Shown: positions 1-64,000 of the stretch, piece after piece
How the letters are laid out: each line of letters starts with the position of its first letter
Numbering within the stretch: the first letter of the stretch is position 1
Assembly: GCA_945889495.1 (NCBI GenBank)
Contig: CAMDBU010000006.1
Location: 506 to 64,505, forward strand
DNA length: 64,000 bases
DNA from: Syntrophobacter sp. SbD2
GTDB lineage: Bacteria; Desulfobacterota; Binatia; UBA9968
Direction: 5' to 3'
Notes under the pieces: model-generated
The model's database searches: none
Seen by the model: only the letters and a program-made list of their open reading frames with translations
What the model was told of the DNA's origin: nothing
Translations under genes and position numbers: made by a program

Positions 1-742
<742 letters not shown>

Positions 743-2190
743 CGCCGGCGCGCCACTGCCGCCGTCACGGAGTGGCTTGGGGTCGGCGGTAAGGCCGGCT
801 TGGAAAGCGTCGTGGTGCACCCGCTCGCGCGCTTCCTGCACTAGGTCGGAGAAGGTCGTCAGCGCCACGAGCTGGCGGCGGGTAAAGAGGTCGCCCCACG
901 TCGTGAGGCCGTAGGGCGTGCAGTTGCCACCGGTCATTCGCTTGGCGATCTCGCCCTCCGGCTTCCACGTCGGCTGCACGGTCAGCGCGAGGGCTTCCAT
1001 CTCCGGCGTCGGCGCGAGGTAGACCCGCCCGCGATCACCCTCGGCGACGATGGCCATCAGCCGCGCACCCATGCGCCCTTCTTTTCCCTCGGCCTTGATG
1101 TAGTCGCCCGACACCGGAGTGCCGGACATCAAGCAGGCAAAGTTCGCGCGCGACAGCTTGGTGCCGTTTTTCGCCCCCTCCGCGTCCTTCGGCTTGCCCA
1201 CCTTCACCGTGAACCGATAGCCGCCGTTCTCGATCATCGGCTCGACATATACCTCCCTGCCCGCCTTGGTGGAGAGCATGAAGGTTGAGACGAGCGGCAC
1301 GTCTACCCGTGCGAAGGCCGGGTTCGGACTCTTTACTGTTCGCGCCCAGAGCCAAGCGATCACGGTGAGCTTGCGGCCGACGTAGGGTTTGAGGTCCGAG
1401 CGATCTTTCGCAATCTCGGCTGTGACGTCGACCTTCGGATAAAGATGGCCGATGCGCTTCTCGGCTTCGTCACGCATCCATTTTCCATAGTATCGAACGT
1501 CTTCGGCGAGGCCTTGCGCGCCTTTCCAACCTGTCTGCGAACCGATCTTCTTTCGCGACTCGGGATTTACCGGCGGTTTGCCGGCAAACTTCGGCGGAAT
1601 CTCGATCATCGCTTTGTTGATCAGTACAGCCACGGGGTTCAAATCAGACGCATAAGATTCCAGACCGAGCCTCTGCGCTTCAAGTGGTATCGAGCCTCCG
1701 CCAGCAAATGGATCGTGAAACGCGGGAAGTTTATGCCGGTCGAATAATTCTTTAGCGCGCGGATGATCCGCGTTCTCCGCGCACGTTGCGCGCCAACTCT
1801 GCCAGATCTCGTCACGCGCGCGCTGAAGCACTTCCTCGTTGGTGGTGTTCTCCCACAGCACGAGATCCTCAATGATCTTGAAAAGCCGTTGTCGCTCTTT
1901 CTCTTGCGCCTTCTCGGTCTTGAAAATGTCCGGATGCGCCGACGGATCGTCCACCATCTGCGCAAAGATCACCGCCCGCGCCGCCGCCAACGGCCGCCGC
2001 GCCCACCACAAATGCAACGTCGACGGATGCCCATGCCGAATCGACTTCTCCCGCGCCGAAGCTTTGTTGATGGCTTCCAGGGGCAAAGCGACTTCGATGA
2101 GTTTTTTCTTGTATGCGGTCATATTGCTTCAGTTGACAGTGTTGAATCGATCTCCGGCTAGTGGCTGGCCACTGCTACGAGGCCGCGATG

Positions 2191-2601
2191 CTATCTTTTT
2201 AGTAGCGGTAATCTCTCTCTTGGAAACATCGACTTGACAAACTCGTGCGCTTCCTTGAGGTCCCTTCTAATGTCGGCCACGGAAAGCTCGAAGTCGCTCA
2301 ACGGCGGATAGCGCTCCGCCATGTAGTAGCCGGAGACACGTTCGCATAGATCGCGAAAACTCTCTAAAGCTGGCTGGTGTTTAGACGCCTCGTCCAACAA
2401 CGCGTCCAGTTCGTGAATCTTGCGCAGCTTCCAGTCGTGTTTGAGGAGAAACGCCTTGAGGTATTTCTCCAACGATTGTTGCAAGAAAAAGCCCGCGGCT
2501 TCGCTATCCTGGTCTTTGAGGTTCCTTTGGGCGCGCCGCCAGTCCTTACGGGCAATCAGAATCCACTCGTCGCCAACCGCGGCCCCAGAACCGTTGCTCA
2601 C
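2191..2601 (-). CDS. HEPN domain protein (putative toxin of HEPN/MNT type II TA pair)
   Basis: 136 aa; HEPN-like sequence; 4-bp ATGA overlap with upstream MNT gene. Confidence 0.75.
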   Translation of the reverse strand: MSNGSGAAVGDEWILIARKDWRRAQRNLKDQDSEAAGFFLQQSLEKYLKAFLLKHDWKLRKIHELDALLDEASKHQPALESFRDLCERVSGYYMAERYPPLSDFELSVADIRRDLKEAHEFVKSMFPRERLPLLKR

Positions 2602-2915
2602 AGAGAAACTCCGGTTTCGAGAATCTCCCGGACAAACGGGTCGCCGGCCTTGGTTCTTTTTTTCAGCTCCAGCGGAGTCAAGACGATGGGCGATACTGCA
2701 AGACCATCCCGCAGGTTTCTAATGAGGCGCCGGACGCTGGCCATTCTATCGAAAAACCGCTCCTTGGTGGGCGCAACGACCAGTAGGTCCACGTCGCTGT
2801 CGGCGGTTGCATTCCCCTTGGCGTAAGAGCCAAAAAGAATAACCCGTTCCGCGCGGTACTCCTGCTTGATCTTGTTTCCGATGATCTGAAGACGCCTATT
2901 CAATTTTTGAGTCAT
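2598..2915 (-). CDS. nucleotidyltransferase (MNT) domain protein, putative antitoxin
   Basis: 105 aa; pol-beta-type NTase motif ILFGSYAKGNATADSDVDLLVV. Confidence 0.85.
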   Translation of the reverse strand: MTQKLNRRLQIIGNKIKQEYRAERVILFGSYAKGNATADSDVDLLVVAPTKERFFDRMASVRRLIRNLRDGLAVSPIVLTPLELKKRTKAGDPFVREILETGVSL

Positions 2916-3001
2916 TCTCTCTCCTGGCGATTAAACGTTGCCGTCCTTCGCTCCCTGACACCGCGATCATAGCATAGCGCGTTCCTTACGACACTCGGCG
3001 G

Positions 3002-6577
<3,576 letters not shown>

Positions 6578-6788
6578 TAATTAAGTTGAGTACGATGCAA
6601 TTTCAGGAGGTATACTACGTCAGGCTCTAGAACAATGGCAACCAGCCGATAAAGCACCGAAATCCAGACGGCGCGATAACTAATTGCACGCGCACTGAAG
6701 CCTTGACAACCCCCAGGGTCAGCGTGAAATAGTCGGCCAGATGCGCTGATCGCAAGCCGTTCCGAAAAACCCAATTAGGAGACTTCCC

Positions 6789-7490
6789 ATGGCAAATCCG
6801 CCGAGCATCGGTCTGATCATTCCGTCGGCCAATCGATTGACCGAACCGCAGTTCAACACCTATCTTCCCAGCGGCGTCGGCGCCTACGTCACGCGCTTGC
6901 GCATGGCGGGGAAACATCGCAAACCGCTGGCCCAGCTGAAACCGGAATTGATTCAAGCCGCCGAGGCGCTCTCCGACATCAAACCCAACGTCATCGTGTT
7001 TCACTGCACGGCGAACTCGATGGAGAGCGGGCTCGATCATGAAAAAGCCATCGTCGACATCATCGAGCAGGCCAGCGGCTGCCCGACCATCACCACGGCG
7101 CAAGCCCTAACCCAAGCCTTCGATCGAGTAGGCATCAAGAAGATGGTCCTGGTCAGCCCCTACGTTCAGGCGACCAACCAGCTTGAAGTGAATTATTTAA
7201 GCGAGACCGGCTATACCGTGCTACACGAGAAAGGGCTGGCGCTGGAATCCCACGCCTACTCGACGATCACGCCGGAGGAATGGAAAACAGTTGTCAAAGA
7301 GAATCAACGCGACGACGCCGACGGCTATTTTTTGAGCTGCACCAATACGCGCATGATCGAAACGATCACCGACCTGGAACGCGATCTCGGCAAACCGGTG
7401 ATCAACAGCAATCAAGCGACAATTTGGGCTTGTCTGAAAAAGATGGGCATTCCGCACAGCGATCCGAGACTGGGCCGGCTGTTTAACTAA
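6789..7490 (+). CDS. Asp/Glu/hydantoin racemase superfamily protein (maleate cis-trans isomerase / arylmalonate decarboxylase-like)
   Basis: 233 aa; two Cys-containing motifs VFHCTANS and FLSCTNTR as in maleate isomerase. Confidence 0.7.
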   Translation: MANPPSIGLIIPSANRLTEPQFNTYLPSGVGAYVTRLRMAGKHRKPLAQLKPELIQAAEALSDIKPNVIVFHCTANSMESGLDHEKAIVDIIEQASGCPTITTAQALTQAFDRVGIKKMVLVSPYVQATNQLEVNYLSETGYTVLHEKGLALESHAYSTITPEEWKTVVKENQRDDADGYFLSCTNTRMIETITDLERDLGKPVINSNQATIWACLKKMGIPHSDPRLGRLFN

Positions 7491-7505
7491 CCGCGACTTC
7501 TTCAA

Positions 7506-7561
7506 GGGAGGGCGGACATTCCTGTCCGCCAGGCGGGTTAGAAAACCCGCCCTCCTTTTTT
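7506..7561 (+). terminator. two adjacent perfect 8-bp hairpins (GGCGGACA-TTCC-TGTCCGCC and GGCGGGTT-AGAA-AACCCGCC) followed by T-run; intrinsic terminator / REP copy 1
   Basis: seen directly; second copy of same architecture at 53315..53364. Confidence 0.7.
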
Positions 7562-7592
7562 AATCGCCAACGCGCGAAGCCAAGTTTTTAGC

Positions 7593-9851
7593 TTAGAAAA
7601 GCATCCCGATACTGGGCGTTGCCAGCGCCGCCACCAGCCGCTCTTTGAGTCCAGTATTGCGCGTCTCCACCCTGACGTTGCGGATCGCCATGGCCAGCGC
7701 CTTGTGGCTGCCGACGACGATGACCAACCGCTTGCCGCGGGTCACTGCGGTGTAGAGGATGCTGCGGTAGAGCATGATGTAGTGCGAGGTGTGGAGCGGC
7801 AGCACCACCACGGGATATTCGCTGCCCTGGCTTTTATGGATCGACGTGGCGTAGGCCAGACTGATTTCATCCCATTCATCGGACTCATACTCGACAATCC
7901 GCTCATCGTAGTCGACGCGAATCTTGCCATCCTCGCGGTCGATGGAGACAATTTTACCGAGATCGCCGTTAAAAACTCCCTTGTCGTAATTGTTGCGCAG
8001 CTGCATGACCTTATCGCGCACCCGCAGCGTCATGCCGGCGCGCTCGATCGCCTGGCCGGTGGGATTGAACAGCGATTGCAGATCGCGATTGAGCTGCATG
8101 GTGCCGAGCAGGCCACGGTGCATGGGGGTTAGCAATTGCACCGACTGAACGATATCGTCCGGTGACACGCCAAGCCATTGCGGGATGCGCTCGCGTAGCA
8201 ACTCTTTAATCGTCTCGAGAATTTGCTCTTCGCTCTCGCGGGCGATGAAGTCGAAATCGCGCCGCTCGCGGGCGTCGGAAAATTCTAAATTTTGCCCCTG
8301 GAGAATCCGATGCGCGTTGACGACGATCAAACTCTGCTGGTCCTGGCGAAAGATCCGCCGCAGGATCGCCACCGGCACCGCCTGCGAGTCGATGAGATCC
8401 TTCAACACGCTGCCCGGCCCCACCGACGGCAGCTGGTCGACATCGCCGACCAGAATCAAATGGGTATGCGGTTCGATGGCGGCGAGCAAATGATCCATCA
8501 GCGCGATGTCGACCATGGACGCCTCGTCGACGATGATGACGTCGACTTGCAACGGATTATCGGCGTTGCGCTGAAAGCCGCCTTCGCGCGGCGTGTATTC
8601 GAGCAAACGGTGCAAGGTCGCCGCGTCTTCGCCGGTGCTCTCGGTCATCCGCTTGGCCGCCCGACCGGTGGGCGCGGCCAATGCAAAGGTGACCTTGGCC
8701 CGCCGCAAGATCGCCAGGAGCGACATCAACAAAGTCGTCTTGCCGGTGCCCGGCCCGCCGGTGATGACAAAAACTTTTTCTTGCAGCGCCCGGCGCGCCG
8801 CGCTCACCTGGTCTGGATCGAGATTGATCGGCAAATCGGTAAACAGCGCGCCGCTCAACAAATCGACGGCGCCGCGGGTGACGCCGTGATCTTTTTCCCA
8901 GGGCCGCGACCGGCGCTCGCCTTGGAGAAACGACGGCGTGGTCAGTAAGCGCGCCACCGCCTGGGCGACTCGCTGCTCGGCTTCGAAGAGGTTAACTAAA
9001 TACACCCGCGTGAGGTGCGGATCGCGCTCGCTCTGCATGATCACTTCGCCGCGCTCGGCGAGTTTTTCCACCGCGATGTCGATGCGCTCGTCGTCGACTT
9101 CGAGCAATTGGCACGCGCTCTTGGCCAGCGCGCCCAAGGGCAAGTAGCAATGGCCGCGCTCCGCCGATTCGCGCAACACGTGGAGCACGCCGGCTTGCAC
9201 GCGCATGGGGAAATCGCCGCGGATGCCGATATGGCCGGCCAGCCGGTCGGCGAGCAGAAAACCGATGCCATGGACCTGCTGGGCCAGCGCGTAGGGATTT
9301 TCGCGCACCTGGGCGATGGTGTTGGCGCCGTAGACGCGATAAATCCGCAGCGCCAAGGAAGCGCCGACGCCATGGCCCTGGAGAAACACCATGACATCCT
9401 GCATGCCGCGCTGGGATTGCCAGGCTTCCATAATGCGCCGCGCGCGCACCTCGCCGATGCCGTCGACATCGAGAATCCGCAGCGGCTCGTCGGACAAAAC
9501 CCGCAACGTATCGAGACCGAAGGCGCCGACCAAACGCTTGGCGTAGGTCGGGCCGATGCCTTTGATCAAGCCGGAACCCAAATATTTTTCGATGCCTTCG
9601 AGGGTCGCCGGATCGACCTTGGTCCAATGATCGACTTGGAATTGCAGGCCGAAACGTGGATGGCGCTTCCACACGCCGGTGACTTTGATCTCTTCGCCTT
9701 CGGACACTGGAAACAGCACGCCGACCACCGTCGCCGCCGGCCCGCCGTCTTCGTCCAGACGCGCCACCGTGTAATGGCTCTCGGGATGCTGATAGGTGAT
9801 CCGGCTGATGGTGCCCTGGATCGACGTCAGTTGGTTCGCTTGCTCGGCCAA
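7593..9851 (-). CDS. recD2: ATP-dependent RecD-like DNA helicase (RecD2, SF1)
   Basis: Walker A GGPGTGKTT, Walker B VIIVDEASMVD, C-terminal SIHKSQGSE; likely TTG start at 9849-9851 preceded by GGAGA (ORF track extends to 9953 with unlikely N-terminal extension). Confidence 0.88.
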   Translation of the reverse strand: MAEQANQLTSIQGTISRITYQHPESHYTVARLDEDGGPAATVVGVLFPVSEGEEIKVTGVWKRHPRFGLQFQVDHWTKVDPATLEGIEKYLGSGLIKGIGPTYAKRLVGAFGLDTLRVLSDEPLRILDVDGIGEVRARRIMEAWQSQRGMQDVMVFLQGHGVGASLALRIYRVYGANTIAQVRENPYALAQQVHGIGFLLADRLAGHIGIRGDFPMRVQAGVLHVLRESAERGHCYLPLGALAKSACQLLEVDDERIDIAVEKLAERGEVIMQSERDPHLTRVYLVNLFEAEQRVAQAVARLLTTPSFLQGERRSRPWEKDHGVTRGAVDLLSGALFTDLPINLDPDQVSAARRALQEKVFVITGGPGTGKTTLLMSLLAILRRAKVTFALAAPTGRAAKRMTESTGEDAATLHRLLEYTPREGGFQRNADNPLQVDVIIVDEASMVDIALMDHLLAAIEPHTHLILVGDVDQLPSVGPGSVLKDLIDSQAVPVAILRRIFRQDQQSLIVVNAHRILQGQNLEFSDARERRDFDFIARESEEQILETIKELLRERIPQWLGVSPDDIVQSVQLLTPMHRGLLGTMQLNRDLQSLFNPTGQAIERAGMTLRVRDKVMQLRNNYDKGVFNGDLGKIVSIDREDGKIRVDYDERIVEYESDEWDEISLAYATSIHKSQGSEYPVVVLPLHTSHYIMLYRSILYTAVTRGKRLVIVVGSHKALAMAIRNVRVETRNTGLKERLVAALATPSIGMLF

Positions 9852-10084
9852 GAATATTCTCCTTGGACGCGATCCTACGTGAAAGCGCTGGCAGCGTAAA
9901 TCGCCGCCCTTGCCTTTTCCCGGCGGGCGGCTAGAATTCTCGCCAACCTCCATGCCCAGACGCAGTCCACGGCCAAGGCCGAAACTCGAATACCGGTCGA
10001 TTCATTAGCATCGTTACACGGCATTGCGCTTCGCTCCTGGAATGAAGCCCAATTGCCCCAATTACGATTGAGGAGACGCCAGGG

Positions 10085-11398
10085 ATGACTCTCGACAATT
10101 TTTGGTTTGAAGCGCTTTTGATACTCGCGTTAATTTTCGCCAACGGCTTTTTCGCCGCCGCCGAGATCGCCATGATCGCCATGCGCAAGAGCCGCATCGA
10201 CGCGCTGGTCGACCGCGGCGTCCGATCCGCCGCCGCCGTGGCCCGGCTGAAAGCCGACCCCGATCGCTTCCTCGCCACCGTCCAGATCGGTGTCACGGTG
10301 GTCAGCTCCTTTGCCTCCGCTCTCGGCGGCGCCGCCGCCATCGGTTATTTGAAACCGCAGATTGCCGCTCTGCCGTTTGCCGCCGCGCCACACTGGGCCG
10401 AGGTCATTGCCTTAACTATCGTCGTTCTGCCTATCTCGTATTTCTCCCTGGTATTGGGCGAGCTCGTGCCGAAGTCCTTGGCGCTACGATTCTCCGAACC
10501 GATCGCCTGCGCGGTCGCCCGGCCCATCGAACTGTTGGCTAAATTCAGCGCGCTCTTCGTCAAACTGCTCACCGGATCGAGTAACCTCGTACTCAAACTA
10601 TTCGGCGGCAAGGACGCCGGCAGCGCCAGCTTTATTTCCGCCGACGAGGTCAAATCGCTGATCCGCGAAGGCGCAGCCAAGGGCATCTTCAACGAGACCG
10701 AAAAGGAACTGATCCATAGCGTTTTCGAATTCACCGACACACCGGTCAAGGCGGTGATGAAGCCGCGCACCGAGATCCACGCCATCGAAGCGCACGCGTC
10801 GTTGGCCGAGGTGGCGAAGTATTTCGTCGACAGCGGCTTTTCCCGGGTGCCTGTGTACGACGGCGATTTGGACAAGGTCATCGGCATTCTCTACAACAAA
10901 GATGTCTTCAAAGCGCTGCAAGAAAACAGCGACTTTCGCGTGCGCGATCATTTGCACCAGGCCTACTTCGTGCCCAGCACGCTGCCGATCAGCGAACTCT
11001 TGAAGCAGTTGCAACGGCGCCGCTTGGCGATGGCCTTGGTGGTCAACGAATTCGGCGAGATCGAAGGTATCGCCACCCTGGAGGATTTGGTCGAAGAAAT
11101 CGTCGGCGAGATTCGCGACGAATACGACCGCGAGGAACGCGGTCCGGTGGAGCGCCTGCCGGACGGCTCCATGGTGATCTCCGGCTCGGCGCTGCTCAAG
11201 GATTTGAAAACCGATTTCGACCTGCCCTTCGAAGAATCGCCGGACTATCACACCCTGGCCGGCCTGCTCCTGGCGCGCTTGAAAAAAATCCCGCGCGGCG
11301 GCGAATGGATCGAGGAGTTCGGCTACAAGCTCACCATCGTCGACATGGAAGGCCGGCGCATCGTCAAAATCAAAGTGGAAGAAAATAACCCGGCGTAA
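10085..11398 (+). CDS. HlyC/CorC (TlyC) family transporter: CNNM/DUF21 membrane domain + 2 CBS + CorC_HlyC
   Basis: 437 aa; N-terminal TM helices, CBS pair, C-terminal transporter-associated domain. Confidence 0.88.
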   Translation: MTLDNFWFEALLILALIFANGFFAAAEIAMIAMRKSRIDALVDRGVRSAAAVARLKADPDRFLATVQIGVTVVSSFASALGGAAAIGYLKPQIAALPFAAAPHWAEVIALTIVVLPISYFSLVLGELVPKSLALRFSEPIACAVARPIELLAKFSALFVKLLTGSSNLVLKLFGGKDAGSASFISADEVKSLIREGAAKGIFNETEKELIHSVFEFTDTPVKAVMKPRTEIHAIEAHASLAEVAKYFVDSGFSRVPVYDGDLDKVIGILYNKDVFKALQENSDFRVRDHLHQAYFVPSTLPISELLKQLQRRRLAMALVVNEFGEIEGIATLEDLVEEIVGEIRDEYDREERGPVERLPDGSMVISGSALLKDLKTDFDLPFEESPDYHTLAGLLLARLKKIPRGGEWIEEFGYKLTIVDMEGRRIVKIKVEENNPA

Positions 11399-11401
11399 AA
11401 G

Positions 11402-11470
11402 AATGGGGGATTGGAGTAATGGAGTATTGGGCCCCCCACCACTCCATTACTCCAACACTCCTTCACTCCA
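11402..11470. repeat. imperfect palindrome built from TGGAGTAN octamers (copy 1 of family; second at 41437..41535)
   Basis: GGAGTAATGGAGTATTGGG...CCCACCACTCCATTACTCC inverted arms between convergent genes. Confidence 0.75.
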
Positions 11471-11475
11471 GTGCG

Positions 11476-11889
11476 TCAGTAGCAGCGAATTTCGACTTCG
11501 TTGCCGTCAGGATCGAGAAAGTAGACCGACGTCGCCTGGCCGCGCGCGCCCCAGCGCGACACCGGGCCTTCGCGAATGGCGATCTGGTTCGCCTTCAAGT
11601 CTTCGATGACAGCGGTGAATTCCGCGGCATCGACGACCAAACATAAATGATTGAGATTGCCGTCGACTTTTTCGGCAACCGGGCGATCATCGGCCGGTTT
11701 ACGCGGAAACAGATCGATGATCGTCGATGGGTTGATTCGCACGGAAGGGAAGCCAACTTTGCCGACGCGGAACTGGTCGATCCGCTCGCCTTGCAAACCC
11801 AAGACCTCAGTGTAGAACTGCAACGCCCGGTCGATGTCGCCGACGTTTAGCACGATATGATCAAGCCCGGTGATTTTGAAACGACCCAT
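11476..11889 (-). CDS. VOC/glyoxalase family protein
   Basis: 137 aa; glyoxalase-like fold motifs (HIVLNVGDIDRALQFY...). Confidence 0.8.
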   Translation of the reverse strand: MGRFKITGLDHIVLNVGDIDRALQFYTEVLGLQGERIDQFRVGKVGFPSVRINPSTIIDLFPRKPADDRPVAEKVDGNLNHLCLVVDAAEFTAVIEDLKANQIAIREGPVSRWGARGQATSVYFLDPDGNEVEIRCY

Positions 11890-11928
11890 GGCGTAACTCC
11901 TTTCGCCCGAGCCCGAGATATTTTCCCG

Positions 11929-12984
11929 CTACGCCGAAATTGTCGCCAATTCCGTGAGCAGTGCCCGCACTTCCTTGGGCGTGCCCACGGTGATGCGCAG
12001 ACAATCGCGCAGCCCCGGCGCGTCGAAGTAGCGCACTAGAATTTTCCGCCGCTTGAGCTCTTCATAGACCGGCTGCAAATTTTTGTCGCGCTGGCGGGCT
12101 AAAATAAAATTCGTGTGCGACGGGTAGACCTGATAGCCCAAGCGTTTGAGCCCAGCGGCGAGCTGTTGGCGGCTGCGCTGGATGCGCGCGGCGTTGCGTT
12201 GCATCCACGCCATGTCACCGAGCGCCGCGCTGCCGGCGGCGATGCTCAGGCGGTCGAGGTTGTAGGAGTCGCGCACTTTGTTCATGCCGGCGATGAGTTC
12301 CGCCGAGGCGAAGGCCAACCCGACGCGCATGCCGGCCAGAGAGAACGACTTCGACAGCGTGCGCAGGACGATCAGATTGGGCAATTGGTAAATCAGCGGC
12401 AGCGCCGATGCCCCCTCGCTGGCGGCGAAATCGACATAGGCTTCGTCGACCACCAGGATGCCCGCCACGGACCGAGCTAATTCGACGATTTTCGGCAGCG
12501 CCACCAGCGTCCCCGACGGCGCGTTGGGATTGCACAGGATCGTCAGCGGTGCATCTTGCCGCGCCAATTGTTCCGGCACGGAAAAATCTTCCGGGAACGG
12601 CACCCCCACCGGCACCGCCGCTTGAATTTCCACCAGGGTGTCGTAAAGCGAATAGGTCGGAACTGGATAGGCGACCCGCTGGCCAGCATCGACGAAACAG
12701 CGCATGACGATCGCCAAGAGCTCGTCCGAACCGTTGCCGGCCAAAACATTTTCCGCTTTGACCCCGTACGCCGCGGCGGCGGCGGCGCACAGACTCTCGC
12801 TCATCGGCGGCGGATAAAGGCGCAGCGAAGCGGCGATCGATTGGCGCAGGGCGGCGTAGACTTTGGGTGATGGCGGATAGGGATTCTCATTGGTGTTGAG
12901 TTTGATAAAATCACCGTCGCGCGGCTGTTCACCGGGAGCATAGCCGGACATCGCCCGGATGTTGCTGCGAAAGTAGTGGCTCAT
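11929..12984 (-). CDS. hisC: histidinol-phosphate aminotransferase
   Basis: 351 aa; class II aminotransferase, PLP lysine motif LRTLSKSFSLAGMRVG. Confidence 0.88.
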   Translation of the reverse strand: MSHYFRSNIRAMSGYAPGEQPRDGDFIKLNTNENPYPPSPKVYAALRQSIAASLRLYPPPMSESLCAAAAAAYGVKAENVLAGNGSDELLAIVMRCFVDAGQRVAYPVPTYSLYDTLVEIQAAVPVGVPFPEDFSVPEQLARQDAPLTILCNPNAPSGTLVALPKIVELARSVAGILVVDEAYVDFAASEGASALPLIYQLPNLIVLRTLSKSFSLAGMRVGLAFASAELIAGMNKVRDSYNLDRLSIAAGSAALGDMAWMQRNAARIQRSRQQLAAGLKRLGYQVYPSHTNFILARQRDKNLQPVYEELKRRKILVRYFDAPGLRDCLRITVGTPKEVRALLTELATISA

Positions 12985-13331
12985 GAGGGCGGATTCTAAC
13001 GACAGCTCACAGCCATTTCAAACCAACTGAAGGGATAACCCGACCTCATGGCGATGCGATTTCGCCATGGCCGGCGCGGCAATGGAAACCAAGGCGTTCG
13101 GACGCCCAGGAAGACATTTTTGTCCAGCATTTCCCGAATATGTCCAGAAATCATCGGAGGCGCAGTAATCTTTGCTAAACTGCCCTTTCCGGACAATCCT
13201 AACTAGCTGATATTGAACGACTCCAGATTCCCACGATGGCATGTTTTTGGCTAAGGTTCCTGCGCGAAGCGACTAGCCGGTCATCCAGTGGTAGGGTTTG
13301 CCCAGGTTAGGCTAGGCGCGGGCGATAATAT

Positions 13332-16130
13332 ATGGACACACCCAAATATCAAAAAAGTGACCCGGCGATCCTCTTGTTAAACGAGATCGACATCCTATTG
13401 GCGCAGACGCGCTTGATGGAGTTGTATCTCAAGCAAGCCCAGGCCACCGCGGCCAACGAAAACGCCCGCATCCACGAACAGTACGAAACCGAGCTGACGG
13501 CGCTGCGCGCCGAGCTCGCCGACAAGGAACGGCAGCTCCAGCAAGCGCCGGCCATCGACCGCAATCTCACCGCGGTCGTCGAGCAACTGCAACGCGAGCT
13601 CAGCGAAAAACAGCAGTGGGTCGCCGGCCAGCACGCGGTATGGCAACGCTCCAGCGGCGAGATCGCCGCGCTGCAACAACGCATCACCCAACTCGAAGGC
13701 GAAAACCAAACCGCGCTCAACGCCGCCCGCGAAGCCAATGGGATCAGGGAAAGTCTGGTCGCCGATGTCAGCGCGCTCAACCGTGAACTGGAGAAAAACC
13801 GGCGCGAATTCGACCACCAGCAACTAACCGCGCGGCAACTCGAAAGCAGCCTACGCGAGCAGCTCCAACTGTTGCAAACCCAGCTCGCCGACAAACAAGC
13901 CTACGCCCTCACGAGCGACGACGAACTCGGCAAAGCCCGTCAAGAAATCGCCGCCCTGCGCCAACATCTGGGCTCCCTGCAAGCGCTCCAGGACGAACTC
14001 CAGGCCAATGCGACGCAATCGCTGGAGCTCGCCCAGGGCCGCTTCGAGGGCGAACTGGTCAGCCTGCGCGCGGCCTTGACCGAGCGCGATCGCTCGGTGG
14101 CCGAGAGCCAAGCCGCGCTGGTCGAGATCGAGCGCGGCCTGCGCGGTGAGATCGACCAGCTGCGCAATGAACTTGATCAAAAGCAAAACGCCTTGCGGCT
14201 GCGCGACGACGATATGCGCAGCGCCGGCGGCCAAATCGCCGCGCTCCAACAACGGCTCGCCGAGCTCGAACTCGCCCAGCGCCAAGCCGCCGCCGCCAAT
14301 GCCGAGAGTGAAAGCCGGCGCCGCGAGCTCGCCGAAGAAGTCGCCAACCTCCAGCATGAAGTGGAGGTCAAGGAAAAAGAGCTGGTCAACCGCTACGAAG
14401 CGGTGACCGCCGTCGAGCTCGCCTTGCATGGCCGCATTCAAGCGTTGCAACAGGAACTGTCGCGCGCCCACGAAGCCTCAGCCGGCCAAGAAGAGGAACT
14501 CGATCAGCAGCGCGCCGCCAGTGCGAACTTACAGAGCCGCATCGCCGAACTGGAACGCAGCCAAGCCGACACCACCCTGCTCGATGCCACCCGGCGCGAA
14601 CTGGAAAGCGATCTCAACCGCCTACGCGCCGACCTGGCGCAAAAAGAATATTTGTTAAGCGGCCGCGAGCGCGCCAGCGTTGAGTTCGAAGCGCGCGCCA
14701 GCGCCGAACTCGCCACCCTGCGCCAACAGCTGGAAGCCGAACGTGGCGCCACCGCCGAAGTCCACCGCGAAGTCGATCAAGCGCGCGCCGAACTCGCCGC
14801 CAGCCGCGACCAGCTCGAAGCCCAGCTCAAACAAAAGGACGATGAGATTGTTAGCCTGCGCGCCAATGCCAGCGGTCAAAGCGCCCAGCTGGCCCAGCAG
14901 GTCAGCGACTTGCAGACGCAACTGGCCGAGCGCGCGAGCGCGGTGGCCAGTCTCGAAGCGCGTCTCGGCGGTGAATTGGCCGCCTGGCACCAACAGTTGG
15001 CCCAAGAACGCAGCAGCGCCAGCCGGGCCAATGACGCGCTAGCGAATTTACAGGCCGAACTCACCACCCTTGGCGAACGCCACGACAGCGAGCGCCAAGC
15101 AAAAGATCAAGCATTAGCCAGCGCCAGCGCGCACAACGAGCAACTGGCCCAGCGGGTGAGCGAACTACAACTGGATTTGGTCGAGAAGCAGCTCCTGGCC
15201 GAGAGTCGGGGCGGCGAACTCGATCAGCTGCGTACCAGCGTCAGCCAGTTCAACGAACAGCTGAGCGACAATGCCGTGCGCCAAGCGCAATTGGATGACG
15301 AGCTCAACCGCTTGACCAGCGCCCGTGACGACGACGCGCGCCAGCAGACCGCCCTCGCAGTGCAGCTCGACCAAGCACGCGTTGCCAACGCCGCCATCCG
15401 CGCTGAACTGCAAGAGACCAAGAACCGCGGCGCTGAACTGGAAGCGCTGCTGGAAAGCCAGCACAGCGCCATGGCGGTGATGGAGACCGAACGCGCCCGC
15501 TTGCGCCAAGATCTCGACGAGCTCGACACGCGCCACCAGCAAAACTTGGCCGATGGCAGACAGGCGTTGACCAGCCTACGCAGTAACTTGGAAGCTGAAC
15601 TGAGCACACTGCGCGCTGAACTGCAGCAAAAAGCCTGGACCCTGGCGCAGCACCAGGCGAGCGTCGAAAATCTCGCCCAGGTGCACCGCGAGCAGATTCG
15701 TAAACTGGAAGCGCGTCTGCACGATCAACAGCCCAACACCGAAGCGTCTTCGCAAGCCGTCGAGCAGGCGCTCAGCCGCGCCAATGATTTGCAGCGCCAG
15801 GTGGAAGAACTGCAAACCGCCTTACATCAAGCCCAAGCCGCCGGCGCAAACCAGGCGGAACAAATTCGCCAGGAATACGCCGCCCGTTTGGAAGCGGCTA
15901 ACAATCAGCTGGCGGTCAAATCCGCCGAGCTCGTTAACAGCGGCGCGGTGCGCGCCAATGTCGAAGAATCCCTGCGCGCCGAACTGAGCCGGCTGCGCCG
16001 CGAAACCCAATCCCGCGCCGAAGCGCTGCAAAGCCGGGAAGAAGAGCTCAACCGCGTGCGCGGCGAAATGACCGCGGTGCAGAACCGCATCGTCCAGTTG
16101 CAGTCGGTGACCGCGCGCAGCGAAATATAG
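13332..16130 (+). CDS. giant coiled-coil protein, 5' portion (932 aa ORF) of a gene interrupted by the integrative element at ~16125; stop at 16128-16130 lies in element DNA
   Basis: pure heptad-rich low-complexity sequence (ELxxLRxEL... repeats), no ATPase motifs; frame continues seamlessly into 28499..29370 if 16125..28498 is removed. Confidence 0.8.
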   Translation: MDTPKYQKSDPAILLLNEIDILLAQTRLMELYLKQAQATAANENARIHEQYETELTALRAELADKERQLQQAPAIDRNLTAVVEQLQRELSEKQQWVAGQHAVWQRSSGEIAALQQRITQLEGENQTALNAAREANGIRESLVADVSALNRELEKNRREFDHQQLTARQLESSLREQLQLLQTQLADKQAYALTSDDELGKARQEIAALRQHLGSLQALQDELQANATQSLELAQGRFEGELVSLRAALTERDRSVAESQAALVEIERGLRGEIDQLRNELDQKQNALRLRDDDMRSAGGQIAALQQRLAELELAQRQAAAANAESESRRRELAEEVANLQHEVEVKEKELVNRYEAVTAVELALHGRIQALQQELSRAHEASAGQEEELDQQRAASANLQSRIAELERSQADTTLLDATRRELESDLNRLRADLAQKEYLLSGRERASVEFEARASAELATLRQQLEAERGATAEVHREVDQARAELAASRDQLEAQLKQKDDEIVSLRANASGQSAQLAQQVSDLQTQLAERASAVASLEARLGGELAAWHQQLAQERSSASRANDALANLQAELTTLGERHDSERQAKDQALASASAHNEQLAQRVSELQLDLVEKQLLAESRGGELDQLRTSVSQFNEQLSDNAVRQAQLDDELNRLTSARDDDARQQTALAVQLDQARVANAAIRAELQETKNRGAELEALLESQHSAMAVMETERARLRQDLDELDTRHQQNLADGRQALTSLRSNLEAELSTLRAELQQKAWTLAQHQASVENLAQVHREQIRKLEARLHDQQPNTEASSQAVEQALSRANDLQRQVEELQTALHQAQAAGANQAEQIRQEYAARLEAANNQLAVKSAELVNSGAVRANVEESLRAELSRLRRETQSRAEALQSREEELNRVRGEMTAVQNRIVQLQSVTARSEI

Positions 16131-16246
16131 CGGTGGTGGTTTTTACCGTTGTTTTTATTGATGTTTTTTAAGTGTAGTATAGTTTGTAGTATAGTACCAA
16201 CGCCGAAATAATATAATAATATCAATTACTTAGAGCGTTTTTTGCC

Positions 16247-16340
16247 TACCGCAAACCACCACAAATCTATTAAACGCGATCACCGTCACTTTGCGTAACA
16301 GTCACACACGCTGAGCATGTGTCTTTGAAAACGACACTTC
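16247..16340. repeat. ~85-bp direct repeat, copy A (copy B at 16733..16815), flanking the H-NS-like gene
   Basis: shared CCGCAAACCACC...ACTTTGCGTAAC(A/G)GTCACACACGCT...GTGTC-loop-GACAC. Confidence 0.7.
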
Positions 16341-16662
16341 AGCTTAAAACAGCAAACGACTCACGCTTTGTGCCAGCTTTCTCAGCAGCCGATAACCAAC
16401 GTGGCGCCGTACCACGTCCTGTCCACGTGTTGCCCTTGCCATCATCGTACTTAACTGCAACTTTCTCTCGTTTTTTGCCAGTAGTCTTTTTCGCAGTAGC
16501 CGCCTTACCGCCCATAGCAGCACGTAATTCTGCCAAAGTAATGTCGTTGGCACTCATCTGCTTGACGATGGCTTTGATGACTTTGCCACGCTTGCGACCA
16601 ATACGTTTTGCTTCTGCTAACAGCTTGGCGATCTGTGCTGCGATTTCCGTTGGTGATCTCAT
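16339..16662 (-). CDS. H-NS family nucleoid-associated protein (xenogeneic silencer-like)
   Basis: 107 aa; C-terminal AVKYDDGKGNTWTGRGTAPRWL matches the H-NS DNA-binding motif (YxxxxGxTWTGxGRxPxW). Confidence 0.75.
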   Translation of the reverse strand: MRSPTEIAAQIAKLLAEAKRIGRKRGKVIKAIVKQMSANDITLAELRAAMGGKAATAKKTTGKKREKVAVKYDDGKGNTWTGRGTAPRWLSAAEKAGTKRESFAVLS

Positions 16663-16732
16663 TATTACTTTGTAGTTTGTTAATGAATGGACTGTAGATA
16701 TTATATCGAATTGAATACTTTGGAATTGATTT

Positions 16733-16815
16733 TCCGCAAACCACCGTTGCCACCGTTACTTTGCGTAACGGTCACACACGCTACGCAAGTGTCGTTTTGA
16801 CACGACGCTTGCTAC
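16733..16815. repeat. direct repeat copy B (see 16247..16340)
   Basis: seen directly. Confidence 0.7.
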
Positions 16816-16866
16816 AACCACACATACTTTGCAATCCTCAACCGTCCAGCAACAGGACGGTCAGCA

Positions 16867-17241
16867 CTAAACCGTAGCTATTGTCTGCTGTGCTTTAACA
16901 AGTGCTTGCTGTGCTTTACGCTGTTGCTGCCGCGCCCGCTCCGCCGTCACAGCTTGTCCCGCACGTTTCGCTAGGGTTTTCAGCGATGCTACACGTTGCT
17001 GGTCGGGTGTCAGCGGTTTGATTGGCTTGATTGATTTGGGTTGTGCTTCAGTAACGCTGGCCGCTTCGCGTTCACGCTCAGCAGCCGATTCAAGCGTTCT
17101 TGCTATTAAATCATGCAACCACTTATCGTGTCGTGCCTTAATTGTACTAGGATGATTAGGTTGGATTTCATGTATACGCATTGGGTATTTAGCGACACAA
17201 GATTTTTCATGCAAATCTTCAACTACTACAAAAAACTTCAA
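16867..17241 (-). CDS. hypothetical protein, paralog of 21009..21236 (shared AKYPMR[IL]HEIQP...TPDQ[QR]RVA[ST]L motif)
   Basis: 124 aa; ~100 nt near-identical DNA shared with 21100..21215. Confidence 0.5.
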   Translation of the reverse strand: MKFFVVVEDLHEKSCVAKYPMRIHEIQPNHPSTIKARHDKWLHDLIARTLESAAEREREAASVTEAQPKSIKPIKPLTPDQQRVASLKTLAKRAGQAVTAERARQQQRKAQQALVKAQQTIATV

Positions 17242-18050
17242 TCGCAGTTCTTGTAATTGCGAGCTTTACACTCACGTGCAAGTTTTTGTGCCGCAGCTAT
17301 CTGCTGTGTTGTCATCTTTGCTGCAACTATGTCTCTGTTTTTTTCAGCGTCTGCATTACTTTTTACCGCAGCCAAGTTCCACCACATGTGTGCACGTACA
17401 TAATCTTGCACAACACCTCGCCCGTTTCCATACATGATGCCTAAATTGTATTGTGCACGAGCAAGACCTTGTGCCGCTGCCAACTTGTACAACTTCACCG
17501 CCTCTGCATAATCTTGCACAACACCTTGCCCATTTTGATACATGAAGCCTAAATTGCTTTGTGCATCAGCAAGACCTTGTGCCGCTGCCAATCTATACAA
17601 CTTGACTGCTTCTGCGTAGCTTTGTACAACACCCTTCCCTACGTAATACATTACACCTAATTCATGCTGTGATAATGAGAGGCCTTGTATTGCAGACAAT
17701 TTTAATAAACGAACCGCCTCCGTATAATCCTGTACAACTCCTTTTCCATCAATTAGCATTTCAGCTAATTCAAACTGGGCAAGCATGTGACCTTGAGCTA
17801 TTGCCAAGTTAAACCACCGTATCGCTTCTGGGTAGTCCTGCTTTACGCCGAACCCATATTTGTACATCGCCCCAATCTGAGTTTGTGAATATGCATCGCC
17901 TCGTGCTGCTGCAATTTTAAATTTCTTAAGTGCCATCGCATAGTCTTCTTTTGCGAACGCAGCATCACCATCCTCAACTTCACCCGCCCAAACAACAGCA
18001 CTGACTACAATTGCCAGTGTGACAAAAATAGTTCGCAATATCGGCATCAC
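17238..18050 (-). CDS. Sel1-like repeat protein with N-terminal signal peptide
   Basis: 270 aa; repeated A..G.A.AQ..LG.MY..G.GV.QDY.EA..W motifs. Confidence 0.8.
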   Translation of the reverse strand: MMPILRTIFVTLAIVVSAVVWAGEVEDGDAAFAKEDYAMALKKFKIAAARGDAYSQTQIGAMYKYGFGVKQDYPEAIRWFNLAIAQGHMLAQFELAEMLIDGKGVVQDYTEAVRLLKLSAIQGLSLSQHELGVMYYVGKGVVQSYAEAVKLYRLAAAQGLADAQSNLGFMYQNGQGVVQDYAEAVKLYKLAAAQGLARAQYNLGIMYGNGRGVVQDYVRAHMWWNLAAVKSNADAEKNRDIVAAKMTTQQIAAAQKLARECKARNYKNCD

Positions 18051-18227
18051 TTATTTCCCTTGTAGTGACCACATCGTACATTACGCGCTTGTGCCACTAC
18101 CAAAGCACAAGCACTACAATGCGTTAGCTATTCTGATAGCGCTGCCGACTAAACTTTACATAGCTAGCGTAAATATAACCAAGATTGGAGCGAGGGCAGC
18201 ACAAGCAGTCGCTTGATATGAAATCAC

Positions 18228-18476
18228 CTAATTAACTTTTATAACCACATCGCAATTTCGGGCTTCGCTATTTGTGAGGTAAGAACAATTAATATTTCCA
18301 TTTATTACCTCGCCTTTTATTAGTGCACCATCTTGTTTTACCCAATCTTGCTCCTTCGTTCCGCATACTTTGTTTAATGCCTGGCGAATTGCTTTTGGGG
18401 AAACATTTTTATTTACTGTTATCAAAGCAGTTTGGAGCTGATTTCCCTGCTTCCATTGAGCGTTGACACCCACCAC
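18228..18476 (-). CDS. small hypothetical protein
   Basis: 82 aa ORF in AT-rich cargo; no recognisable motif. Confidence 0.3.
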   Translation of the reverse strand: MVGVNAQWKQGNQLQTALITVNKNVSPKAIRQALNKVCGTKEQDWVKQDGALIKGEVINGNINCSYLTNSEARNCDVVIKVN

Positions 18477-18605
18477 ATCTATACCGAGAAAATTATTTAT
18501 TTTATTTAATGCACCATTGTCAGTAAATTCAGATTATCTAGCTCGCGATCCCACCGCTTTGGATAGGCTTAAACTAAATAGCACTTTTTGAATAAGGTCA
18601 TGTTG

Positions 18606-20288
18606 CTACTGCTTTCGATATTTAGTGATCGAAAAAGCTGGTGCAATAGGACCCACTACGTGGGCAGTTTGGTAGACATAATCTTTATCTAAAAAATAGA
18701 CAGTGAATGCATCAGGACTCCCCACTTCGCCGTAGTCAACAAAAATGGTTCTAAACGTGTCATCAGAAATTTCGTCGAGGATTTTTTTATAAGATTCTGA
18801 AACAGCTTTCATTTTTTGGTAGTCAGCTGCTGAAATTACCTTTTGTTGCAACCATCCAGTGAGGCTATTCAAATCTTTATTTATATCTGTCGCTAATTCT
18901 TTTTTAGTGATTTTTCCTTTGTAATAAGCTAAACATTTTTTTTGCGCGGCAGTTTCATTTTTCACCCATTGACAATCTCCAAACTTCGTTTCGCTAATCG
19001 TCAATTTCTCAGCACTGCCTGACCGCCACACCCCAAGCCATCGATTATTAATGGATAGCGAATCCTGAGGCGCCGTCGCGGTTGCTGGCTGAGCAAGTAA
19101 ATATGACATGCCGGCTTCTTCAATAGCGCCATAAAAACTTTGCTGAAGGAATTTACCTAAACAATCTTGATCATTACAGTCAACCTTATAAACCCCTGAG
19201 TATGCTGTTTTATGGTCAAGTCGGCGTTTAGTTGCATTCTCTTCAGCGTATATATTAAGTCTTCTAATTGCCCATGCAATATTCTTAAAGTCTTCACGTG
19301 CACAGATTAATTGCAATCCTTTGTCACTGATATCACTGCAATTAGGCGGAAGAACATCCGCGTACGACGCGCTCTCTTTCATATGTTGCAAAATTAAATT
19401 GTAGTGTGATGTTTTGATATTCCAATTCTCTAAAGGTTTATTGTTATCATTCTTACTGGTTACACCTTCTCTGACCCCGTTTGATTCACCCTTAGTTTCT
19501 GGCTTTGCATCTGTGCGCTTAGCTTCTGTTGGTGGTGCCTGAACCACTTTATTGATATTCCTAACAAATGAAAGTGTGTCTTCATGACCATCGTTAGTTG
19601 TTAGTTTTAAAGTAAAGCTACCGTCCTTTGAGCTTATTTTTCTAAGTGCCCATACGACTGAAGTATTATTGTTTACGATGAGGCTCAGAATATCACTGCG
19701 GCTATCCCATTCCATTACTTTAACAGGAATCACTTTCCCATTAATTTCTATTGATTTATTGTCGCTTTTCAAGCTTATAACAACAGTGGCCTGATCAGTA
19801 TCACCCTTCCAGACACCGCTTAAATCATCTAAGGGATCACTTCCTTTAAAATCTATAAAGGAAACGATAGCAATTGTAGCGATTATCGATGCGATTCCAA
19901 TATACGCCAACTTATTTTCATCGGATTTTTCTTTTACGAATATCTTTTTGTAATAGTCTATGTTAACCCATCCACCAAAAACCAATGGCATAATAAAATA
20001 AGTTGATGCGTTTAAGTATTGCAATAATTTTATTTCTGGAAAGACTGATTCTAATAATGCTGTCAAAACACAACCGAGGGTTATTATCCCAAAGAGGAAC
20101 AGCCCCTTCTTCGACATTCCTAAGTGTACGTAATAAAAAACACCGAAAATAAATCCCCAAATATTGAATGCCGCCGTCACTCTTTCGCTTAAAGATAAGT
20201 TCTTAACTAAGGGGAGTTTCACACCACCGGCCTTGTCAATTAGATCAAATCTTTTTTTCCATTTACCACTAATTTCTTGCTCGGACAT
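18606..20288 (-). CDS. large membrane/extracytoplasmic protein with N-terminal DUF2628-like membrane module
   Basis: 560 aa; N-terminal NIWGFIFGVFYYVHLGMSKK resembles DUF2628; very AT-rich codon usage. Confidence 0.55.
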   Translation of the reverse strand: MSEQEISGKWKKRFDLIDKAGGVKLPLVKNLSLSERVTAAFNIWGFIFGVFYYVHLGMSKKGLFLFGIITLGCVLTALLESVFPEIKLLQYLNASTYFIMPLVFGGWVNIDYYKKIFVKEKSDENKLAYIGIASIIATIAIVSFIDFKGSDPLDDLSGVWKGDTDQATVVISLKSDNKSIEINGKVIPVKVMEWDSRSDILSLIVNNNTSVVWALRKISSKDGSFTLKLTTNDGHEDTLSFVRNINKVVQAPPTEAKRTDAKPETKGESNGVREGVTSKNDNNKPLENWNIKTSHYNLILQHMKESASYADVLPPNCSDISDKGLQLICAREDFKNIAWAIRRLNIYAEENATKRRLDHKTAYSGVYKVDCNDQDCLGKFLQQSFYGAIEEAGMSYLLAQPATATAPQDSLSINNRWLGVWRSGSAEKLTISETKFGDCQWVKNETAAQKKCLAYYKGKITKKELATDINKDLNSLTGWLQQKVISAADYQKMKAVSESYKKILDEISDDTFRTIFVDYGEVGSPDAFTVYFLDKDYVYQTAHVVGPIAPAFSITKYRKQ

Positions 20289-20372
20289 GGCGTTTCCTTT
20301 AATAAAAGTTTGTCTGAATGTCAGTCCTAATTTAACTCAAGATAGATACTGAGATCCCAGTTATAGCGCTGT

Positions 20373-20900
20373 CTAAATTAGCGAAGCAAATTCTATTGCA
20401 AGTAAGATAAAAATTATGAGCAAGGTGATCAATGCGCCCCAGATACTGGTTCCCCCGATTAGCGAAAAATGTAAGGGTGAGTTGGCCACCCTATGTTTGG
20501 TATCGATGTGATCTAGGTACTGCCCGTTAGCATATATTCCGCAGTATGCGACTACTCCTAGATAGAGTAGGTAGCCAACGATATCGCTTTTCGTAACGTA
20601 CACGGCAATTAAAAACGGGAAAATGGTTCCCCACCATAATACCTGTGCAGTTCGCATATACATTTTTCGGTAAGCGAACCAAAGAGATCCCAGTATCGCA
20701 GCCGGCCAATTCCAGGATCGAAAACTTACAAAAGATGCCCCAGCATTTGTATTGCAAAAGTTTTCAAATTGATAGCGGTAATAGTTAACGTTATTTTTTA
20801 TAAACCGCTCAAATTCCTCCGATGCAACAAACTCCGCAGTTATTCTGCGCTCACCTTCTACGCTTACTTTATTTGGTGTCTGTTGATCGCGGGAATTCAT
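20373..20900 (-). CDS. DUF2628 family membrane protein
   Basis: 175 aa; SWNWPAAILGSLWFAYRKMY hallmark. Confidence 0.65.
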   Translation of the reverse strand: MNSRDQQTPNKVSVEGERRITAEFVASEEFERFIKNNVNYYRYQFENFCNTNAGASFVSFRSWNWPAAILGSLWFAYRKMYMRTAQVLWWGTIFPFLIAVYVTKSDIVGYLLYLGVVAYCGIYANGQYLDHIDTKHRVANSPLHFSLIGGTSIWGALITLLIIFILLAIEFASLI

Positions 20901-21008
20901 TTTATTTAAGCCGCTTGCAAAACATTTTGTTGTCGGAAAAAGAAACGACTTATTTGTTTAGACTGTGAAAAACGCTATTTTTCTACTGCTGTTCAAACTG
21001 AAGAAAAT

Positions 21009-21236
21009 TTAAAATCCTCCGATGGTGCCAAACGGACTAAAGAGGCGTTTTGAGTCATTTTGGCTACAGTAATCGCAGTAATACTTTTTTGACTGCTTGA
21101 TCTCCACGTTTCGCATAGTTTGCAGCGTTGCTACACGCCGCTGATCTGGTGTTTTTGGTTTGATTGTTTTCGGTTGGATTTCATGTAGACGCATTGGGTA
21201 TTTAGCCAACTCTCCCATACCTAAGAGATGTGGCAC
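21009..21236 (-). CDS. hypothetical protein, paralog of 16867..17241
   Basis: 75 aa; LAKYPMRLHEIQPKTIKPKTPDQRRVATLQT. Confidence 0.45.
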   Translation of the reverse strand: MPHLLGMGELAKYPMRLHEIQPKTIKPKTPDQRRVATLQTMRNVEIKQSKKYYCDYCSQNDSKRLFSPFGTIGGF

Positions 21237-21257
21237 ATCACAGTCTTGTTGATACCG

Positions 21258-21779
21258 TCATTCACAAAACCTAAGCTGTTTATAACCATCGAAATATAAA
21301 TTAAGGGGTTTTCCGTCGATCTCAGCAGACCTCAGTTTATATCCTTTTGTTTCTAAGTTATATAGCCATTGGTAGGTAAGCTTCCCCTTTTTTTTCGTCA
21401 CTGTCGCTTCAATTATTACTAAAGTAGGGTTATTGGCATCCGTTACAAAACTTCGCCAGTTCACACTCCCTTCGAGAGCAACGCAGGCAGCGACAGAAAT
21501 CCCTGCTTCAGTTTTCTTCATCACTGCTATCTCCCCGCTCCTGGAAAAAAAGAAAAATATTGCGGCCAGAACGGCCACACTAGCTATTGGCATCGCCCAG
21601 TTTCGGTTTGAGGTCGCAATTGGTTGTTCGGGCATCCTTTCTTGTGATGCTACTTGTGCCGATAGACTAGGTGCATTTGCCGAAGATACAACCACATCAT
21701 CTTCTACTTTAGTTCCGCATGTGTCGCAGAACTTAACGCCTTGCAATAGTTGCTTCCCGCATCCTGTGCAATAAGCCAT
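21258..21779 (-). CDS. zinc-ribbon domain membrane protein
   Basis: 173 aa; N-terminal CTGCGK...CDTCG zinc ribbon, one TM segment. Confidence 0.55.
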   Translation of the reverse strand: MAYCTGCGKQLLQGVKFCDTCGTKVEDDVVVSSANAPSLSAQVASQERMPEQPIATSNRNWAMPIASVAVLAAIFFFFSRSGEIAVMKKTEAGISVAACVALEGSVNWRSFVTDANNPTLVIIEATVTKKKGKLTYQWLYNLETKGYKLRSAEIDGKPLNLYFDGYKQLRFCE

Positions 21780-21917
21780 ACGCTGCTCCCTATTTTCAGT
21801 TCATACCTTTGCCGCTACTAATCCCGATAACAGCCGTTTCAAAGTATTCCACCGTCCAGTACCAGTTTACGAATAAATCTGCGTGATACTGCAAGGGTCA
21901 GACACAGAACGCCGTTG

Positions 21918-22352
21918 CTAACGCTTGAACCCCCGACGCACCACCGCACTGACCGCCTCAATCTGTGCATCAATTTCACCACTCTCCACCGCTTTACGCA
22001 AAACTGCAAGCGTAGCATTCAATTCTGCCGCCGTCGTCTCTACCGCAGTTCGCCCTCGTGCCAATTCCACCACTTTGTTGCCGTATTTGACAGCAACACA
22101 CACCTTGCCACCGTCCACAGCCCAAAACCACGCTTTCACACGTTTGGGTTGCTGTACCACGCTGACATTGCCCGCCGCATCCTTTACACGTTTACTACGC
22201 ATAGCGGTGTAGACGGTACCCGCAGTTTTCGCCGCTGCCAGTGCTATTTGCTCATCCAGTTTTGCCAACAGCTTTTGACGACGCTGTATGACAGGGTTGT
22301 TTTCGCGTTGCGGTTTTGCGGCTACCAATTTCAGTGTGTTCAGTGTGCTCAT
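21918..22352 (-). CDS. hypothetical protein (element core)
   Basis: 144 aa ORF, no recognisable motif. Confidence 0.45.
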   Translation of the reverse strand: MSTLNTLKLVAAKPQRENNPVIQRRQKLLAKLDEQIALAAAKTAGTVYTAMRSKRVKDAAGNVSVVQQPKRVKAWFWAVDGGKVCVAVKYGNKVVELARGRTAVETTAAELNATLAVLRKAVESGEIDAQIEAVSAVVRRGFKR

Positions 22353-23611
22353 TTGTCGTTCTCCCTCTAGTTAAACTACTGAACACACGATAACGTCTGA
22401 TTTTTCAGAATACGAGTGAAGATTATTTTCACATATTGTTTGGTTTGTATAAATAACTATGACGCGAACAGAATGTTGTTTGTTGCCAGATTTGCCGTAG
22501 TTATACGTGCGATCACATTACTACCGAAAAAACGTGCAGCACCACACAGTCGCTTTGGTGCCCTAAAACTGGCCATTGATGTGCACAGGGACGGAAACGC
22601 TGCGCGGTAGCAGCGACTTGCAGTCACTATCCATAATGGACGCATTCGCATTTGTCAGCGAATTGGCGCAAGGAGAAACGAATTTGACACGAAGATGAAG
22701 CTGTGAGAACCCTACAGCTTGCGTCACAAGCAAGCACTGCCTACACGGCAACTTGCAAACTTGCAGTGGTCGTCACTTTGGCTGCTGCACTTAAGTTGCG
22801 TTTGATCAGCAGCACGTAAAAGGAGACCGCCAAACTGCCCTTTACCTCATACAGGTTGTGCCAAAGTGTTAGTGGTAAGAACTCAGCGAATGAGATTTCC
22901 ATATTGAGCCTGTTGCTTAAGGCTCAGTGTGAGTTGAATCTTGCGAATGGGTGTGTATTAAAAGCAATTCATGTATTCAATGCTTCAAATCATTTAATAG
23001 TTCGCGACTTTTTAAAACTACTAAAACTGGAAGTTAAAAAAAATCTGCAAGTCAGCAATACGTAATGAGCGTAGCGAATGAAGTAGTGCGACGCAGCAGA
23101 AACTGAGCGCGAAGCGTTCAGTTAAAAATAGACTGCCAAATAATGCTGCACGAGGCTATGGGTTGAGGTTTTTGTAACCATCTCTGTCAGCAAAACCTTC
23201 CAGCATTACAAAACCACCCTGTTGTGTCAATCATCAGCACCTGGCTGTTACATGGAACTGATACAGCACACGGCTACGCACTACACACCGACTACAGCGG
23301 TTAACGCTGAGACGCACGAAACAACGCCGCAAGCGTTTTGGTACAGCGTGGGCAAGCGTGGGTAGCTGAATGCTGCCTGACAACGCGATAACGCACGATA
23401 ACGTTGCTGAAGCGATTTACGCGACACACAGCACTGCACCCGCTATGTACAGCCCAATTCAGAATCAAATAGTTTCACTAAAGTATTTGGTCAGACGCGA
23501 ACTGCTTGAAATCATTGACCTCTTTTGCAGAGCCAGTTTCGGTCGTATTTTCGGAACAACGAATGCACAATAAATACACGACTATTATTTGATTAACGGG
23601 AGAAACGACAA

Positions 23612-24178
23612 ATGGCGCAAGCACGTACACTGAAGGAAAAAGAACTCAAACAACTACTGCAATTTATTGCTTTTCGCAAACACGCATTACGGAACCGCTG
23701 TATGTTGCTGATTACGCATTGGGCTGGAATGCGGGTTGGAGAAGTGGCTGCACTGCAATACTCAGATGTGCTGGCAGCAGACGGCAGCATACTTGCCGAA
23801 ATACGTTTGGCAGCAGATCAGACTAAAGGCGACAAAGCACGTGTTGTGTATGTGGCAGAAAAACTACGCAAAGAACTGCTGAACTATGTTCGCACTTACC
23901 CGCAGACTAACCCAACACGCCCCTTGTTTTACACGCAGAAACGCGACCACTTCACAGCAAACACTTTGGCACAGCACTTTTTCTGGTTGTACAAGGCGGC
24001 AGGGCTAAATGGTGCTTCGTCACATTCTGGCCGAAGGACTTTCATCACTACTTTGGCAAACAAGGGGGTCAGTGTGCGGTTACTGCAAGCTCTTGCTGGT
24101 CACCGTTCAATTACCACTACCCAAGTGTATATCGACGTAAATGACGCGATGAAGCGAGCGGCGGTGGAACTGGTGTGA
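23612..24178 (+). CDS. short tyrosine recombinase (catalytic domain only, phage-integrase family)
   Basis: 188 aa; R...HSGRRTF...LAGHRSITTTQVY (R-HxxR-Y catalytic residues). Confidence 0.75.
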   Translation: MAQARTLKEKELKQLLQFIAFRKHALRNRCMLLITHWAGMRVGEVAALQYSDVLAADGSILAEIRLAADQTKGDKARVVYVAEKLRKELLNYVRTYPQTNPTRPLFYTQKRDHFTANTLAQHFFWLYKAAGLNGASSHSGRRTFITTLANKGVSVRLLQALAGHRSITTTQVYIDVNDAMKRAAVELV

Positions 24179-24312
24179 GTGTCGTTTTGAAAGACACTTA
24201 TGCACGGACTGCTGTGGAATCAGGCTAAAACTTCGGTGTGGGAGTTTTGCTGCTGCAATCTTGTTGAGATTGCTGCAACCGTCCAGCAACGAGACGGTTG
24301 CACTTCGAAACA

Positions 24313-25020
24313 TTATTTCTTTTTGCTGGGAACCACAGACAAACCGCACTGCGCTGATTTCGCAACAGTAGGTAGGGGCGGCAGTGCCAAGCCGTTACGA
24401 GCCAAGTAGATGAGTTCATCCAGCTTGTTCATGTAATCGCGCAAGTCGCCTGTTGACTCCACCAGTTGCAAACAGTACAGAGCCTGCTGATCCGACAAAT
24501 GAACGTCTTCGCTCTGCAGAATTAATTGCGCTCTAGTTAGAACTTGACGTGCGCTCAAAGCAGGGAAATTTATCAGGCCACAGCGCGAACGCAGACTTTT
24601 GTGAATGTTCATCGCATCGTTGGTCGTGACAATCAACATGACTCTGTCCTGCACGGCATCAAGCGCTTTCCAAAAATTGGCGAAATCCCCTTTTAGGGTA
24701 TCTAGTTCCTCCGCCACGATAAACAATTTCTCTCCCTCCTCAAGAAATATAACGGAGGTCGCGCTCTGTAAATAAGTACGTAGATTTTTCATGCGCACGA
24801 GTTCTTCCATGTCTTTGTGTTCAATTCGTGCGTGTGCGCCGCCGATAGCCACTGGCAGTAAACGCGCCGCTGTACTTTTTCCAGTACCGTTCGGCCCCCA
24901 AAGCAAGATGTTTCCTTCAAGTGCCTTGTTTGCATAGGCGTCAATTCGGGTTTGCACAGCCAGGCTGGGGTAGATCACATCGCCAAGTGACTGGGGTGCG
25001 TATTTGATAGCGGTTTTCAT
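24313..25020 (-). CDS. clamp-loader-like (RFC/DnaX-type) AAA+ ATPase
   Basis: 235 aa; KYAPQSLGDVI...LLWGPNGTGKST (RFC box II/III), Walker B IFLEEGE, SRC arginine-finger motif LRSRCGLINF. Confidence 0.7.
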   Translation of the reverse strand: MKTAIKYAPQSLGDVIYPSLAVQTRIDAYANKALEGNILLWGPNGTGKSTAARLLPVAIGGAHARIEHKDMEELVRMKNLRTYLQSATSVIFLEEGEKLFIVAEELDTLKGDFANFWKALDAVQDRVMLIVTTNDAMNIHKSLRSRCGLINFPALSARQVLTRAQLILQSEDVHLSDQQALYCLQLVESTGDLRDYMNKLDELIYLARNGLALPPLPTVAKSAQCGLSVVPSKKK

Positions 25021-25092
25021 GTTTTGTGTTCCTTTGTGTAGTGGTTTTTTTTGTGTATGTCGAAAAGGGGAGTTCCCTCCCCCTTTCGGTCA

Positions 25093-25878
25093 TTAAGCTA
25101 CTTTTGCGAAAACATCCGCGTTGGCCGCCATCCCCAACAAATCGCTAGCCTCTTTGTTGAGCGCCTGATCTGCATCTTTTTGACCAGCGCGAACTTTTGC
25201 CATGCGTATCAGCAGTGCCTGAACGAGAGCTTCGTTGATGTCGGACAAAACACCCACAATAGAAACCATGCCGTCTGGTGCAGGTTTAGCCAGCAAAACA
25301 GCGTAATCCCCAGTGACGCCCGCCAGCGACAGCGTTGCCAATGGAGTAATTGTCGCTAGTTCCACGTTCGCTTTGACTTCGCCAGTAGCCGAAACAATCG
25401 CAGCACGTTTCGCCTGTGCCGCTTCTGACACCACCATATCGCGTTTGATTTCTTCGATGCCGCCTTGTTCTGCGATGTAAGCGGGCAGATCGTTAGCGGT
25501 GATAGCTTTAGAAATCGCCGCTTTGAGCACGTAGGCATAGCCATGCGCACGTTTGCGATCTGAGCTGAATACGAAACGCACGAACATCGTGAGTGTCGTC
25601 GTGTTGCTCTGCACTTTGACTCCATCCGCTGTAAGCCGCGCACAAAGCTCATTGCGCAGCGTCTTACGGCTGTTGCCATCAGCGTTTACGAACTTGTTTT
25701 GGAATACGTCCAAGCAGCCCGCAAGCAACGCGTACAGCCCATCATTAGCTTTCTTGTAGTCAGTTATTTCCCACTGCTGACGACGCTCAGACAGAGCGTC
25801 CAGAGACTGGACGATGCCATTTGCAATAATCATGTTGTCGTTCGACGGGGTAAAGGCGGTTTTGACAGATTTGCTCAT
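25093..25878 (-). CDS. hypothetical protein upstream of the AAA+ ATPase (likely start ATG 25876-25878 with GGAGA RBS)
   Basis: 262 aa; ORF track version starts 37 codons earlier. Confidence 0.5.
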   Translation of the reverse strand: MSKSVKTAFTPSNDNMIIANGIVQSLDALSERRQQWEITDYKKANDGLYALLAGCLDVFQNKFVNADGNSRKTLRNELCARLTADGVKVQSNTTTLTMFVRFVFSSDRKRAHGYAYVLKAAISKAITANDLPAYIAEQGGIEEIKRDMVVSEAAQAKRAAIVSATGEVKANVELATITPLATLSLAGVTGDYAVLLAKPAPDGMVSIVGVLSDINEALVQALLIRMAKVRAGQKDADQALNKEASDLLGMAANADVFAKVA

Positions 25879-26017
25879 TTTGATTCTCCGATTTAAAAGT
25901 CGGCGCGATGCTGGTGGCGGAATTGCCAGAAGTTGTATCGCGCTGACGAATAGGATTAGATCACTAAGAACTAATAAATCAGTCAACAACCAATAATCAG
26001 TTATTATCTGTAGACAT

Positions 26018-26953
26018 ATGAAAGAACAATTGCTTCCGTGGTACCTCCGTAGCGCGGATTTCTACAAACCGAACTGGCACACACGGCCTACGATTGGCTT
26101 TGAGTTGCTGTTTGAGTTTTTGCGGCTCAGCCCTAGCTATGAACTGGCCCGCAAAGCCAGCATGGAAGGGCTAAGCACTGCTGACCAGCTACTATTGCCG
26201 CCAGATTTTGAGCAGGTAAAAAACACCTATCAGCTCTTGGGCGATGTGCAAAAAATCTTGTTTCGGCAATGGTGGATCGCAAGAGGACTCAGCACCTTTG
26301 GCAATCCCTACGCACGCCCAAAATTGCACGCAGTCGCACAACTGGCAGGTGGGAAAGATATTTCGGCTGAAACCCTCGTAGGTAACTTCGAAAGTTACCT
26401 AGCTGGAGCGCGTCATGAGGAAGGGCTAGTGGATAGCGTGCTCATCGCAGTCCCTTTGGGCCTACGTCAATCAGAAATCCGCAGACAGATGTCCGCTATT
26501 CTTACTGCCTATTCAGGCCATGAGCAAAACTCACGGCAAAGTCCATTGATAAAATTGCAAGGCAAGCGGCTGCGATCAAAGGTGCTGTTCAATGGCCTAC
26601 GACTGCTTTGGTTTAAAGCTGCAAAACCCCAATGGGAACACTGGCGGCTGGGTGCTAAATCAAGATTCAGCGTCACCTATTCCAAAGAACTCAATCCTGC
26701 CAATCCCCGTAGAGTGGTCAGCACGCTGGAATCGTACGATAGAGAGATGATGACAAAAATCACCAATCGCGCGCTGAAGAAATTCGAATCCATTGCGGAG
26801 AACGCAGCAAGAGGGCGATTCCCTTCGCAAGACCCAGTCCATCCAGTAGATTTTCAGTATCCGTTTCTTGCCAAACGAATACAGCGCAAAAACACATGGG
26901 AACAAGAGGAGAAAGCACGGTTACTTGCGGCATTCCGCAGCCGTCGGCATTAG
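26018..26953 (+). CDS. hypothetical protein
   Basis: 311 aa ORF adjacent to integrase; no motif recognised. Confidence 0.5.
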   Translation: MKEQLLPWYLRSADFYKPNWHTRPTIGFELLFEFLRLSPSYELARKASMEGLSTADQLLLPPDFEQVKNTYQLLGDVQKILFRQWWIARGLSTFGNPYARPKLHAVAQLAGGKDISAETLVGNFESYLAGARHEEGLVDSVLIAVPLGLRQSEIRRQMSAILTAYSGHEQNSRQSPLIKLQGKRLRSKVLFNGLRLLWFKAAKPQWEHWRLGAKSRFSVTYSKELNPANPRRVVSTLESYDREMMTKITNRALKKFESIAENAARGRFPSQDPVHPVDFQYPFLAKRIQRKNTWEQEEKARLLAAFRSRRH

Positions 26954-27101
26954 TGCAAGACCGTCCCGTTGCTGGACGCTTGCTGAACGTAACAGCCCAG
27001 CACGACCCAGCCCACTCACGTATTCGCCCCTATTTCACCGTCGGTTCGGCGGTGATTTTGGTTTGGTGCTGCCGCAGAGGGCTGTCGTGCAAATCCGAAA
27101 C

Positions 27102-28370
27102 TCAGGCTTTCTGCCGCTTCTTCGTCGGTTTCATCGACTGCAATTTAGCCACGTTCATTTCGTTCTGGTAATGACTGCCGTAGAAACGTGTGATCATTTC
27201 CGCGCTAGTTCTGGCATTTTGCGCCAACGTATTCCAGTCGATGTTGTCGCCCTTAGTAATCCGAAACATGATTGCTGTGTGACGCAGGCTATACAACGTG
27301 CGCACCGTACTTTTCGCATCCAGTCGCAAATCAGTCACTTCTAGCAAGTGGTAAAACAGTCGCACCAGCTGTACGTAAGCGTAGTCTCTGTTGCGATGCT
27401 CTGGCATAAACACGTAATCGTCGTCTTTAGCCAATTTCCGTTCAGCTTGATATTCTCGTTGCCGTTCATACACTTCAACGGCGATGGGCATACTGATGAA
27501 GGGCTTGTTGTGCTTTTTGGTGGTTGGGGGTGACAAGCGCAAATACGTGTTGTCCTTTCGCACTACTGCCACATGCGAATGCTTCAGCACCTTAATATCT
27601 GATGGCCGCACGTAAGTGTTGACCATAAACAAGATCAAGTTATGCAACTCTTGTGTAAATCGCATCCGCCGCTCTGCCTTACCTTGCGCATTACGCACAA
27701 CGATCTCAGTGCCTACTAATGCCTTCGCTTTGTTATGCAGTTTCGTGTATTCCCAACTATTAAAATAACCACGCGGGTCATCTTCCATAGTGATGGTGGG
27801 AAACGCGGGTAAGTGCGGGATGATTTGCTTGCGGTGGGCGTGCTTTAACACTTTACGCAGCAGCGATTCGTGTAACTTAAGCGTTGCGACCTTCAGCCCT
27901 TTTTCCGTCAGCGTGTTTAAGTAAGTCTCTATAACCGTGTAATCAATCTGCCCCACATCGTATGTGCGGAAATACGGCAGCATGTGTACACGCAGACGGC
28001 TTTGTTCGTTGACGTTGATGCTTGCGCTGAGTTCCCCGCGCTTGATGCGTGACTCTTGCAACTTCAGCATCTCTTTCGCGCAAACCTCAAAGCGCGAATT
28101 TTTACCAATAACTAAACCACCCGTCTTACGCACAAGCAGCTCTTCGTAAAAGGCAATGGCTGCCTTAAACGCTTCGTTCTTCTTATCAGTTTTTGTAGTG
28201 CGTTTGAAAATTCTTCCGCTATCGTAAAAACGTGCCCAATAAAATGGGGAGGCGTCGATGCGGAATATGACTAGCTTGCTTGGATAATTCGGTACAGATT
28301 CAACAGTAGAGGGAATAGGAACTGTTCTGTGCCTACTAATTACCAAAGCTGTTTCATGCTTAGTATCCAT
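27102..28370 (-). CDS. int: tyrosine-type site-specific integrase (P4-like, ~420 aa)
   Basis: C-terminal LYSLRHTAIMF...Y catalytic box; N-terminal arm-binding-like region; located at element end next to tRNA-like att fragment. Confidence 0.88.
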   Translation of the reverse strand: MDTKHETALVISRHRTVPIPSTVESVPNYPSKLVIFRIDASPFYWARFYDSGRIFKRTTKTDKKNEAFKAAIAFYEELLVRKTGGLVIGKNSRFEVCAKEMLKLQESRIKRGELSASINVNEQSRLRVHMLPYFRTYDVGQIDYTVIETYLNTLTEKGLKVATLKLHESLLRKVLKHAHRKQIIPHLPAFPTITMEDDPRGYFNSWEYTKLHNKAKALVGTEIVVRNAQGKAERRMRFTQELHNLILFMVNTYVRPSDIKVLKHSHVAVVRKDNTYLRLSPPTTKKHNKPFISMPIAVEVYERQREYQAERKLAKDDDYVFMPEHRNRDYAYVQLVRLFYHLLEVTDLRLDAKSTVRTLYSLRHTAIMFRITKGDNIDWNTLAQNARTSAEMITRFYGSHYQNEMNVAKLQSMKPTKKRQKA

Positions 28371-28446
28371 GCTTGTAGTATAGCTTATACTATACTACAA
28401 AATCAACCACGTAAATTCCTAACTGATTGAATTTACGTGGTTTTTT

Positions 28447-28498
28447 TGGTGGAGACGAGGAGGATCGAACTCCCGACCTTCGCATTGCGAAAGCGAAG
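28447..28498 (-). tRNA. 3' half of a tRNA-Ala(CGC)-like sequence (CCA end, T-arm GGGAG-TTCGATC-CTCCT, acceptor 3' strand CGTCTCC with U70, A73 discriminator); fragment only, att-site derived, not a functional tRNA
   Basis: manual fold of reverse complement; no matching 5' half (no D-arm, no complementary acceptor strand) downstream. Confidence 0.6.
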
Positions 28499-29370
28499 CT
28501 CGGGAAATCAGCCAAGCCAAGAGCGGGCTGGAAAACGAACTCACCAGCCTACGCGGCGAGGTTCAACAAAAAGCCGCCGCGGTAGCCCAACAACAGGCAG
28601 CGATGGATGAGCTGGCGGCCAACTACCGGCACCAGGTGGAAGAGCTCGAAGCCAATCTCAGCGCCCATCAACAGGCCAGCGAACAGCGCCGCCGCGAAGT
28701 CGATCAAGCGCAGGCACAGATCGATCAATTGCACGGCCGGATCGCTGAGTTGCAAACCGAGTTGCAGCACGCCGAAGCGAACGCCAAGCGCGCCGCCACG
28801 CTCGAACAGCGCGCCGGCGCAAATTCCGCGCTTGAGCAAGCGCTGCGTAGCGAGATCGACCGGCTCATCGGCGAGGCTCAGGAACGCAATCAGATCTTGC
28901 AAGATCGCAACGAAGAATTGGTCAGAGTTAAAACCGATCTCGACGGCTTGACCGAGCGTTTCACCCAGCTGGAGTCCCAGGCGGTCCAAGCCGAAAAGAA
29001 CGCCGATGGTGAAACCGAGAGCATGCAGACGGAATATCAAGCCCAGCTGGCGCTGCTGCAAGCCGAGCTCAGCCAGAAGGAATGGGCGCTGGAAGAGCGC
29101 CAAGCGATCATCGCCGGCTTGGAGCAGGAACATCGCCACGAGCTCGAAGCCTTGCGCCAACAGTTGGCGGCCAAGGAGGTCGCGCTCACGCCCGCGCCAG
29201 GCGCCTTCGTGTTGGGCGATCCCAACCTGACCGACGAGCAGCGCGACAAACTCAAAAAGCTCGACGACATTGAGAGTGAATTACGCAATGGCGACGCCCT
29301 CGGCACTAGCCTGCTGAACCGCCGCCGTTGGCCCGGCGGCTTCGGGTCGAAACGCCGTTGGCGTTCCTAA
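28499..29370 (+). CDS. 3' portion of the interrupted giant coiled-coil gene (ORF track ATG at 28603)
   Basis: in-frame coiled-coil translation begins immediately after the AGCGAA repeat (…SEAREISQAKSGLENELTSLRGEVQQK…); repeats resemble those of 13332..16130. Confidence 0.7.
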
Positions 29371-29412
29371 GATCACAGCGAAATAAATCCAGCGGCAGAG
29401 CGAAGGACGACG

Positions 29413-30138
29413 ATGATACAAACAGAACGGGTAACCAGCGGCATCAAGGGTTTGGACCCATTGATCGAAGGCGGCTTTCCCAAGGGTCGATCGATTTTGG
29501 TGACCGGTGAGCCGGGCACCGGCAAGACCATCTTTGCCTTGCAGTTTCTCGCCGACGGGTTGGCGCGCGGCGAGAAAGCGATCTTCGTCACCGCCGACGA
29601 AGGACCGCTCGACGTGCTCGAACAAGCGGCTTCCATGGGCTGGGACTTCGAGCGCTATGTCGAGACCAAAGAGTTGGCAATCCTCAACGCCGGGACCTAT
29701 TTAAGTTCGCTGCCCGGCGCCGGCCGCGAGCGCCAGATCGATCTGCAAAAAGCGGTCAGCGATTTGGCCGCCTTCGTCAATCAAATCGGCGCCTCGCGCT
29801 TGGTCCTCGATCCGGCTGGGCCGTTCGTGCTGTTACGCGACAGCGCGGCGCGCATCCAGGATCAAACCCGGCTGTTGATTAAATTACTGCGCACCTCGAT
29901 GAATACCACCAATCTGCTCACTTCCTACGCCGTGCCGCGCACCGGCGAGCGCAGCATGCATGGCATCGAGGAATACATGGTCGCCGGCGCCATCGTGCTG
30001 GAAATGATCTGGCACAGCGAGGGCGGGCTCGGCCGCAGCTTGATCGTCGAAAAAATGCGCTGCACCAACGTCAAACCAACCCAACTCGAGTTCGACATCA
30101 TCAAAGGCGAGGGTCTGGTGATCCAACCGGCCAGTTAG
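29413..30138 (+). CDS. KaiC-like/RecA-superfamily single-domain ATPase 1
   Basis: 241 aa; Walker A GEPGTGKT, Walker B RLVLDP. Confidence 0.8.
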   Translation: MIQTERVTSGIKGLDPLIEGGFPKGRSILVTGEPGTGKTIFALQFLADGLARGEKAIFVTADEGPLDVLEQAASMGWDFERYVETKELAILNAGTYLSSLPGAGRERQIDLQKAVSDLAAFVNQIGASRLVLDPAGPFVLLRDSAARIQDQTRLLIKLLRTSMNTTNLLTSYAVPRTGERSMHGIEEYMVAGAIVLEMIWHSEGGLGRSLIVEKMRCTNVKPTQLEFDIIKGEGLVIQPAS

Positions 30139-30163
30139 CGCAGCATCGAAGAATCGCTTTCTA

Positions 30164-30946
30164 ATGAGTAACGAACCGATCTCCACCGGCATCGCCGGCC
30201 TCGATATTTTATTGCACGGCGGCTTTAGCCGCGGCCGCTCCTACTTATTTGCCGGCGAAGCCGGCAGCGGCAAGACCATCGCCTGTTTGCAATTTGTCGC
30301 CGCCCGGCTCAAAGCCGGCGACAAGGCGGTCTATGTCACGGTCGACGAGCGGCCGTCGGAAATTTTCGAAGCCGCCGCCGCCATCGGTTGGAACCTGCAA
30401 CCCTATATTCAAGACAAACAATTGATCGTCCTCGACGCCTCGCCCTACTTCGGCGCCCGCGGCGGCGGCGAAAAGGGCATCGATCCGCAAAAGATCGTCG
30501 CCGATCTCGGCAACTATGTCAGACGGCTGGGCGCGGCGCTGCTGATCATCGATCCGGTGACGCCGTTTAGCCTGCCGCCCGATGCCAGCAGTCCGGCCCA
30601 GGACCAGGCGCGCTCGCTGATCCAACTGGTGCAAACCCAGATCGGCGTCACCAACTTGCTCACCGCCCAGCGCGCTCCAGGCGGCGCGGAGCCCACCACC
30701 ATCGCCATCGAAGAACATTTGGCCAGCGGCGTGTTGATCTTCAAGTTGACCGAAACCGCGGATGGCTATGAGCGCAGCGTCACCATCAAGAAAATGCGCG
30801 GCGTCGCGGTCGCGCCGAAAAAATATCCGTTCACTCTGGAACAGGATCGCGGCATCGTCATCGACCTGCCCGATCACGCGCCGACCGCGCTAAGCAACCC
30901 AGCCCCGATGTTCGAATGCTTCGACCCGAGCAAGCCGAGTAACTAG
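30164..30946 (+). CDS. KaiC-like/RecA-superfamily single-domain ATPase 2
   Basis: 260 aa; Walker A GEAGSGKT, Walker B LLIIDP; 26-bp gap to upstream paralog. Confidence 0.8.
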   Translation: MSNEPISTGIAGLDILLHGGFSRGRSYLFAGEAGSGKTIACLQFVAARLKAGDKAVYVTVDERPSEIFEAAAAIGWNLQPYIQDKQLIVLDASPYFGARGGGEKGIDPQKIVADLGNYVRRLGAALLIIDPVTPFSLPPDASSPAQDQARSLIQLVQTQIGVTNLLTAQRAPGGAEPTTIAIEEHLASGVLIFKLTETADGYERSVTIKKMRGVAVAPKKYPFTLEQDRGIVIDLPDHAPTALSNPAPMFECFDPSKPSN

Positions 30947-31043
30947 CCAGCCGCGTCAATTAACTGGCGGCGCAATGCCGGAGCGCGGAGCCGGCGGCAA
31001 ATCTTGCGAATAACGCCGATTTCCCTTAGTTCCGACGGTTTTC

Positions 31044-31072
31044 TTGACAGCCCGCCGAACCATGCTTAACTT
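31044..31072 (+). promoter_or_regulatory. putative promoter of clpB: -35 TTGACA (31044-31049), 17-bp spacer, -10 TAACTT (31067-31072); RBS GGAGAA 31085-31090
   Basis: seen directly; sigma-32-like alternative (CCATGCTT) cannot be excluded. Confidence 0.4.
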
Positions 31073-31095
31073 CCCGCCAGCGGCGGAGAAATTAT

Positions 31096-33723
31096 ATGCG
31101 TTTGGAAAAGCTCACTACCAAGTCTCAAGAAGCGTTGCGCGATGCTCAGTCGCTCGCCGACAAGCGCAATCACCAGGCCCTCGATGTCGAACACCTGCTT
31201 TTCGCATTGTTGGGACAAAAGGATGGCGTGGTCTTGGCGCTGCTGCAAAAGCTCGCCGTGCCGCTGAGCCAACTCACCGAGCGACTGCAAAAAGCCCTCG
31301 ATCGTTTGCCCCAGGTGACCGGCGCCAGCGGCCAGAGCTATATCACGCCGCGGCTCAAGAAAGTCATCGAAAGCGCCGAGTCCGAAGCCGAAGCTTTGAA
31401 AGACGACTATGTCTCCACCGAGCATCTACTGCTTGCCATGGTGCAAGAGAGCGGCGAGGCGGGAAAAGCGCTCAAAGAACTGGGCGCCAGCCGGGATAAA
31501 ATTTTGAGCGCGCTGGTCAGCATCCGCGGTTCCCAGCGCATCACCGATCCCAATCCCGAAGAAAAATATCAATCGCTTGAAAAATACGGCCGCGATCTCA
31601 CCGATCTGGCGCGCAAGGGCAAGCTCGATCCGGTGATCGGCCGCGACGATGAAATTCGCCGGGTGATTCAAGTGCTGTCGCGCCGGACCAAGAACAATCC
31701 GGTGCTGATCGGCGAACCGGGCGTCGGCAAGACCGCCATCGTCGAAGGGCTCGCCCTGCGCATCGTCAACGGCGATGTGCCCGAAGGTTTGAAGGAGAAG
31801 AAATTAATTTCGCTCGACTTGAGCGCCCTGGTCGCCGGCGCGAAATTCCGCGGCGAGTTTGAAGATCGGCTCAAAGCAGTGTTGAAAGAAGTCACCGAGG
31901 CGAGCGGCCAGATCGTCCTGTTCATCGACGAACTCCATACTCTAGTCGGCGCCGGCGCCGCCGAGGGCGCCATGGACGCGTCCAACATGTTGAAACCGGC
32001 TCTGGCGCGCGGCGAGCTGCGCTGCGTCGGCGCGACGACTCTGGACGAATTCCGCAAACGGATCGAAAAGGATCCGGCGCTGGAGCGGCGCTTTCAGCAG
32101 GTCTACGTCGGCGAGCCTTCGGTGGAAGACACCATCGCCATTCTGCGCGGCCTGAAGGAGCGCTACGAAGTCCATCACGGCGTGCGCATCACCGATCCGG
32201 CAATCATCGGCGCGGCGACCCTGTCGCACCGCTACATCAGCGACCGATTTTTGCCCGACAAGGCGATCGACTTGATCGACGAAGCGGCGTCGCGGCTGAG
32301 AATTGAAATCGACAGCATGCCCATCGAGATCGACGAAGTTGAACGCAAGATCATGCAGCTGGAAATAGAACGCCAAGCGCTCAAGCGCGAAGAGGACAAA
32401 GCGTCGAAGGATCGCTTGGCCCTGCTCGAACAAGAAATTCACAGCCTGAAAGAAACCTCCAGCGGCCTCAAAGCCCATTGGCAAAATGAGAAAGCCGCCA
32501 TCCAACAGCTGCGCGGCATCAAGGAAAAGATCGAAGCGACCAAGGTCGAGGAACAAAAAGCCCAGCGCGAGGGCAATTTGAATAGGGCCGCCGAGCTGCG
32601 CTACGGCACCTTGACCCAATTGCAAAAAGACAGCGACACAGCCAATCGGAAATTGGCCGAACTGCAAAAGCATCAAAAGATGCTCAAGGAAGAGGTCGAC
32701 GCCGAGGACATCGCCGAAGTGGTCGCCAAGTGGACCGGCATCCCGGTATCGAGGATGCTCGAAGGCGAGGTACAAAAGCTCCTCAAGATGGAAGAGCGCT
32801 TGAAGCTTCGCGTGGTCGGCCAGGAGAGCGCCATCATCGCGGTGTCCAACGCCGTGCGCCGCGCCCGCGCCGGCTTGCAGGATGACAACCGGCCGATCGG
32901 CTCGTTTATCTTTCTCGGCCCCACCGGCGTCGGCAAGACTGAATTGTGCCGCGCCCTGGCGGAATTTCTCTTCGACGACGAGCAGGCGATGATCCGTCTC
33001 GACATGTCGGAGTACATGGAAAAGCATTCGGTGTCGCGCTTGATCGGCGCCCCGCCCGGCTATGTCGGCTACGATGAAGGCGGCCAATTGACCGAAGCGG
33101 TGCGCCGCCGGCCCTACTCCGTGGTGCTGTTCGACGAGATCGAAAAGGCCCATCCCGATGTCTTCAACGCGCTCTTGCAGTTGCTCGAAGACGGCCGCAT
33201 GACCGACGGCCAGGGGCGCACGGTGGATTTTAAGAATACCGTGATCATCATGACCTCCAATCTCGGCAGCCAATTCATCCAAGAGCATGGCGGCAAAGAC
33301 CGCCAGCGCATGGAAGAATATGTCGGCAACGCGCTACGCGAAGCCTTCAAGCCGGAATTTTTAAACCGGGTCGACGAGACCATTATCTTCGGCAGTCTCG
33401 GCCGCGACGAGATCAAGTCCATCGTCGACATTCAGTTGAAGCGGCTGCGCCACAATCTGGCCAATCGCAAAATGGCCCTGGAGATCACCGAGCCGGCCAA
33501 AGCGCTACTCGCCGACAAGGGCTACGATCCGGTCTACGGCGCGCGCCCGCTCAAGCGCACCATCCAACGATTGATTCAGGACCCGCTGGCGGTTAAGATT
33601 CTTAGCGGCGAGTTCAAGGAAGGCGACACCGTGCGCGTCGAGGTCGAAGACGATGAGTTGAGTTTCACCCATGGTCAAAGCGCGGCCAGCGGCGAAGCCT
33701 TCGAACCGAGGATGTTGCATTGA
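31096..33723 (+). CDS. clpB: ATP-dependent chaperone ClpB
   Basis: 875 aa; Clp-N repeats, two AAA+ modules (GEPGVGKT / GPTGVGKT), long middle coiled-coil domain. Confidence 0.95.
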
Positions 33724-33731
33724 AGTCAGCG

Positions 33732-33884
33732 GTGAAAAAAATCCCCATCGGCCTAGCCAAAGTGCGAAAAGAGCTGCCGCCGCCGGGTAAAATCTTGCCG
33801 AGCAAGAAAGACTTGCTGCGCAAACGGGCCAAGGCCGAACTGCAACGGCAACTCAAAGCTGCTGTGAGCAATAGCCGAAGCTAG
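33732..33884 (+). CDS. possible small basic protein (50 aa, GTG start)
   Basis: VKKIPIGLAKVRKELPPPGKILPSKKDLLRKRAKAELQRQLKAAVSNSRS; followed by strong terminator; not in ORF track (<60 aa). Confidence 0.3.
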   Translation: MKKIPIGLAKVRKELPPPGKILPSKKDLLRKRAKAELQRQLKAAVSNSRS

Positions 33885-33911
33885 TCAGCTCCTGAACAGC
33901 AGCGACCGCAA

Positions 33912-33951
33912 GAGGGGGCAGCCATATCGGCCCGCCCCCTCTTCGTTTTTG
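33912..33951 (+). terminator. rho-independent terminator: 9-bp stem AGAGGGGGC...GCCCCCTCT + TCGTTTTT
   Basis: seen directly. Confidence 0.75.
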
Positions 33952-33983
33952 GTCGTTGCGGCTGAATTGTAACATGATCTTCA

Positions 33984-34064
33984 TCCGTCATACCCGCGAA
34001 AGCGGGTATCCAGGCTAATTCGGCGCTGTACAAACCTGGATTCCCGCCTGCGCGGGAATGACGA
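33984..34064. repeat. REP doublet: two inverted copies of ~28-nt unit GTCAT(A/T)CCCGCG.A.GCGGG(T/A)ATCCAGG (the repeat type whose translation yields the spurious 'IPAFAGMT' peptide)
   Basis: seen directly; ORF 33881..34183 translates it. Confidence 0.75.
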
Positions 34065-34166
34065 ACTCGGTTAGTGCGGCGGTTGGAGATAAATCCACCA
34101 TGTTCATTGTCCGGGGACGAGCCTAAGCTCATGCGCACTTCGTAGAAAGAAACAGATTTCCAATTC

Positions 34167-35603
34167 ATGGCCGATTCAACCATTAGCGCAGAGCAGCAAC
34201 GCCATTCCCGGCTAATCCTTTATCAGGTATCGCTGGGTCTCGCCGTGGTGGCGATCAATCATCGCGCCATTCAGATCGCGTTGCCGACGCTTACCCATGT
34301 GTTTCACAGTGACTTGTCGTTCATTCAGTGGGTGTTGCTGGTCTACGATCTTTGCGTCATCGGTTTGGTGTTGACGCTGGGCCGGTTGGGCGACTTGTTC
34401 GGCCGCAAGTGGATCTATATCTCGGGGTTTTTGATCTTTTCCGCCGGCTCAGCGCTCTGCGGTTTGGCCCAATCGTCGACCCAGTTAATTCTATTCCGCG
34501 TCCTCCAGGGCATCGGCGGCGCCATGATCATGGCCAACGGCCGCGCCCTGGTGACGGTCAATTCGCCGGCGTCGGAACGCGGCAAAGCGCTCGGCTTCAC
34601 CTCCATGGCGTTTCATGTCGGCTACATCACCGGGCCGACGCTGGGCGGTTTCATCATCGACGCGGTGGGCTGGCGCTGGGTGTTTTTTCTCACCGTACCC
34701 ATCGGTCTCGCCTGCGCTTATTTCGGCTGGAAGATTTTGAAGGAACGCGCGCCAAGCGACCAACCGGTGCAACTGGACTTCGCCGGCGCCGCTTACCTCT
34801 TGCTCACCAACATCTGTTTTCTCTACGCGCTCAATCGCCTGCCCCACCGCGGCGCCCGAGACGCGCTGGTCATCACGTTTTTTATCGTTGCCGCCGTGAC
34901 CTTGTATCTGTTCATACGGACGGAACAAAAAGCGCCGACGCCGATCTTGAGTTTATCGCTGTTCAGCAATCGGCTGTTCACCGCGGCCAATCTCAGTCTG
35001 TTTTTTCTCACCTCGACGCAATCGGCGGTGAGCGTGTTAATCCCCTTCTATTTGCAAAACTTGATGGGCTTCACGCCGACCCAGATGGGCTGGATCTTGA
35101 TCGGCGGTTCGGTGGTGATCATCGTCCTGGCGCCGGTGGCCGGCCGCATGTCGGACCGCTTCGGGTCGAGAATGCTGTGCAGCGTCGGCGCGGCGATCAT
35201 GATCGTCGGCCAATATTTTATCGGCTCGCTGACTTTGCAGTCGACGATTTTCCAAATGGTCATGCCGCAAATCTTGATCGGCCTGGGCTGGGCGCTGTTC
35301 AATTCGCCTAATCAAAGCGCGATCATGGGCACGGTACCGCGCGACAAGGTCGGCGCCGCTTCGGGCATGACGCTCACCACGGCGCGCATCGGCGGCGCCA
35401 TGGGCATCGCGATCTCCGGCGCGGTGATGACCTATGCGCTCGGCGCCAACGGTCTAACCCCGGAACAGATCGAGTCGCCGGCCAGCTGGGCGGCGGCGCC
35501 GGAAATATTTTTAAAATCGTTTAGCTTCACCGCCCACTGGATCAACGCGTTTGCCATTTTCGCGGTGATTTTCGCCGCCATGCGCGGCCCACGCAAGGAT
35601 TAA
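34167..35603 (+). CDS. MFS transporter (14-TMS DHA2/EmrB-like)
   Basis: 478 aa; MFS signature GRLGDLFGRKW. Confidence 0.85.
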   Translation: MADSTISAEQQRHSRLILYQVSLGLAVVAINHRAIQIALPTLTHVFHSDLSFIQWVLLVYDLCVIGLVLTLGRLGDLFGRKWIYISGFLIFSAGSALCGLAQSSTQLILFRVLQGIGGAMIMANGRALVTVNSPASERGKALGFTSMAFHVGYITGPTLGGFIIDAVGWRWVFFLTVPIGLACAYFGWKILKERAPSDQPVQLDFAGAAYLLLTNICFLYALNRLPHRGARDALVITFFIVAAVTLYLFIRTEQKAPTPILSLSLFSNRLFTAANLSLFFLTSTQSAVSVLIPFYLQNLMGFTPTQMGWILIGGSVVIIVLAPVAGRMSDRFGSRMLCSVGAAIMIVGQYFIGSLTLQSTIFQMVMPQILIGLGWALFNSPNQSAIMGTVPRDKVGAASGMTLTTARIGGAMGIAISGAVMTYALGANGLTPEQIESPASWAAAPEIFLKSFSFTAHWINAFAIFAVIFAAMRGPRKD

Positions 35604-35614
35604 ACAGTTAAACG

Positions 35615-37060
35615 ATGAGTCAACTCAACGAAAGCGCCGCCGTCGTCCATTCCAAACGTACGGCCAATTTAATTTTGCTGAGCGTCTGCTTGGGCCAAGC
35701 TCTGGTCGGCCTCGATCAGCGCGCCATCACCGTCGCCCTGCCGACCCTGACGACCAAGTTCAACACCGCGTTCACGACCATCCAATGGACGATTCTGGTT
35801 TACGATCTGGTTCTGATCGGCTTGATCATCACCATGGGCCGCTTGGGCGATATGTTCGGCCGGCGCCGTTTTTACACTCTGGGATTTTTGATCTTCGTCA
35901 TCGCCTCGGCGGTCTGCGGCGTGACCCAAACCACCGGCCAGCTAATTTTTTTCCGCGCCGTGCAAGCCATCGGCGGTTCGATGATCGCCGCCAATGGCCG
36001 CGCCATCGTGTCGGTGAATTTGCCGGTGGAAGAACGCGGCCGCGCCTTGGGTCTCACCTCGACGGCGTTTCACATCGGTTTTCTCACCGGCCCGGCGCTC
36101 GGCGGCTTCTTGATCGACAGCTTGGGCTGGCGCTGGATTTTTTATATCAACATGCCGTTCAGCCTGGCCGGCGCCTATCTGGCGTGGAAGGTGGTTCCCG
36201 AGACCCGCATGCCTGGCAAAAGCCCGGTGGACATCGCCGGCGCGGCGCTATTGCTCCTAACCAACGGCCTGTTCATCTACGCCATCGATCAATTGCCGCG
36301 GGTGGGCTGGCGCCAGCCACATTTCTTTGTGCCCATGATGTCGGCCGCGGTGTCGCTGCTAATTCTCCTGCGCGTCGAAGGCCGTGCCAAGCTGCCGATA
36401 CTCGTGCTGTCGATGTTTCGCGCCCGGCTGTTCAGCGCCGGCATCGCCAGCCTATTTGTGCTCGCCGCCACTCTGTCGGCGATTAATTTTTTATTGCCTT
36501 TCTATTTGCAGAGCCTGTTGGGCTTCTCGGCCTCGCAGACCGGCTGGATCATCGTCGCCGACTCGGTAATCATCATGGTCATGGCGCCCATCGCCGGCGC
36601 GCTCTCCGATCGTCTCGGCTCACGGCTGCTGTGCACGCTCGGTTGCTTGGGCGTCGCCGCGGCGCAATTTTTATTAGCCTCCCTCGATCTCCACGCGTCG
36701 ATTCCACAAATTATGCTACCGCTGGTCATCTGGGGCATCGGCTGGTCGCTGTTCAACGCGCCCAACCAACGGTCGATCTTGGGCGCGGTGGCTTCGGACA
36801 AAATCGGCGCCGCCGCCGGCATGATCGCCACCACTGCGCGCACCGGCGGCGCCATGGGCGTGGCGCTGTCGGCGACGCTGTTCGGCTATCTCTTGGCCGG
36901 CGCCGGCCTGCCGGCGAGCCAAGTGAACTCGCCGTCAAGTTGGCGCGCCGCGCCGGAACTTTTCATGTCCGGCTTCTCGACAACCATCTATGCTTTGAGT
37001 TGCTTCACCCTCCTCGCGGTGATCTCGTCGGCGGTGCGCGGCACGCAACCGGAACGCTAA
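35615..37060 (+). CDS. MFS transporter, tandem paralog
   Basis: 481 aa; GRLGDMFGRRR; ~co-linear with upstream gene. Confidence 0.85.
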   Translation: MSQLNESAAVVHSKRTANLILLSVCLGQALVGLDQRAITVALPTLTTKFNTAFTTIQWTILVYDLVLIGLIITMGRLGDMFGRRRFYTLGFLIFVIASAVCGVTQTTGQLIFFRAVQAIGGSMIAANGRAIVSVNLPVEERGRALGLTSTAFHIGFLTGPALGGFLIDSLGWRWIFYINMPFSLAGAYLAWKVVPETRMPGKSPVDIAGAALLLLTNGLFIYAIDQLPRVGWRQPHFFVPMMSAAVSLLILLRVEGRAKLPILVLSMFRARLFSAGIASLFVLAATLSAINFLLPFYLQSLLGFSASQTGWIIVADSVIIMVMAPIAGALSDRLGSRLLCTLGCLGVAAAQFLLASLDLHASIPQIMLPLVIWGIGWSLFNAPNQRSILGAVASDKIGAAAGMIATTARTGGAMGVALSATLFGYLLAGAGLPASQVNSPSSWRAAPELFMSGFSTTIYALSCFTLLAVISSAVRGTQPER

Positions 37061-37139
37061 GTAAATCCCGTCAATTTCCTTGACAGCTACTGGATAGCTC
37101 GCCTACTCTCCGGCCATTAACACGGCATGGGAGGCAGAG

Positions 37140-38135
37140 ATGATCCAACGGCTCGGCAAAATTAACCTTGCGGCGGTTTTCGTGCTAGCGCTTCAACTCT
37201 TGATCGGCGCCCAAGCCGGCGCCGCCGAAGCGCCCAACCTGCGCGGCGTTTACAACGCGCTGGGTGGCAACATGTCAGTGGTCTGGGTCGCTCAGGATCT
37301 CGGCCTATTCACCAAGCATGGCTTGCAACATAGCCTGGACTATCTCGCCGCCACCACCGCCGTCCAGGCGATCGCCGCCGGCAGCCAGGACATCGGCCTG
37401 GTCGGCAACCAAGCCATCGATCTTGGCCTCGAAGGCGCCGACACGGTCTATGTCGCCGACACCGCGTCGCGTTTTCTCTTTCAGCTCTACGGCGACCCGT
37501 CGATCAAGAGCGTCGCCGATTTAAAAGGCAAAGTGGTCGCCGCCACCCAGCCCGCCGCTTCCAGCGACTACGCCCTGCGCATATTGTTGCGCAAGTACGG
37601 CTTGACGCCGGACAAGGACGTGAAAATCATTTACGCTGGCAGCAGCCCGGCGCTGTTGTCGATGATAAAGGGCGGCAACGCGGTGGCCGGATTGATGACC
37701 GCGCCAGCGATTTACGCCGCTCAAGAAGTGGGCTTGAAAGAAATCGTCAACGTCACCGAGCTCAATATTCCGTTCCTATTCGTCGGCGTCGCCACCACCC
37801 GCCGCGTCCTGCAACAGAAACCGGACGCGGTGATGCGCTATCTACGCGGCTACACCGAGGCGATCTCGGTGATCCTGCGCGATAAAGAAACCGCCATCAA
37901 AGTCATCAGCAAGTATATGAAAATGGACAACCGGCAACATCTTGAAGCGGTCTACAACGAATTTACCCCGGTGCTCCAGCGCGTGCCCTATATCAACAAG
38001 AAAGTAGTCGAAGCCGTGCTCGACGTGGTCAAAAGCCCGAAAGGCGTGCAAGCCAAGCCGGAAATTTTTTACGACAATTCCTTTTTGCAGAAACTCGACG
38101 CCAGCGGATTTATCAACGCGCTTTACGCACGCTAA
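37140..38135 (+). CDS. NMT1/THI5-like (NitT/TauT-type) ABC substrate-binding protein
   Basis: 331 aa with signal peptide. Confidence 0.75.
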   Translation: MIQRLGKINLAAVFVLALQLLIGAQAGAAEAPNLRGVYNALGGNMSVVWVAQDLGLFTKHGLQHSLDYLAATTAVQAIAAGSQDIGLVGNQAIDLGLEGADTVYVADTASRFLFQLYGDPSIKSVADLKGKVVAATQPAASSDYALRILLRKYGLTPDKDVKIIYAGSSPALLSMIKGGNAVAGLMTAPAIYAAQEVGLKEIVNVTELNIPFLFVGVATTRRVLQQKPDAVMRYLRGYTEAISVILRDKETAIKVISKYMKMDNRQHLEAVYNEFTPVLQRVPYINKKVVEAVLDVVKSPKGVQAKPEIFYDNSFLQKLDASGFINALYAR

Positions 38136-38159
38136 TCTACTTGGACCGAGGAGAAACCG

Positions 38160-39164
38160 ATGACACCATTGCGCTTTTCAACATTCCGCCATCGCCTGAT
38201 ATTGGCCTTGCTGTTGACCCTTGCGCTGTCAGGACTACGCCCGCTCCACGGTGCCGAAGCGCCGAGCATGCGCATCGTCTACAACGCGCTGGGCGGTTCC
38301 ATGGCGCCGCTTTGGTTGGGTCAAGAGCTCGGCCTGTTCGCCAAGCATGGCTTGCAGCATAGTTTGAACTACTTGGCCGCCACCACTTCGGTGCAGGCGA
38401 TCGTCGCCGGCAGCGAAGACATCGGCATGGTCGGTAACCAGTGCGTCGATGTCGCGCTGGAAGGCGCCGACACCATCTACGTCGCCGCCAACATCAACCG
38501 CTTTGTTTTTCATCTCTTCGGCGATCCGGCGATCAAGACGGTGCAAGATTTGAAGGGCAAAACCATCGCCGCCACCCAGGCCGCCGCTTCCACCGACTAT
38601 GCCAGCCGCATCGTCCTGCGTCGTTATGGCCTGGTGCCGGACAAGGACGTAAAAATTCTCTTCACCGGCAGCATGCCCGCCTTGGTAACCACGGTGAAGT
38701 CGGGCAACGCCGCCGCCGGCCTGATGTCGGCGCCGACCACGACCCAAGCGTTGGAGTTGGGCTTAAAGCCGATCCTCAACGTCACCGAACTGAACATCCC
38801 GTTTCTGTTCGTCGGCGTCTGCACCACGCGCAAAATGATCCAGCAAAAACCCGATCATATTAACCGCTTTCTGCGCGCTTACATCGAAGCCCTGGCGATC
38901 ATCCGCACCGACAAGGAAACCACCTACAAAGCCATGGGCAAGTTTTTGAAAACCGACAACCGCCAAGTCTTGGAAAGCATTTACGACGACTACGGCAGCG
39001 CCTACCAGCGCGTGCCGCTGGTGACCCGGCAAGAAGTCCAAGCGGTCCTCGACGTGGTCAAAAGTCCCAAAGGTGTCCAAGCCCGGCCGGAAGTCTTCTA
39101 CGACAACTCCTTCGTGCAAAAGATCGAAGCGTCGGGTTTCATCAACACGCTTTACGCCCGTTAA
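38160..39164 (+). CDS. NMT1/THI5-like substrate-binding protein, tandem paralog
   Basis: 334 aa; strongly similar to upstream gene. Confidence 0.75.
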   Translation: MTPLRFSTFRHRLILALLLTLALSGLRPLHGAEAPSMRIVYNALGGSMAPLWLGQELGLFAKHGLQHSLNYLAATTSVQAIVAGSEDIGMVGNQCVDVALEGADTIYVAANINRFVFHLFGDPAIKTVQDLKGKTIAATQAAASTDYASRIVLRRYGLVPDKDVKILFTGSMPALVTTVKSGNAAAGLMSAPTTTQALELGLKPILNVTELNIPFLFVGVCTTRKMIQQKPDHINRFLRAYIEALAIIRTDKETTYKAMGKFLKTDNRQVLESIYDDYGSAYQRVPLVTRQEVQAVLDVVKSPKGVQARPEVFYDNSFVQKIEASGFINTLYAR

Positions 39165-39224
39165 CTCGAATGCCAAGTATTCACCGATCCGAACCACGAA
39201 CACGATCACGAGTCACGAACACGA

Positions 39225-40355
39225 ATGTCCTGGTTCCTCCACATCGACATGGACGCCTTTTACGCGTCGGTGGAAGTCGCCCTCGATCCGAGTCTGAAGG
39301 GCAAACCGGTCATCGTCGGCGGCCGCAACGGCCGCGGCGGCCGCGGCGTGGTCACCTCGGCCTCCTACGAGGCGAGAAAGTTCGGCGTGCACTCGGCCAT
39401 GCCGGGTTTCCAAGCCAAGAAACTCTGCCCACAGGGAATCTTTCTGCCGAACCGAAGGCGAACCTATGTCGAGTTCTCCGTCAAAGTCTTCGCCATCCTC
39501 GCACAGTACTCGCCAACGATTCACAAACTCTCCATCGATGAAGCGCTCATCGATCTCACCGGCACTGAACGGCTGCTCGGCCCGCCGCTGAAAACCACCG
39601 ACGAAATTATTCGCCGCATCGAAAAAGAACTGGCACTGCCGTCATCCGGCGGTCTGTCGACCAACCGCGTGGTCGCCAAAATCGCCGCCACATTGGCGAA
39701 ACCACACGGCCTGATTTACATACCCGCCGGTTGTGAAGAAAACTTTCTCGCGCCCCAAGCGGTGGAAATGATCCCCGGGGTCGGTCCCAAGACGCACAAG
39801 ACCATGCTCCAGCGCGGCATCCAAACCATCGGCGATCTATTGGCGCAACCGGAATTGGCCGCGCGCTATCTCGATCTCGGCGCGACGACGAAGTCCGAAC
39901 AGCACCACGACCATTCCGTCGGCAACGAGACCACCTCGATCGCGCCGCTCAAGACCATCGGCGCAATGGAAGAAGTGCTGTGGGATCTGGTCGAAGAGGT
40001 CGGCGGCCGGCTGCGCCACGCAGAGCTGTTCGCCCGCTGCTTGACGCTAAAGATTCGTTACAGCAATTTTCAGACGATCACCCGCTCGCGCACGCTGCCG
40101 TCACCCACCTGCTTCGACAAAGAAATCTTCCAGGTGGTCAGCGAATTACTGCGCCAAAACGTTGCCCAGGGCCGCGCCGTGCGACTACTGGGTGTCAGCG
40201 CCAGCGCGCTGCAAGATTCCGGCTGGCAAGAACCGTTGCTCGACCGCGAGCGGCGTAACTCCTTCGAGCGGCTCTACAAAGGCATCGACAAGCTGCGCGA
40301 GAAATACGGCGCGGAAACTATCGGCGCGGCCACGCCGCGCAAGCGGTCGAGTTGA
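39225..40355 (+). CDS. dinB: DNA polymerase IV
   Basis: 376 aa; HIDMDAFYASVE, SIDEA catalytic motifs. Confidence 0.9.
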   Translation: MSWFLHIDMDAFYASVEVALDPSLKGKPVIVGGRNGRGGRGVVTSASYEARKFGVHSAMPGFQAKKLCPQGIFLPNRRRTYVEFSVKVFAILAQYSPTIHKLSIDEALIDLTGTERLLGPPLKTTDEIIRRIEKELALPSSGGLSTNRVVAKIAATLAKPHGLIYIPAGCEENFLAPQAVEMIPGVGPKTHKTMLQRGIQTIGDLLAQPELAARYLDLGATTKSEQHHDHSVGNETTSIAPLKTIGAMEEVLWDLVEEVGGRLRHAELFARCLTLKIRYSNFQTITRSRTLPSPTCFDKEIFQVVSELLRQNVAQGRAVRLLGVSASALQDSGWQEPLLDRERRNSFERLYKGIDKLREKYGAETIGAATPRKRSS

Positions 40356-40400
40356 TTTTGCCGCCAAAGCTTCATACTGTTTTTCATCCCGACCAACATT

Positions 40401-41435
40401 ATGGCAACACCGAATCACCCGTTCCTCGCCGCCTGCCGCCGCGAACCGACTTCCTTCACGCCTGTCTGGCTCATGCGCCAGGCCGGCCGTTACATGGAAG
40501 AGTATCGCAAGCTGCGCGCTCAACATGGCTTTCTCGAACTGTGCAAAAAATCCGATCTCGCCACCGAGATCACCGTCACGCCGGTGGAAAAACTCGGCGT
40601 CGACGCGGCGATCTTGTTCGCCGACATCTTGCTCATCCTCGAACCCATGGGCGTCGGCCTGGAATATTCCAAAGGCGACGGCCCGGTGCTACACCACCCG
40701 GTGCGCAGCGGCAAGGATGTCGACGGCTTGAAGGAATTCAACGTCGAGACCGAGCTCAGCTATGTCTACGAGTCGGTGAAAAAAATCCGCAAGGAATTGA
40801 AAAACAAAGTGCCGCTCATCGGTTTCGCCGGCGCGCCATTCACCCTGGCGTCTTACTTGATCGAAGGCGCCGGCTCGCGCAACTACGTTCATACCAAGCG
40901 GCTGTTCTACTCGGCGCCGGAAGCCTGGAAGCGCTTGATGGAGCGGCTCGCCAAAGTCATCGGCGAATATTTGAACTGCCAGATCGCCGCCGGCGCCCAA
41001 GCGGTGCAGATCTTCGACAGCTGGGCCGGCTGTCTGACACCCAACGACTACGAACAGTTCGTTCAACCCTACACCAAAGCGGTGATCGACGCGGTGACGC
41101 CGGGCGTGCCGGTGATCAATTTCAGCACCGGCACCACCGGCTTGTTGAAAAATATCCGCGCCGCCGGCGGCGATGTCATCGGCCTCGACTGGCGCGTCAA
41201 TCTCGACGAAGGCTGGGCCGCCGTCGGCCACGATGTCGCCGTCCAAGGCAACCTCGATCCGGTGGCGCTCTTCGCCTCGCCCAAAGAAATCAAAAGCCGT
41301 GTGGCGGAAATCTTGAAACGCGCCGCCGGCCGCCCTGGCCATATCTTCAACCTCGGTCACGGCGTCCTGCCGGAAACGCCAGTGGATCATGTCATCGCCA
41401 TGGTCGACGCCGTGCATGAGCTCAGCGCGCGGTGA
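40401..41435 (+). CDS. hemE: uroporphyrinogen decarboxylase
   Basis: 344 aa; PVWLMRQAGRY signature. Confidence 0.92.
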   Translation: MATPNHPFLAACRREPTSFTPVWLMRQAGRYMEEYRKLRAQHGFLELCKKSDLATEITVTPVEKLGVDAAILFADILLILEPMGVGLEYSKGDGPVLHHPVRSGKDVDGLKEFNVETELSYVYESVKKIRKELKNKVPLIGFAGAPFTLASYLIEGAGSRNYVHTKRLFYSAPEAWKRLMERLAKVIGEYLNCQIAAGAQAVQIFDSWAGCLTPNDYEQFVQPYTKAVIDAVTPGVPVINFSTGTTGLLKNIRAAGGDVIGLDWRVNLDEGWAAVGHDVAVQGNLDPVALFASPKEIKSRVAEILKRAAGRPGHIFNLGHGVLPETPVDHVIAMVDAVHELSAR

Positions 41436-41436
41436 G

Positions 41437-41535
41437 GGGAATGGAGTGATGGAGTACTGGAGTATTGGAGTAATGGTCAAGACCCTCCCCTCCGGCCCAA
41501 CACTCCAACACTCCATTACTCCATCACTCCACTCT
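41437..41535. repeat. ~100-bp imperfect palindrome of TGGAGTAN octamers (copy 2 of family)
   Basis: left arm GGAATGGAGTGATGGAGTACTGGAGTATTGGAGTAATGG, right arm is its near reverse complement; 20-nt central loop. Confidence 0.8.
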
Positions 41536-41544
41536 TGACCCACC

Positions 41545-42438
41545 ATGCCTTATCAAGCGATCTTGCTCATCGCCTTCGGTGGTCCAACCGCTCCGGAAGA
41601 AATCAGACCGTTCCTCGCTCGCGTCACCAAAGGTATCCCGATTCCACCCCAGCGGCTTGAAGATGTCGCGCATCATTATGAGGCGGTGGGCGGCAAATCG
41701 CCGCTCAATGAAATCACAACTCGCCAAGCCAACGCCCTGCGACTTGCGCTGAATAGCCAGCTGCCGGTCTACATCGGCATGCGTAACGCGGCGCCGTTCT
41801 TCAGTGGAACGTTGAAACAAATGGCGGCCGATGGCGTGAAGCACGCCCTTGGCTTCATTCTGTCGTCCCACCGCACTGAAGCGAGCTGGGAGCGCTATCA
41901 GCAAAATATCGCCGATGCCCGCGCCGAGCTTGGCGACGGCACGCCGGAAGTCGACTATTGCGACGGCTGGCATGACCATCCGCTGTTTGTTCAAAGCTGG
42001 CTGGAGCTAATCCAAGCGGCGGCCAAGGGCAGCCAGGCGCCGCTCATCTTCACCGCCCACAGTTTGCCGACGGCGATGGCGGCGCGCTCGCCCTATGTCG
42101 AACAGCTCACCGCCAGCGCCCAGCTGATCGCGGCCGGGCTCCATCGTCAGAACTGGTCGCTGGCCTATCAAAGCCGCAGCGGCCGGCCAAGCGATCCCTG
42201 GTTGGAACCCGACATCGGCGCTGCCATCAAGAAGCTCGCCGGCGAAGGCCACCGAGAAGTCATCGTCGCACCCATCGGTTTTGTCTGCGATCATGTCGAA
42301 GTGCTCTACGACTTGGACATCGAAGCGAAGAAGATCGCCGACGATCTCGGCGTGCGGCTTGTGCGCGTCAGCTGCCCCAACGATCATCCGACGTTCATCC
42401 GCATGGTCGCCGAGGTCATCGGCGAAAAGATCAAATGA
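41545..42438 (+). CDS. hemH: ferrochelatase (possibly coproporphyrin ferrochelatase CpfC given hemEHY context)
   Basis: 297 aa ferrochelatase family. Confidence 0.85.
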   Translation: MPYQAILLIAFGGPTAPEEIRPFLARVTKGIPIPPQRLEDVAHHYEAVGGKSPLNEITTRQANALRLALNSQLPVYIGMRNAAPFFSGTLKQMAADGVKHALGFILSSHRTEASWERYQQNIADARAELGDGTPEVDYCDGWHDHPLFVQSWLELIQAAAKGSQAPLIFTAHSLPTAMAARSPYVEQLTASAQLIAAGLHRQNWSLAYQSRSGRPSDPWLEPDIGAAIKKLAGEGHREVIVAPIGFVCDHVEVLYDLDIEAKKIADDLGVRLVRVSCPNDHPTFIRMVAEVIGEKIK

Positions 42439-43862
42439 CTCCTCGCGTCATCGTCATTGGCGGCGGCATCGCCGGCCTGGCCGCCGCCCACCGGCTCACG
42501 GAACTGGCGACTGAGAAGTCGCAAAGCATCGACGTTAGATTGCTCGAAGCTTCACCGCGCCTGGGCGGCGCTATCGGCAGTGAGCGAGTCGGCGACTTTC
42601 TCGTCGAAGCCGGTCCCGATTCGTTCATCAGCGAAAAACCTTGGGCGTTGAAACTCTGCCAGCGCATCGGTCTGGCGCCGCGGCTGGTGTCGACCCAATC
42701 GGCCTATCAGAAAATCTACATCGTCCACGATGGCAAGTTGGTGGCGCTGCCGGAGGGCTTCTTCCTGCTCGCGCCGACCCGGCTCTGGCCGTTCATCCAA
42801 ACGCCGCTGTTCTCCTGGGCCGGCAAACTACGCATGGCGAGGGAGCTGTTTTTGCCGCGCGGCGAACCGACCGGCGACGAAAGCCTCGGCGCCTTCGTGC
42901 GCCGCCGCTTCGGCGACGAAGCGTTGGAGCGCGTCGCTCAACCGTTGGTCGGCGGCATTTACGCCAGCGATCCCGACCGACTGAGCCTCAGCGCCACCAT
43001 CCCGCGCTTCAAGGAAATGGAGCGGGACAAGCGCAGCGTCATCTACGCCATGTGGGCGGCCCAGCGCGAGCGGACGAAAAAAGCCGCTACCGGCAGCGGC
43101 GCGCGCTGGAGTTTGTTCGTCACTCTCGCCGGCGGCATGCAGGAGCTGGTTGACCAGCTCGCCGAGCGTTTGCCCAACGGCAGCGTAGAATTGAACCGCG
43201 CCGCGACGGGGTTGAAGCGAAACAGCGATGGCACTTGGAGCGTCGCCGTCGGCAGCGCAGAAATCATCGACGCCGACGCGGTGATCATCGCGACACCGGC
43301 ATTTCGCGCTGGCGCTTTACTCGGCGCCATCGACGCCAACGGGGCGGCTGAGCTGAAAGCGATTACCTACGCCTCCACCGCCACCGTCAGCCTAGCTTAC
43401 CGGCGCAAAGATTTTCCCCAGGCGCCCAACAGCTTCGGTTTCGTCGTGCCCGCCATCGAGCGGCGCAAGATCATGGCCTGCACCTTCAGCAGCTTGAAAT
43501 ATCCCGGCCGCGCGCCCGACGATTGCATCTTGCTGCGCGCCTTTGTCGGCGGCAGCTTGCAAGCGGAATTGTTCGAGCAGAATGACGCCGACATGGAGCA
43601 CACCGTGCGCGGCGAACTGGCGAGCCTGCTCGGCGTCAGTGCCGCGCCGCTTTTCTCGCGCATCTGGCGCCATCCCAACTCGATGCCGCAATATCACGTC
43701 GGCCACGACGCGCGCGTGAGCCGCATCGAAGGCGCGTTGAAACCGTTCCCCACCCTGGCGCTGGCCGGCAGCGCCTATCACGGCGTCGGCATCTCCGACT
43801 GCGTCCGCACCGGCGAAGCAGCCGCGGAAAAAGTCTTTGCGCACCTGCTTCCGACTTCGTAG
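42435..43862 (+). CDS. hemY: FAD-dependent protoporphyrinogen/coproporphyrinogen oxidase (HemY/CgoX)
   Basis: 475 aa; N-terminal VIGGGIAGLAAA dinucleotide fold; 4-bp overlap with hemH. Confidence 0.85.
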   Translation: MTPRVIVIGGGIAGLAAAHRLTELATEKSQSIDVRLLEASPRLGGAIGSERVGDFLVEAGPDSFISEKPWALKLCQRIGLAPRLVSTQSAYQKIYIVHDGKLVALPEGFFLLAPTRLWPFIQTPLFSWAGKLRMARELFLPRGEPTGDESLGAFVRRRFGDEALERVAQPLVGGIYASDPDRLSLSATIPRFKEMERDKRSVIYAMWAAQRERTKKAATGSGARWSLFVTLAGGMQELVDQLAERLPNGSVELNRAATGLKRNSDGTWSVAVGSAEIIDADAVIIATPAFRAGALLGAIDANGAAELKAITYASTATVSLAYRRKDFPQAPNSFGFVVPAIERRKIMACTFSSLKYPGRAPDDCILLRAFVGGSLQAELFEQNDADMEHTVRGELASLLGVSAAPLFSRIWRHPNSMPQYHVGHDARVSRIEGALKPFPTLALAGSAYHGVGISDCVRTGEAAAEKVFAHLLPTS

Positions 43863-43920
43863 GGTGCGCCGTGCGCACCATCCGGTGGTCGGTGCGCGCG
43901 GCGCACCCTACAAAAAAAAG
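43859..43920 (+). other. long GC-rich hairpin (13-bp outer stem GTAGGGTGCGCCG/CGGCGCACCCTAC) followed by A8; possible factor-independent terminator without U-tract
   Basis: seen directly. Confidence 0.35.
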
Positions 43921-44023
43921 ACGATTCGGTCTCACAATTCATCTTGTCATTTCGACCCCAGGGAGAAATCTTTCTCACAGTCGCTGCTTGACGCCTACAT
44001 GATTACCGGATTATGAATCCGCT

Positions 44024-44863
44024 ATGTTTATCATCGATTCACAAGTTCATATTTGGGCGCCCGAGACGCCGGACAAACCTTACGCCAAAGAGAACGCCTC
44101 CAAGCCCCATCGCGATGTCGCTCTCGGCCATGACGAACTCTTGCGCGAGATGGACGGCGCCGGCGTGGCGCGCTGCATCCTCGTGCCGCCGACCTGGGAA
44201 GGCGACCGCAACGACACCTCCATCGAAGCGGCGCGGCAACATCCCGATCGCTTTCGCGTCATGGGCAAGTTGGCTTTGAACAATCCCAACGGCCCGGCAT
44301 TGATGGCGAGCTGGAAACAGCAGCCCTACATGCTCGGCATTCGCATGGTGTTCAACCGCGGCGAATCCGCGAAATGGCTCACCGACGGCACCGCCGATTG
44401 GTTCTGGCGGGAAGCCGAACGCCACGACATTCCAGTGATGACTCTAGCCCAAGGGCAAGTGCCCGCCCTTGGCGCAGTCGCCGAGCGCCATCCGGGGCTG
44501 CGCTTGATCGTCGATCACATGGGCTTGAACGCCGCGCTACGCGGCAAACCGCTCGGGCCGTCGGTGGACGACGTGGTCAAACTAGCCCGCCACAAAAACG
44601 TCGCGGTGAAAGTTTCCGCGCTGCCGGTTTACGTCGACGAGCCCTATCCATTTCCGACGTTGCATCCATTGGTGCGCCGGGTCGTCGACGCCTTTGGTCC
44701 GCAGCGCTGCTTCTGGGGCACCGATTTGTCGCACCTGCCCTGCCCGTACAAACGAGTCGTCACGCTGTTCACCGAAGAAATGAAATCGTTAACCACGACC
44801 GAACTGGATTGGATCATGGGCCGCGCCATCGCCCAATGGCTCAGCTGGCCGCTGGCGAATTAA
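44024..44863 (+). CDS. amidohydrolase-2 family metal-dependent hydrolase (LigI/ACMSD-like)
   Basis: 279 aa; N-terminal DSQVHIW, TIM-barrel hydrolase pattern. Confidence 0.7.
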   Translation: MFIIDSQVHIWAPETPDKPYAKENASKPHRDVALGHDELLREMDGAGVARCILVPPTWEGDRNDTSIEAARQHPDRFRVMGKLALNNPNGPALMASWKQQPYMLGIRMVFNRGESAKWLTDGTADWFWREAERHDIPVMTLAQGQVPALGAVAERHPGLRLIVDHMGLNAALRGKPLGPSVDDVVKLARHKNVAVKVSALPVYVDEPYPFPTLHPLVRRVVDAFGPQRCFWGTDLSHLPCPYKRVVTLFTEEMKSLTTTELDWIMGRAIAQWLSWPLAN

Positions 44864-44879
44864 TCTGGAGGATAAGACA

Positions 44880-45590
44880 ATGAACATCATCAATCGCGAT
44901 CTCACCACCGAGAAAGACGGCGTACCCGGCTACCTCGCCCATCCCGACCGCAAAGAGCCCGGTCCCGGTGTGATGATCGTGCATCATCACTACGGCTGCA
45001 CCGGCAACATGAAAGTCAAAGTCTGCGACTACGCCAAACTCGGCTACACCACCATCGTGCCCGACATGTACCAGATGCTCGGGGTCGCCGACGGCGTTCA
45101 CGAGGCGCAGAAAAAAACCACCGACGGCCAGTTCGTCGAGATCCTGACGCGCTCCTGGAACTATCTTACCAGCCGACCGGAAGTCGACGCCAAACGTTGC
45201 GCCGTGGTCGGCTACTGCATGGGCGGGCGCATCGGCATTCACTTCGCTGCCGCGACACCGAGCGCCCGCGCCTTCGTCGCCTATTACCCATCCGTCCGCG
45301 AAGAAGGCCCCAGCCAACTGCGCCCGCGCCATCCCAACGACGCCGTCAAAGACATGAAATGCCCAGCGCAAATCTTCATCGGCGGCCAAGACCGCGTGTC
45401 ATCGATCCCGGTACAGCAAAAACTCATGGCCGCCTTTCAAGCCAACGGCCAGCCATTGGACTGGCACTACTTCCACCGCGCCGGCCACGGCTTCGCCATG
45501 GCCGATGGCGACTGCTACGATCCGGCACTGGCGGATCAGGCGTGGAGTTTGATGTCGGAGTTCTTAGGCCGCGAGTTGGGCAACGGTTAG
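44880..45590 (+). CDS. dienelactone hydrolase family protein
   Basis: 236 aa; nucleophile elbow GYCMGG. Confidence 0.8.
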   Translation: MNIINRDLTTEKDGVPGYLAHPDRKEPGPGVMIVHHHYGCTGNMKVKVCDYAKLGYTTIVPDMYQMLGVADGVHEAQKKTTDGQFVEILTRSWNYLTSRPEVDAKRCAVVGYCMGGRIGIHFAAATPSARAFVAYYPSVREEGPSQLRPRHPNDAVKDMKCPAQIFIGGQDRVSSIPVQQKLMAAFQANGQPLDWHYFHRAGHGFAMADGDCYDPALADQAWSLMSEFLGRELGNG

Positions 45591-46125
45591 AGCGAACAGA
45601 TCACGATGATGCTCAGCAACCTGGTAGAACCGCGTTCCGGTGAATTCCCCTCTTAGTTGATCGGGATTGACCGGCTTCACTGCTTACTCATTGCTCGGTG
45701 CCTAACGGCTCCACGATCAGCCGCAAGAAGCGCGGTCCTCATCTCTTATCGGACTATCCGACGCGAGCCGATTGTCAGGTGCATCGTACTGAAACCGACA
45801 ATCTCTGCCATAACGAAATCGCTCTGTAAAACGCTGCATACAAACAAATGCCTGCAATCACCGCGTAGAGTAACGCTACGAGAGTAAAGCTTACTGGCTG
45901 CGTCCGAAACGAAAACGTCAAAGTCGAATCGGTATGATAAATACGCCCAGTCCGAACGCCGCTGACAACCATACTCAGAAGCCACGCGCCGAAAAAACAA
46001 AGCCAAGTACGTCTCGAATCATGCGAGTCGACCTAAAGCAAAGCGGCTGAGCCGCTGCCGAACAAAGCGAGCCCACGGCGAGCATTTTGGGCATCGGTTT
46101 CCAGCCGCGGCTTCGGCACCCTTCA

Positions 46126-46419
46126 TTAGTTATTCTCCGCCTCGTTATCCGGAAAGAAAGTGAAGCCCCGGACCACCAGAGGCACCTTTGCTGGATCTAT
46201 TTCTTCAATCTCGTCGACGAAAACACGCGGAGGATCACGGCGGTCGTTCAATGGTTTGAGTTGGTCATCAACACGCAGCAACTCTATTGCGGCAAGCTCC
46301 GCCGCCTCAGCGTTTTTTGCTTCTAAAAAACGCGTCGTGTAGAAACCCATGCGCTCCTGTTTGTCCTCATTACGCAGCCAAAAATTCCGCCCGTTCATCA
46401 GTACGCGGTAGTGGGGCAT
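46126..46419 (-). CDS. hypothetical protein
   Basis: 97 aa ORF, no motif. Confidence 0.4.
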   Translation of the reverse strand: MPHYRVLMNGRNFWLRNEDKQERMGFYTTRFLEAKNAEAAELAAIELLRVDDQLKPLNDRRDPPRVFVDEIEEIDPAKVPLVVRGFTFFPDNEAENN

Positions 46420-46629
46420 AGTTTCCCGTCTGGCGAACTATTTAGTGAGCCACCGTAGGCGCCGACAATTGCCGGTGGGCATATTCAGACAACGGCTGGG
46501 TTCAGCAAACATTTAAAGTTGCTGGAATATCCATTAGGTAGCCGCGCTTGTCAATGTCAAATTCGCTGGCAATAGCGGGCCGGCGCGATTGAACCAATGA
46601 AAGACCGAAGGATGGTAATAAAATACTTT

Positions 46630-47808
46630 TCACGCCGCCTGCCCCGCCGCCCAGCCCGACGACCAGGCCCATTGAAAGTTGAAGCCGCCGAGATGACCGG
46701 TGACGTCAACGACCTCGCCGACGAAGTAAAGGCCGGGAACGACCTTCGACTCCATGGTCGTCGACGACAGCTCGTCGGTATTGACGCCGCCCACCGTAAC
46801 CTCCGCGGTGCGGTAGCCTTCGGTCTCGCTGGGCTGAAAGCGCCAACTTTGCAGCCGCTCGCAGATCGCGCGCACATCGCGCGGCGTATACTGGCGCAAT
46901 GGCCGGCTGCCGAGTTCAATATCGCACAACCGTTGGGCCAAACGCTTCGGCAAGAACTCCCCCAGCACGGTTTTCAGCTCCGCGTCGGGGCGCGCCGACT
47001 GCCTTCCTTTCAACCACGCGTCGGCATCGGTCAACGGCAGAAAATTGATCGCCAGCTCATCACCCGGCTGCGAGTAGGACGAGATTTGCAAAATCGCCGG
47101 CCCGCTGATGCCGCGATGGGTGAACAACATGGCGTTGGAAAAACTCTGCCGTCGGCACTCGACTTGTACCGGCAAGCTGACACCGGACAGATCTTTGTAA
47201 CGCACCAAGTCGTCCGGGCTGAAAACCAACGGCACCAGACCGGCGCGGGTCGGTGCCAAACTATGCCCGAAGCGCTTGGCGATGTCGTAACCGAAACCGC
47301 TGGCGCCCATCTTGGGCACCGATAGACCGCCGCAAGCAACCACCAGCGAGGAAACTTCGACGGCGCCGCGCTTGGTCTTGACGACAAAGCCGGCGGCACC
47401 GCGCTCGACAGCGCTGACAGTGCAATCGGTGCTGATGCGCACGCCCGCTTCGCGGCATTCGTCGGTGAGCAGTTTGACGATCTGGCGCGCCGATTGGTCG
47501 CAGAACAGTTGGCCCAATTCTTTCTCGTGATAGGCGATGCCATGGCGCTGCACCAGGTCGATAAAATCCCACTGCGTGTAACGCGCCAGCGCGGATTTAC
47601 AAAAGTGCGGATTGGCCGAGAGAAAAGTGTCCGGCGTGACGTTGAGGTTGGTAAAGTTGCAGCGGCCGCCGCCGGAGATGAGAATTTTCTTGCCGACTCG
47701 GTCGCTATGCTCGATGACCAGCACGCGCCGGCCGCGCTTGCCCGCCTCGACGGCGCACATCAAGCCCGCGGCGCCGCCGCCGATCACCGCTACGTCGTAG
47801 TCAAGCAT
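46630..47808 (-). CDS. HI0933/BaiN-like NAD(P)/FAD-dependent oxidoreductase
   Basis: 392 aa; N-terminal DVAVIGGGAAGLMCA. Confidence 0.85.
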   Translation of the reverse strand: MLDYDVAVIGGGAAGLMCAVEAGKRGRRVLVIEHSDRVGKKILISGGGRCNFTNLNVTPDTFLSANPHFCKSALARYTQWDFIDLVQRHGIAYHEKELGQLFCDQSARQIVKLLTDECREAGVRISTDCTVSAVERGAAGFVVKTKRGAVEVSSLVVACGGLSVPKMGASGFGYDIAKRFGHSLAPTRAGLVPLVFSPDDLVRYKDLSGVSLPVQVECRRQSFSNAMLFTHRGISGPAILQISSYSQPGDELAINFLPLTDADAWLKGRQSARPDAELKTVLGEFLPKRLAQRLCDIELGSRPLRQYTPRDVRAICERLQSWRFQPSETEGYRTAEVTVGGVNTDELSSTTMESKVVPGLYFVGEVVDVTGHLGGFNFQWAWSSGWAAGQAA

Positions 47809-47923
47809 TAACGATGATCGCGGTCGGGTTGTTTACGGTAACCGGCCGTGCCAGGGATTTTGAGAACATGAAGAAAGCAGCTGCGGTTTGGTTACTGAGT
47901 AGTGTGATTCACCCCTGCTGGAT

Positions 47924-49099
47924 TCAGATAATCCCCTTGTCCTTGAACTCCGCGATCTGCTGATCGCTGTAGCCGAGCGGCTTCAGGTACTCGGCGTTAT
48001 GCTCGCCCAATTCCGGCGGCGGTATCGGGTGGGGATTTTTGTCGTCGCTGTAGATGTTCGGAAACGCCACGGTGCGGATGTCCGGTTTGTCTTGGCGTTC
48101 GAGGGTGATCTCCAGGCCCATATGTTTGATCTGCGGGTCTTGGAACACTTCGAGCATGTTGTAGACCGGCGTGTGCGGCACGTCTTCGGCTTCGAGCCGC
48201 GCCATCCAGTGGGCGCGCGGCTGTTGCTTGAAGAACTCGCCGAAGGTCGACGCCAACTGATCGTAATTCTTGCGCCGGTTGGGCCGCGTGCTGAAGCGCG
48301 GGTCGTCGATAAGTTCCGCATGGCCGGCGGCTTTGCACAGCCCTTCCCAAAATTTCTGCGGCGACGACAGATGAATCGCGAACATGGCGCCGTCCGAACC
48401 GCTGAACGCGTAGGTCTGCGACTGCATCGGCCGGGTGTAGGGACCTGGAATTTTGCCGGTCGCCAACGCGTCCGTCGCCGGCGCGATCAAGAACGCCAAC
48501 ACCGAGCCCGCCATCGTGGTATCGACTTGCTGGCCTTTGCCGGTCTTGGCCCGCGCCGCGATGGCGCCGAGCACGCCGATGGTGGCGAACATGCCGCTCA
48601 AGCTGTCAGCATAGTTGGGTCCGATGGGCCGGGGATTGTTGGCATCCATGAGAAGACTCAACATGCCGCCCAGCCCTTGGCCGACGGTGTCGTAGGCCGG
48701 CCGCTTGACGTAGGGTCCGCTCGGCCCAGTGCCGGTGATCGACAGATAGATGACGCCGGGATTGGTCTTGCTCACGGTATCGTAATCGATGCCGAGTTTT
48801 TTCATCACGCCGGGCCGATAATTGTCGAGCACCACGTCGGCGGTCTTGGCGAGCGCGAGAAAGATATCCTTGCCCTCGGGCGTTTGCAGATTGAGCGTGA
48901 TGCTACGCTTGCCGCGATTGTAGGACCAAAAGTTTGGCTGGTCGCCGCCCAAATCCCAACCGCGAAACGGATCGCCGCCCTTGGGATTTTCAACCTTAAC
49001 AACTTCCGCGCCCATGTCGGCCAACAACATCGCGCCGTAGGGGCCAGAAATAAAATTGCCCAACTCCAAAACTTTGATGCCTTCTAAGCAGCCGTTCAT
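47924..49099 (-). CDS. family III CoA-transferase (CaiB/BaiF)
   Basis: 391 aa; N-terminal LEGIKVLELGNFISGPYGAMLLADMGAEV. Confidence 0.88.
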   Translation of the reverse strand: MNGCLEGIKVLELGNFISGPYGAMLLADMGAEVVKVENPKGGDPFRGWDLGGDQPNFWSYNRGKRSITLNLQTPEGKDIFLALAKTADVVLDNYRPGVMKKLGIDYDTVSKTNPGVIYLSITGTGPSGPYVKRPAYDTVGQGLGGMLSLLMDANNPRPIGPNYADSLSGMFATIGVLGAIAARAKTGKGQQVDTTMAGSVLAFLIAPATDALATGKIPGPYTRPMQSQTYAFSGSDGAMFAIHLSSPQKFWEGLCKAAGHAELIDDPRFSTRPNRRKNYDQLASTFGEFFKQQPRAHWMARLEAEDVPHTPVYNMLEVFQDPQIKHMGLEITLERQDKPDIRTVAFPNIYSDDKNPHPIPPPELGEHNAEYLKPLGYSDQQIAEFKDKGII

Positions 49100-49131
49100 G
49101 AATCGCTCCGTCCCGTGATCTAATATCGTTA

Positions 49132-49449
49132 CTACGCCGCGCGCCGTTTGGTCTCGACTTGCACGGCAATTCCCGCTTTCGCCAGCATGTTAATTAATTT
49201 GTCCACGCTAAAGCGGCTGATCTCGCCTTTGAGCAGATTACTAATGCGCGGCTGGGTCTCGGCAAAAAACGTTGCGGCTTGCGCCTGAGTCCAACCTTGA
49301 TCTTCAATGTAGCGCCGCAAGTCGATCATCAAATCCGCGCGGATTTTTAAGTTCGCGGCTTCCCACGGGTCGAAGCCCAGATCTGCAAATACATTCTGAC
49401 TGCCACGCGAGAACGTCACTCTGCCAACTTCAGATGGTTTTTTGACCAT
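49132..49449 (-). CDS. higA: HigA-type XRE-family antitoxin
   Basis: ~106 aa from ATG 49447-49449; HTH region GWTQAQAATFFAETQPRISNLLKG. Confidence 0.7.
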   Translation of the reverse strand: MVKKPSEVGRVTFSRGSQNVFADLGFDPWEAANLKIRADLMIDLRRYIEDQGWTQAQAATFFAETQPRISNLLKGEISRFSVDKLINMLAKAGIAVQVETKRRAA

Positions 49450-49771
49450 GGAGGGCCTGCGCTTCTTTGAAACGCTCCTGGCCGATGACGATGTCGCGCT
49501 TGGAGGTTTTTTGCGTTTTCTTTTGGAACGCGTGAAGGACATAAACACCCTCGTCAAATTTTGTCACATAGAAAACCCGGAACGCGCCACCCGTTTGAAT
49601 GCGAATCTCGTAGGCTCCCGGCCCGATGATCGGCATGGCCTTGAAATCGCTTGGGCTCTCACCGCGCTGTACGGCGCGCAGTTCGAAACCTGCTCGGCGT
49701 CTAGCTTCGCCGGGGAATTCCAGCAAATCGCGACGCGACGCACCGATCCAAACCGGCAGCTTGTCAGCCAT
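49430..49771 (-). CDS. higB: HigB-like RelE/ParE-superfamily toxin
   Basis: 113 aa; ...YVLHAFQKKTQKTSKRDI... hallmark; toxin upstream of antitoxin with 20-nt overlap. Confidence 0.75.
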   Translation of the reverse strand: MADKLPVWIGASRRDLLEFPGEARRRAGFELRAVQRGESPSDFKAMPIIGPGAYEIRIQTGGAFRVFYVTKFDEGVYVLHAFQKKTQKTSKRDIVIGQERFKEAQALHGQKTI

Positions 49772-49856
49772 AGTTTACATGCCAAATGAGGTATACAACC
49801 TTTTCGGTCGGCCGTCAAAGTAACAGTAAGCGATTGACGTCGACGAATGGGCGATC

Positions 49857-51032
49857 CTAGATAATCCCCTTCTCCTTAAACTCCGCGATCTTCGCGTCGT
49901 CATAACCGAGCGACTTCAGAAACTCGCCATTGTTCTCACCCAATTCCGGTGGCGGCGCGGGGAATGGCGACGGCGTGTCGCTGTGGGTGAGCGGGAACTT
50001 CACCGTGTTGATGGTCGGCTTGCCTTGGCGTTCGATGGCGATCTGCATGCCCATATGTTTGACCTGCGGATCGTCGAAGACTTCTTTTAAATTGTACACC
50101 GGGGTGTGCGGCACGTCGTTGGCTTCGAGCTGGTCGACCCAATGGGCGCGCGGCTTTTCCTTGAAGAACACCGCGAAGGTCTTGTTGAGCTCGTCGTAGT
50201 TGGCGCGCCGGTTGGGCCGGGTGTTGAAACGCGGATCGTCAATCACTTCGGGACGGCCCACCGCCTTGCACAGCCCTTCCCAAAATTTTTGCGGCGACGA
50301 CAAGTGAATCGCCAGCATGGCGCCGTCGGCGCAAGCGAACGCGTAGGTCTGCGACTGGCGCGGCCGAGTGTACGGACCGGGGATGCGTCCATGGGCCATG
50401 GTCTCGGTGGCCGGCGCGTTCAAGAACGCCAGGATCGAGCCGACCATCGTCGCGTCGACCTGCTGGCCTTTGCCGGTAGTGTTGCGCGCCATCAGCGCGC
50501 CGAGAACGCCCAACGCGGAAAACATCCCGCTCAAGCAGTCGGCGTAAGCCGGACCGACGGGCTTGGGATCCTTCGGGTCCATGAGCACGCTCATCATGCC
50601 GCCCATGCCCTGGCCGACGGTGTCGTAAGCTGGCCGCTTGACGTAAGGGCCAGATGGGCCGGTGCCGGTGATCGAGCAGCAGATGATTTTCGGATTGAGC
50701 TTGCTCAACGACTCGAAGTCGATGCCGAGCTTCTTGGTCACGCCGGGCCGGTAGTTGTCCATCACGACGTCGGCTTTTTTCACCAAGCCGTAGAAGACTT
50801 CTTTACCTTCGGGAGTCTGCAAATTCAGTGTCACGCTCTTCTTGCCGCGATTGTAAGCCCAAAAGTTCGGCTGATCGCCGCCGAAATCCCAGCCGCGAAA
50901 CGGATCGCCGCCCTTGGGATTTTCTACTTTGATCACTTCCGCGCCCATATCGGCCAGCAACATCGCGCCGTAGGGGCCGGAAATAAAATTACCCAACTCC
51001 AAAACCTTGATGCCGTCTAAACAACCTGCCAT
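49857..51032 (-). CDS. family III CoA-transferase, paralog of 47924..49099
   Basis: 391 aa from ATG 51030-51032 (GGAGATAT RBS); ORF track's 98-codon upstream extension is unlikely. Confidence 0.85.
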   Translation of the reverse strand: MAGCLDGIKVLELGNFISGPYGAMLLADMGAEVIKVENPKGGDPFRGWDFGGDQPNFWAYNRGKKSVTLNLQTPEGKEVFYGLVKKADVVMDNYRPGVTKKLGIDFESLSKLNPKIICCSITGTGPSGPYVKRPAYDTVGQGMGGMMSVLMDPKDPKPVGPAYADCLSGMFSALGVLGALMARNTTGKGQQVDATMVGSILAFLNAPATETMAHGRIPGPYTRPRQSQTYAFACADGAMLAIHLSSPQKFWEGLCKAVGRPEVIDDPRFNTRPNRRANYDELNKTFAVFFKEKPRAHWVDQLEANDVPHTPVYNLKEVFDDPQVKHMGMQIAIERQGKPTINTVKFPLTHSDTPSPFPAPPPELGENNGEFLKSLGYDDAKIAEFKEKGII

Positions 51033-51168
51033 CGTGATATCTCCTCTTTCGCCGTGAAATTTGAATTCTGGAATTTGAAATTCCTCGCCCCGCGAGGCTT
51101 GCCTGTTGCCTATTGGCTTCCTAATCCGATATTGAACTTTCATATCGCCCATTGCGCAGGAGAACAAG

Positions 51169-52536
51169 ATGGCAACACCTCCGCCGGTCACCGACCTACT
51201 CGCGCGCTTTGTCAGCGCCACTGACCTGTCGTCCATGTCGGCCAAGACCTTGGCCAATGCCAAGATGCATATCCTCGACGTCCTCGGCGTGGCGCTGGCC
51301 GGCGTGGCGACCGATGTCGCCGCCATCGCGCTGGATTATTGCAAAGAGTTAGGCGCGTCCAACGAAGCGTCGATCTGGGGAACTCAGGCCAAAGCTTCGG
51401 TGAGCAGCGCCGCCTTCGCCAACGGCCTACTCGCCCACGCGCTCGATTACGACGACTGGGACGCCTTCATCCATGTCGGCCATCCGACCAGCATGATCGT
51501 CGGCGCGGCACTGCCGCTGGCGGAACATATCGGCGCATCGGGCCGGGATTTTCTCACCGCCTACGTCCTCGGCATGGAAGTGATCTGTAAGCTCGCCGCC
51601 AACGCGCCCAATGTGCAAGAGCGCGGCTTTCACAGCACACCGGTGTTTGGCAGCCTCGGCGCCACGGTCGCCTGCGCGAAGTTGTTGAAACTGCCGGTAG
51701 AAAAAATCAAAGCCGCTCTCGGCGTCGCGTCCTCCGGCGCCGGCGGCATCCATCGCCAACAGGGTTCCATGGTCAAACCGTTTCACGCTGGCAACTCGGC
51801 GCGCAACGGCGCCGAAGCAGCATTGCTCGCGAGCCAAGGCTTCACCGCCGACGCCGCAATCTTCGAAGCGCCGCGCGGCTTCTGCGACACCTTCTTCGGC
51901 CCCGACACTTGCGATTATGAAAAAATGGTCGACAACATCGGCCAGCCCTACTTTCTCGACAGCCCCGGCATGGGACTCAAGTGGCACCCCTGCAGCGCGC
52001 CGCAGTTCTTGGCCGCCGACGCGGCGTTGCAGTTGAAGCGCGAGCACAAGATCGACATCGCCGACGTGATCAAAATGGAAGTCAGCATCCCGCCCAAACG
52101 CTACGCGCGCCATTATTCGGCCGAGGTCAAAACCGGCCTGCGCGGCAAGTTCGCCATCAACTTCGTCGTCGCCATGTGCTTCCTCGACGGCAAACTGGAG
52201 ATCGCGACATTCACCGACGAGAAGGTCAACCGCCCGGAAGTCCAAGACGCGTTCAATAAAGTCCAGGTCATCTGCGACGAATCGATCCCCGAGCCCGGCC
52301 CTTACTGCCCGGTGAGTGTCGAACTGAAAAACGGCACGCGCCACAGCTACACGGCGAAAATCGCCAAAGGCGATCCGCGCAATCCGATGACTGAAGAAGA
52401 AGTGACCGAGAAATTCCGCGGCAACGTCAGAGGCGTGATCTCGGAGGACCGCACCAAAAACCTCGTCACCGCCGTGCAGAATCTCGAAATCGTCGACAAC
52501 ATGCAGAAGATCGCGAGCTTACTGACACCCGCCTGA
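51169..52536 (+). CDS. MmgE/PrpD family protein (2-methylcitrate dehydratase-like)
   Basis: 455 aa; family-typical length and motifs. Confidence 0.8.
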   Translation: MATPPPVTDLLARFVSATDLSSMSAKTLANAKMHILDVLGVALAGVATDVAAIALDYCKELGASNEASIWGTQAKASVSSAAFANGLLAHALDYDDWDAFIHVGHPTSMIVGAALPLAEHIGASGRDFLTAYVLGMEVICKLAANAPNVQERGFHSTPVFGSLGATVACAKLLKLPVEKIKAALGVASSGAGGIHRQQGSMVKPFHAGNSARNGAEAALLASQGFTADAAIFEAPRGFCDTFFGPDTCDYEKMVDNIGQPYFLDSPGMGLKWHPCSAPQFLAADAALQLKREHKIDIADVIKMEVSIPPKRYARHYSAEVKTGLRGKFAINFVVAMCFLDGKLEIATFTDEKVNRPEVQDAFNKVQVICDESIPEPGPYCPVSVELKNGTRHSYTAKIAKGDPRNPMTEEEVTEKFRGNVRGVISEDRTKNLVTAVQNLEIVDNMQKIASLLTPA

Positions 52537-52624
52537 GCGGAATCCCGTAGGATGGGTAGAGCCCTTCGGCTATCGCTCAGGATAGACTCCGCGAAACCCA
52601 TCATCTTGAGGCTTCAAGCATTTC

Positions 52625-53299
52625 ATGGGCACAACCCTCCAACTCACCGCCCGCGACGGCCACCTCCTCGACGCCTACCTGGCGCGACCGGCGCAAACAC
52701 CGCGCGGCGCCGTCGTCATCGCCCAAGAAATGTACGGCGTCACCAGCTACCTGCTCGACACTTGCGACTTCTACGCTACTCAAGGCTATCTCACCATCGC
52801 GCCGGCGCTCTACGACCGCCGCCAACGCAATTTGGTCCTGGAGTACAACCAGCAAAACCACAACCTCGCCCAGGCGATTTATAAGAACTGGAACTTCGAT
52901 CATGCCCTCGACGATCTCGACGCCGGCAAGAACTGCGTCGCTGAAGCCGGAGCCGTCGCCATCCTCGGTTTCTGCTGGGGCGGCACACTCGCCTGGCTCG
53001 CCGCCTGCCGGCGCGATTACACCGCCGCGGTCGCCTACTACGGCTCGATGATGCCGGACTTCAGATCGGAAACCGCTCATTGCCCCGTGGTCGCGCACAT
53101 CGGCAGCGTCGATAACACCATGCCGCAAGAACGCATCGATCTATTTCACCAAGTGCAGCCAACCGTTCCCATCCACATGTATCCCGGTGCCCAGCATGGC
53201 TTCGACAATCCGAGCAGAGCCGACCGGTTCCACGCCGAAGCTTGCCAGCTGGCGCGGCAGCGAACGCTAGAGTTCCTCGCCCAGCATGCGGCGAAGTGA
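52625..53299 (+). CDS. dienelactone hydrolase family protein, second copy
   Basis: 224 aa; GFCWGG nucleophile elbow. Confidence 0.8.
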   Translation: MGTTLQLTARDGHLLDAYLARPAQTPRGAVVIAQEMYGVTSYLLDTCDFYATQGYLTIAPALYDRRQRNLVLEYNQQNHNLAQAIYKNWNFDHALDDLDAGKNCVAEAGAVAILGFCWGGTLAWLAACRRDYTAAVAYYGSMMPDFRSETAHCPVVAHIGSVDNTMPQERIDLFHQVQPTVPIHMYPGAQHGFDNPSRADRFHAEACQLARQRTLEFLAQHAAK

Positions 53300-53314
53300 A
53301 GTTAGCGCAAAGGC

Positions 53315-53364
53315 GCGCGGACATTCCTGTCCGCGTCTTCTAATCGCGGGTTGGAAAACCCGCG
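53315..53364. repeat. two-hairpin REP copy 2: CGCGGACA-TTCC-TGTCCGCG ... CGCGGGTT-GGAA-AACCCGCG
   Basis: same loops and cores as 7511..7551 but stems carry compensatory G/C swaps. Confidence 0.7.
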
Positions 53365-53479
53365 CTCCTGTCAAAAGGCTTCGCTCTGTCACATGGAAAC
53401 TTCAGCGCATCCCCACGGACTTGAGTTCACCGCCGCCGTCAATCAGGATGATCGGGTAATCCGCTGAAAGAAAACACTT

Positions 53480-53887
53480 ATGCCCGAAGAAACCGTCATC
53501 GACGACAGCCCGTCGCCCGCCCTGGTCAACGCCACCCACCTGGTCTATGCCCTGCACGCGCTCAGCCTGGTGATCGGCATCACCACCGCCGCGACCATCA
53601 TCGGCGCCTTCGTCTTCGGCCTGCCATCGATCGCCGCCGTGATCATTAACTATCTGAAACGCGGCGAAGCCCGCGGCACCTTTCTCGAATCGCATTTTCG
53701 CTGGCAGATCCGGACTTTTTGGTTTTGCTTCCTGGCAAATCTGGCCGGTTGGTTTTTCTTCGTCACATTCATCGGCATTCCGCTGGCGGTGATGATTTTC
53801 ATCGCCGCCGGTTTATGGGTCATCTACCGCGTCGTGCGCGGCTGGCTGGCGCTTCGGGATCGCTGGCCGATGTACTCCAACCGTTGA
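53480..53887 (+). CDS. small integral membrane protein (DUF4870-like)
   Basis: 135 aa, 3-4 predicted TM helices. Confidence 0.6.
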   Translation: MPEETVIDDSPSPALVNATHLVYALHALSLVIGITTAATIIGAFVFGLPSIAAVIINYLKRGEARGTFLESHFRWQIRTFWFCFLANLAGWFFFVTFIGIPLAVMIFIAAGLWVIYRVVRGWLALRDRWPMYSNR

Positions 53888-53926
53888 CTTTGGCTAGGTT
53901 GTGAATCGCTTCTATCATGGTTTAGT

Positions 53927-54060
53927 TTCGGAATATCTCTCGCAAAGGCGCAAAGGCCGCAAAGGTCGGAGAATCGGAATGAACATCTCGGATAATGGTT
54001 TCACCCTTTCTTTTCCGAACTTGGCGCCTTTGCGTCTTTGCGAGAGGAATATCCGATCCC
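53927..54060. repeat. repeat-rich structured intergenic region: CGCAAAGG x3 tandem (53941-53967) and ~40-bp imperfect inverted repeat (53928-53968 vs 54017-54060); TCGGAAT motifs
   Basis: seen directly. Confidence 0.6.
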
Positions 54061-54180
54061 GAGTCCGTTCGCTCGGCGCGAGCCGCGCAAAGTGTCGGTT
54101 ATCGTAGTACGAAGTTCGGAATAAAACTTCCTGAACCCTTCGTGCCCTTCGCGTCTTCGTGGTAAAAGATCAATTTCAGT

Positions 54181-54939
54181 ATGGCGCAAAAATTCTACGT
54201 AGTATGGGCCGGCAGACAGACTGGCGTGTTCACCGATTGGGCGACTACCCAACGTGCCGTCGACAAGTTCGCCGGCGCGCGCTTCAAATCTTTCCCGACC
54301 CGTGCGGATGCTGAGCAAGCATTCGCTCACGGCGGCGGCGCGAGCCGTTCTGCGCCAAGCGCGAACCGCCCCAAAGGCAGCAGTTCCGACAGCGCGCGGC
54401 GCGCCGCCCACGTCGCCCACCAGTTCGATGTCAGCATCTATTGCGACGGCGCCTGCGAGCCCAACCCCGGCCGCGCCGGCTCCGGTGTCGTCGTCTATCG
54501 CGGCGGTGAACTGGTAGAGCTGTGGTACGGCCTCTACAACCCCATGGGCACCAACAACACCGCCGAGCTGAACGCACTCTATCACGCCTTGCGCATTGCC
54601 GAAGCGGAGATCGACAAGGGTAACAGCGTCGAGATTTGCAGCGACTCGGCCTACTCGATCAACTGTATCCGCACTTGGGCGCCGGGCTGGGAAAAGAAAG
54701 GCTGGAAACGAGCCGACGGCGAAATTAAAAACTTGGAAATCATCCAGGCCTGCTACGGGATCTTCCTGCGGATCAAGAAAAAACTAACTCTCACCCATGT
54801 CTCCGCCCATGTCGGCACCGAAGGCAACGAACTCGCCGACCGCATGGCCATGCTCGGCGCCCAGCGTCGGGAAAAAGAACTGCGGCTTTATGAGGACGAG
54901 ATGGATATTCCGGCGTTGCTCAAGCTGCGGACAGGATAG
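54181..54939 (+). CDS. rnhA: ribonuclease HI with N-terminal RNA-DNA hybrid-binding domain (RNase H1-type)
   Basis: 252 aa; N-terminal KFYVVWAGRQTGVF.W hybrid-binding domain; catalytic DGAC...E...D...HVGTEGNELADRMA. Confidence 0.85.
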   Translation: MAQKFYVVWAGRQTGVFTDWATTQRAVDKFAGARFKSFPTRADAEQAFAHGGGASRSAPSANRPKGSSSDSARRAAHVAHQFDVSIYCDGACEPNPGRAGSGVVVYRGGELVELWYGLYNPMGTNNTAELNALYHALRIAEAEIDKGNSVEICSDSAYSINCIRTWAPGWEKKGWKRADGEIKNLEIIQACYGIFLRIKKKLTLTHVSAHVGTEGNELADRMAMLGAQRREKELRLYEDEMDIPALLKLRTG

Positions 54940-54972
54940 CTTGATCGCTCTGGCTTAAAACGATAGATCGGT

Positions 54973-55758
54973 TTGACACTGAACAGGAGAATCCCCGTGA
55001 AGCAAAAATATTTCGATTGCCATTTTCATATCATCGACAAAAACTTTCCGGTGGTGCCCAATCAAGGCTTCATGCCTGACGCCTTTGTCAGCGAAGATTA
55101 TTTGGCGCGGCTAAAAGACATCGACCTATGCGGCGGCGCGGTGGTGTCGGGATCGTTCCAGGAGCTAGATCAGACTTACTTGTATCACGCGCTCAAAGTC
55201 TTGGGCCCGACTTTTGTCGGCGTCACCCAGGTGCCGGCGACCATTTCGGATGGCGAGTTGCAGGATCTCAACGCTGCCGGCGTGCGCGCCGTGCGCTTCA
55301 ACGTCAAGCGCGGCGGCTCGGAAGATATCAAACATCTGGAAAACTTCGCCCGCCGGGTGCATAAGTTGGTCGGCTGGCACACCGAACTGTATATCGACTC
55401 CACCGACGCTACTCCATTGTTCGACACGCTGGTGTCGCTGCCGGCGGTCAGCATCGACCACATCGGCCTTTCCAAAGCCGGCTTTCCGACGCTGCTCAAA
55501 CTTGTGGATAAGGGTGTGAAAGTAAAAGCCACCGGCTTCGGCCGCGTCGACTTCGACGTCGCCTTGGCGCTAAAAGAGCTGTACGCAGCCAATCCGAAAG
55601 CGCTCATGTTCGGCACCGACCTGCCCTCCACCCGCGCGCCCAGAGCGTATCTCGATAGCGATTACACGTTGGTGTTGGAGGCGTTGGGAGAAGAAAAGGC
55701 GGCGAACGTTTTTTATAAGAACGCCGTCGAGTTTTATCGGCCGAAAAAGGTTGGGTAG
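54973..55758 (+). CDS. amidohydrolase-2 family hydrolase
   Basis: 261 aa; N-terminal DCHFHI motif. Confidence 0.7.
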   Translation: MTLNRRIPVKQKYFDCHFHIIDKNFPVVPNQGFMPDAFVSEDYLARLKDIDLCGGAVVSGSFQELDQTYLYHALKVLGPTFVGVTQVPATISDGELQDLNAAGVRAVRFNVKRGGSEDIKHLENFARRVHKLVGWHTELYIDSTDATPLFDTLVSLPAVSIDHIGLSKAGFPTLLKLVDKGVKVKATGFGRVDFDVALALKELYAANPKALMFGTDLPSTRAPRAYLDSDYTLVLEALGEEKAANVFYKNAVEFYRPKKVG

Positions 55759-55845
55759 AAAGCGCCGGGTATATCAAAACTACGAATCGGGTAAACAATA
55801 TAATAACCCGCGCCTGAAATTTGCGGGGCAGTACACGTCACCCAG

Positions 55846-56085
55846 TCACGCAACATTCTGCATTTTGGTGGCGAAGTCGCGCCCCGAGGTTGGTAACGGC
55901 AGGGCTTTGCCGTCATTGCGATAGAGTTCGATCGCTTCCTCGACCACCTGACAAAGTTCGCGGAAAACAACTTGCTCATCATCGCCATGACAACCGCCCA
56001 AGACCAACCCAGGCGCACTGCCGACATAACATTGGTCCTCCTCGGACCATTCGACTATTTTGGCGTACTTCGCGCTATCTTTCAT
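55846..56085 (-). CDS. hicB: HicB-family antitoxin
   Basis: 79 aa; IEWSEEDQCYVGSAPGLVLGGCHGDDEQ. Confidence 0.75.
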   Translation of the reverse strand: MKDSAKYAKIVEWSEEDQCYVGSAPGLVLGGCHGDDEQVVFRELCQVVEEAIELYRNDGKALPLPTSGRDFATKMQNVA

Positions 56086-56291
56086 TTTTTCGCCTCCTCG
56101 ACGGCGAGCTCGACGGCCCGAACCTGATATCGTTTCGCGTCGTCACCCGGTTTCCCGGCAATCGTGATCGGCCGCGCTACTTTCGGATGGACATAGTTGC
56201 GGTGACTTCCCTTGCCACCCCGGTCGACGAAACCGGCCTTCTCAAGATCCGCTATAAGTTCTCTTATCTTAGGCGGCATGCCATTCCCCAA
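56082..56291 (-). CDS. hicA: HicA-family toxin (mRNA interferase)
   Basis: 69 aa; MPPKIRELIADLEKAGF..RGGKGSHRNYVHP; 4-bp overlap with hicB. Confidence 0.8.
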   Translation of the reverse strand: MGNGMPPKIRELIADLEKAGFVDRGGKGSHRNYVHPKVARPITIAGKPGDDAKRYQVRAVELAVEEAKK

Positions 56292-56557
56292 CGGCCAAAT
56301 CCCAAGCTGCGCTTAGTTTATGCTGCCGAGCCCTTCTGTCAACAGTCGGTTTTACCATGGTAAAGCTCTACCGCTCGGCAAACGGCACACGATGACACGC
56401 AGGTCCGAGATTGCAGGTGCTCTTTCTGCGCATCCTTGACACCCCGCTGCATCACGGACTACAAGTCGATTTCCGAGCAATCGTTAGTTCTGGGGGACCG
56501 ATCTTGATCCCGATTCACAATACCTTAACCACCATGCAGCGAACAGCAGGAAGCGGC

Positions 56558-57556
56558 ATGAAACGCTTCGTCGCGCTGCGAATAGTAATATTGCTGATGT
56601 ATTTGTTTTTTCCTCGGCACGTTGCGCAGGCGGCGGACAAGGTGATCATCGGCTTCTCGTCGTTGAGCGCGGTGCATGGCGCCACCTGGGTGGCCGAAGA
56701 GAAGGGCTTGTTCAAAAAGCACGGTCTTGAGCCGCAGATCGTCATCATGCCCGGCACCGCCGTCGGCATCAGCGCGTTGATGGCCGGCGATGTCGATTTC
56801 CTCAACGCCGGCGGCAACATCATCATCGGCGCCAATCTCAAAGGCGCCGACTTGGTCATGCTCGGCGCCTATATCAACAAAGGCGTGCAGAGCGTCATGG
56901 CGCGCAGCGAGATCAAAACTCCCGGCGACCTCAAAGGCAAAACTGTCGGCGTCACGCGTCTATTCGACGGCGGCCACCGGCTCTTGGAGCGCGCGTTTGG
57001 CATCTGGAAAATCAATCCCGCCGATGTCCGCCTGTTGTCCTTGGGTTCGTCGCCGGCGATGTTGGCGCGGCTGGAGAAAGGCGGCATCGACGCCGCGGTG
57101 CTGACGATCCCGTCGGTCTTCGTCGCCGAGGACAAAGGCTTTCGCGCGCTAGCGAACTTTTCCGACATGGGGCTTTATTCGCTAAGTGGCATGCTGTCCA
57201 CCCGCCGCGCGTTTCTGCGGTCGAACCGCGACCTGGCGACCCGCTTCATGAAAGGCTTCGTCGAAGGAGTCGCCTACTTCAACCGCAACAAGAAGGAAAG
57301 TATCGCGGTGCTGCGCAAGAAACTACGGACCGGCCCGGAGGGCGACAAATATCTCGAACGCGCCTACGATCTCTTGGCCAACAAGCAGTACGAGAGAGTA
57401 CCGACGCCATCGCCAATCGGACTGAAAACCGTCATGGAGTTCATCGCCCTCGACGATCCCAAAGCCAAGAACGTCGATCCCTCTTCTTATATCGACGGCT
57501 CAATCCTCAAGGAGTTGGACGACAGCGGCTTTATCAGGAGTCTTTACGAACGGTAA
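56558..57556 (+). CDS. NMT1/THI5-like substrate-binding protein (third copy in window)
   Basis: likely ATG 56558 (signal peptide MKRFVALRIVILLMYLFF); ORF track starts 49 codons earlier. Confidence 0.7.
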   Translation: MKRFVALRIVILLMYLFFPRHVAQAADKVIIGFSSLSAVHGATWVAEEKGLFKKHGLEPQIVIMPGTAVGISALMAGDVDFLNAGGNIIIGANLKGADLVMLGAYINKGVQSVMARSEIKTPGDLKGKTVGVTRLFDGGHRLLERAFGIWKINPADVRLLSLGSSPAMLARLEKGGIDAAVLTIPSVFVAEDKGFRALANFSDMGLYSLSGMLSTRRAFLRSNRDLATRFMKGFVEGVAYFNRNKKESIAVLRKKLRTGPEGDKYLERAYDLLANKQYERVPTPSPIGLKTVMEFIALDDPKAKNVDPSSYIDGSILKELDDSGFIRSLYER

Positions 57557-57705
57557 AGACAAGAATTCGGAACTCTTCGAGAGCCTCAGCATAAACGGTC
57601 TTCACTGAGGTACTGAAACTCTTATCCCGTTTGTCCTGAGCCAGTCGAAGGACTCCGAGAATTTATTCAAAGCCTTGCTACTGCGACCGCCAAGGAGAGG
57701 ACGAA

Positions 57706-58785
57706 ATGACAAACACAGTGAATGGAGAGAAAAAAGTCAACGATATTCTGATCTCCTCGGACTCCCATGTCATCGAGCCGGCTGAGCTGTTGAAGCAGCG
57801 CGTCGCGCCGGCGTTTCGCGAGCACGCACCGCTGTTCAAGCATCAAGCGCTGGGCGGCGGGTTCCAGGGCCACCCCGGCGGCGCCGATCCCAACTGCCGC
57901 ATCACCGAGATGGAGACCGACGGTCTCTCCGCCGAAGTACTTTATCCGACCTACATCCTCGACCTGTTCGCCATGGACGACGGCCCGCTGCAAGCCGCCT
58001 GCTTTCGCGCCTACAACGACTGGCTGATGGAGTATTGCCAGGTGGCGCCGCGCCGTTTGTACGGCATCGCGGCGATTTCCGTCTACGACATCGACGAGGC
58101 GGTGCAGGAATTGGCGCGCTGCAAAAAGGCTGGCATGAAAGGTTCGATCATCTGGCAGGTGCCTCATCCCAAGCTGCCGTTTCACTCCGATCACTACGAT
58201 AAATTCTGGGCTGCCTCCCAGGATCTCGACATGCCGGTGAGCCTGCACATCCTCACCGGCTACGGTTATCATTTGAGCGAAGCGCACCTGACCACGGTGG
58301 AACGTTACCGCGGCAGCATCATCACCAAGTACCAGGAAATCGCCGGCGCGTTATTTGAATTAATGTTCTACGGCGCCTTCGAGCGCTATCCGGGATTGAA
58401 GTTGGTCACGGTGGAAAACGAAGTCGGCTGGATACCTTTCACCTTGCAGCAGTGGGATTACTATTACGGCCGCCACCACAAAGTGACGACGTCACCGCTC
58501 AAGGACCAAGTACCCAGCGAAGTCTTCACCCGCCACGTCTTCCCGACGTTTTTCCGCGACCAAGTCGGCGGCCACAACTTCGAATGGTGGGGCAACGACA
58601 ACTGCATGTGGTCCACGGACTACCCCCACGGCAACTCGACCTGGCCAAACTCCCGCGAAATCATGGAGCGCAACCTAGCGCGCCTGACGCCGGAGCAGAA
58701 ATACAAACTGGTGTGCGGCAACGTGGCTAAGCTTTACGGCATCGAGGTTCCGGAGAGCGGTCAGAAAAAAGCAGCAGCTAGTTGA
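57706..58785 (+). CDS. amidohydrolase-2 family hydrolase (ACMSD-like)
   Basis: 359 aa; SSDSHVIEP N-terminal metal-binding motif. Confidence 0.75.
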   Translation: MTNTVNGEKKVNDILISSDSHVIEPAELLKQRVAPAFREHAPLFKHQALGGGFQGHPGGADPNCRITEMETDGLSAEVLYPTYILDLFAMDDGPLQAACFRAYNDWLMEYCQVAPRRLYGIAAISVYDIDEAVQELARCKKAGMKGSIIWQVPHPKLPFHSDHYDKFWAASQDLDMPVSLHILTGYGYHLSEAHLTTVERYRGSIITKYQEIAGALFELMFYGAFERYPGLKLVTVENEVGWIPFTLQQWDYYYGRHHKVTTSPLKDQVPSEVFTRHVFPTFFRDQVGGHNFEWWGNDNCMWSTDYPHGNSTWPNSREIMERNLARLTPEQKYKLVCGNVAKLYGIEVPESGQKKAAAS

Positions 58786-58960
58786 CGCAAGCAGCAACCT
58801 CTCCCGCCACAACATTCATGGGCTTAGCTGGTTTTGCCGATTGGCGGAGGGAAAGTGTAATCGAACCTTTGAAATTTGATCCGACTCGCTCGATTAGCTG
58901 TAGATAGGTCATACTCAGGCACGACCACCAATCTGAGTTACAACTGCTCGTCTCTACAAA

Positions 58961-59524
58961 TCAGTAATTATCCTTCATGTACTGGTAAGCAATGGTGGCG
59001 ATATAGTCGAACAGATTCCGGTCGCTTTTGCCAATTGACAACGCTCCGACCACAGAATCTGCATTACGCATAATGCGCGGCTTCGCAACTTGCTCGGTGG
59101 TGGTTGGGTCGGTCATGACAAGGTCCACATCGATACTCGAATCTCCCGCTAAGGCGCCAATGAAAAACCTCGCGCCGCCACTGACGACCTTCAGTGCCGC
59201 GAGATGCGGTTCGATGACAAGTTTGCCCGCACGTTCGCTAGATACGGCGGATTTCCACTCATCGAGCAGAGGTAGAAGCTTAGCTCGTAGTATAATTTCT
59301 AATTCTCCCGCTACCCGTACTTTACCGGGCTCACTTTGAACAGCCGGACTCAGTTTCATCGGCTTCAGTTCGTAATCAGCAAAACTAGAAAACCGCTTTG
59401 CCGGCGGCGCCATTCTCGCCGACTCGGCCTTGCCGACCGATTCGAGGGCACGGGGATTCGCAGCGCAGCTCGAAAGGGCGATGCATAATAGAAAAATTAA
59501 GTTCTTCATGTTGTTCACCGTCAT
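58961..59524 (-). CDS. lipoprotein of unknown function
   Basis: 187 aa; signal peptide with lipobox LSSC. Confidence 0.6.
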   Translation of the reverse strand: MTVNNMKNLIFLLCIALSSCAANPRALESVGKAESARMAPPAKRFSSFADYELKPMKLSPAVQSEPGKVRVAGELEIILRAKLLPLLDEWKSAVSSERAGKLVIEPHLAALKVVSGGARFFIGALAGDSSIDVDLVMTDPTTTEQVAKPRIMRNADSVVGALSIGKSDRNLFDYIATIAYQYMKDNY

Positions 59525-59614
59525 ACACCCAGCCGTGCCAAAGTGATCACTCTGGCGAGGGAGCAGATTTTATTGCCTTCCTGATTTACTTTTCTTGAAA
59601 AGTCTTGATTGAAC

Positions 59615-60820
59615 TCAACGCCACAGTTTCCTACTCGCCAACTCCGCCCCTTCACACAACACCCTCAACTTCGCCCAGGCGATCTGCGGATGCACGCGGC
59701 CGCCGAGGCCGCAGTCGGTGCCGGCGATGACGTTTTCACGGCCGACGATTTCAGCGAACGCGATAATGCGGTCGGCCACCAGTTCCGGGTGTTCGACGAT
59801 GTCGCTGGCGTGGCTTACAACTCCAGGAATAATGATTTTCCCGGCAGGCAGTTTTACGTCGCGCCAGACTTTGTATTCATGTTCGTGGCGGACGTTGCCG
59901 GCTTCGACCAAATAAGCCTGGGCGTTCACCCGGAGCATGATGTCGACGATGTCGCGCAACGGAAAGTCCGTGGTGTGCGGGCCATGCCAACTGCCCCAGC
60001 AGATGTGATAGCGCACGCGGTCCATTGGAATGCCCTGGAGCGCGTGATTTAAAATCTCGACGCGCAGCGCCGCGTAGCGGCGGTACTCCTCGACGCTCGG
60101 TTGCGGATCGAGCATGTCCCAAGCGCCGGGTAGGCCGGGATCGTCCAACTGCAAGATGAAGCCGGCGTCGACGATGGCGCGGTATTCCTCGCGTAGCGCC
60201 GCGGCGATCGCTTCCAAGAACGCTTCGTCGGTCGGATAGTAAACGTTTTGATCGCGGCAAAACATCTCCAAACTGCCGGGGGCGATGGCGCTGACGAACG
60301 CTTCGTCGGCGCCGGCGGTATTGGCGGCCAATTTCAAGTTCACCAGCTGATCGTTCAAATAGCTTCGCGCCGTGTAGGCGATGGTACCGGTGCAGGTCGG
60401 GCGCAGGGCGGCGGTGCTCGGCGCGCCGAGACCGGTGTCGGCGTAGAATTCGCCGAACTCGCGCTGCTCCCAGCGCAGGCCGACGATGCGCGTGGGCGAT
60501 CCAGGCTTGGCGATGTCGGGAGCGATGGTCTGTTCGGTGGTGGCGGTGAAACCGGAGACTCGGTCGAAAATATAGTTACCCCAAGCGCCGCGGTCCACCG
60601 CCGCGCGCATGGGCTTGCCGAACTCGCCGTCGTTGAGAATATCGACGCCGATAATTTTCTGCGTCGCGACCACTTCGCCGACGGCGGCGCGCAGCCGCGC
60701 TTGCAGCGCCGCTTCATCATCGGCGCCGCCGCTTGGCTTCGCCCACATGGCGCGCAGGTCGGCGGGCCGGGGCAGGCTGCCGACATGGGTGGTGAGTATC
60801 CGATCAGTGCTTCGTTTCAT
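59615..60820 (-). CDS. cobalamin-independent methionine synthase (MetE) C-terminal-domain-like protein
   Basis: 401 aa; Zn-ligand-like motifs YHICWGSWHG and AGTDCGLG. Confidence 0.6.
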   Translation of the reverse strand: MKRSTDRILTTHVGSLPRPADLRAMWAKPSGGADDEAALQARLRAAVGEVVATQKIIGVDILNDGEFGKPMRAAVDRGAWGNYIFDRVSGFTATTEQTIAPDIAKPGSPTRIVGLRWEQREFGEFYADTGLGAPSTAALRPTCTGTIAYTARSYLNDQLVNLKLAANTAGADEAFVSAIAPGSLEMFCRDQNVYYPTDEAFLEAIAAALREEYRAIVDAGFILQLDDPGLPGAWDMLDPQPSVEEYRRYAALRVEILNHALQGIPMDRVRYHICWGSWHGPHTTDFPLRDIVDIMLRVNAQAYLVEAGNVRHEHEYKVWRDVKLPAGKIIIPGVVSHASDIVEHPELVADRIIAFAEIVGRENVIAGTDCGLGGRVHPQIAWAKLRVLCEGAELASRKLWR

Positions 60821-60910
60821 GGTTTTTTTTCTCCGGTGCAGTTGCTTCTCTCGGGCAGAATTTCACGAGTCGGCCAAGTTGTGCAACTGGCAGATTCCTC
60901 GCCCGCTGGT

Positions 60911-61987
60911 CTAACGCGGCGGCAACGGATCGGGGCCGGTGAGCTTTTTGAACAGCTCGACCGCTTCGCGGTCGCGCGGCATGTCCTTGATGGTTTGCTC
61001 CAGCTCCTCGGGCAGTTGCGGCTCGGCCTTGAGGCCGGTGAGTTTGCTGTACTCCTTGGCGAACTCCGGGTCGCGATAAATCCTGCGCATGGCATCCTGC
61101 AAGATGCGCACACGGTCTTTGGGCGTGCCCGGCGGCAGGATCAACGGATTGCCGCTGCCGACGAAGGTCCGGTACAGGGCAATAAGTTTGCGCTCCAGCG
61201 CCGACTTGGCGAAGCTCTCGATGTCAGGAAGATCGGCGAAGCGCGCATGGCTATGCTTGCGCCCCTTGGGAATCTCGATGATGGCGTGGAAGTCCATCTG
61301 ATTTTTATCGATCCATTGCGGCTTCTCGTGCAGCAGCGCGTCGGCCACGGTGGACCGGGTGTCGATCTCGCCCTGTTCGATGGCGACGTCAAGCTCAGGC
61401 GAGCTGTAGCCAGTGACAAATCGCGGCGGTTTCAGACCGATCAGATGGGCGAACATGCGGCCCGAGATGTAGATCAGATGGCCGACCGATTGGGAACCGA
61501 TTTTCAGACCCGCTGCCCCACGGAGCTTTTCTAAACTGTCGAGCCCCGACTCCCGGCGGGTGAAAAAGACATGATAGCCGCCGCTGTAGCTGGTGCCGAG
61601 ATAATTCACTTTGTCGATGTCGTAGAGAATCCCACTCTCGCCGAGAATCGGATGCATCACGAAGGGCGTGTTCATCCGCCCGATGGTCAGACCGTCGGGC
61701 TTGACCGAGTTGTACATATGATTGGCCGCCTTCTTGCCACCGGCGCCGTCCATATGCTGCATGATGATCGTCGGCTTTCCCGGCACATACTTTTGCAGAA
61801 ACGGCACCAGCGCCTTGGTCCGCATGCTGCCGACGCCGCCCGGCGCGCTGCTCTCGAGGATGGTAATGGTTTTGCCTTGGAAGAAAGAGGTCTGCGCCCG
61901 AGCGCCGCCGCTCATCAAGACAGCGAGCGATAACCCGCTAAGAAAAATACGCCGAAACCGCGCCAGCCGAGATTGGTTGCGTCCCAT
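60911..61987 (-). CDS. tripartite tricarboxylate transporter TctC / Bug-family substrate-binding protein
   Basis: 358 aa with signal peptide. Confidence 0.65.
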   Translation of the reverse strand: MGRNQSRLARFRRIFLSGLSLAVLMSGGARAQTSFFQGKTITILESSAPGGVGSMRTKALVPFLQKYVPGKPTIIMQHMDGAGGKKAANHMYNSVKPDGLTIGRMNTPFVMHPILGESGILYDIDKVNYLGTSYSGGYHVFFTRRESGLDSLEKLRGAAGLKIGSQSVGHLIYISGRMFAHLIGLKPPRFVTGYSSPELDVAIEQGEIDTRSTVADALLHEKPQWIDKNQMDFHAIIEIPKGRKHSHARFADLPDIESFAKSALERKLIALYRTFVGSGNPLILPPGTPKDRVRILQDAMRRIYRDPEFAKEYSKLTGLKAEPQLPEELEQTIKDMPRDREAVELFKKLTGPDPLPPR

Positions 61988-62243
61988 CGGAACCTCCGGT
62001 CTTGGTCAATAGGCTTTGATACTCTTGCCGGGAAACCACGACAACTTGATGGCGCAGTAACACCACCGAAAACTCCTGTCAATGAAACTTGCTCGACTTG
62101 AGCCGCCGCAACAAGCAGTCATGATTGAAAATTTCGCTAGCGCGAGCGAAAAACATGATGCTATAAGAAGCCATGTCCACGGGAACCGGAAATGCTGGGC
62201 CAGACAATCGATGCACCAATGATATCAGGGCGAGGAGAAATCT

Positions 62244-64000
62244 ATGCGAACTAGTCAGCTGCAACGGATCGCGCTGGGGTTGGCGCTAATGGCTAGCCTG
62301 GGCGGCGCGGCGCAAGCGCAACCGGCGCGCGCCGGTAAAAGGTTCCAAATCGTCGAAGCCACCATCGCCGATATTCATCGCGCGATCCGGTCGAAACAGC
62401 TCACGTCGACGCAACTGGTGAACCTGTATCTGGCCCGGATCAAGGCCTACAACGGCACCTGCGTCAACGAACCGCAGGGCATTCTCGGACCGGTCACGCC
62501 GATCGCCAACGCCGGCGCGCTCAACGCCTTGACCACCGTCAATCTGCGCCCCGCCGCGCGCAAGCAGTGGGGCTTCGACGAGCGCAAAGCGCGCAGCATG
62601 ACCGATGCCCTCGACAACGATCCGAACATGCCGGATGCCCTCGAAGTAGCGGCCAAGCTCGACGCAACCTTCGCTCGCACCGGCAAGCTGGTGGGACCGC
62701 TGCATGGCATTGTGTTCAGCATCAAAGACATGCTCGACACCTACGACCTGCGCACCACCAGCGGTGCCGATGCCGACTACGCCAATGACCGTCCGCCGCG
62801 CGACGCGACGCTGGTCAAACGGCTGCGCGAGGCCGGCGCGATCATCCTGGCGAAGTCCAATCTCGGCGAATACGCCTCGGGCAGCCGCAGCGCCTTCGGC
62901 GGCACCATGTGTAACCCCTATGCCACCGACCGCGATGTCGGCGGCTCCAGCGGCGGCTCGGCGTCATCGGTGGCGGCCAATTTGGTCACCTGCGCGATCT
63001 CCGAAGAAGGCGGCCCGTCGATTCGCATGCCGTCGCGCTTAAATAACGGCGTCGGTCTGTCGCAGACCCAAGGATTGATCAGCCGCGACGGCATGATCGG
63101 CGGCGGCCCACTCAACGACCGCAACGGCGCCGCCTGCCGCACCGTCGAAGATGTCGCCCGCGTGCTCGACGTCATCGCCGGCTACGATCCGGCGGACGAC
63201 TTGACCGTCTACAGCCTCGGCCGGGTTCCCAAAGAAGGCTACCCAAGCTTTGCCCGGGCGACCAGCCTCAAAGGACTCAGGATCGGCGTCGTGCGTGAAT
63301 ACATGGACAAGCGGCTATTCACCCAGGCCGATCACGAGACCATCGATATCGTCGAGCGCGCCATCGCCGAGCTACGTAAACTCGGCGCCACCATCGTCGA
63401 TCCGGGCGCCGAAGGCGCATTGTTTCAAAAATGCCTCGACCAGCATCTACCGCGCAATCTGAATGCGCTGTTCACCAGAGAGTTTCCCGCGCAGTTTCCT
63501 GCCACCGCCGATCACGTCAACCTACTGCGCGACATGTATTTCAACCCGGCGCTGGTGCCGGCCAAGTCGACCATCCGCGACTTCGGCACCAGGGCGGTGA
63601 ACGTCGGCGAGGCCAAGTATTATTTCAACCGCTATCTCAAGCAGCGCGGCGACGCCAATATTAAAGACCTCACCGATCTGATCGACAAGTCGCGCTACTA
63701 CGTCGACGCCTTCGGCCGCGACACCCGGTTCCGTGACGTGAAATCAACCTTGCAGGACTTCAACAAGCCGATGACTCTGGACACCCGCGATCGCGACGCC
63801 AACCGCGCGGCGATTCAGCAGACCGTCATGCAATGCATGGCGACGCTCAAGCTCGACGCGGTGACCTACCCCACCGGCAATGTGCCCGCGGCGCTGATCA
63901 AGGCGCCGGTGGAGCCGGATGTGAACGGCCGGTCCCATCAAGCTTGGACATTGCTCGGCACCATGGGCTTCCCAGCGATCACCGTGCCGGCCGGATTCAC
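62244..64000 (+). CDS. secreted amidase (amidase-signature family), partial at window end
   Basis: signal peptide; catalytic region GGSSGGSA in frame (62934 onward); frame open to position 64000; absent from ORF track because it has no stop. Confidence 0.8.
   Translation, partial: MRTSQLQRIALGLALMASLGGAAQAQPARAGKRFQIVEATIADIHRAIRSKQLTSTQLVNLYLARIKAYNGTCVNEPQGILGPVTPIANAGALNALTTVNLRPAARKQWGFDERKARSMTDALDNDPNMPDALEVAAKLDATFARTGKLVGPLHGIVFSIKDMLDTYDLRTTSGADADYANDRPPRDATLVKRLREAGAIILAKSNLGEYASGSRSAFGGTMCNPYATDRDVGGSSGGSASSVAANLVTCAISEEGGPSIRMPSRLNNGVGLSQTQGLISRDGMIGGGPLNDRNGAACRTVEDVARVLDVIAGYDPADDLTVYSLGRVPKEGYPSFARATSLKGLRIGVVREYMDKRLFTQADHETIDIVERAIAELRKLGATIVDPGAEGALFQKCLDQHLPRNLNALFTREFPAQFPATADHVNLLRDMYFNPALVPAKSTIRDFGTRAVNVGEAKYYFNRYLKQRGDANIKDLTDLIDKSRYYVDAFGRDTRFRDVKSTLQDFNKPMTLDTRDRDANRAAIQQTVMQCMATLKLDAVTYPTGNVPAALIKAPVEPDVNGRSHQAWTLLGTMGFPAITVPAGF

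What the first reader, a model, noticed from the sequence alone, without database searches (positions are those of the whole stretch)
41437..41535. Family of palindromic intergenic elements built from TGGAGTAN octamer repeats
Between hemE and hemH lies a ~100-bp imperfect palindrome. Each arm is 4-5 tandem octamers (TGGAGTGA TGGAGTAC TGGAGTAT TGGAGTAA) and its inverted complement, with a 20-nt loop. A shorter version of the same motif lies between the convergent corC-like and VOC genes at 11402-11470. This is an octamer-based REP or MITE-like family that I cannot assign to a named family.
Basis: seen in the sequence. Interest (0 to 1): 0.55.

Follow-up and report, generated by a model that had tools for sequence, protein, structure and literature searches.

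The report
Gene-less octamer-array stem of IVS-like cassette
The ~100-bp palindrome between hemE and hemH is a real inserted repeat: it is the gene-less form of a very widespread bacterial cassette in which inverted arrays of the octamer TGGAGTRN bracket a small four-helix-bundle gene of the kind found in 23S-rRNA intervening sequences, an architecture I could not find described.

Summary
Window 41439-41534 has two 38-nt arms of 4.6 tandem TGGAGTNN units in inverted order, and 11405-11470 is a shorter copy. The motif is about 60-fold over chance.

The element is an insertion. A sister lineage (HemH 86% identical) has only 10 nt between hemE and hemH. Two more distant lineages carry a homologous element at that site.

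The unit TGGAGTRN occurs in MAGs of many phyla. Short hairpins are TGGAGT-arm-first 44:1, and most lie in tight junctions between co-directional genes.

In several genome loci, and in 64 of 70 metagenome homologues, the same inverted arrays bracket a ~144-aa PF05635/TIGR02436 gene (23S-rRNA-IVS protein, Avd-like). That gene runs on the same strand as the host operon. Two other PF05635 subfamilies carry their own octamers.

The variable unit positions of the two arms are not complementary beyond chance. What is conserved is the unit, as with multiple protein-binding sites at transposon ends.

Best reading: the window copies are ORF-less derivatives of an IVS-like selfish cassette. They are co-transcribed and probably cut by RNase III, but that step is inferred. 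They are not REPs, not classical MITEs and not terminators. How the cassette moves is unknown.

The parts
41439..41476 (+). Element A1, 5' arm: AATGGAGT GATGGAGT ACTGGAGT ATTGGAGT AATGG (4.6 units of NNTGGAGT)
41477..41496 (.). Element A1, loop (tcaagaccctcccctccggc). It holds no ORF and no remnant of the PF05635 gene that I could recognise
41497..41534 (+). Element A1, 3' arm: CCAAC ACTCCAAC ACTCCATT ACTCCATC ACTCCA (inverted units NNACTCCA)
41436..41544 (+). The hemE-hemH spacer that holds A1 (109 nt). The orthologous spacer is 10 nt in L207, which is the empty site. It is 113-115 nt and occupied by a homologous element in L208 and L209
11405..11431 (+). Element A2, 5' arm: a decayed outer unit (AATGGGGG), then ATTGGAGT AATGGAGT ATTGGG
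11435..11470 (+). Element A2, 3' arm: CCCACC ACTCCATT ACTCCAAC ACTCCTTC ACTCCA. It is longer than the 5' arm. It lies in the 77-nt spacer between the convergent CorC-like and VOC genes
53937..54046 (.). Same architecture with a different octamer: tctc GCAAAGGC GCAAAGGC CGCAAAGG, a 58-nt loop, then GCGCCTTTGC GTCTTTGC gaga. It lies upstream of the RNase H1 gene (54181-54939). It is a separate array family and not part of the TGGAGT family

Best explanation
A1 and A2 are ORF-less members of a family of small selfish cassettes related to 23S-rRNA intervening sequences (IVS). The full cassette reads 5'-[TGGAGTRN]n, then a ~144-aa four-helix-bundle gene (PF05635/TIGR02436, S23p/Avd-like, pentameric in crystal structures), then [NYACTCCA]n-3'. 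It sits, in the sense orientation, in very short spacers between genes of host operons. The window copies keep both terminal arrays but have no gene, as ORF-less rRNA IVSs do.

Shown here: family membership, the inserted state of A1, the link between arrays and gene, the orientation rules, and conservation of the unit rather than of base pairing.

Inferred: (1) A1 is transcribed within the hemE-hemH-hemY mRNA, because it lies between a stop codon 6 nt upstream and a start codon 13 nt downstream. (2) The two arrays pair into a ~38-bp interrupted duplex that RNase III cuts, as shown for rRNA IVSs. This would separate the hemE and hemH-hemY messages without harming either. (3) The conserved unit is the recognition site of a protein, most likely the pentameric cassette protein itself. 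That protein would act on both ends, so gene-less copies could persist or be moved in trans. The chemistry of movement is unknown.
For: Family and unit. The unsearched position 7 is a purine in 93% of 395 junctions. In viral contigs it is 89%, against no such bias in permuted controls.

Orientation and position. 44 short hairpins are TGGAGT-first and 1 is the reverse. 28 of 32 classifiable hairpins lie between co-directional genes, often 3-20 nt from the stop and start codons.

Gene link. In 7 of about 119 genome loci the two arrays are 430-600 bp apart and enclose one PF05635 ORF (E = 8e-19; TIGR02436 6e-20). 64 of 70 metagenome homologues with enough flank have both arrays. The gene is co-oriented with both neighbours in 35 loci and antisense to both in 0. 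Gene-less hairpins occur on 7 of the cassette contigs.

Co-variation. A second PF05635 subfamily is flanked by GTGTGGGA/GTATGGGG arrays and their complement. A third is flanked by ATTGGTTN / NAACCAAT.

Constraint. The gene has dN/dS of about 0.08 and its synonymous sites are saturated, yet the arrays keep TGGAGTR. The NN positions of the two arms are not complementary beyond chance.

Insertion. The spacer is 10 nt in L207 and in the P0003 contigs, and 109-115 nt and occupied in the window, L208 and L209.

Analogy. The Coxiella IVS is 428 nt, has a sense-oriented S23p ORF and a 28-bp terminal inverted-repeat stem cut by RNase III, and has been proposed to be a mobile element (PMC4990558). PF05635 is homologous to DGR Avd (PMC10053308). 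PDB 2gsc and 2rld have 5 chains each.
Against: No PF05635 gene lies in the 64-kb window, and I could not scan the rest of this genome. A trans-acting partner in this organism is therefore unproven. No target-site duplication is visible at the one empty/filled comparison. No recognisable transposase or recombinase is associated with the cassette, so mobility rests only on presence/absence and on the many different insertion contexts. In the genome sample, gene-less hairpins (44) and solo arrays (about 60) far outnumber gene-bearing cassettes (7). The direction of derivation (cassette to hairpin, or hairpin plus cargo) is therefore not settled. A1 folds better on the non-coding strand (-74.5 against -62.2 kcal/mol), which does not favour selection on the mRNA strand. 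The sense-strand advantage in cassettes is modest (47 of 70, p = 0.006, loci not independent). RNase III cleavage and protein binding were not tested. Plain period-8 arrays of arbitrary hexamers are common in viral contigs (47 against 26 and 32), so some solo TGGAGT arrays may be unrelated microsatellites.
Confidence: 0.62

Rival explanations
1. The hairpins are an independent, host-useful repeat family (an mRNA stabiliser, processing site or insulator at operon junctions). The four-helix-bundle genes are separate cargo that preferentially lands in the loops of such hairpins, as some IS elements target REPs.
For: Hairpins and solo arrays outnumber gene-bearing cassettes in genomes. The hemE-hemH element has persisted in lineages whose HemH is only 79-80% identical. 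The hairpins sit tightly at operon junctions.
Against: 64 of 70 genes of this subfamily have both arrays directly abutting the ORF (median about 8 nt before the ATG and about 18 nt after the stop). Three protein subfamilies each have their own octamer, so each would need its own target specificity. The 44:1 arm order is not needed for a mere hairpin. The variable positions do not pair, which argues against selection for a helix as such.
Confidence: 0.2
2. The arrays are binding sites for an oligomeric RNA- or DNA-binding protein. That protein could be the pentameric cassette protein or a host factor. It would regulate the flanking genes in a TRAP-like way, with one short motif per subunit at 8-nt spacing. 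The palindrome would then be a by-product of two opposed arrays.
For: The unit is conserved while pairing of the NN positions is not. There are typically 3-5 units per arm and the protein is a pentameric toroid (PMC4990558). The array unit co-varies with the protein subfamily. A GGAG of the last units lies about 10 nt before the ATG in L111 and L036.
Against: Solo arrays show no strand bias relative to genes (14 against 13). There is no binding data. The window has no such gene. An 8-bp spacing is awkward for recognition of duplex DNA.
Confidence: 0.12
3. These are neutral microsatellite-like slippage products with no function and no mobility. The palindromic arrangement is accidental.
For: Permuted control octamer arrays are nearly as frequent as TGGAGT arrays in viral contigs. 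Unit numbers vary between orthologous sites.
Against: The same heptamer TGGAGTR recurs across phyla, with 93% purine at an unsearched position. The arm order is 44:1. The arrays have a fixed relation to a conserved gene. The unit is retained although synonymous sites are saturated. Within the window the motif is about 60-fold over chance.
Confidence: 0.03
4. The elements are transcription terminators or attenuators.
For: The stem-loops are strong. A2 lies between convergent genes.
Against: No T-run follows either arm and the scan calls no terminator there. A1 and most relatives lie inside operons a few nucleotides from the next start codon.
Confidence: 0.03

Closest known systems
23S rRNA intervening sequences (IVS) of Leptospira, Coxiella, Xanthomonas and Brucella (with an S23p ORF) and of Salmonella, Yersinia and Campylobacter (without an ORF)
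   Same: The ORF family is the same (PF05635/S23p, a pentameric four-helix bundle). The ORF is in the sense orientation of the host transcript. Terminal inverted repeats form a long stem. ORF-bearing (~430-750 bp) and ORF-less (~100 bp) forms both exist. Distribution is sporadic and suggests horizontal transfer. They sit at places where a cut in the RNA is tolerated.
   Different: Here the host transcript is an mRNA operon junction, not a 23S rRNA helix. The terminal repeats are arrays of a conserved octamer whose variable positions do not pair, not a unique 28-bp complement. RNase III excision is shown for rRNA IVSs and only inferred here.
Correia/NEMIS elements of Neisseria, and ERIC elements of enterobacteria
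   Same: They are ~100-150-bp inverted-repeat inserts that are co-transcribed with neighbouring genes. This is the closest match for how the element probably works.
   Different: Those are classical MITEs with unique TIRs and a TA duplication, and they are restricted to one genus or family. There is no sequence similarity, no tandem-unit arms and no gene-bearing full-length form with a four-helix-bundle ORF.
REP/BIME elements with RAYT transposases (REPINs)
   Same: They are abundant intergenic palindromes and form non-autonomous families.
   Different: REPs are 20-40-nt imperfect palindromes with a GTAG-type head, and are mobilised by a Y1 (RAYT) transposase. The present arms are octamer arrays, lack that head, and associate with a non-enzymatic four-helix-bundle gene.
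Transposon ends with multiple subterminal protein-binding repeats (Tn7 TnsB sites, Mu ends, maize Ac/Ds and En/Spm), and foldback elements whose inverted repeats are built of short tandem units
   Same: Several copies of one short motif are arranged in opposite orientation at the two ends. The motif is conserved but the spacer bases are not.
   Different: Those elements encode or depend on a known transposase. None is seen here. The 8-bp period is shorter than typical duplex-DNA binding sites.
Cyanobacterial STRR (short tandemly repeated repetitive) heptamers
   Same: They are short tandem units in intergenic DNA. TGGAGTGA arrays occur next to heptamer arrays in the Calothrix MAGs (L037, L046).
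   Different: The period is 7, not 8. To my knowledge no inverted bracketing of a gene has been described for them. Their taxonomic range is narrow.

Membership tests
TGGAGTRN inverted-array family (defined here) | Tandem units of period 8 with core TGGAGT and a purine at position 7 | tested here: met
   A1 units are GA, AC, AT, AA and A2 units are AA, AT. Family-wide, position 7 is a purine in 93% of junctions.
TGGAGTRN inverted-array family (defined here) | The TGGAGT array lies 5' of the ACTCCA array (the same order on both strands) | tested here: met
   A1 and A2 both have this order. In the genome loci the ratio is 44:1.
TGGAGTRN inverted-array family (defined here) | A PF05635 four-helix-bundle ORF lies between the arrays (full-length form) | tested here: not met
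   The loops are 20 nt and 3 nt. tblastn finds no homologue in the window. The window copies are the gene-less form.
23S rRNA intervening sequence (IVS) | Inserted in 23S rRNA helix 9, 25 or 45 | tested here: not met
   A1 lies between hemE and hemH and A2 between the CorC-like and VOC genes. Rfam finds no rRNA in the window.
23S rRNA intervening sequence (IVS) | Terminal inverted repeats that form a long stem | tested here: met
   The arms are 38 nt and 87% complementary, with a fold of -62 kcal/mol.
23S rRNA intervening sequence (IVS) | S23p/PF05635 ORF in the sense of the host transcript (ORF-bearing subclass) | tested here: inconclusive
   Met for the full-length relatives and absent from the window copies. 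ORF-less IVSs also exist (PMC4990558).
23S rRNA intervening sequence (IVS) | Excision from the transcript by RNase III | not testable with these tools
   This needs RNA end-mapping or in vitro cleavage.
MITE | Terminal inverted repeats, small size, no coding capacity | tested here: met
MITE | Target-site duplication flanking the insert | tested here: not met
   The empty site is TAAgtcgggcgccATG. The filled site is TGAggggaa[...]ctcttgacccaccATG. No direct repeat is seen. This is a single comparison between diverged lineages.
MITE | A related autonomous element that encodes a transposase | tested here: not met
   The gene-bearing form encodes only a PF05635 four-helix-bundle protein. It has no PADLOC or PHROG hit and no transposase domain.
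MITE | Presence/absence polymorphism at orthologous sites | tested here: met
   The spacer is 10 nt in L207 and in the P0003 contigs, against 109-115 nt in the window, L208 and L209.
REP/BIME (RAYT-associated) | A 20-40-nt imperfect palindrome with a conserved GTAG-type head | tested here: not met
   The arms are octamer arrays with no GTAG head.
REP/BIME (RAYT-associated) | A cognate RAYT (Y1 transposase) gene in the genome | not tested
   The whole genome was not available and the window was not screened for RAYT.
Intrinsic terminator | A G+C-rich stem followed by a T-run | tested here: not met
   The scan calls no site at A1 or A2. The tails are ctcttgaccc and gtgcgtcagt.
Rfam families (any) | A score at or above the family gathering threshold | tested here: not met
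   There is no gathering-level hit at A1 or A2. In E-value mode only sub-threshold miRNA-precursor models match, which are generic long hairpins. The full cassette L053 gives no hit.

The most novel reading that the evidence does not exclude
There may be a large, so far undescribed class of bacterial selfish cassettes. In these, tiny genes are bracketed by inverted arrays of 7-9-nt tandem units. The genes seen are Avd-like four-helix-bundle PF05635 in at least three subfamilies, and probably also GxxExxY/PDDEXK_3. Each gene subfamily has its own unit. The cassettes sit in the sense orientation in operon junctions across many phyla. The classical 23S-rRNA intervening sequences would be only the special case that landed in rRNA. 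The abundant gene-less octamer hairpins, such as those in this window, would be the non-autonomous derivatives. The arrays would be the binding sites of the pentameric cassette protein. That would give these long-enigmatic S23p/Avd-like proteins a concrete nucleic-acid target.
Probability: 0.4. Interest if true: 0.8.

Novelty: new variant of a known kind. Interest (0 to 1): 0.68.

Why it matters
The origin and spread of rRNA intervening sequences, and the role of their S23p ORF, have been open since the early 1990s. The non-DGR members of the Avd/PF05635 family have no known function, although they number well over ten thousand clusters here (5,200 for one subfamily and a capped 8,000 for another).

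Three results here bear on that. These genes travel as compact units bracketed by inverted arrays of a subfamily-specific octamer. They sit in the sense orientation in operon junctions. They leave behind gene-less hairpins.

This gives a testable model: protein binds array, the RNA stem is processed, and ends are recognised in trans. It also gives a simple sequence signature for finding such elements.

For annotation, it explains a recurrent class of strong hairpins and octamer microsatellites in MAGs of Verrucomicrobiota, Planctomycetota, Desulfobacterota, Binatia and Bacteroidota. These probably break assemblies: many cassette contigs are only 0.5-1 kb, and contig L005 ends inside element A1.

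Tried and rejected
1. Shine-Dalgarno / anti-SD mimicry (GGAGUGAU against GGAGGUGAU). Only the 4-nt GGAG core matches, and solo arrays show no strand bias relative to genes. I kept only the minor point that the last GGAG may serve the cassette ORF.

2. CsrA-type ANGGA sites. Only some units fit, and the motif is paired. I dropped this.

3. Terminator. There is no T-run.

4. Origin by inverted duplication, or selection for a perfect helix. The NN positions of the two arms match no better than chance (observed 0.41 against a null of 0.50).

5. Verrucomicrobial origin of the window, suggested by the L124 loop similarity. HemH relatives point instead to Candidatus Binatia.

6. Permuted-octamer controls in viral contigs. 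These show that plain array counts are not informative: 47 for TGGAGT against 26 and 32 for the controls. Only arm order, the purine at position 7 and the gene link are specific.

7. Recent transposition. I looked up an identical protein present on many contigs (P0130). All places were the same cytochrome b / Rieske site in one symbiont population, so this gives no evidence either way.

8. Target-site duplication. None was seen.

9. Defence or phage annotation of the protein. PADLOC and PHROGs gave no hits.

10. Literature. Searches for the sequence, for octamer hairpins and for four-helix-bundle or IVS cassettes found no description. The library lacks most subscription journals, so this is not proof of novelty.

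11. GCAAAGGC arrays were not found in any fetched bacterial locus. In viral contigs they are mostly solo and lie directly before start codons. This family remains unexplained.

Full report
**1. The observation**

The sequence is as described.
- Element A1 has arms at 41439-41476 and 41497-41534. Each is 38 nt, they are 87% complementary, and 20 nt separate them.
- Each arm holds 4.4-4.6 period-8 units.
- A2 has a 21-nt core palindrome (11411-11431 / 11435-11455), and its right arm continues to 11470.
- TGGAGTNNTGGAGT with up to 1 mismatch gives 10 hits against 0.16 expected, all in these two sites.
- A1 folds at -62.2 kcal/mol (z = -7.9) and A2 at -40.6 (z = -5.5).
- The gene calls are right: URO-D, ferrochelatase and a HemY-like oxidase form a co-directional row. 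A CNNM/CorC gene and a glyoxalase/VOC gene converge on A2.
- The hemE-hemH element shows the same array layout in four other independent assemblies, and a fifth contig ends inside it.
- The closest named HemH relatives are Candidatus Binatia at 76-79% identity. The window is probably from that group.

**2. It is an insert**

The orthologous hemE-hemH spacer is 10 nt in L207, whose HemH is 86% identical. It reads TAAgtcgggcgccATG. The gene tables for the 85%-identical P0003 contigs show the same short spacer.

In the window the spacer is 109 nt. In L208 and L209 (80% and 79% identical) it is 113-115 nt and holds a homologous element.
- L209 starts TGGAGTGA TGGAGTAC, like the window.
- In L208 the left arm has decayed.
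- The loops differ in all three.

No target duplication is visible.

**3. The unit is widespread and constrained**

The hits come from MAGs of many phyla and include long-read chromosomes.
- The two unspecified bases are not free. Position 7 is a purine in 93% of 395 junctions.
- Of 45 short hairpins, 44 have the TGGAGT array 5' of the ACTCCA array. This order reads the same on both strands, so it is a real property of the element.
- 28 of 32 classifiable hairpins lie between co-directional genes, often 3-20 nt from the flanking stop and start codons.
- About 60 further hits are solo arrays with no strand bias relative to genes.

Controls with permuted hexamers in viral contigs gave 26 and 32 stretches, against 47 for TGGAGT. 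Plain period-8 arrays are therefore common, and some solo hits may be unrelated. The controls lack the purine bias, and in them inverted pairs are no more than occasional.

**4. The link to a gene**

In L031, L036, L053, L057, L111 and L120, and in L074 where the locus is cut, the two arrays are 430-600 bp apart. They enclose a single ~144-aa ORF. That ORF is PF05635 23S_rRNA_IVP (E = 8e-19) and TIGR02436 four helix bundle protein. These loci come from different phyla.

A profile of these proteins recovered 467 relatives in metagenomes. Of the best 80, 70 had enough flank to judge.
- 64 have a TGGAGT array upstream and an ACTCCA array downstream.
- 5 have one array, and 1 has none.
- The arrays abut the ORF, with a median of about 8 nt before the ATG.

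The ORF is co-oriented with both neighbours in 35 loci and antisense to both in none. Contexts are operon junctions:
- ABC ATPase | MCE-like gene (judged from the encoded peptide ends, not Pfam-tested)
- ABC ATPase | ABC-2 permease (read from the translations, not Pfam-tested)
- cytochrome b | Rieske

Seven cassette contigs also carry a gene-less TGGAGT hairpin in the preceding spacer.

The protein is under strong purifying selection. pN is 0.16, synonymous sites are saturated, and dN/dS is about 0.08 where it can be measured. The family is very large: 5,200 clusters at 90% identity for this subfamily alone.

**5. Generality**

A second PF05635 subfamily has at least 8,000 clusters and also hits PF22296 bAvd.
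- It sits in rpsF-ssb-[gene]-rpsR-rplI, before trpG-trpD, and in other operons.
- It is flanked by GTGTGGGA/GTATGGGG arrays upstream and CCCACACN arrays downstream.

A third subfamily is flanked by ATTGGTTN upstream and NAACCAAT downstream. The unit therefore co-varies with the protein, and the 5' arm is always C-poor.

GxxExxY (TIGR04256/PF13366) genes in L337, L022 and L047 are likewise bracketed by inverted arrays of other short units.

**6. What is conserved**

Within hairpins the NN positions of the two arms match no better than chance. Position 7 matches in 54% and position 8 in 29%, for an overall 0.41 against a null of 0.50. The stem is therefore a set of 6-bp blocks separated by mostly unpaired dinucleotides.

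The arms are neither fresh inverted duplicates nor selected for a continuous helix. The conserved object is the unit, in opposite orientation at the two ends. The unit persists although neutral sites in the enclosed gene are saturated. This is the pattern of repeated protein-binding sites at the ends of mobile elements. The crystal structures of homologues (2gsc, 2rld) have five chains, and the Xanthomonas protein is described as a pentameric toroid (PMC4990558).

**7. Mechanism**

Established knowledge, from PMC4990558:
- rRNA IVSs replace a tetraloop with an extended stem-loop.
- The Coxiella IVS is 428 nt, carries the S23p ORF in the sense of the rRNA transcript, and has a 28-bp terminal inverted-repeat stem.
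- RNase III cuts in the middle of that stem.
- ORF-less IVSs of about 100 nt exist in other bacteria.
- A mobile-element origin has long been proposed.

PF05635 is homologous to DGR Avd (PMC10053308).

By analogy I infer that A1 is transcribed within the hemEHY message, that its arms pair, and that RNase III cuts the duplex. This would uncouple the hemE and hemH-hemY messages at a place where a break is harmless.

There is no T-run terminator and no Rfam family match.

Weak points:
- A1 folds better on the antisense strand.
- The sense-strand advantage in cassettes is only 47 of 70.
- No enzyme for movement is known.
- The window holds no PF05635 gene.

**8. Verdict**

The window copies are gene-less members of an IVS-like cassette family whose arms are octamer arrays. 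I file this as a new variant of a known kind (IVS / MITE-like hairpin inserts). Membership in REP, in classical MITEs and in terminators fails on tested features. I found no description of the array-plus-gene architecture in the searchable literature. That library is incomplete.

Noticed in passing
window 53937-54046: A second palindrome has the same architecture but a different octamer: tctc GCAAAGGC GCAAAGGC CGCAAAGG, a 58-nt loop, then GCGCCTTTGC GTCTTTGC gaga. It folds at -65 kcal/mol and lies upstream of an RNase H1 gene. In viral contigs the same 'ctcGCAAAGGCGCAAAGGCGCAAAGG' arrays are mostly solo and sit directly before start codons. Two are inverted pairs (L327, L336). No associated gene was found.
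   Followed up: partly
L337:3070-3580; L022:2187-2453 with flanks; L047:3316-3582 with flanks: GxxExxY (TIGR04256 / PF13366 PDDEXK_3) genes are also bracketed by inverted arrays of short tandem units: ACAGGATAA/TTATCCTGT, CACGAAA/TTTCGTG and CACAGAT/ATCTGTG. This suggests a general class of tiny-ORF cassettes with array ends.
   Followed up: partly
window 43856-43914: A 24-nt-arm hairpin, TTCGTAGGGTGCGCCGTGCGCACC / GGTGCGCGCGGCGCACCCTACAAA, overlaps the hemY stop codon and is followed by an A8 run (not a T run). It has a GTAG...CTAC head like REP elements. It is a single copy in the window.
   Followed up: partly
window 22534-22670 (+), inside the low-GC stretch at about 16000-28000: Rfam finds Polynucleobacter-1 RNA (93.5 bits against a gathering score of 37) in a 39-50% GC island within a ~60% GC window. 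The island is probably horizontally acquired.
   Followed up: no
window 17399-17660: A 108-bp tandem repeat (2.1-2.2 copies, 78-84% matches) lies inside the ORF 17238-18050 (-) in the low-GC island.
   Followed up: no
window 49132-49771 (-): A pair of small genes is tagged PF13744 HTH_37 and PF05973 Gp49 in the matching contig L001. This looks like a HigB/HigA-type toxin-antitoxin pair, sitting between two CoA-transferase genes.
   Followed up: no
L106 (CBDHHR010000034.1, a 'Metamycoplasmataceae' MAG), whole 8 kb: A kilobase-scale satellite is made almost entirely of ACTCCANN units. It is possibly host or eukaryotic contamination of the bin, or an extreme expansion of the same unit.
   Followed up: no
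L101:2650-2900, L102:1370-4650, L085:1069-1290, L017, L049, L098: Several different short tandem arrays lie next to one another in the same intergenic regions of Bacteroidota, Verrucomicrobiota and Planctomycetota MAGs. Units include AAAGGCAC, ACAGAGGC, AAAGTTCC, AATTAGGA, ATTGCGGA, ACCTGAAA and TACCGAG. They form composite array blocks.
   Followed up: no
L010:250-1100 (Planctomycetota MAG): A subfamily-2 four-helix-bundle gene has G-rich arrays (GGGAGTGT, GGGAGGAA, GGGAGTTT) on both sides in direct orientation, not inverted. It is an exception to the rule. It may be two abutting elements.
   Followed up: no
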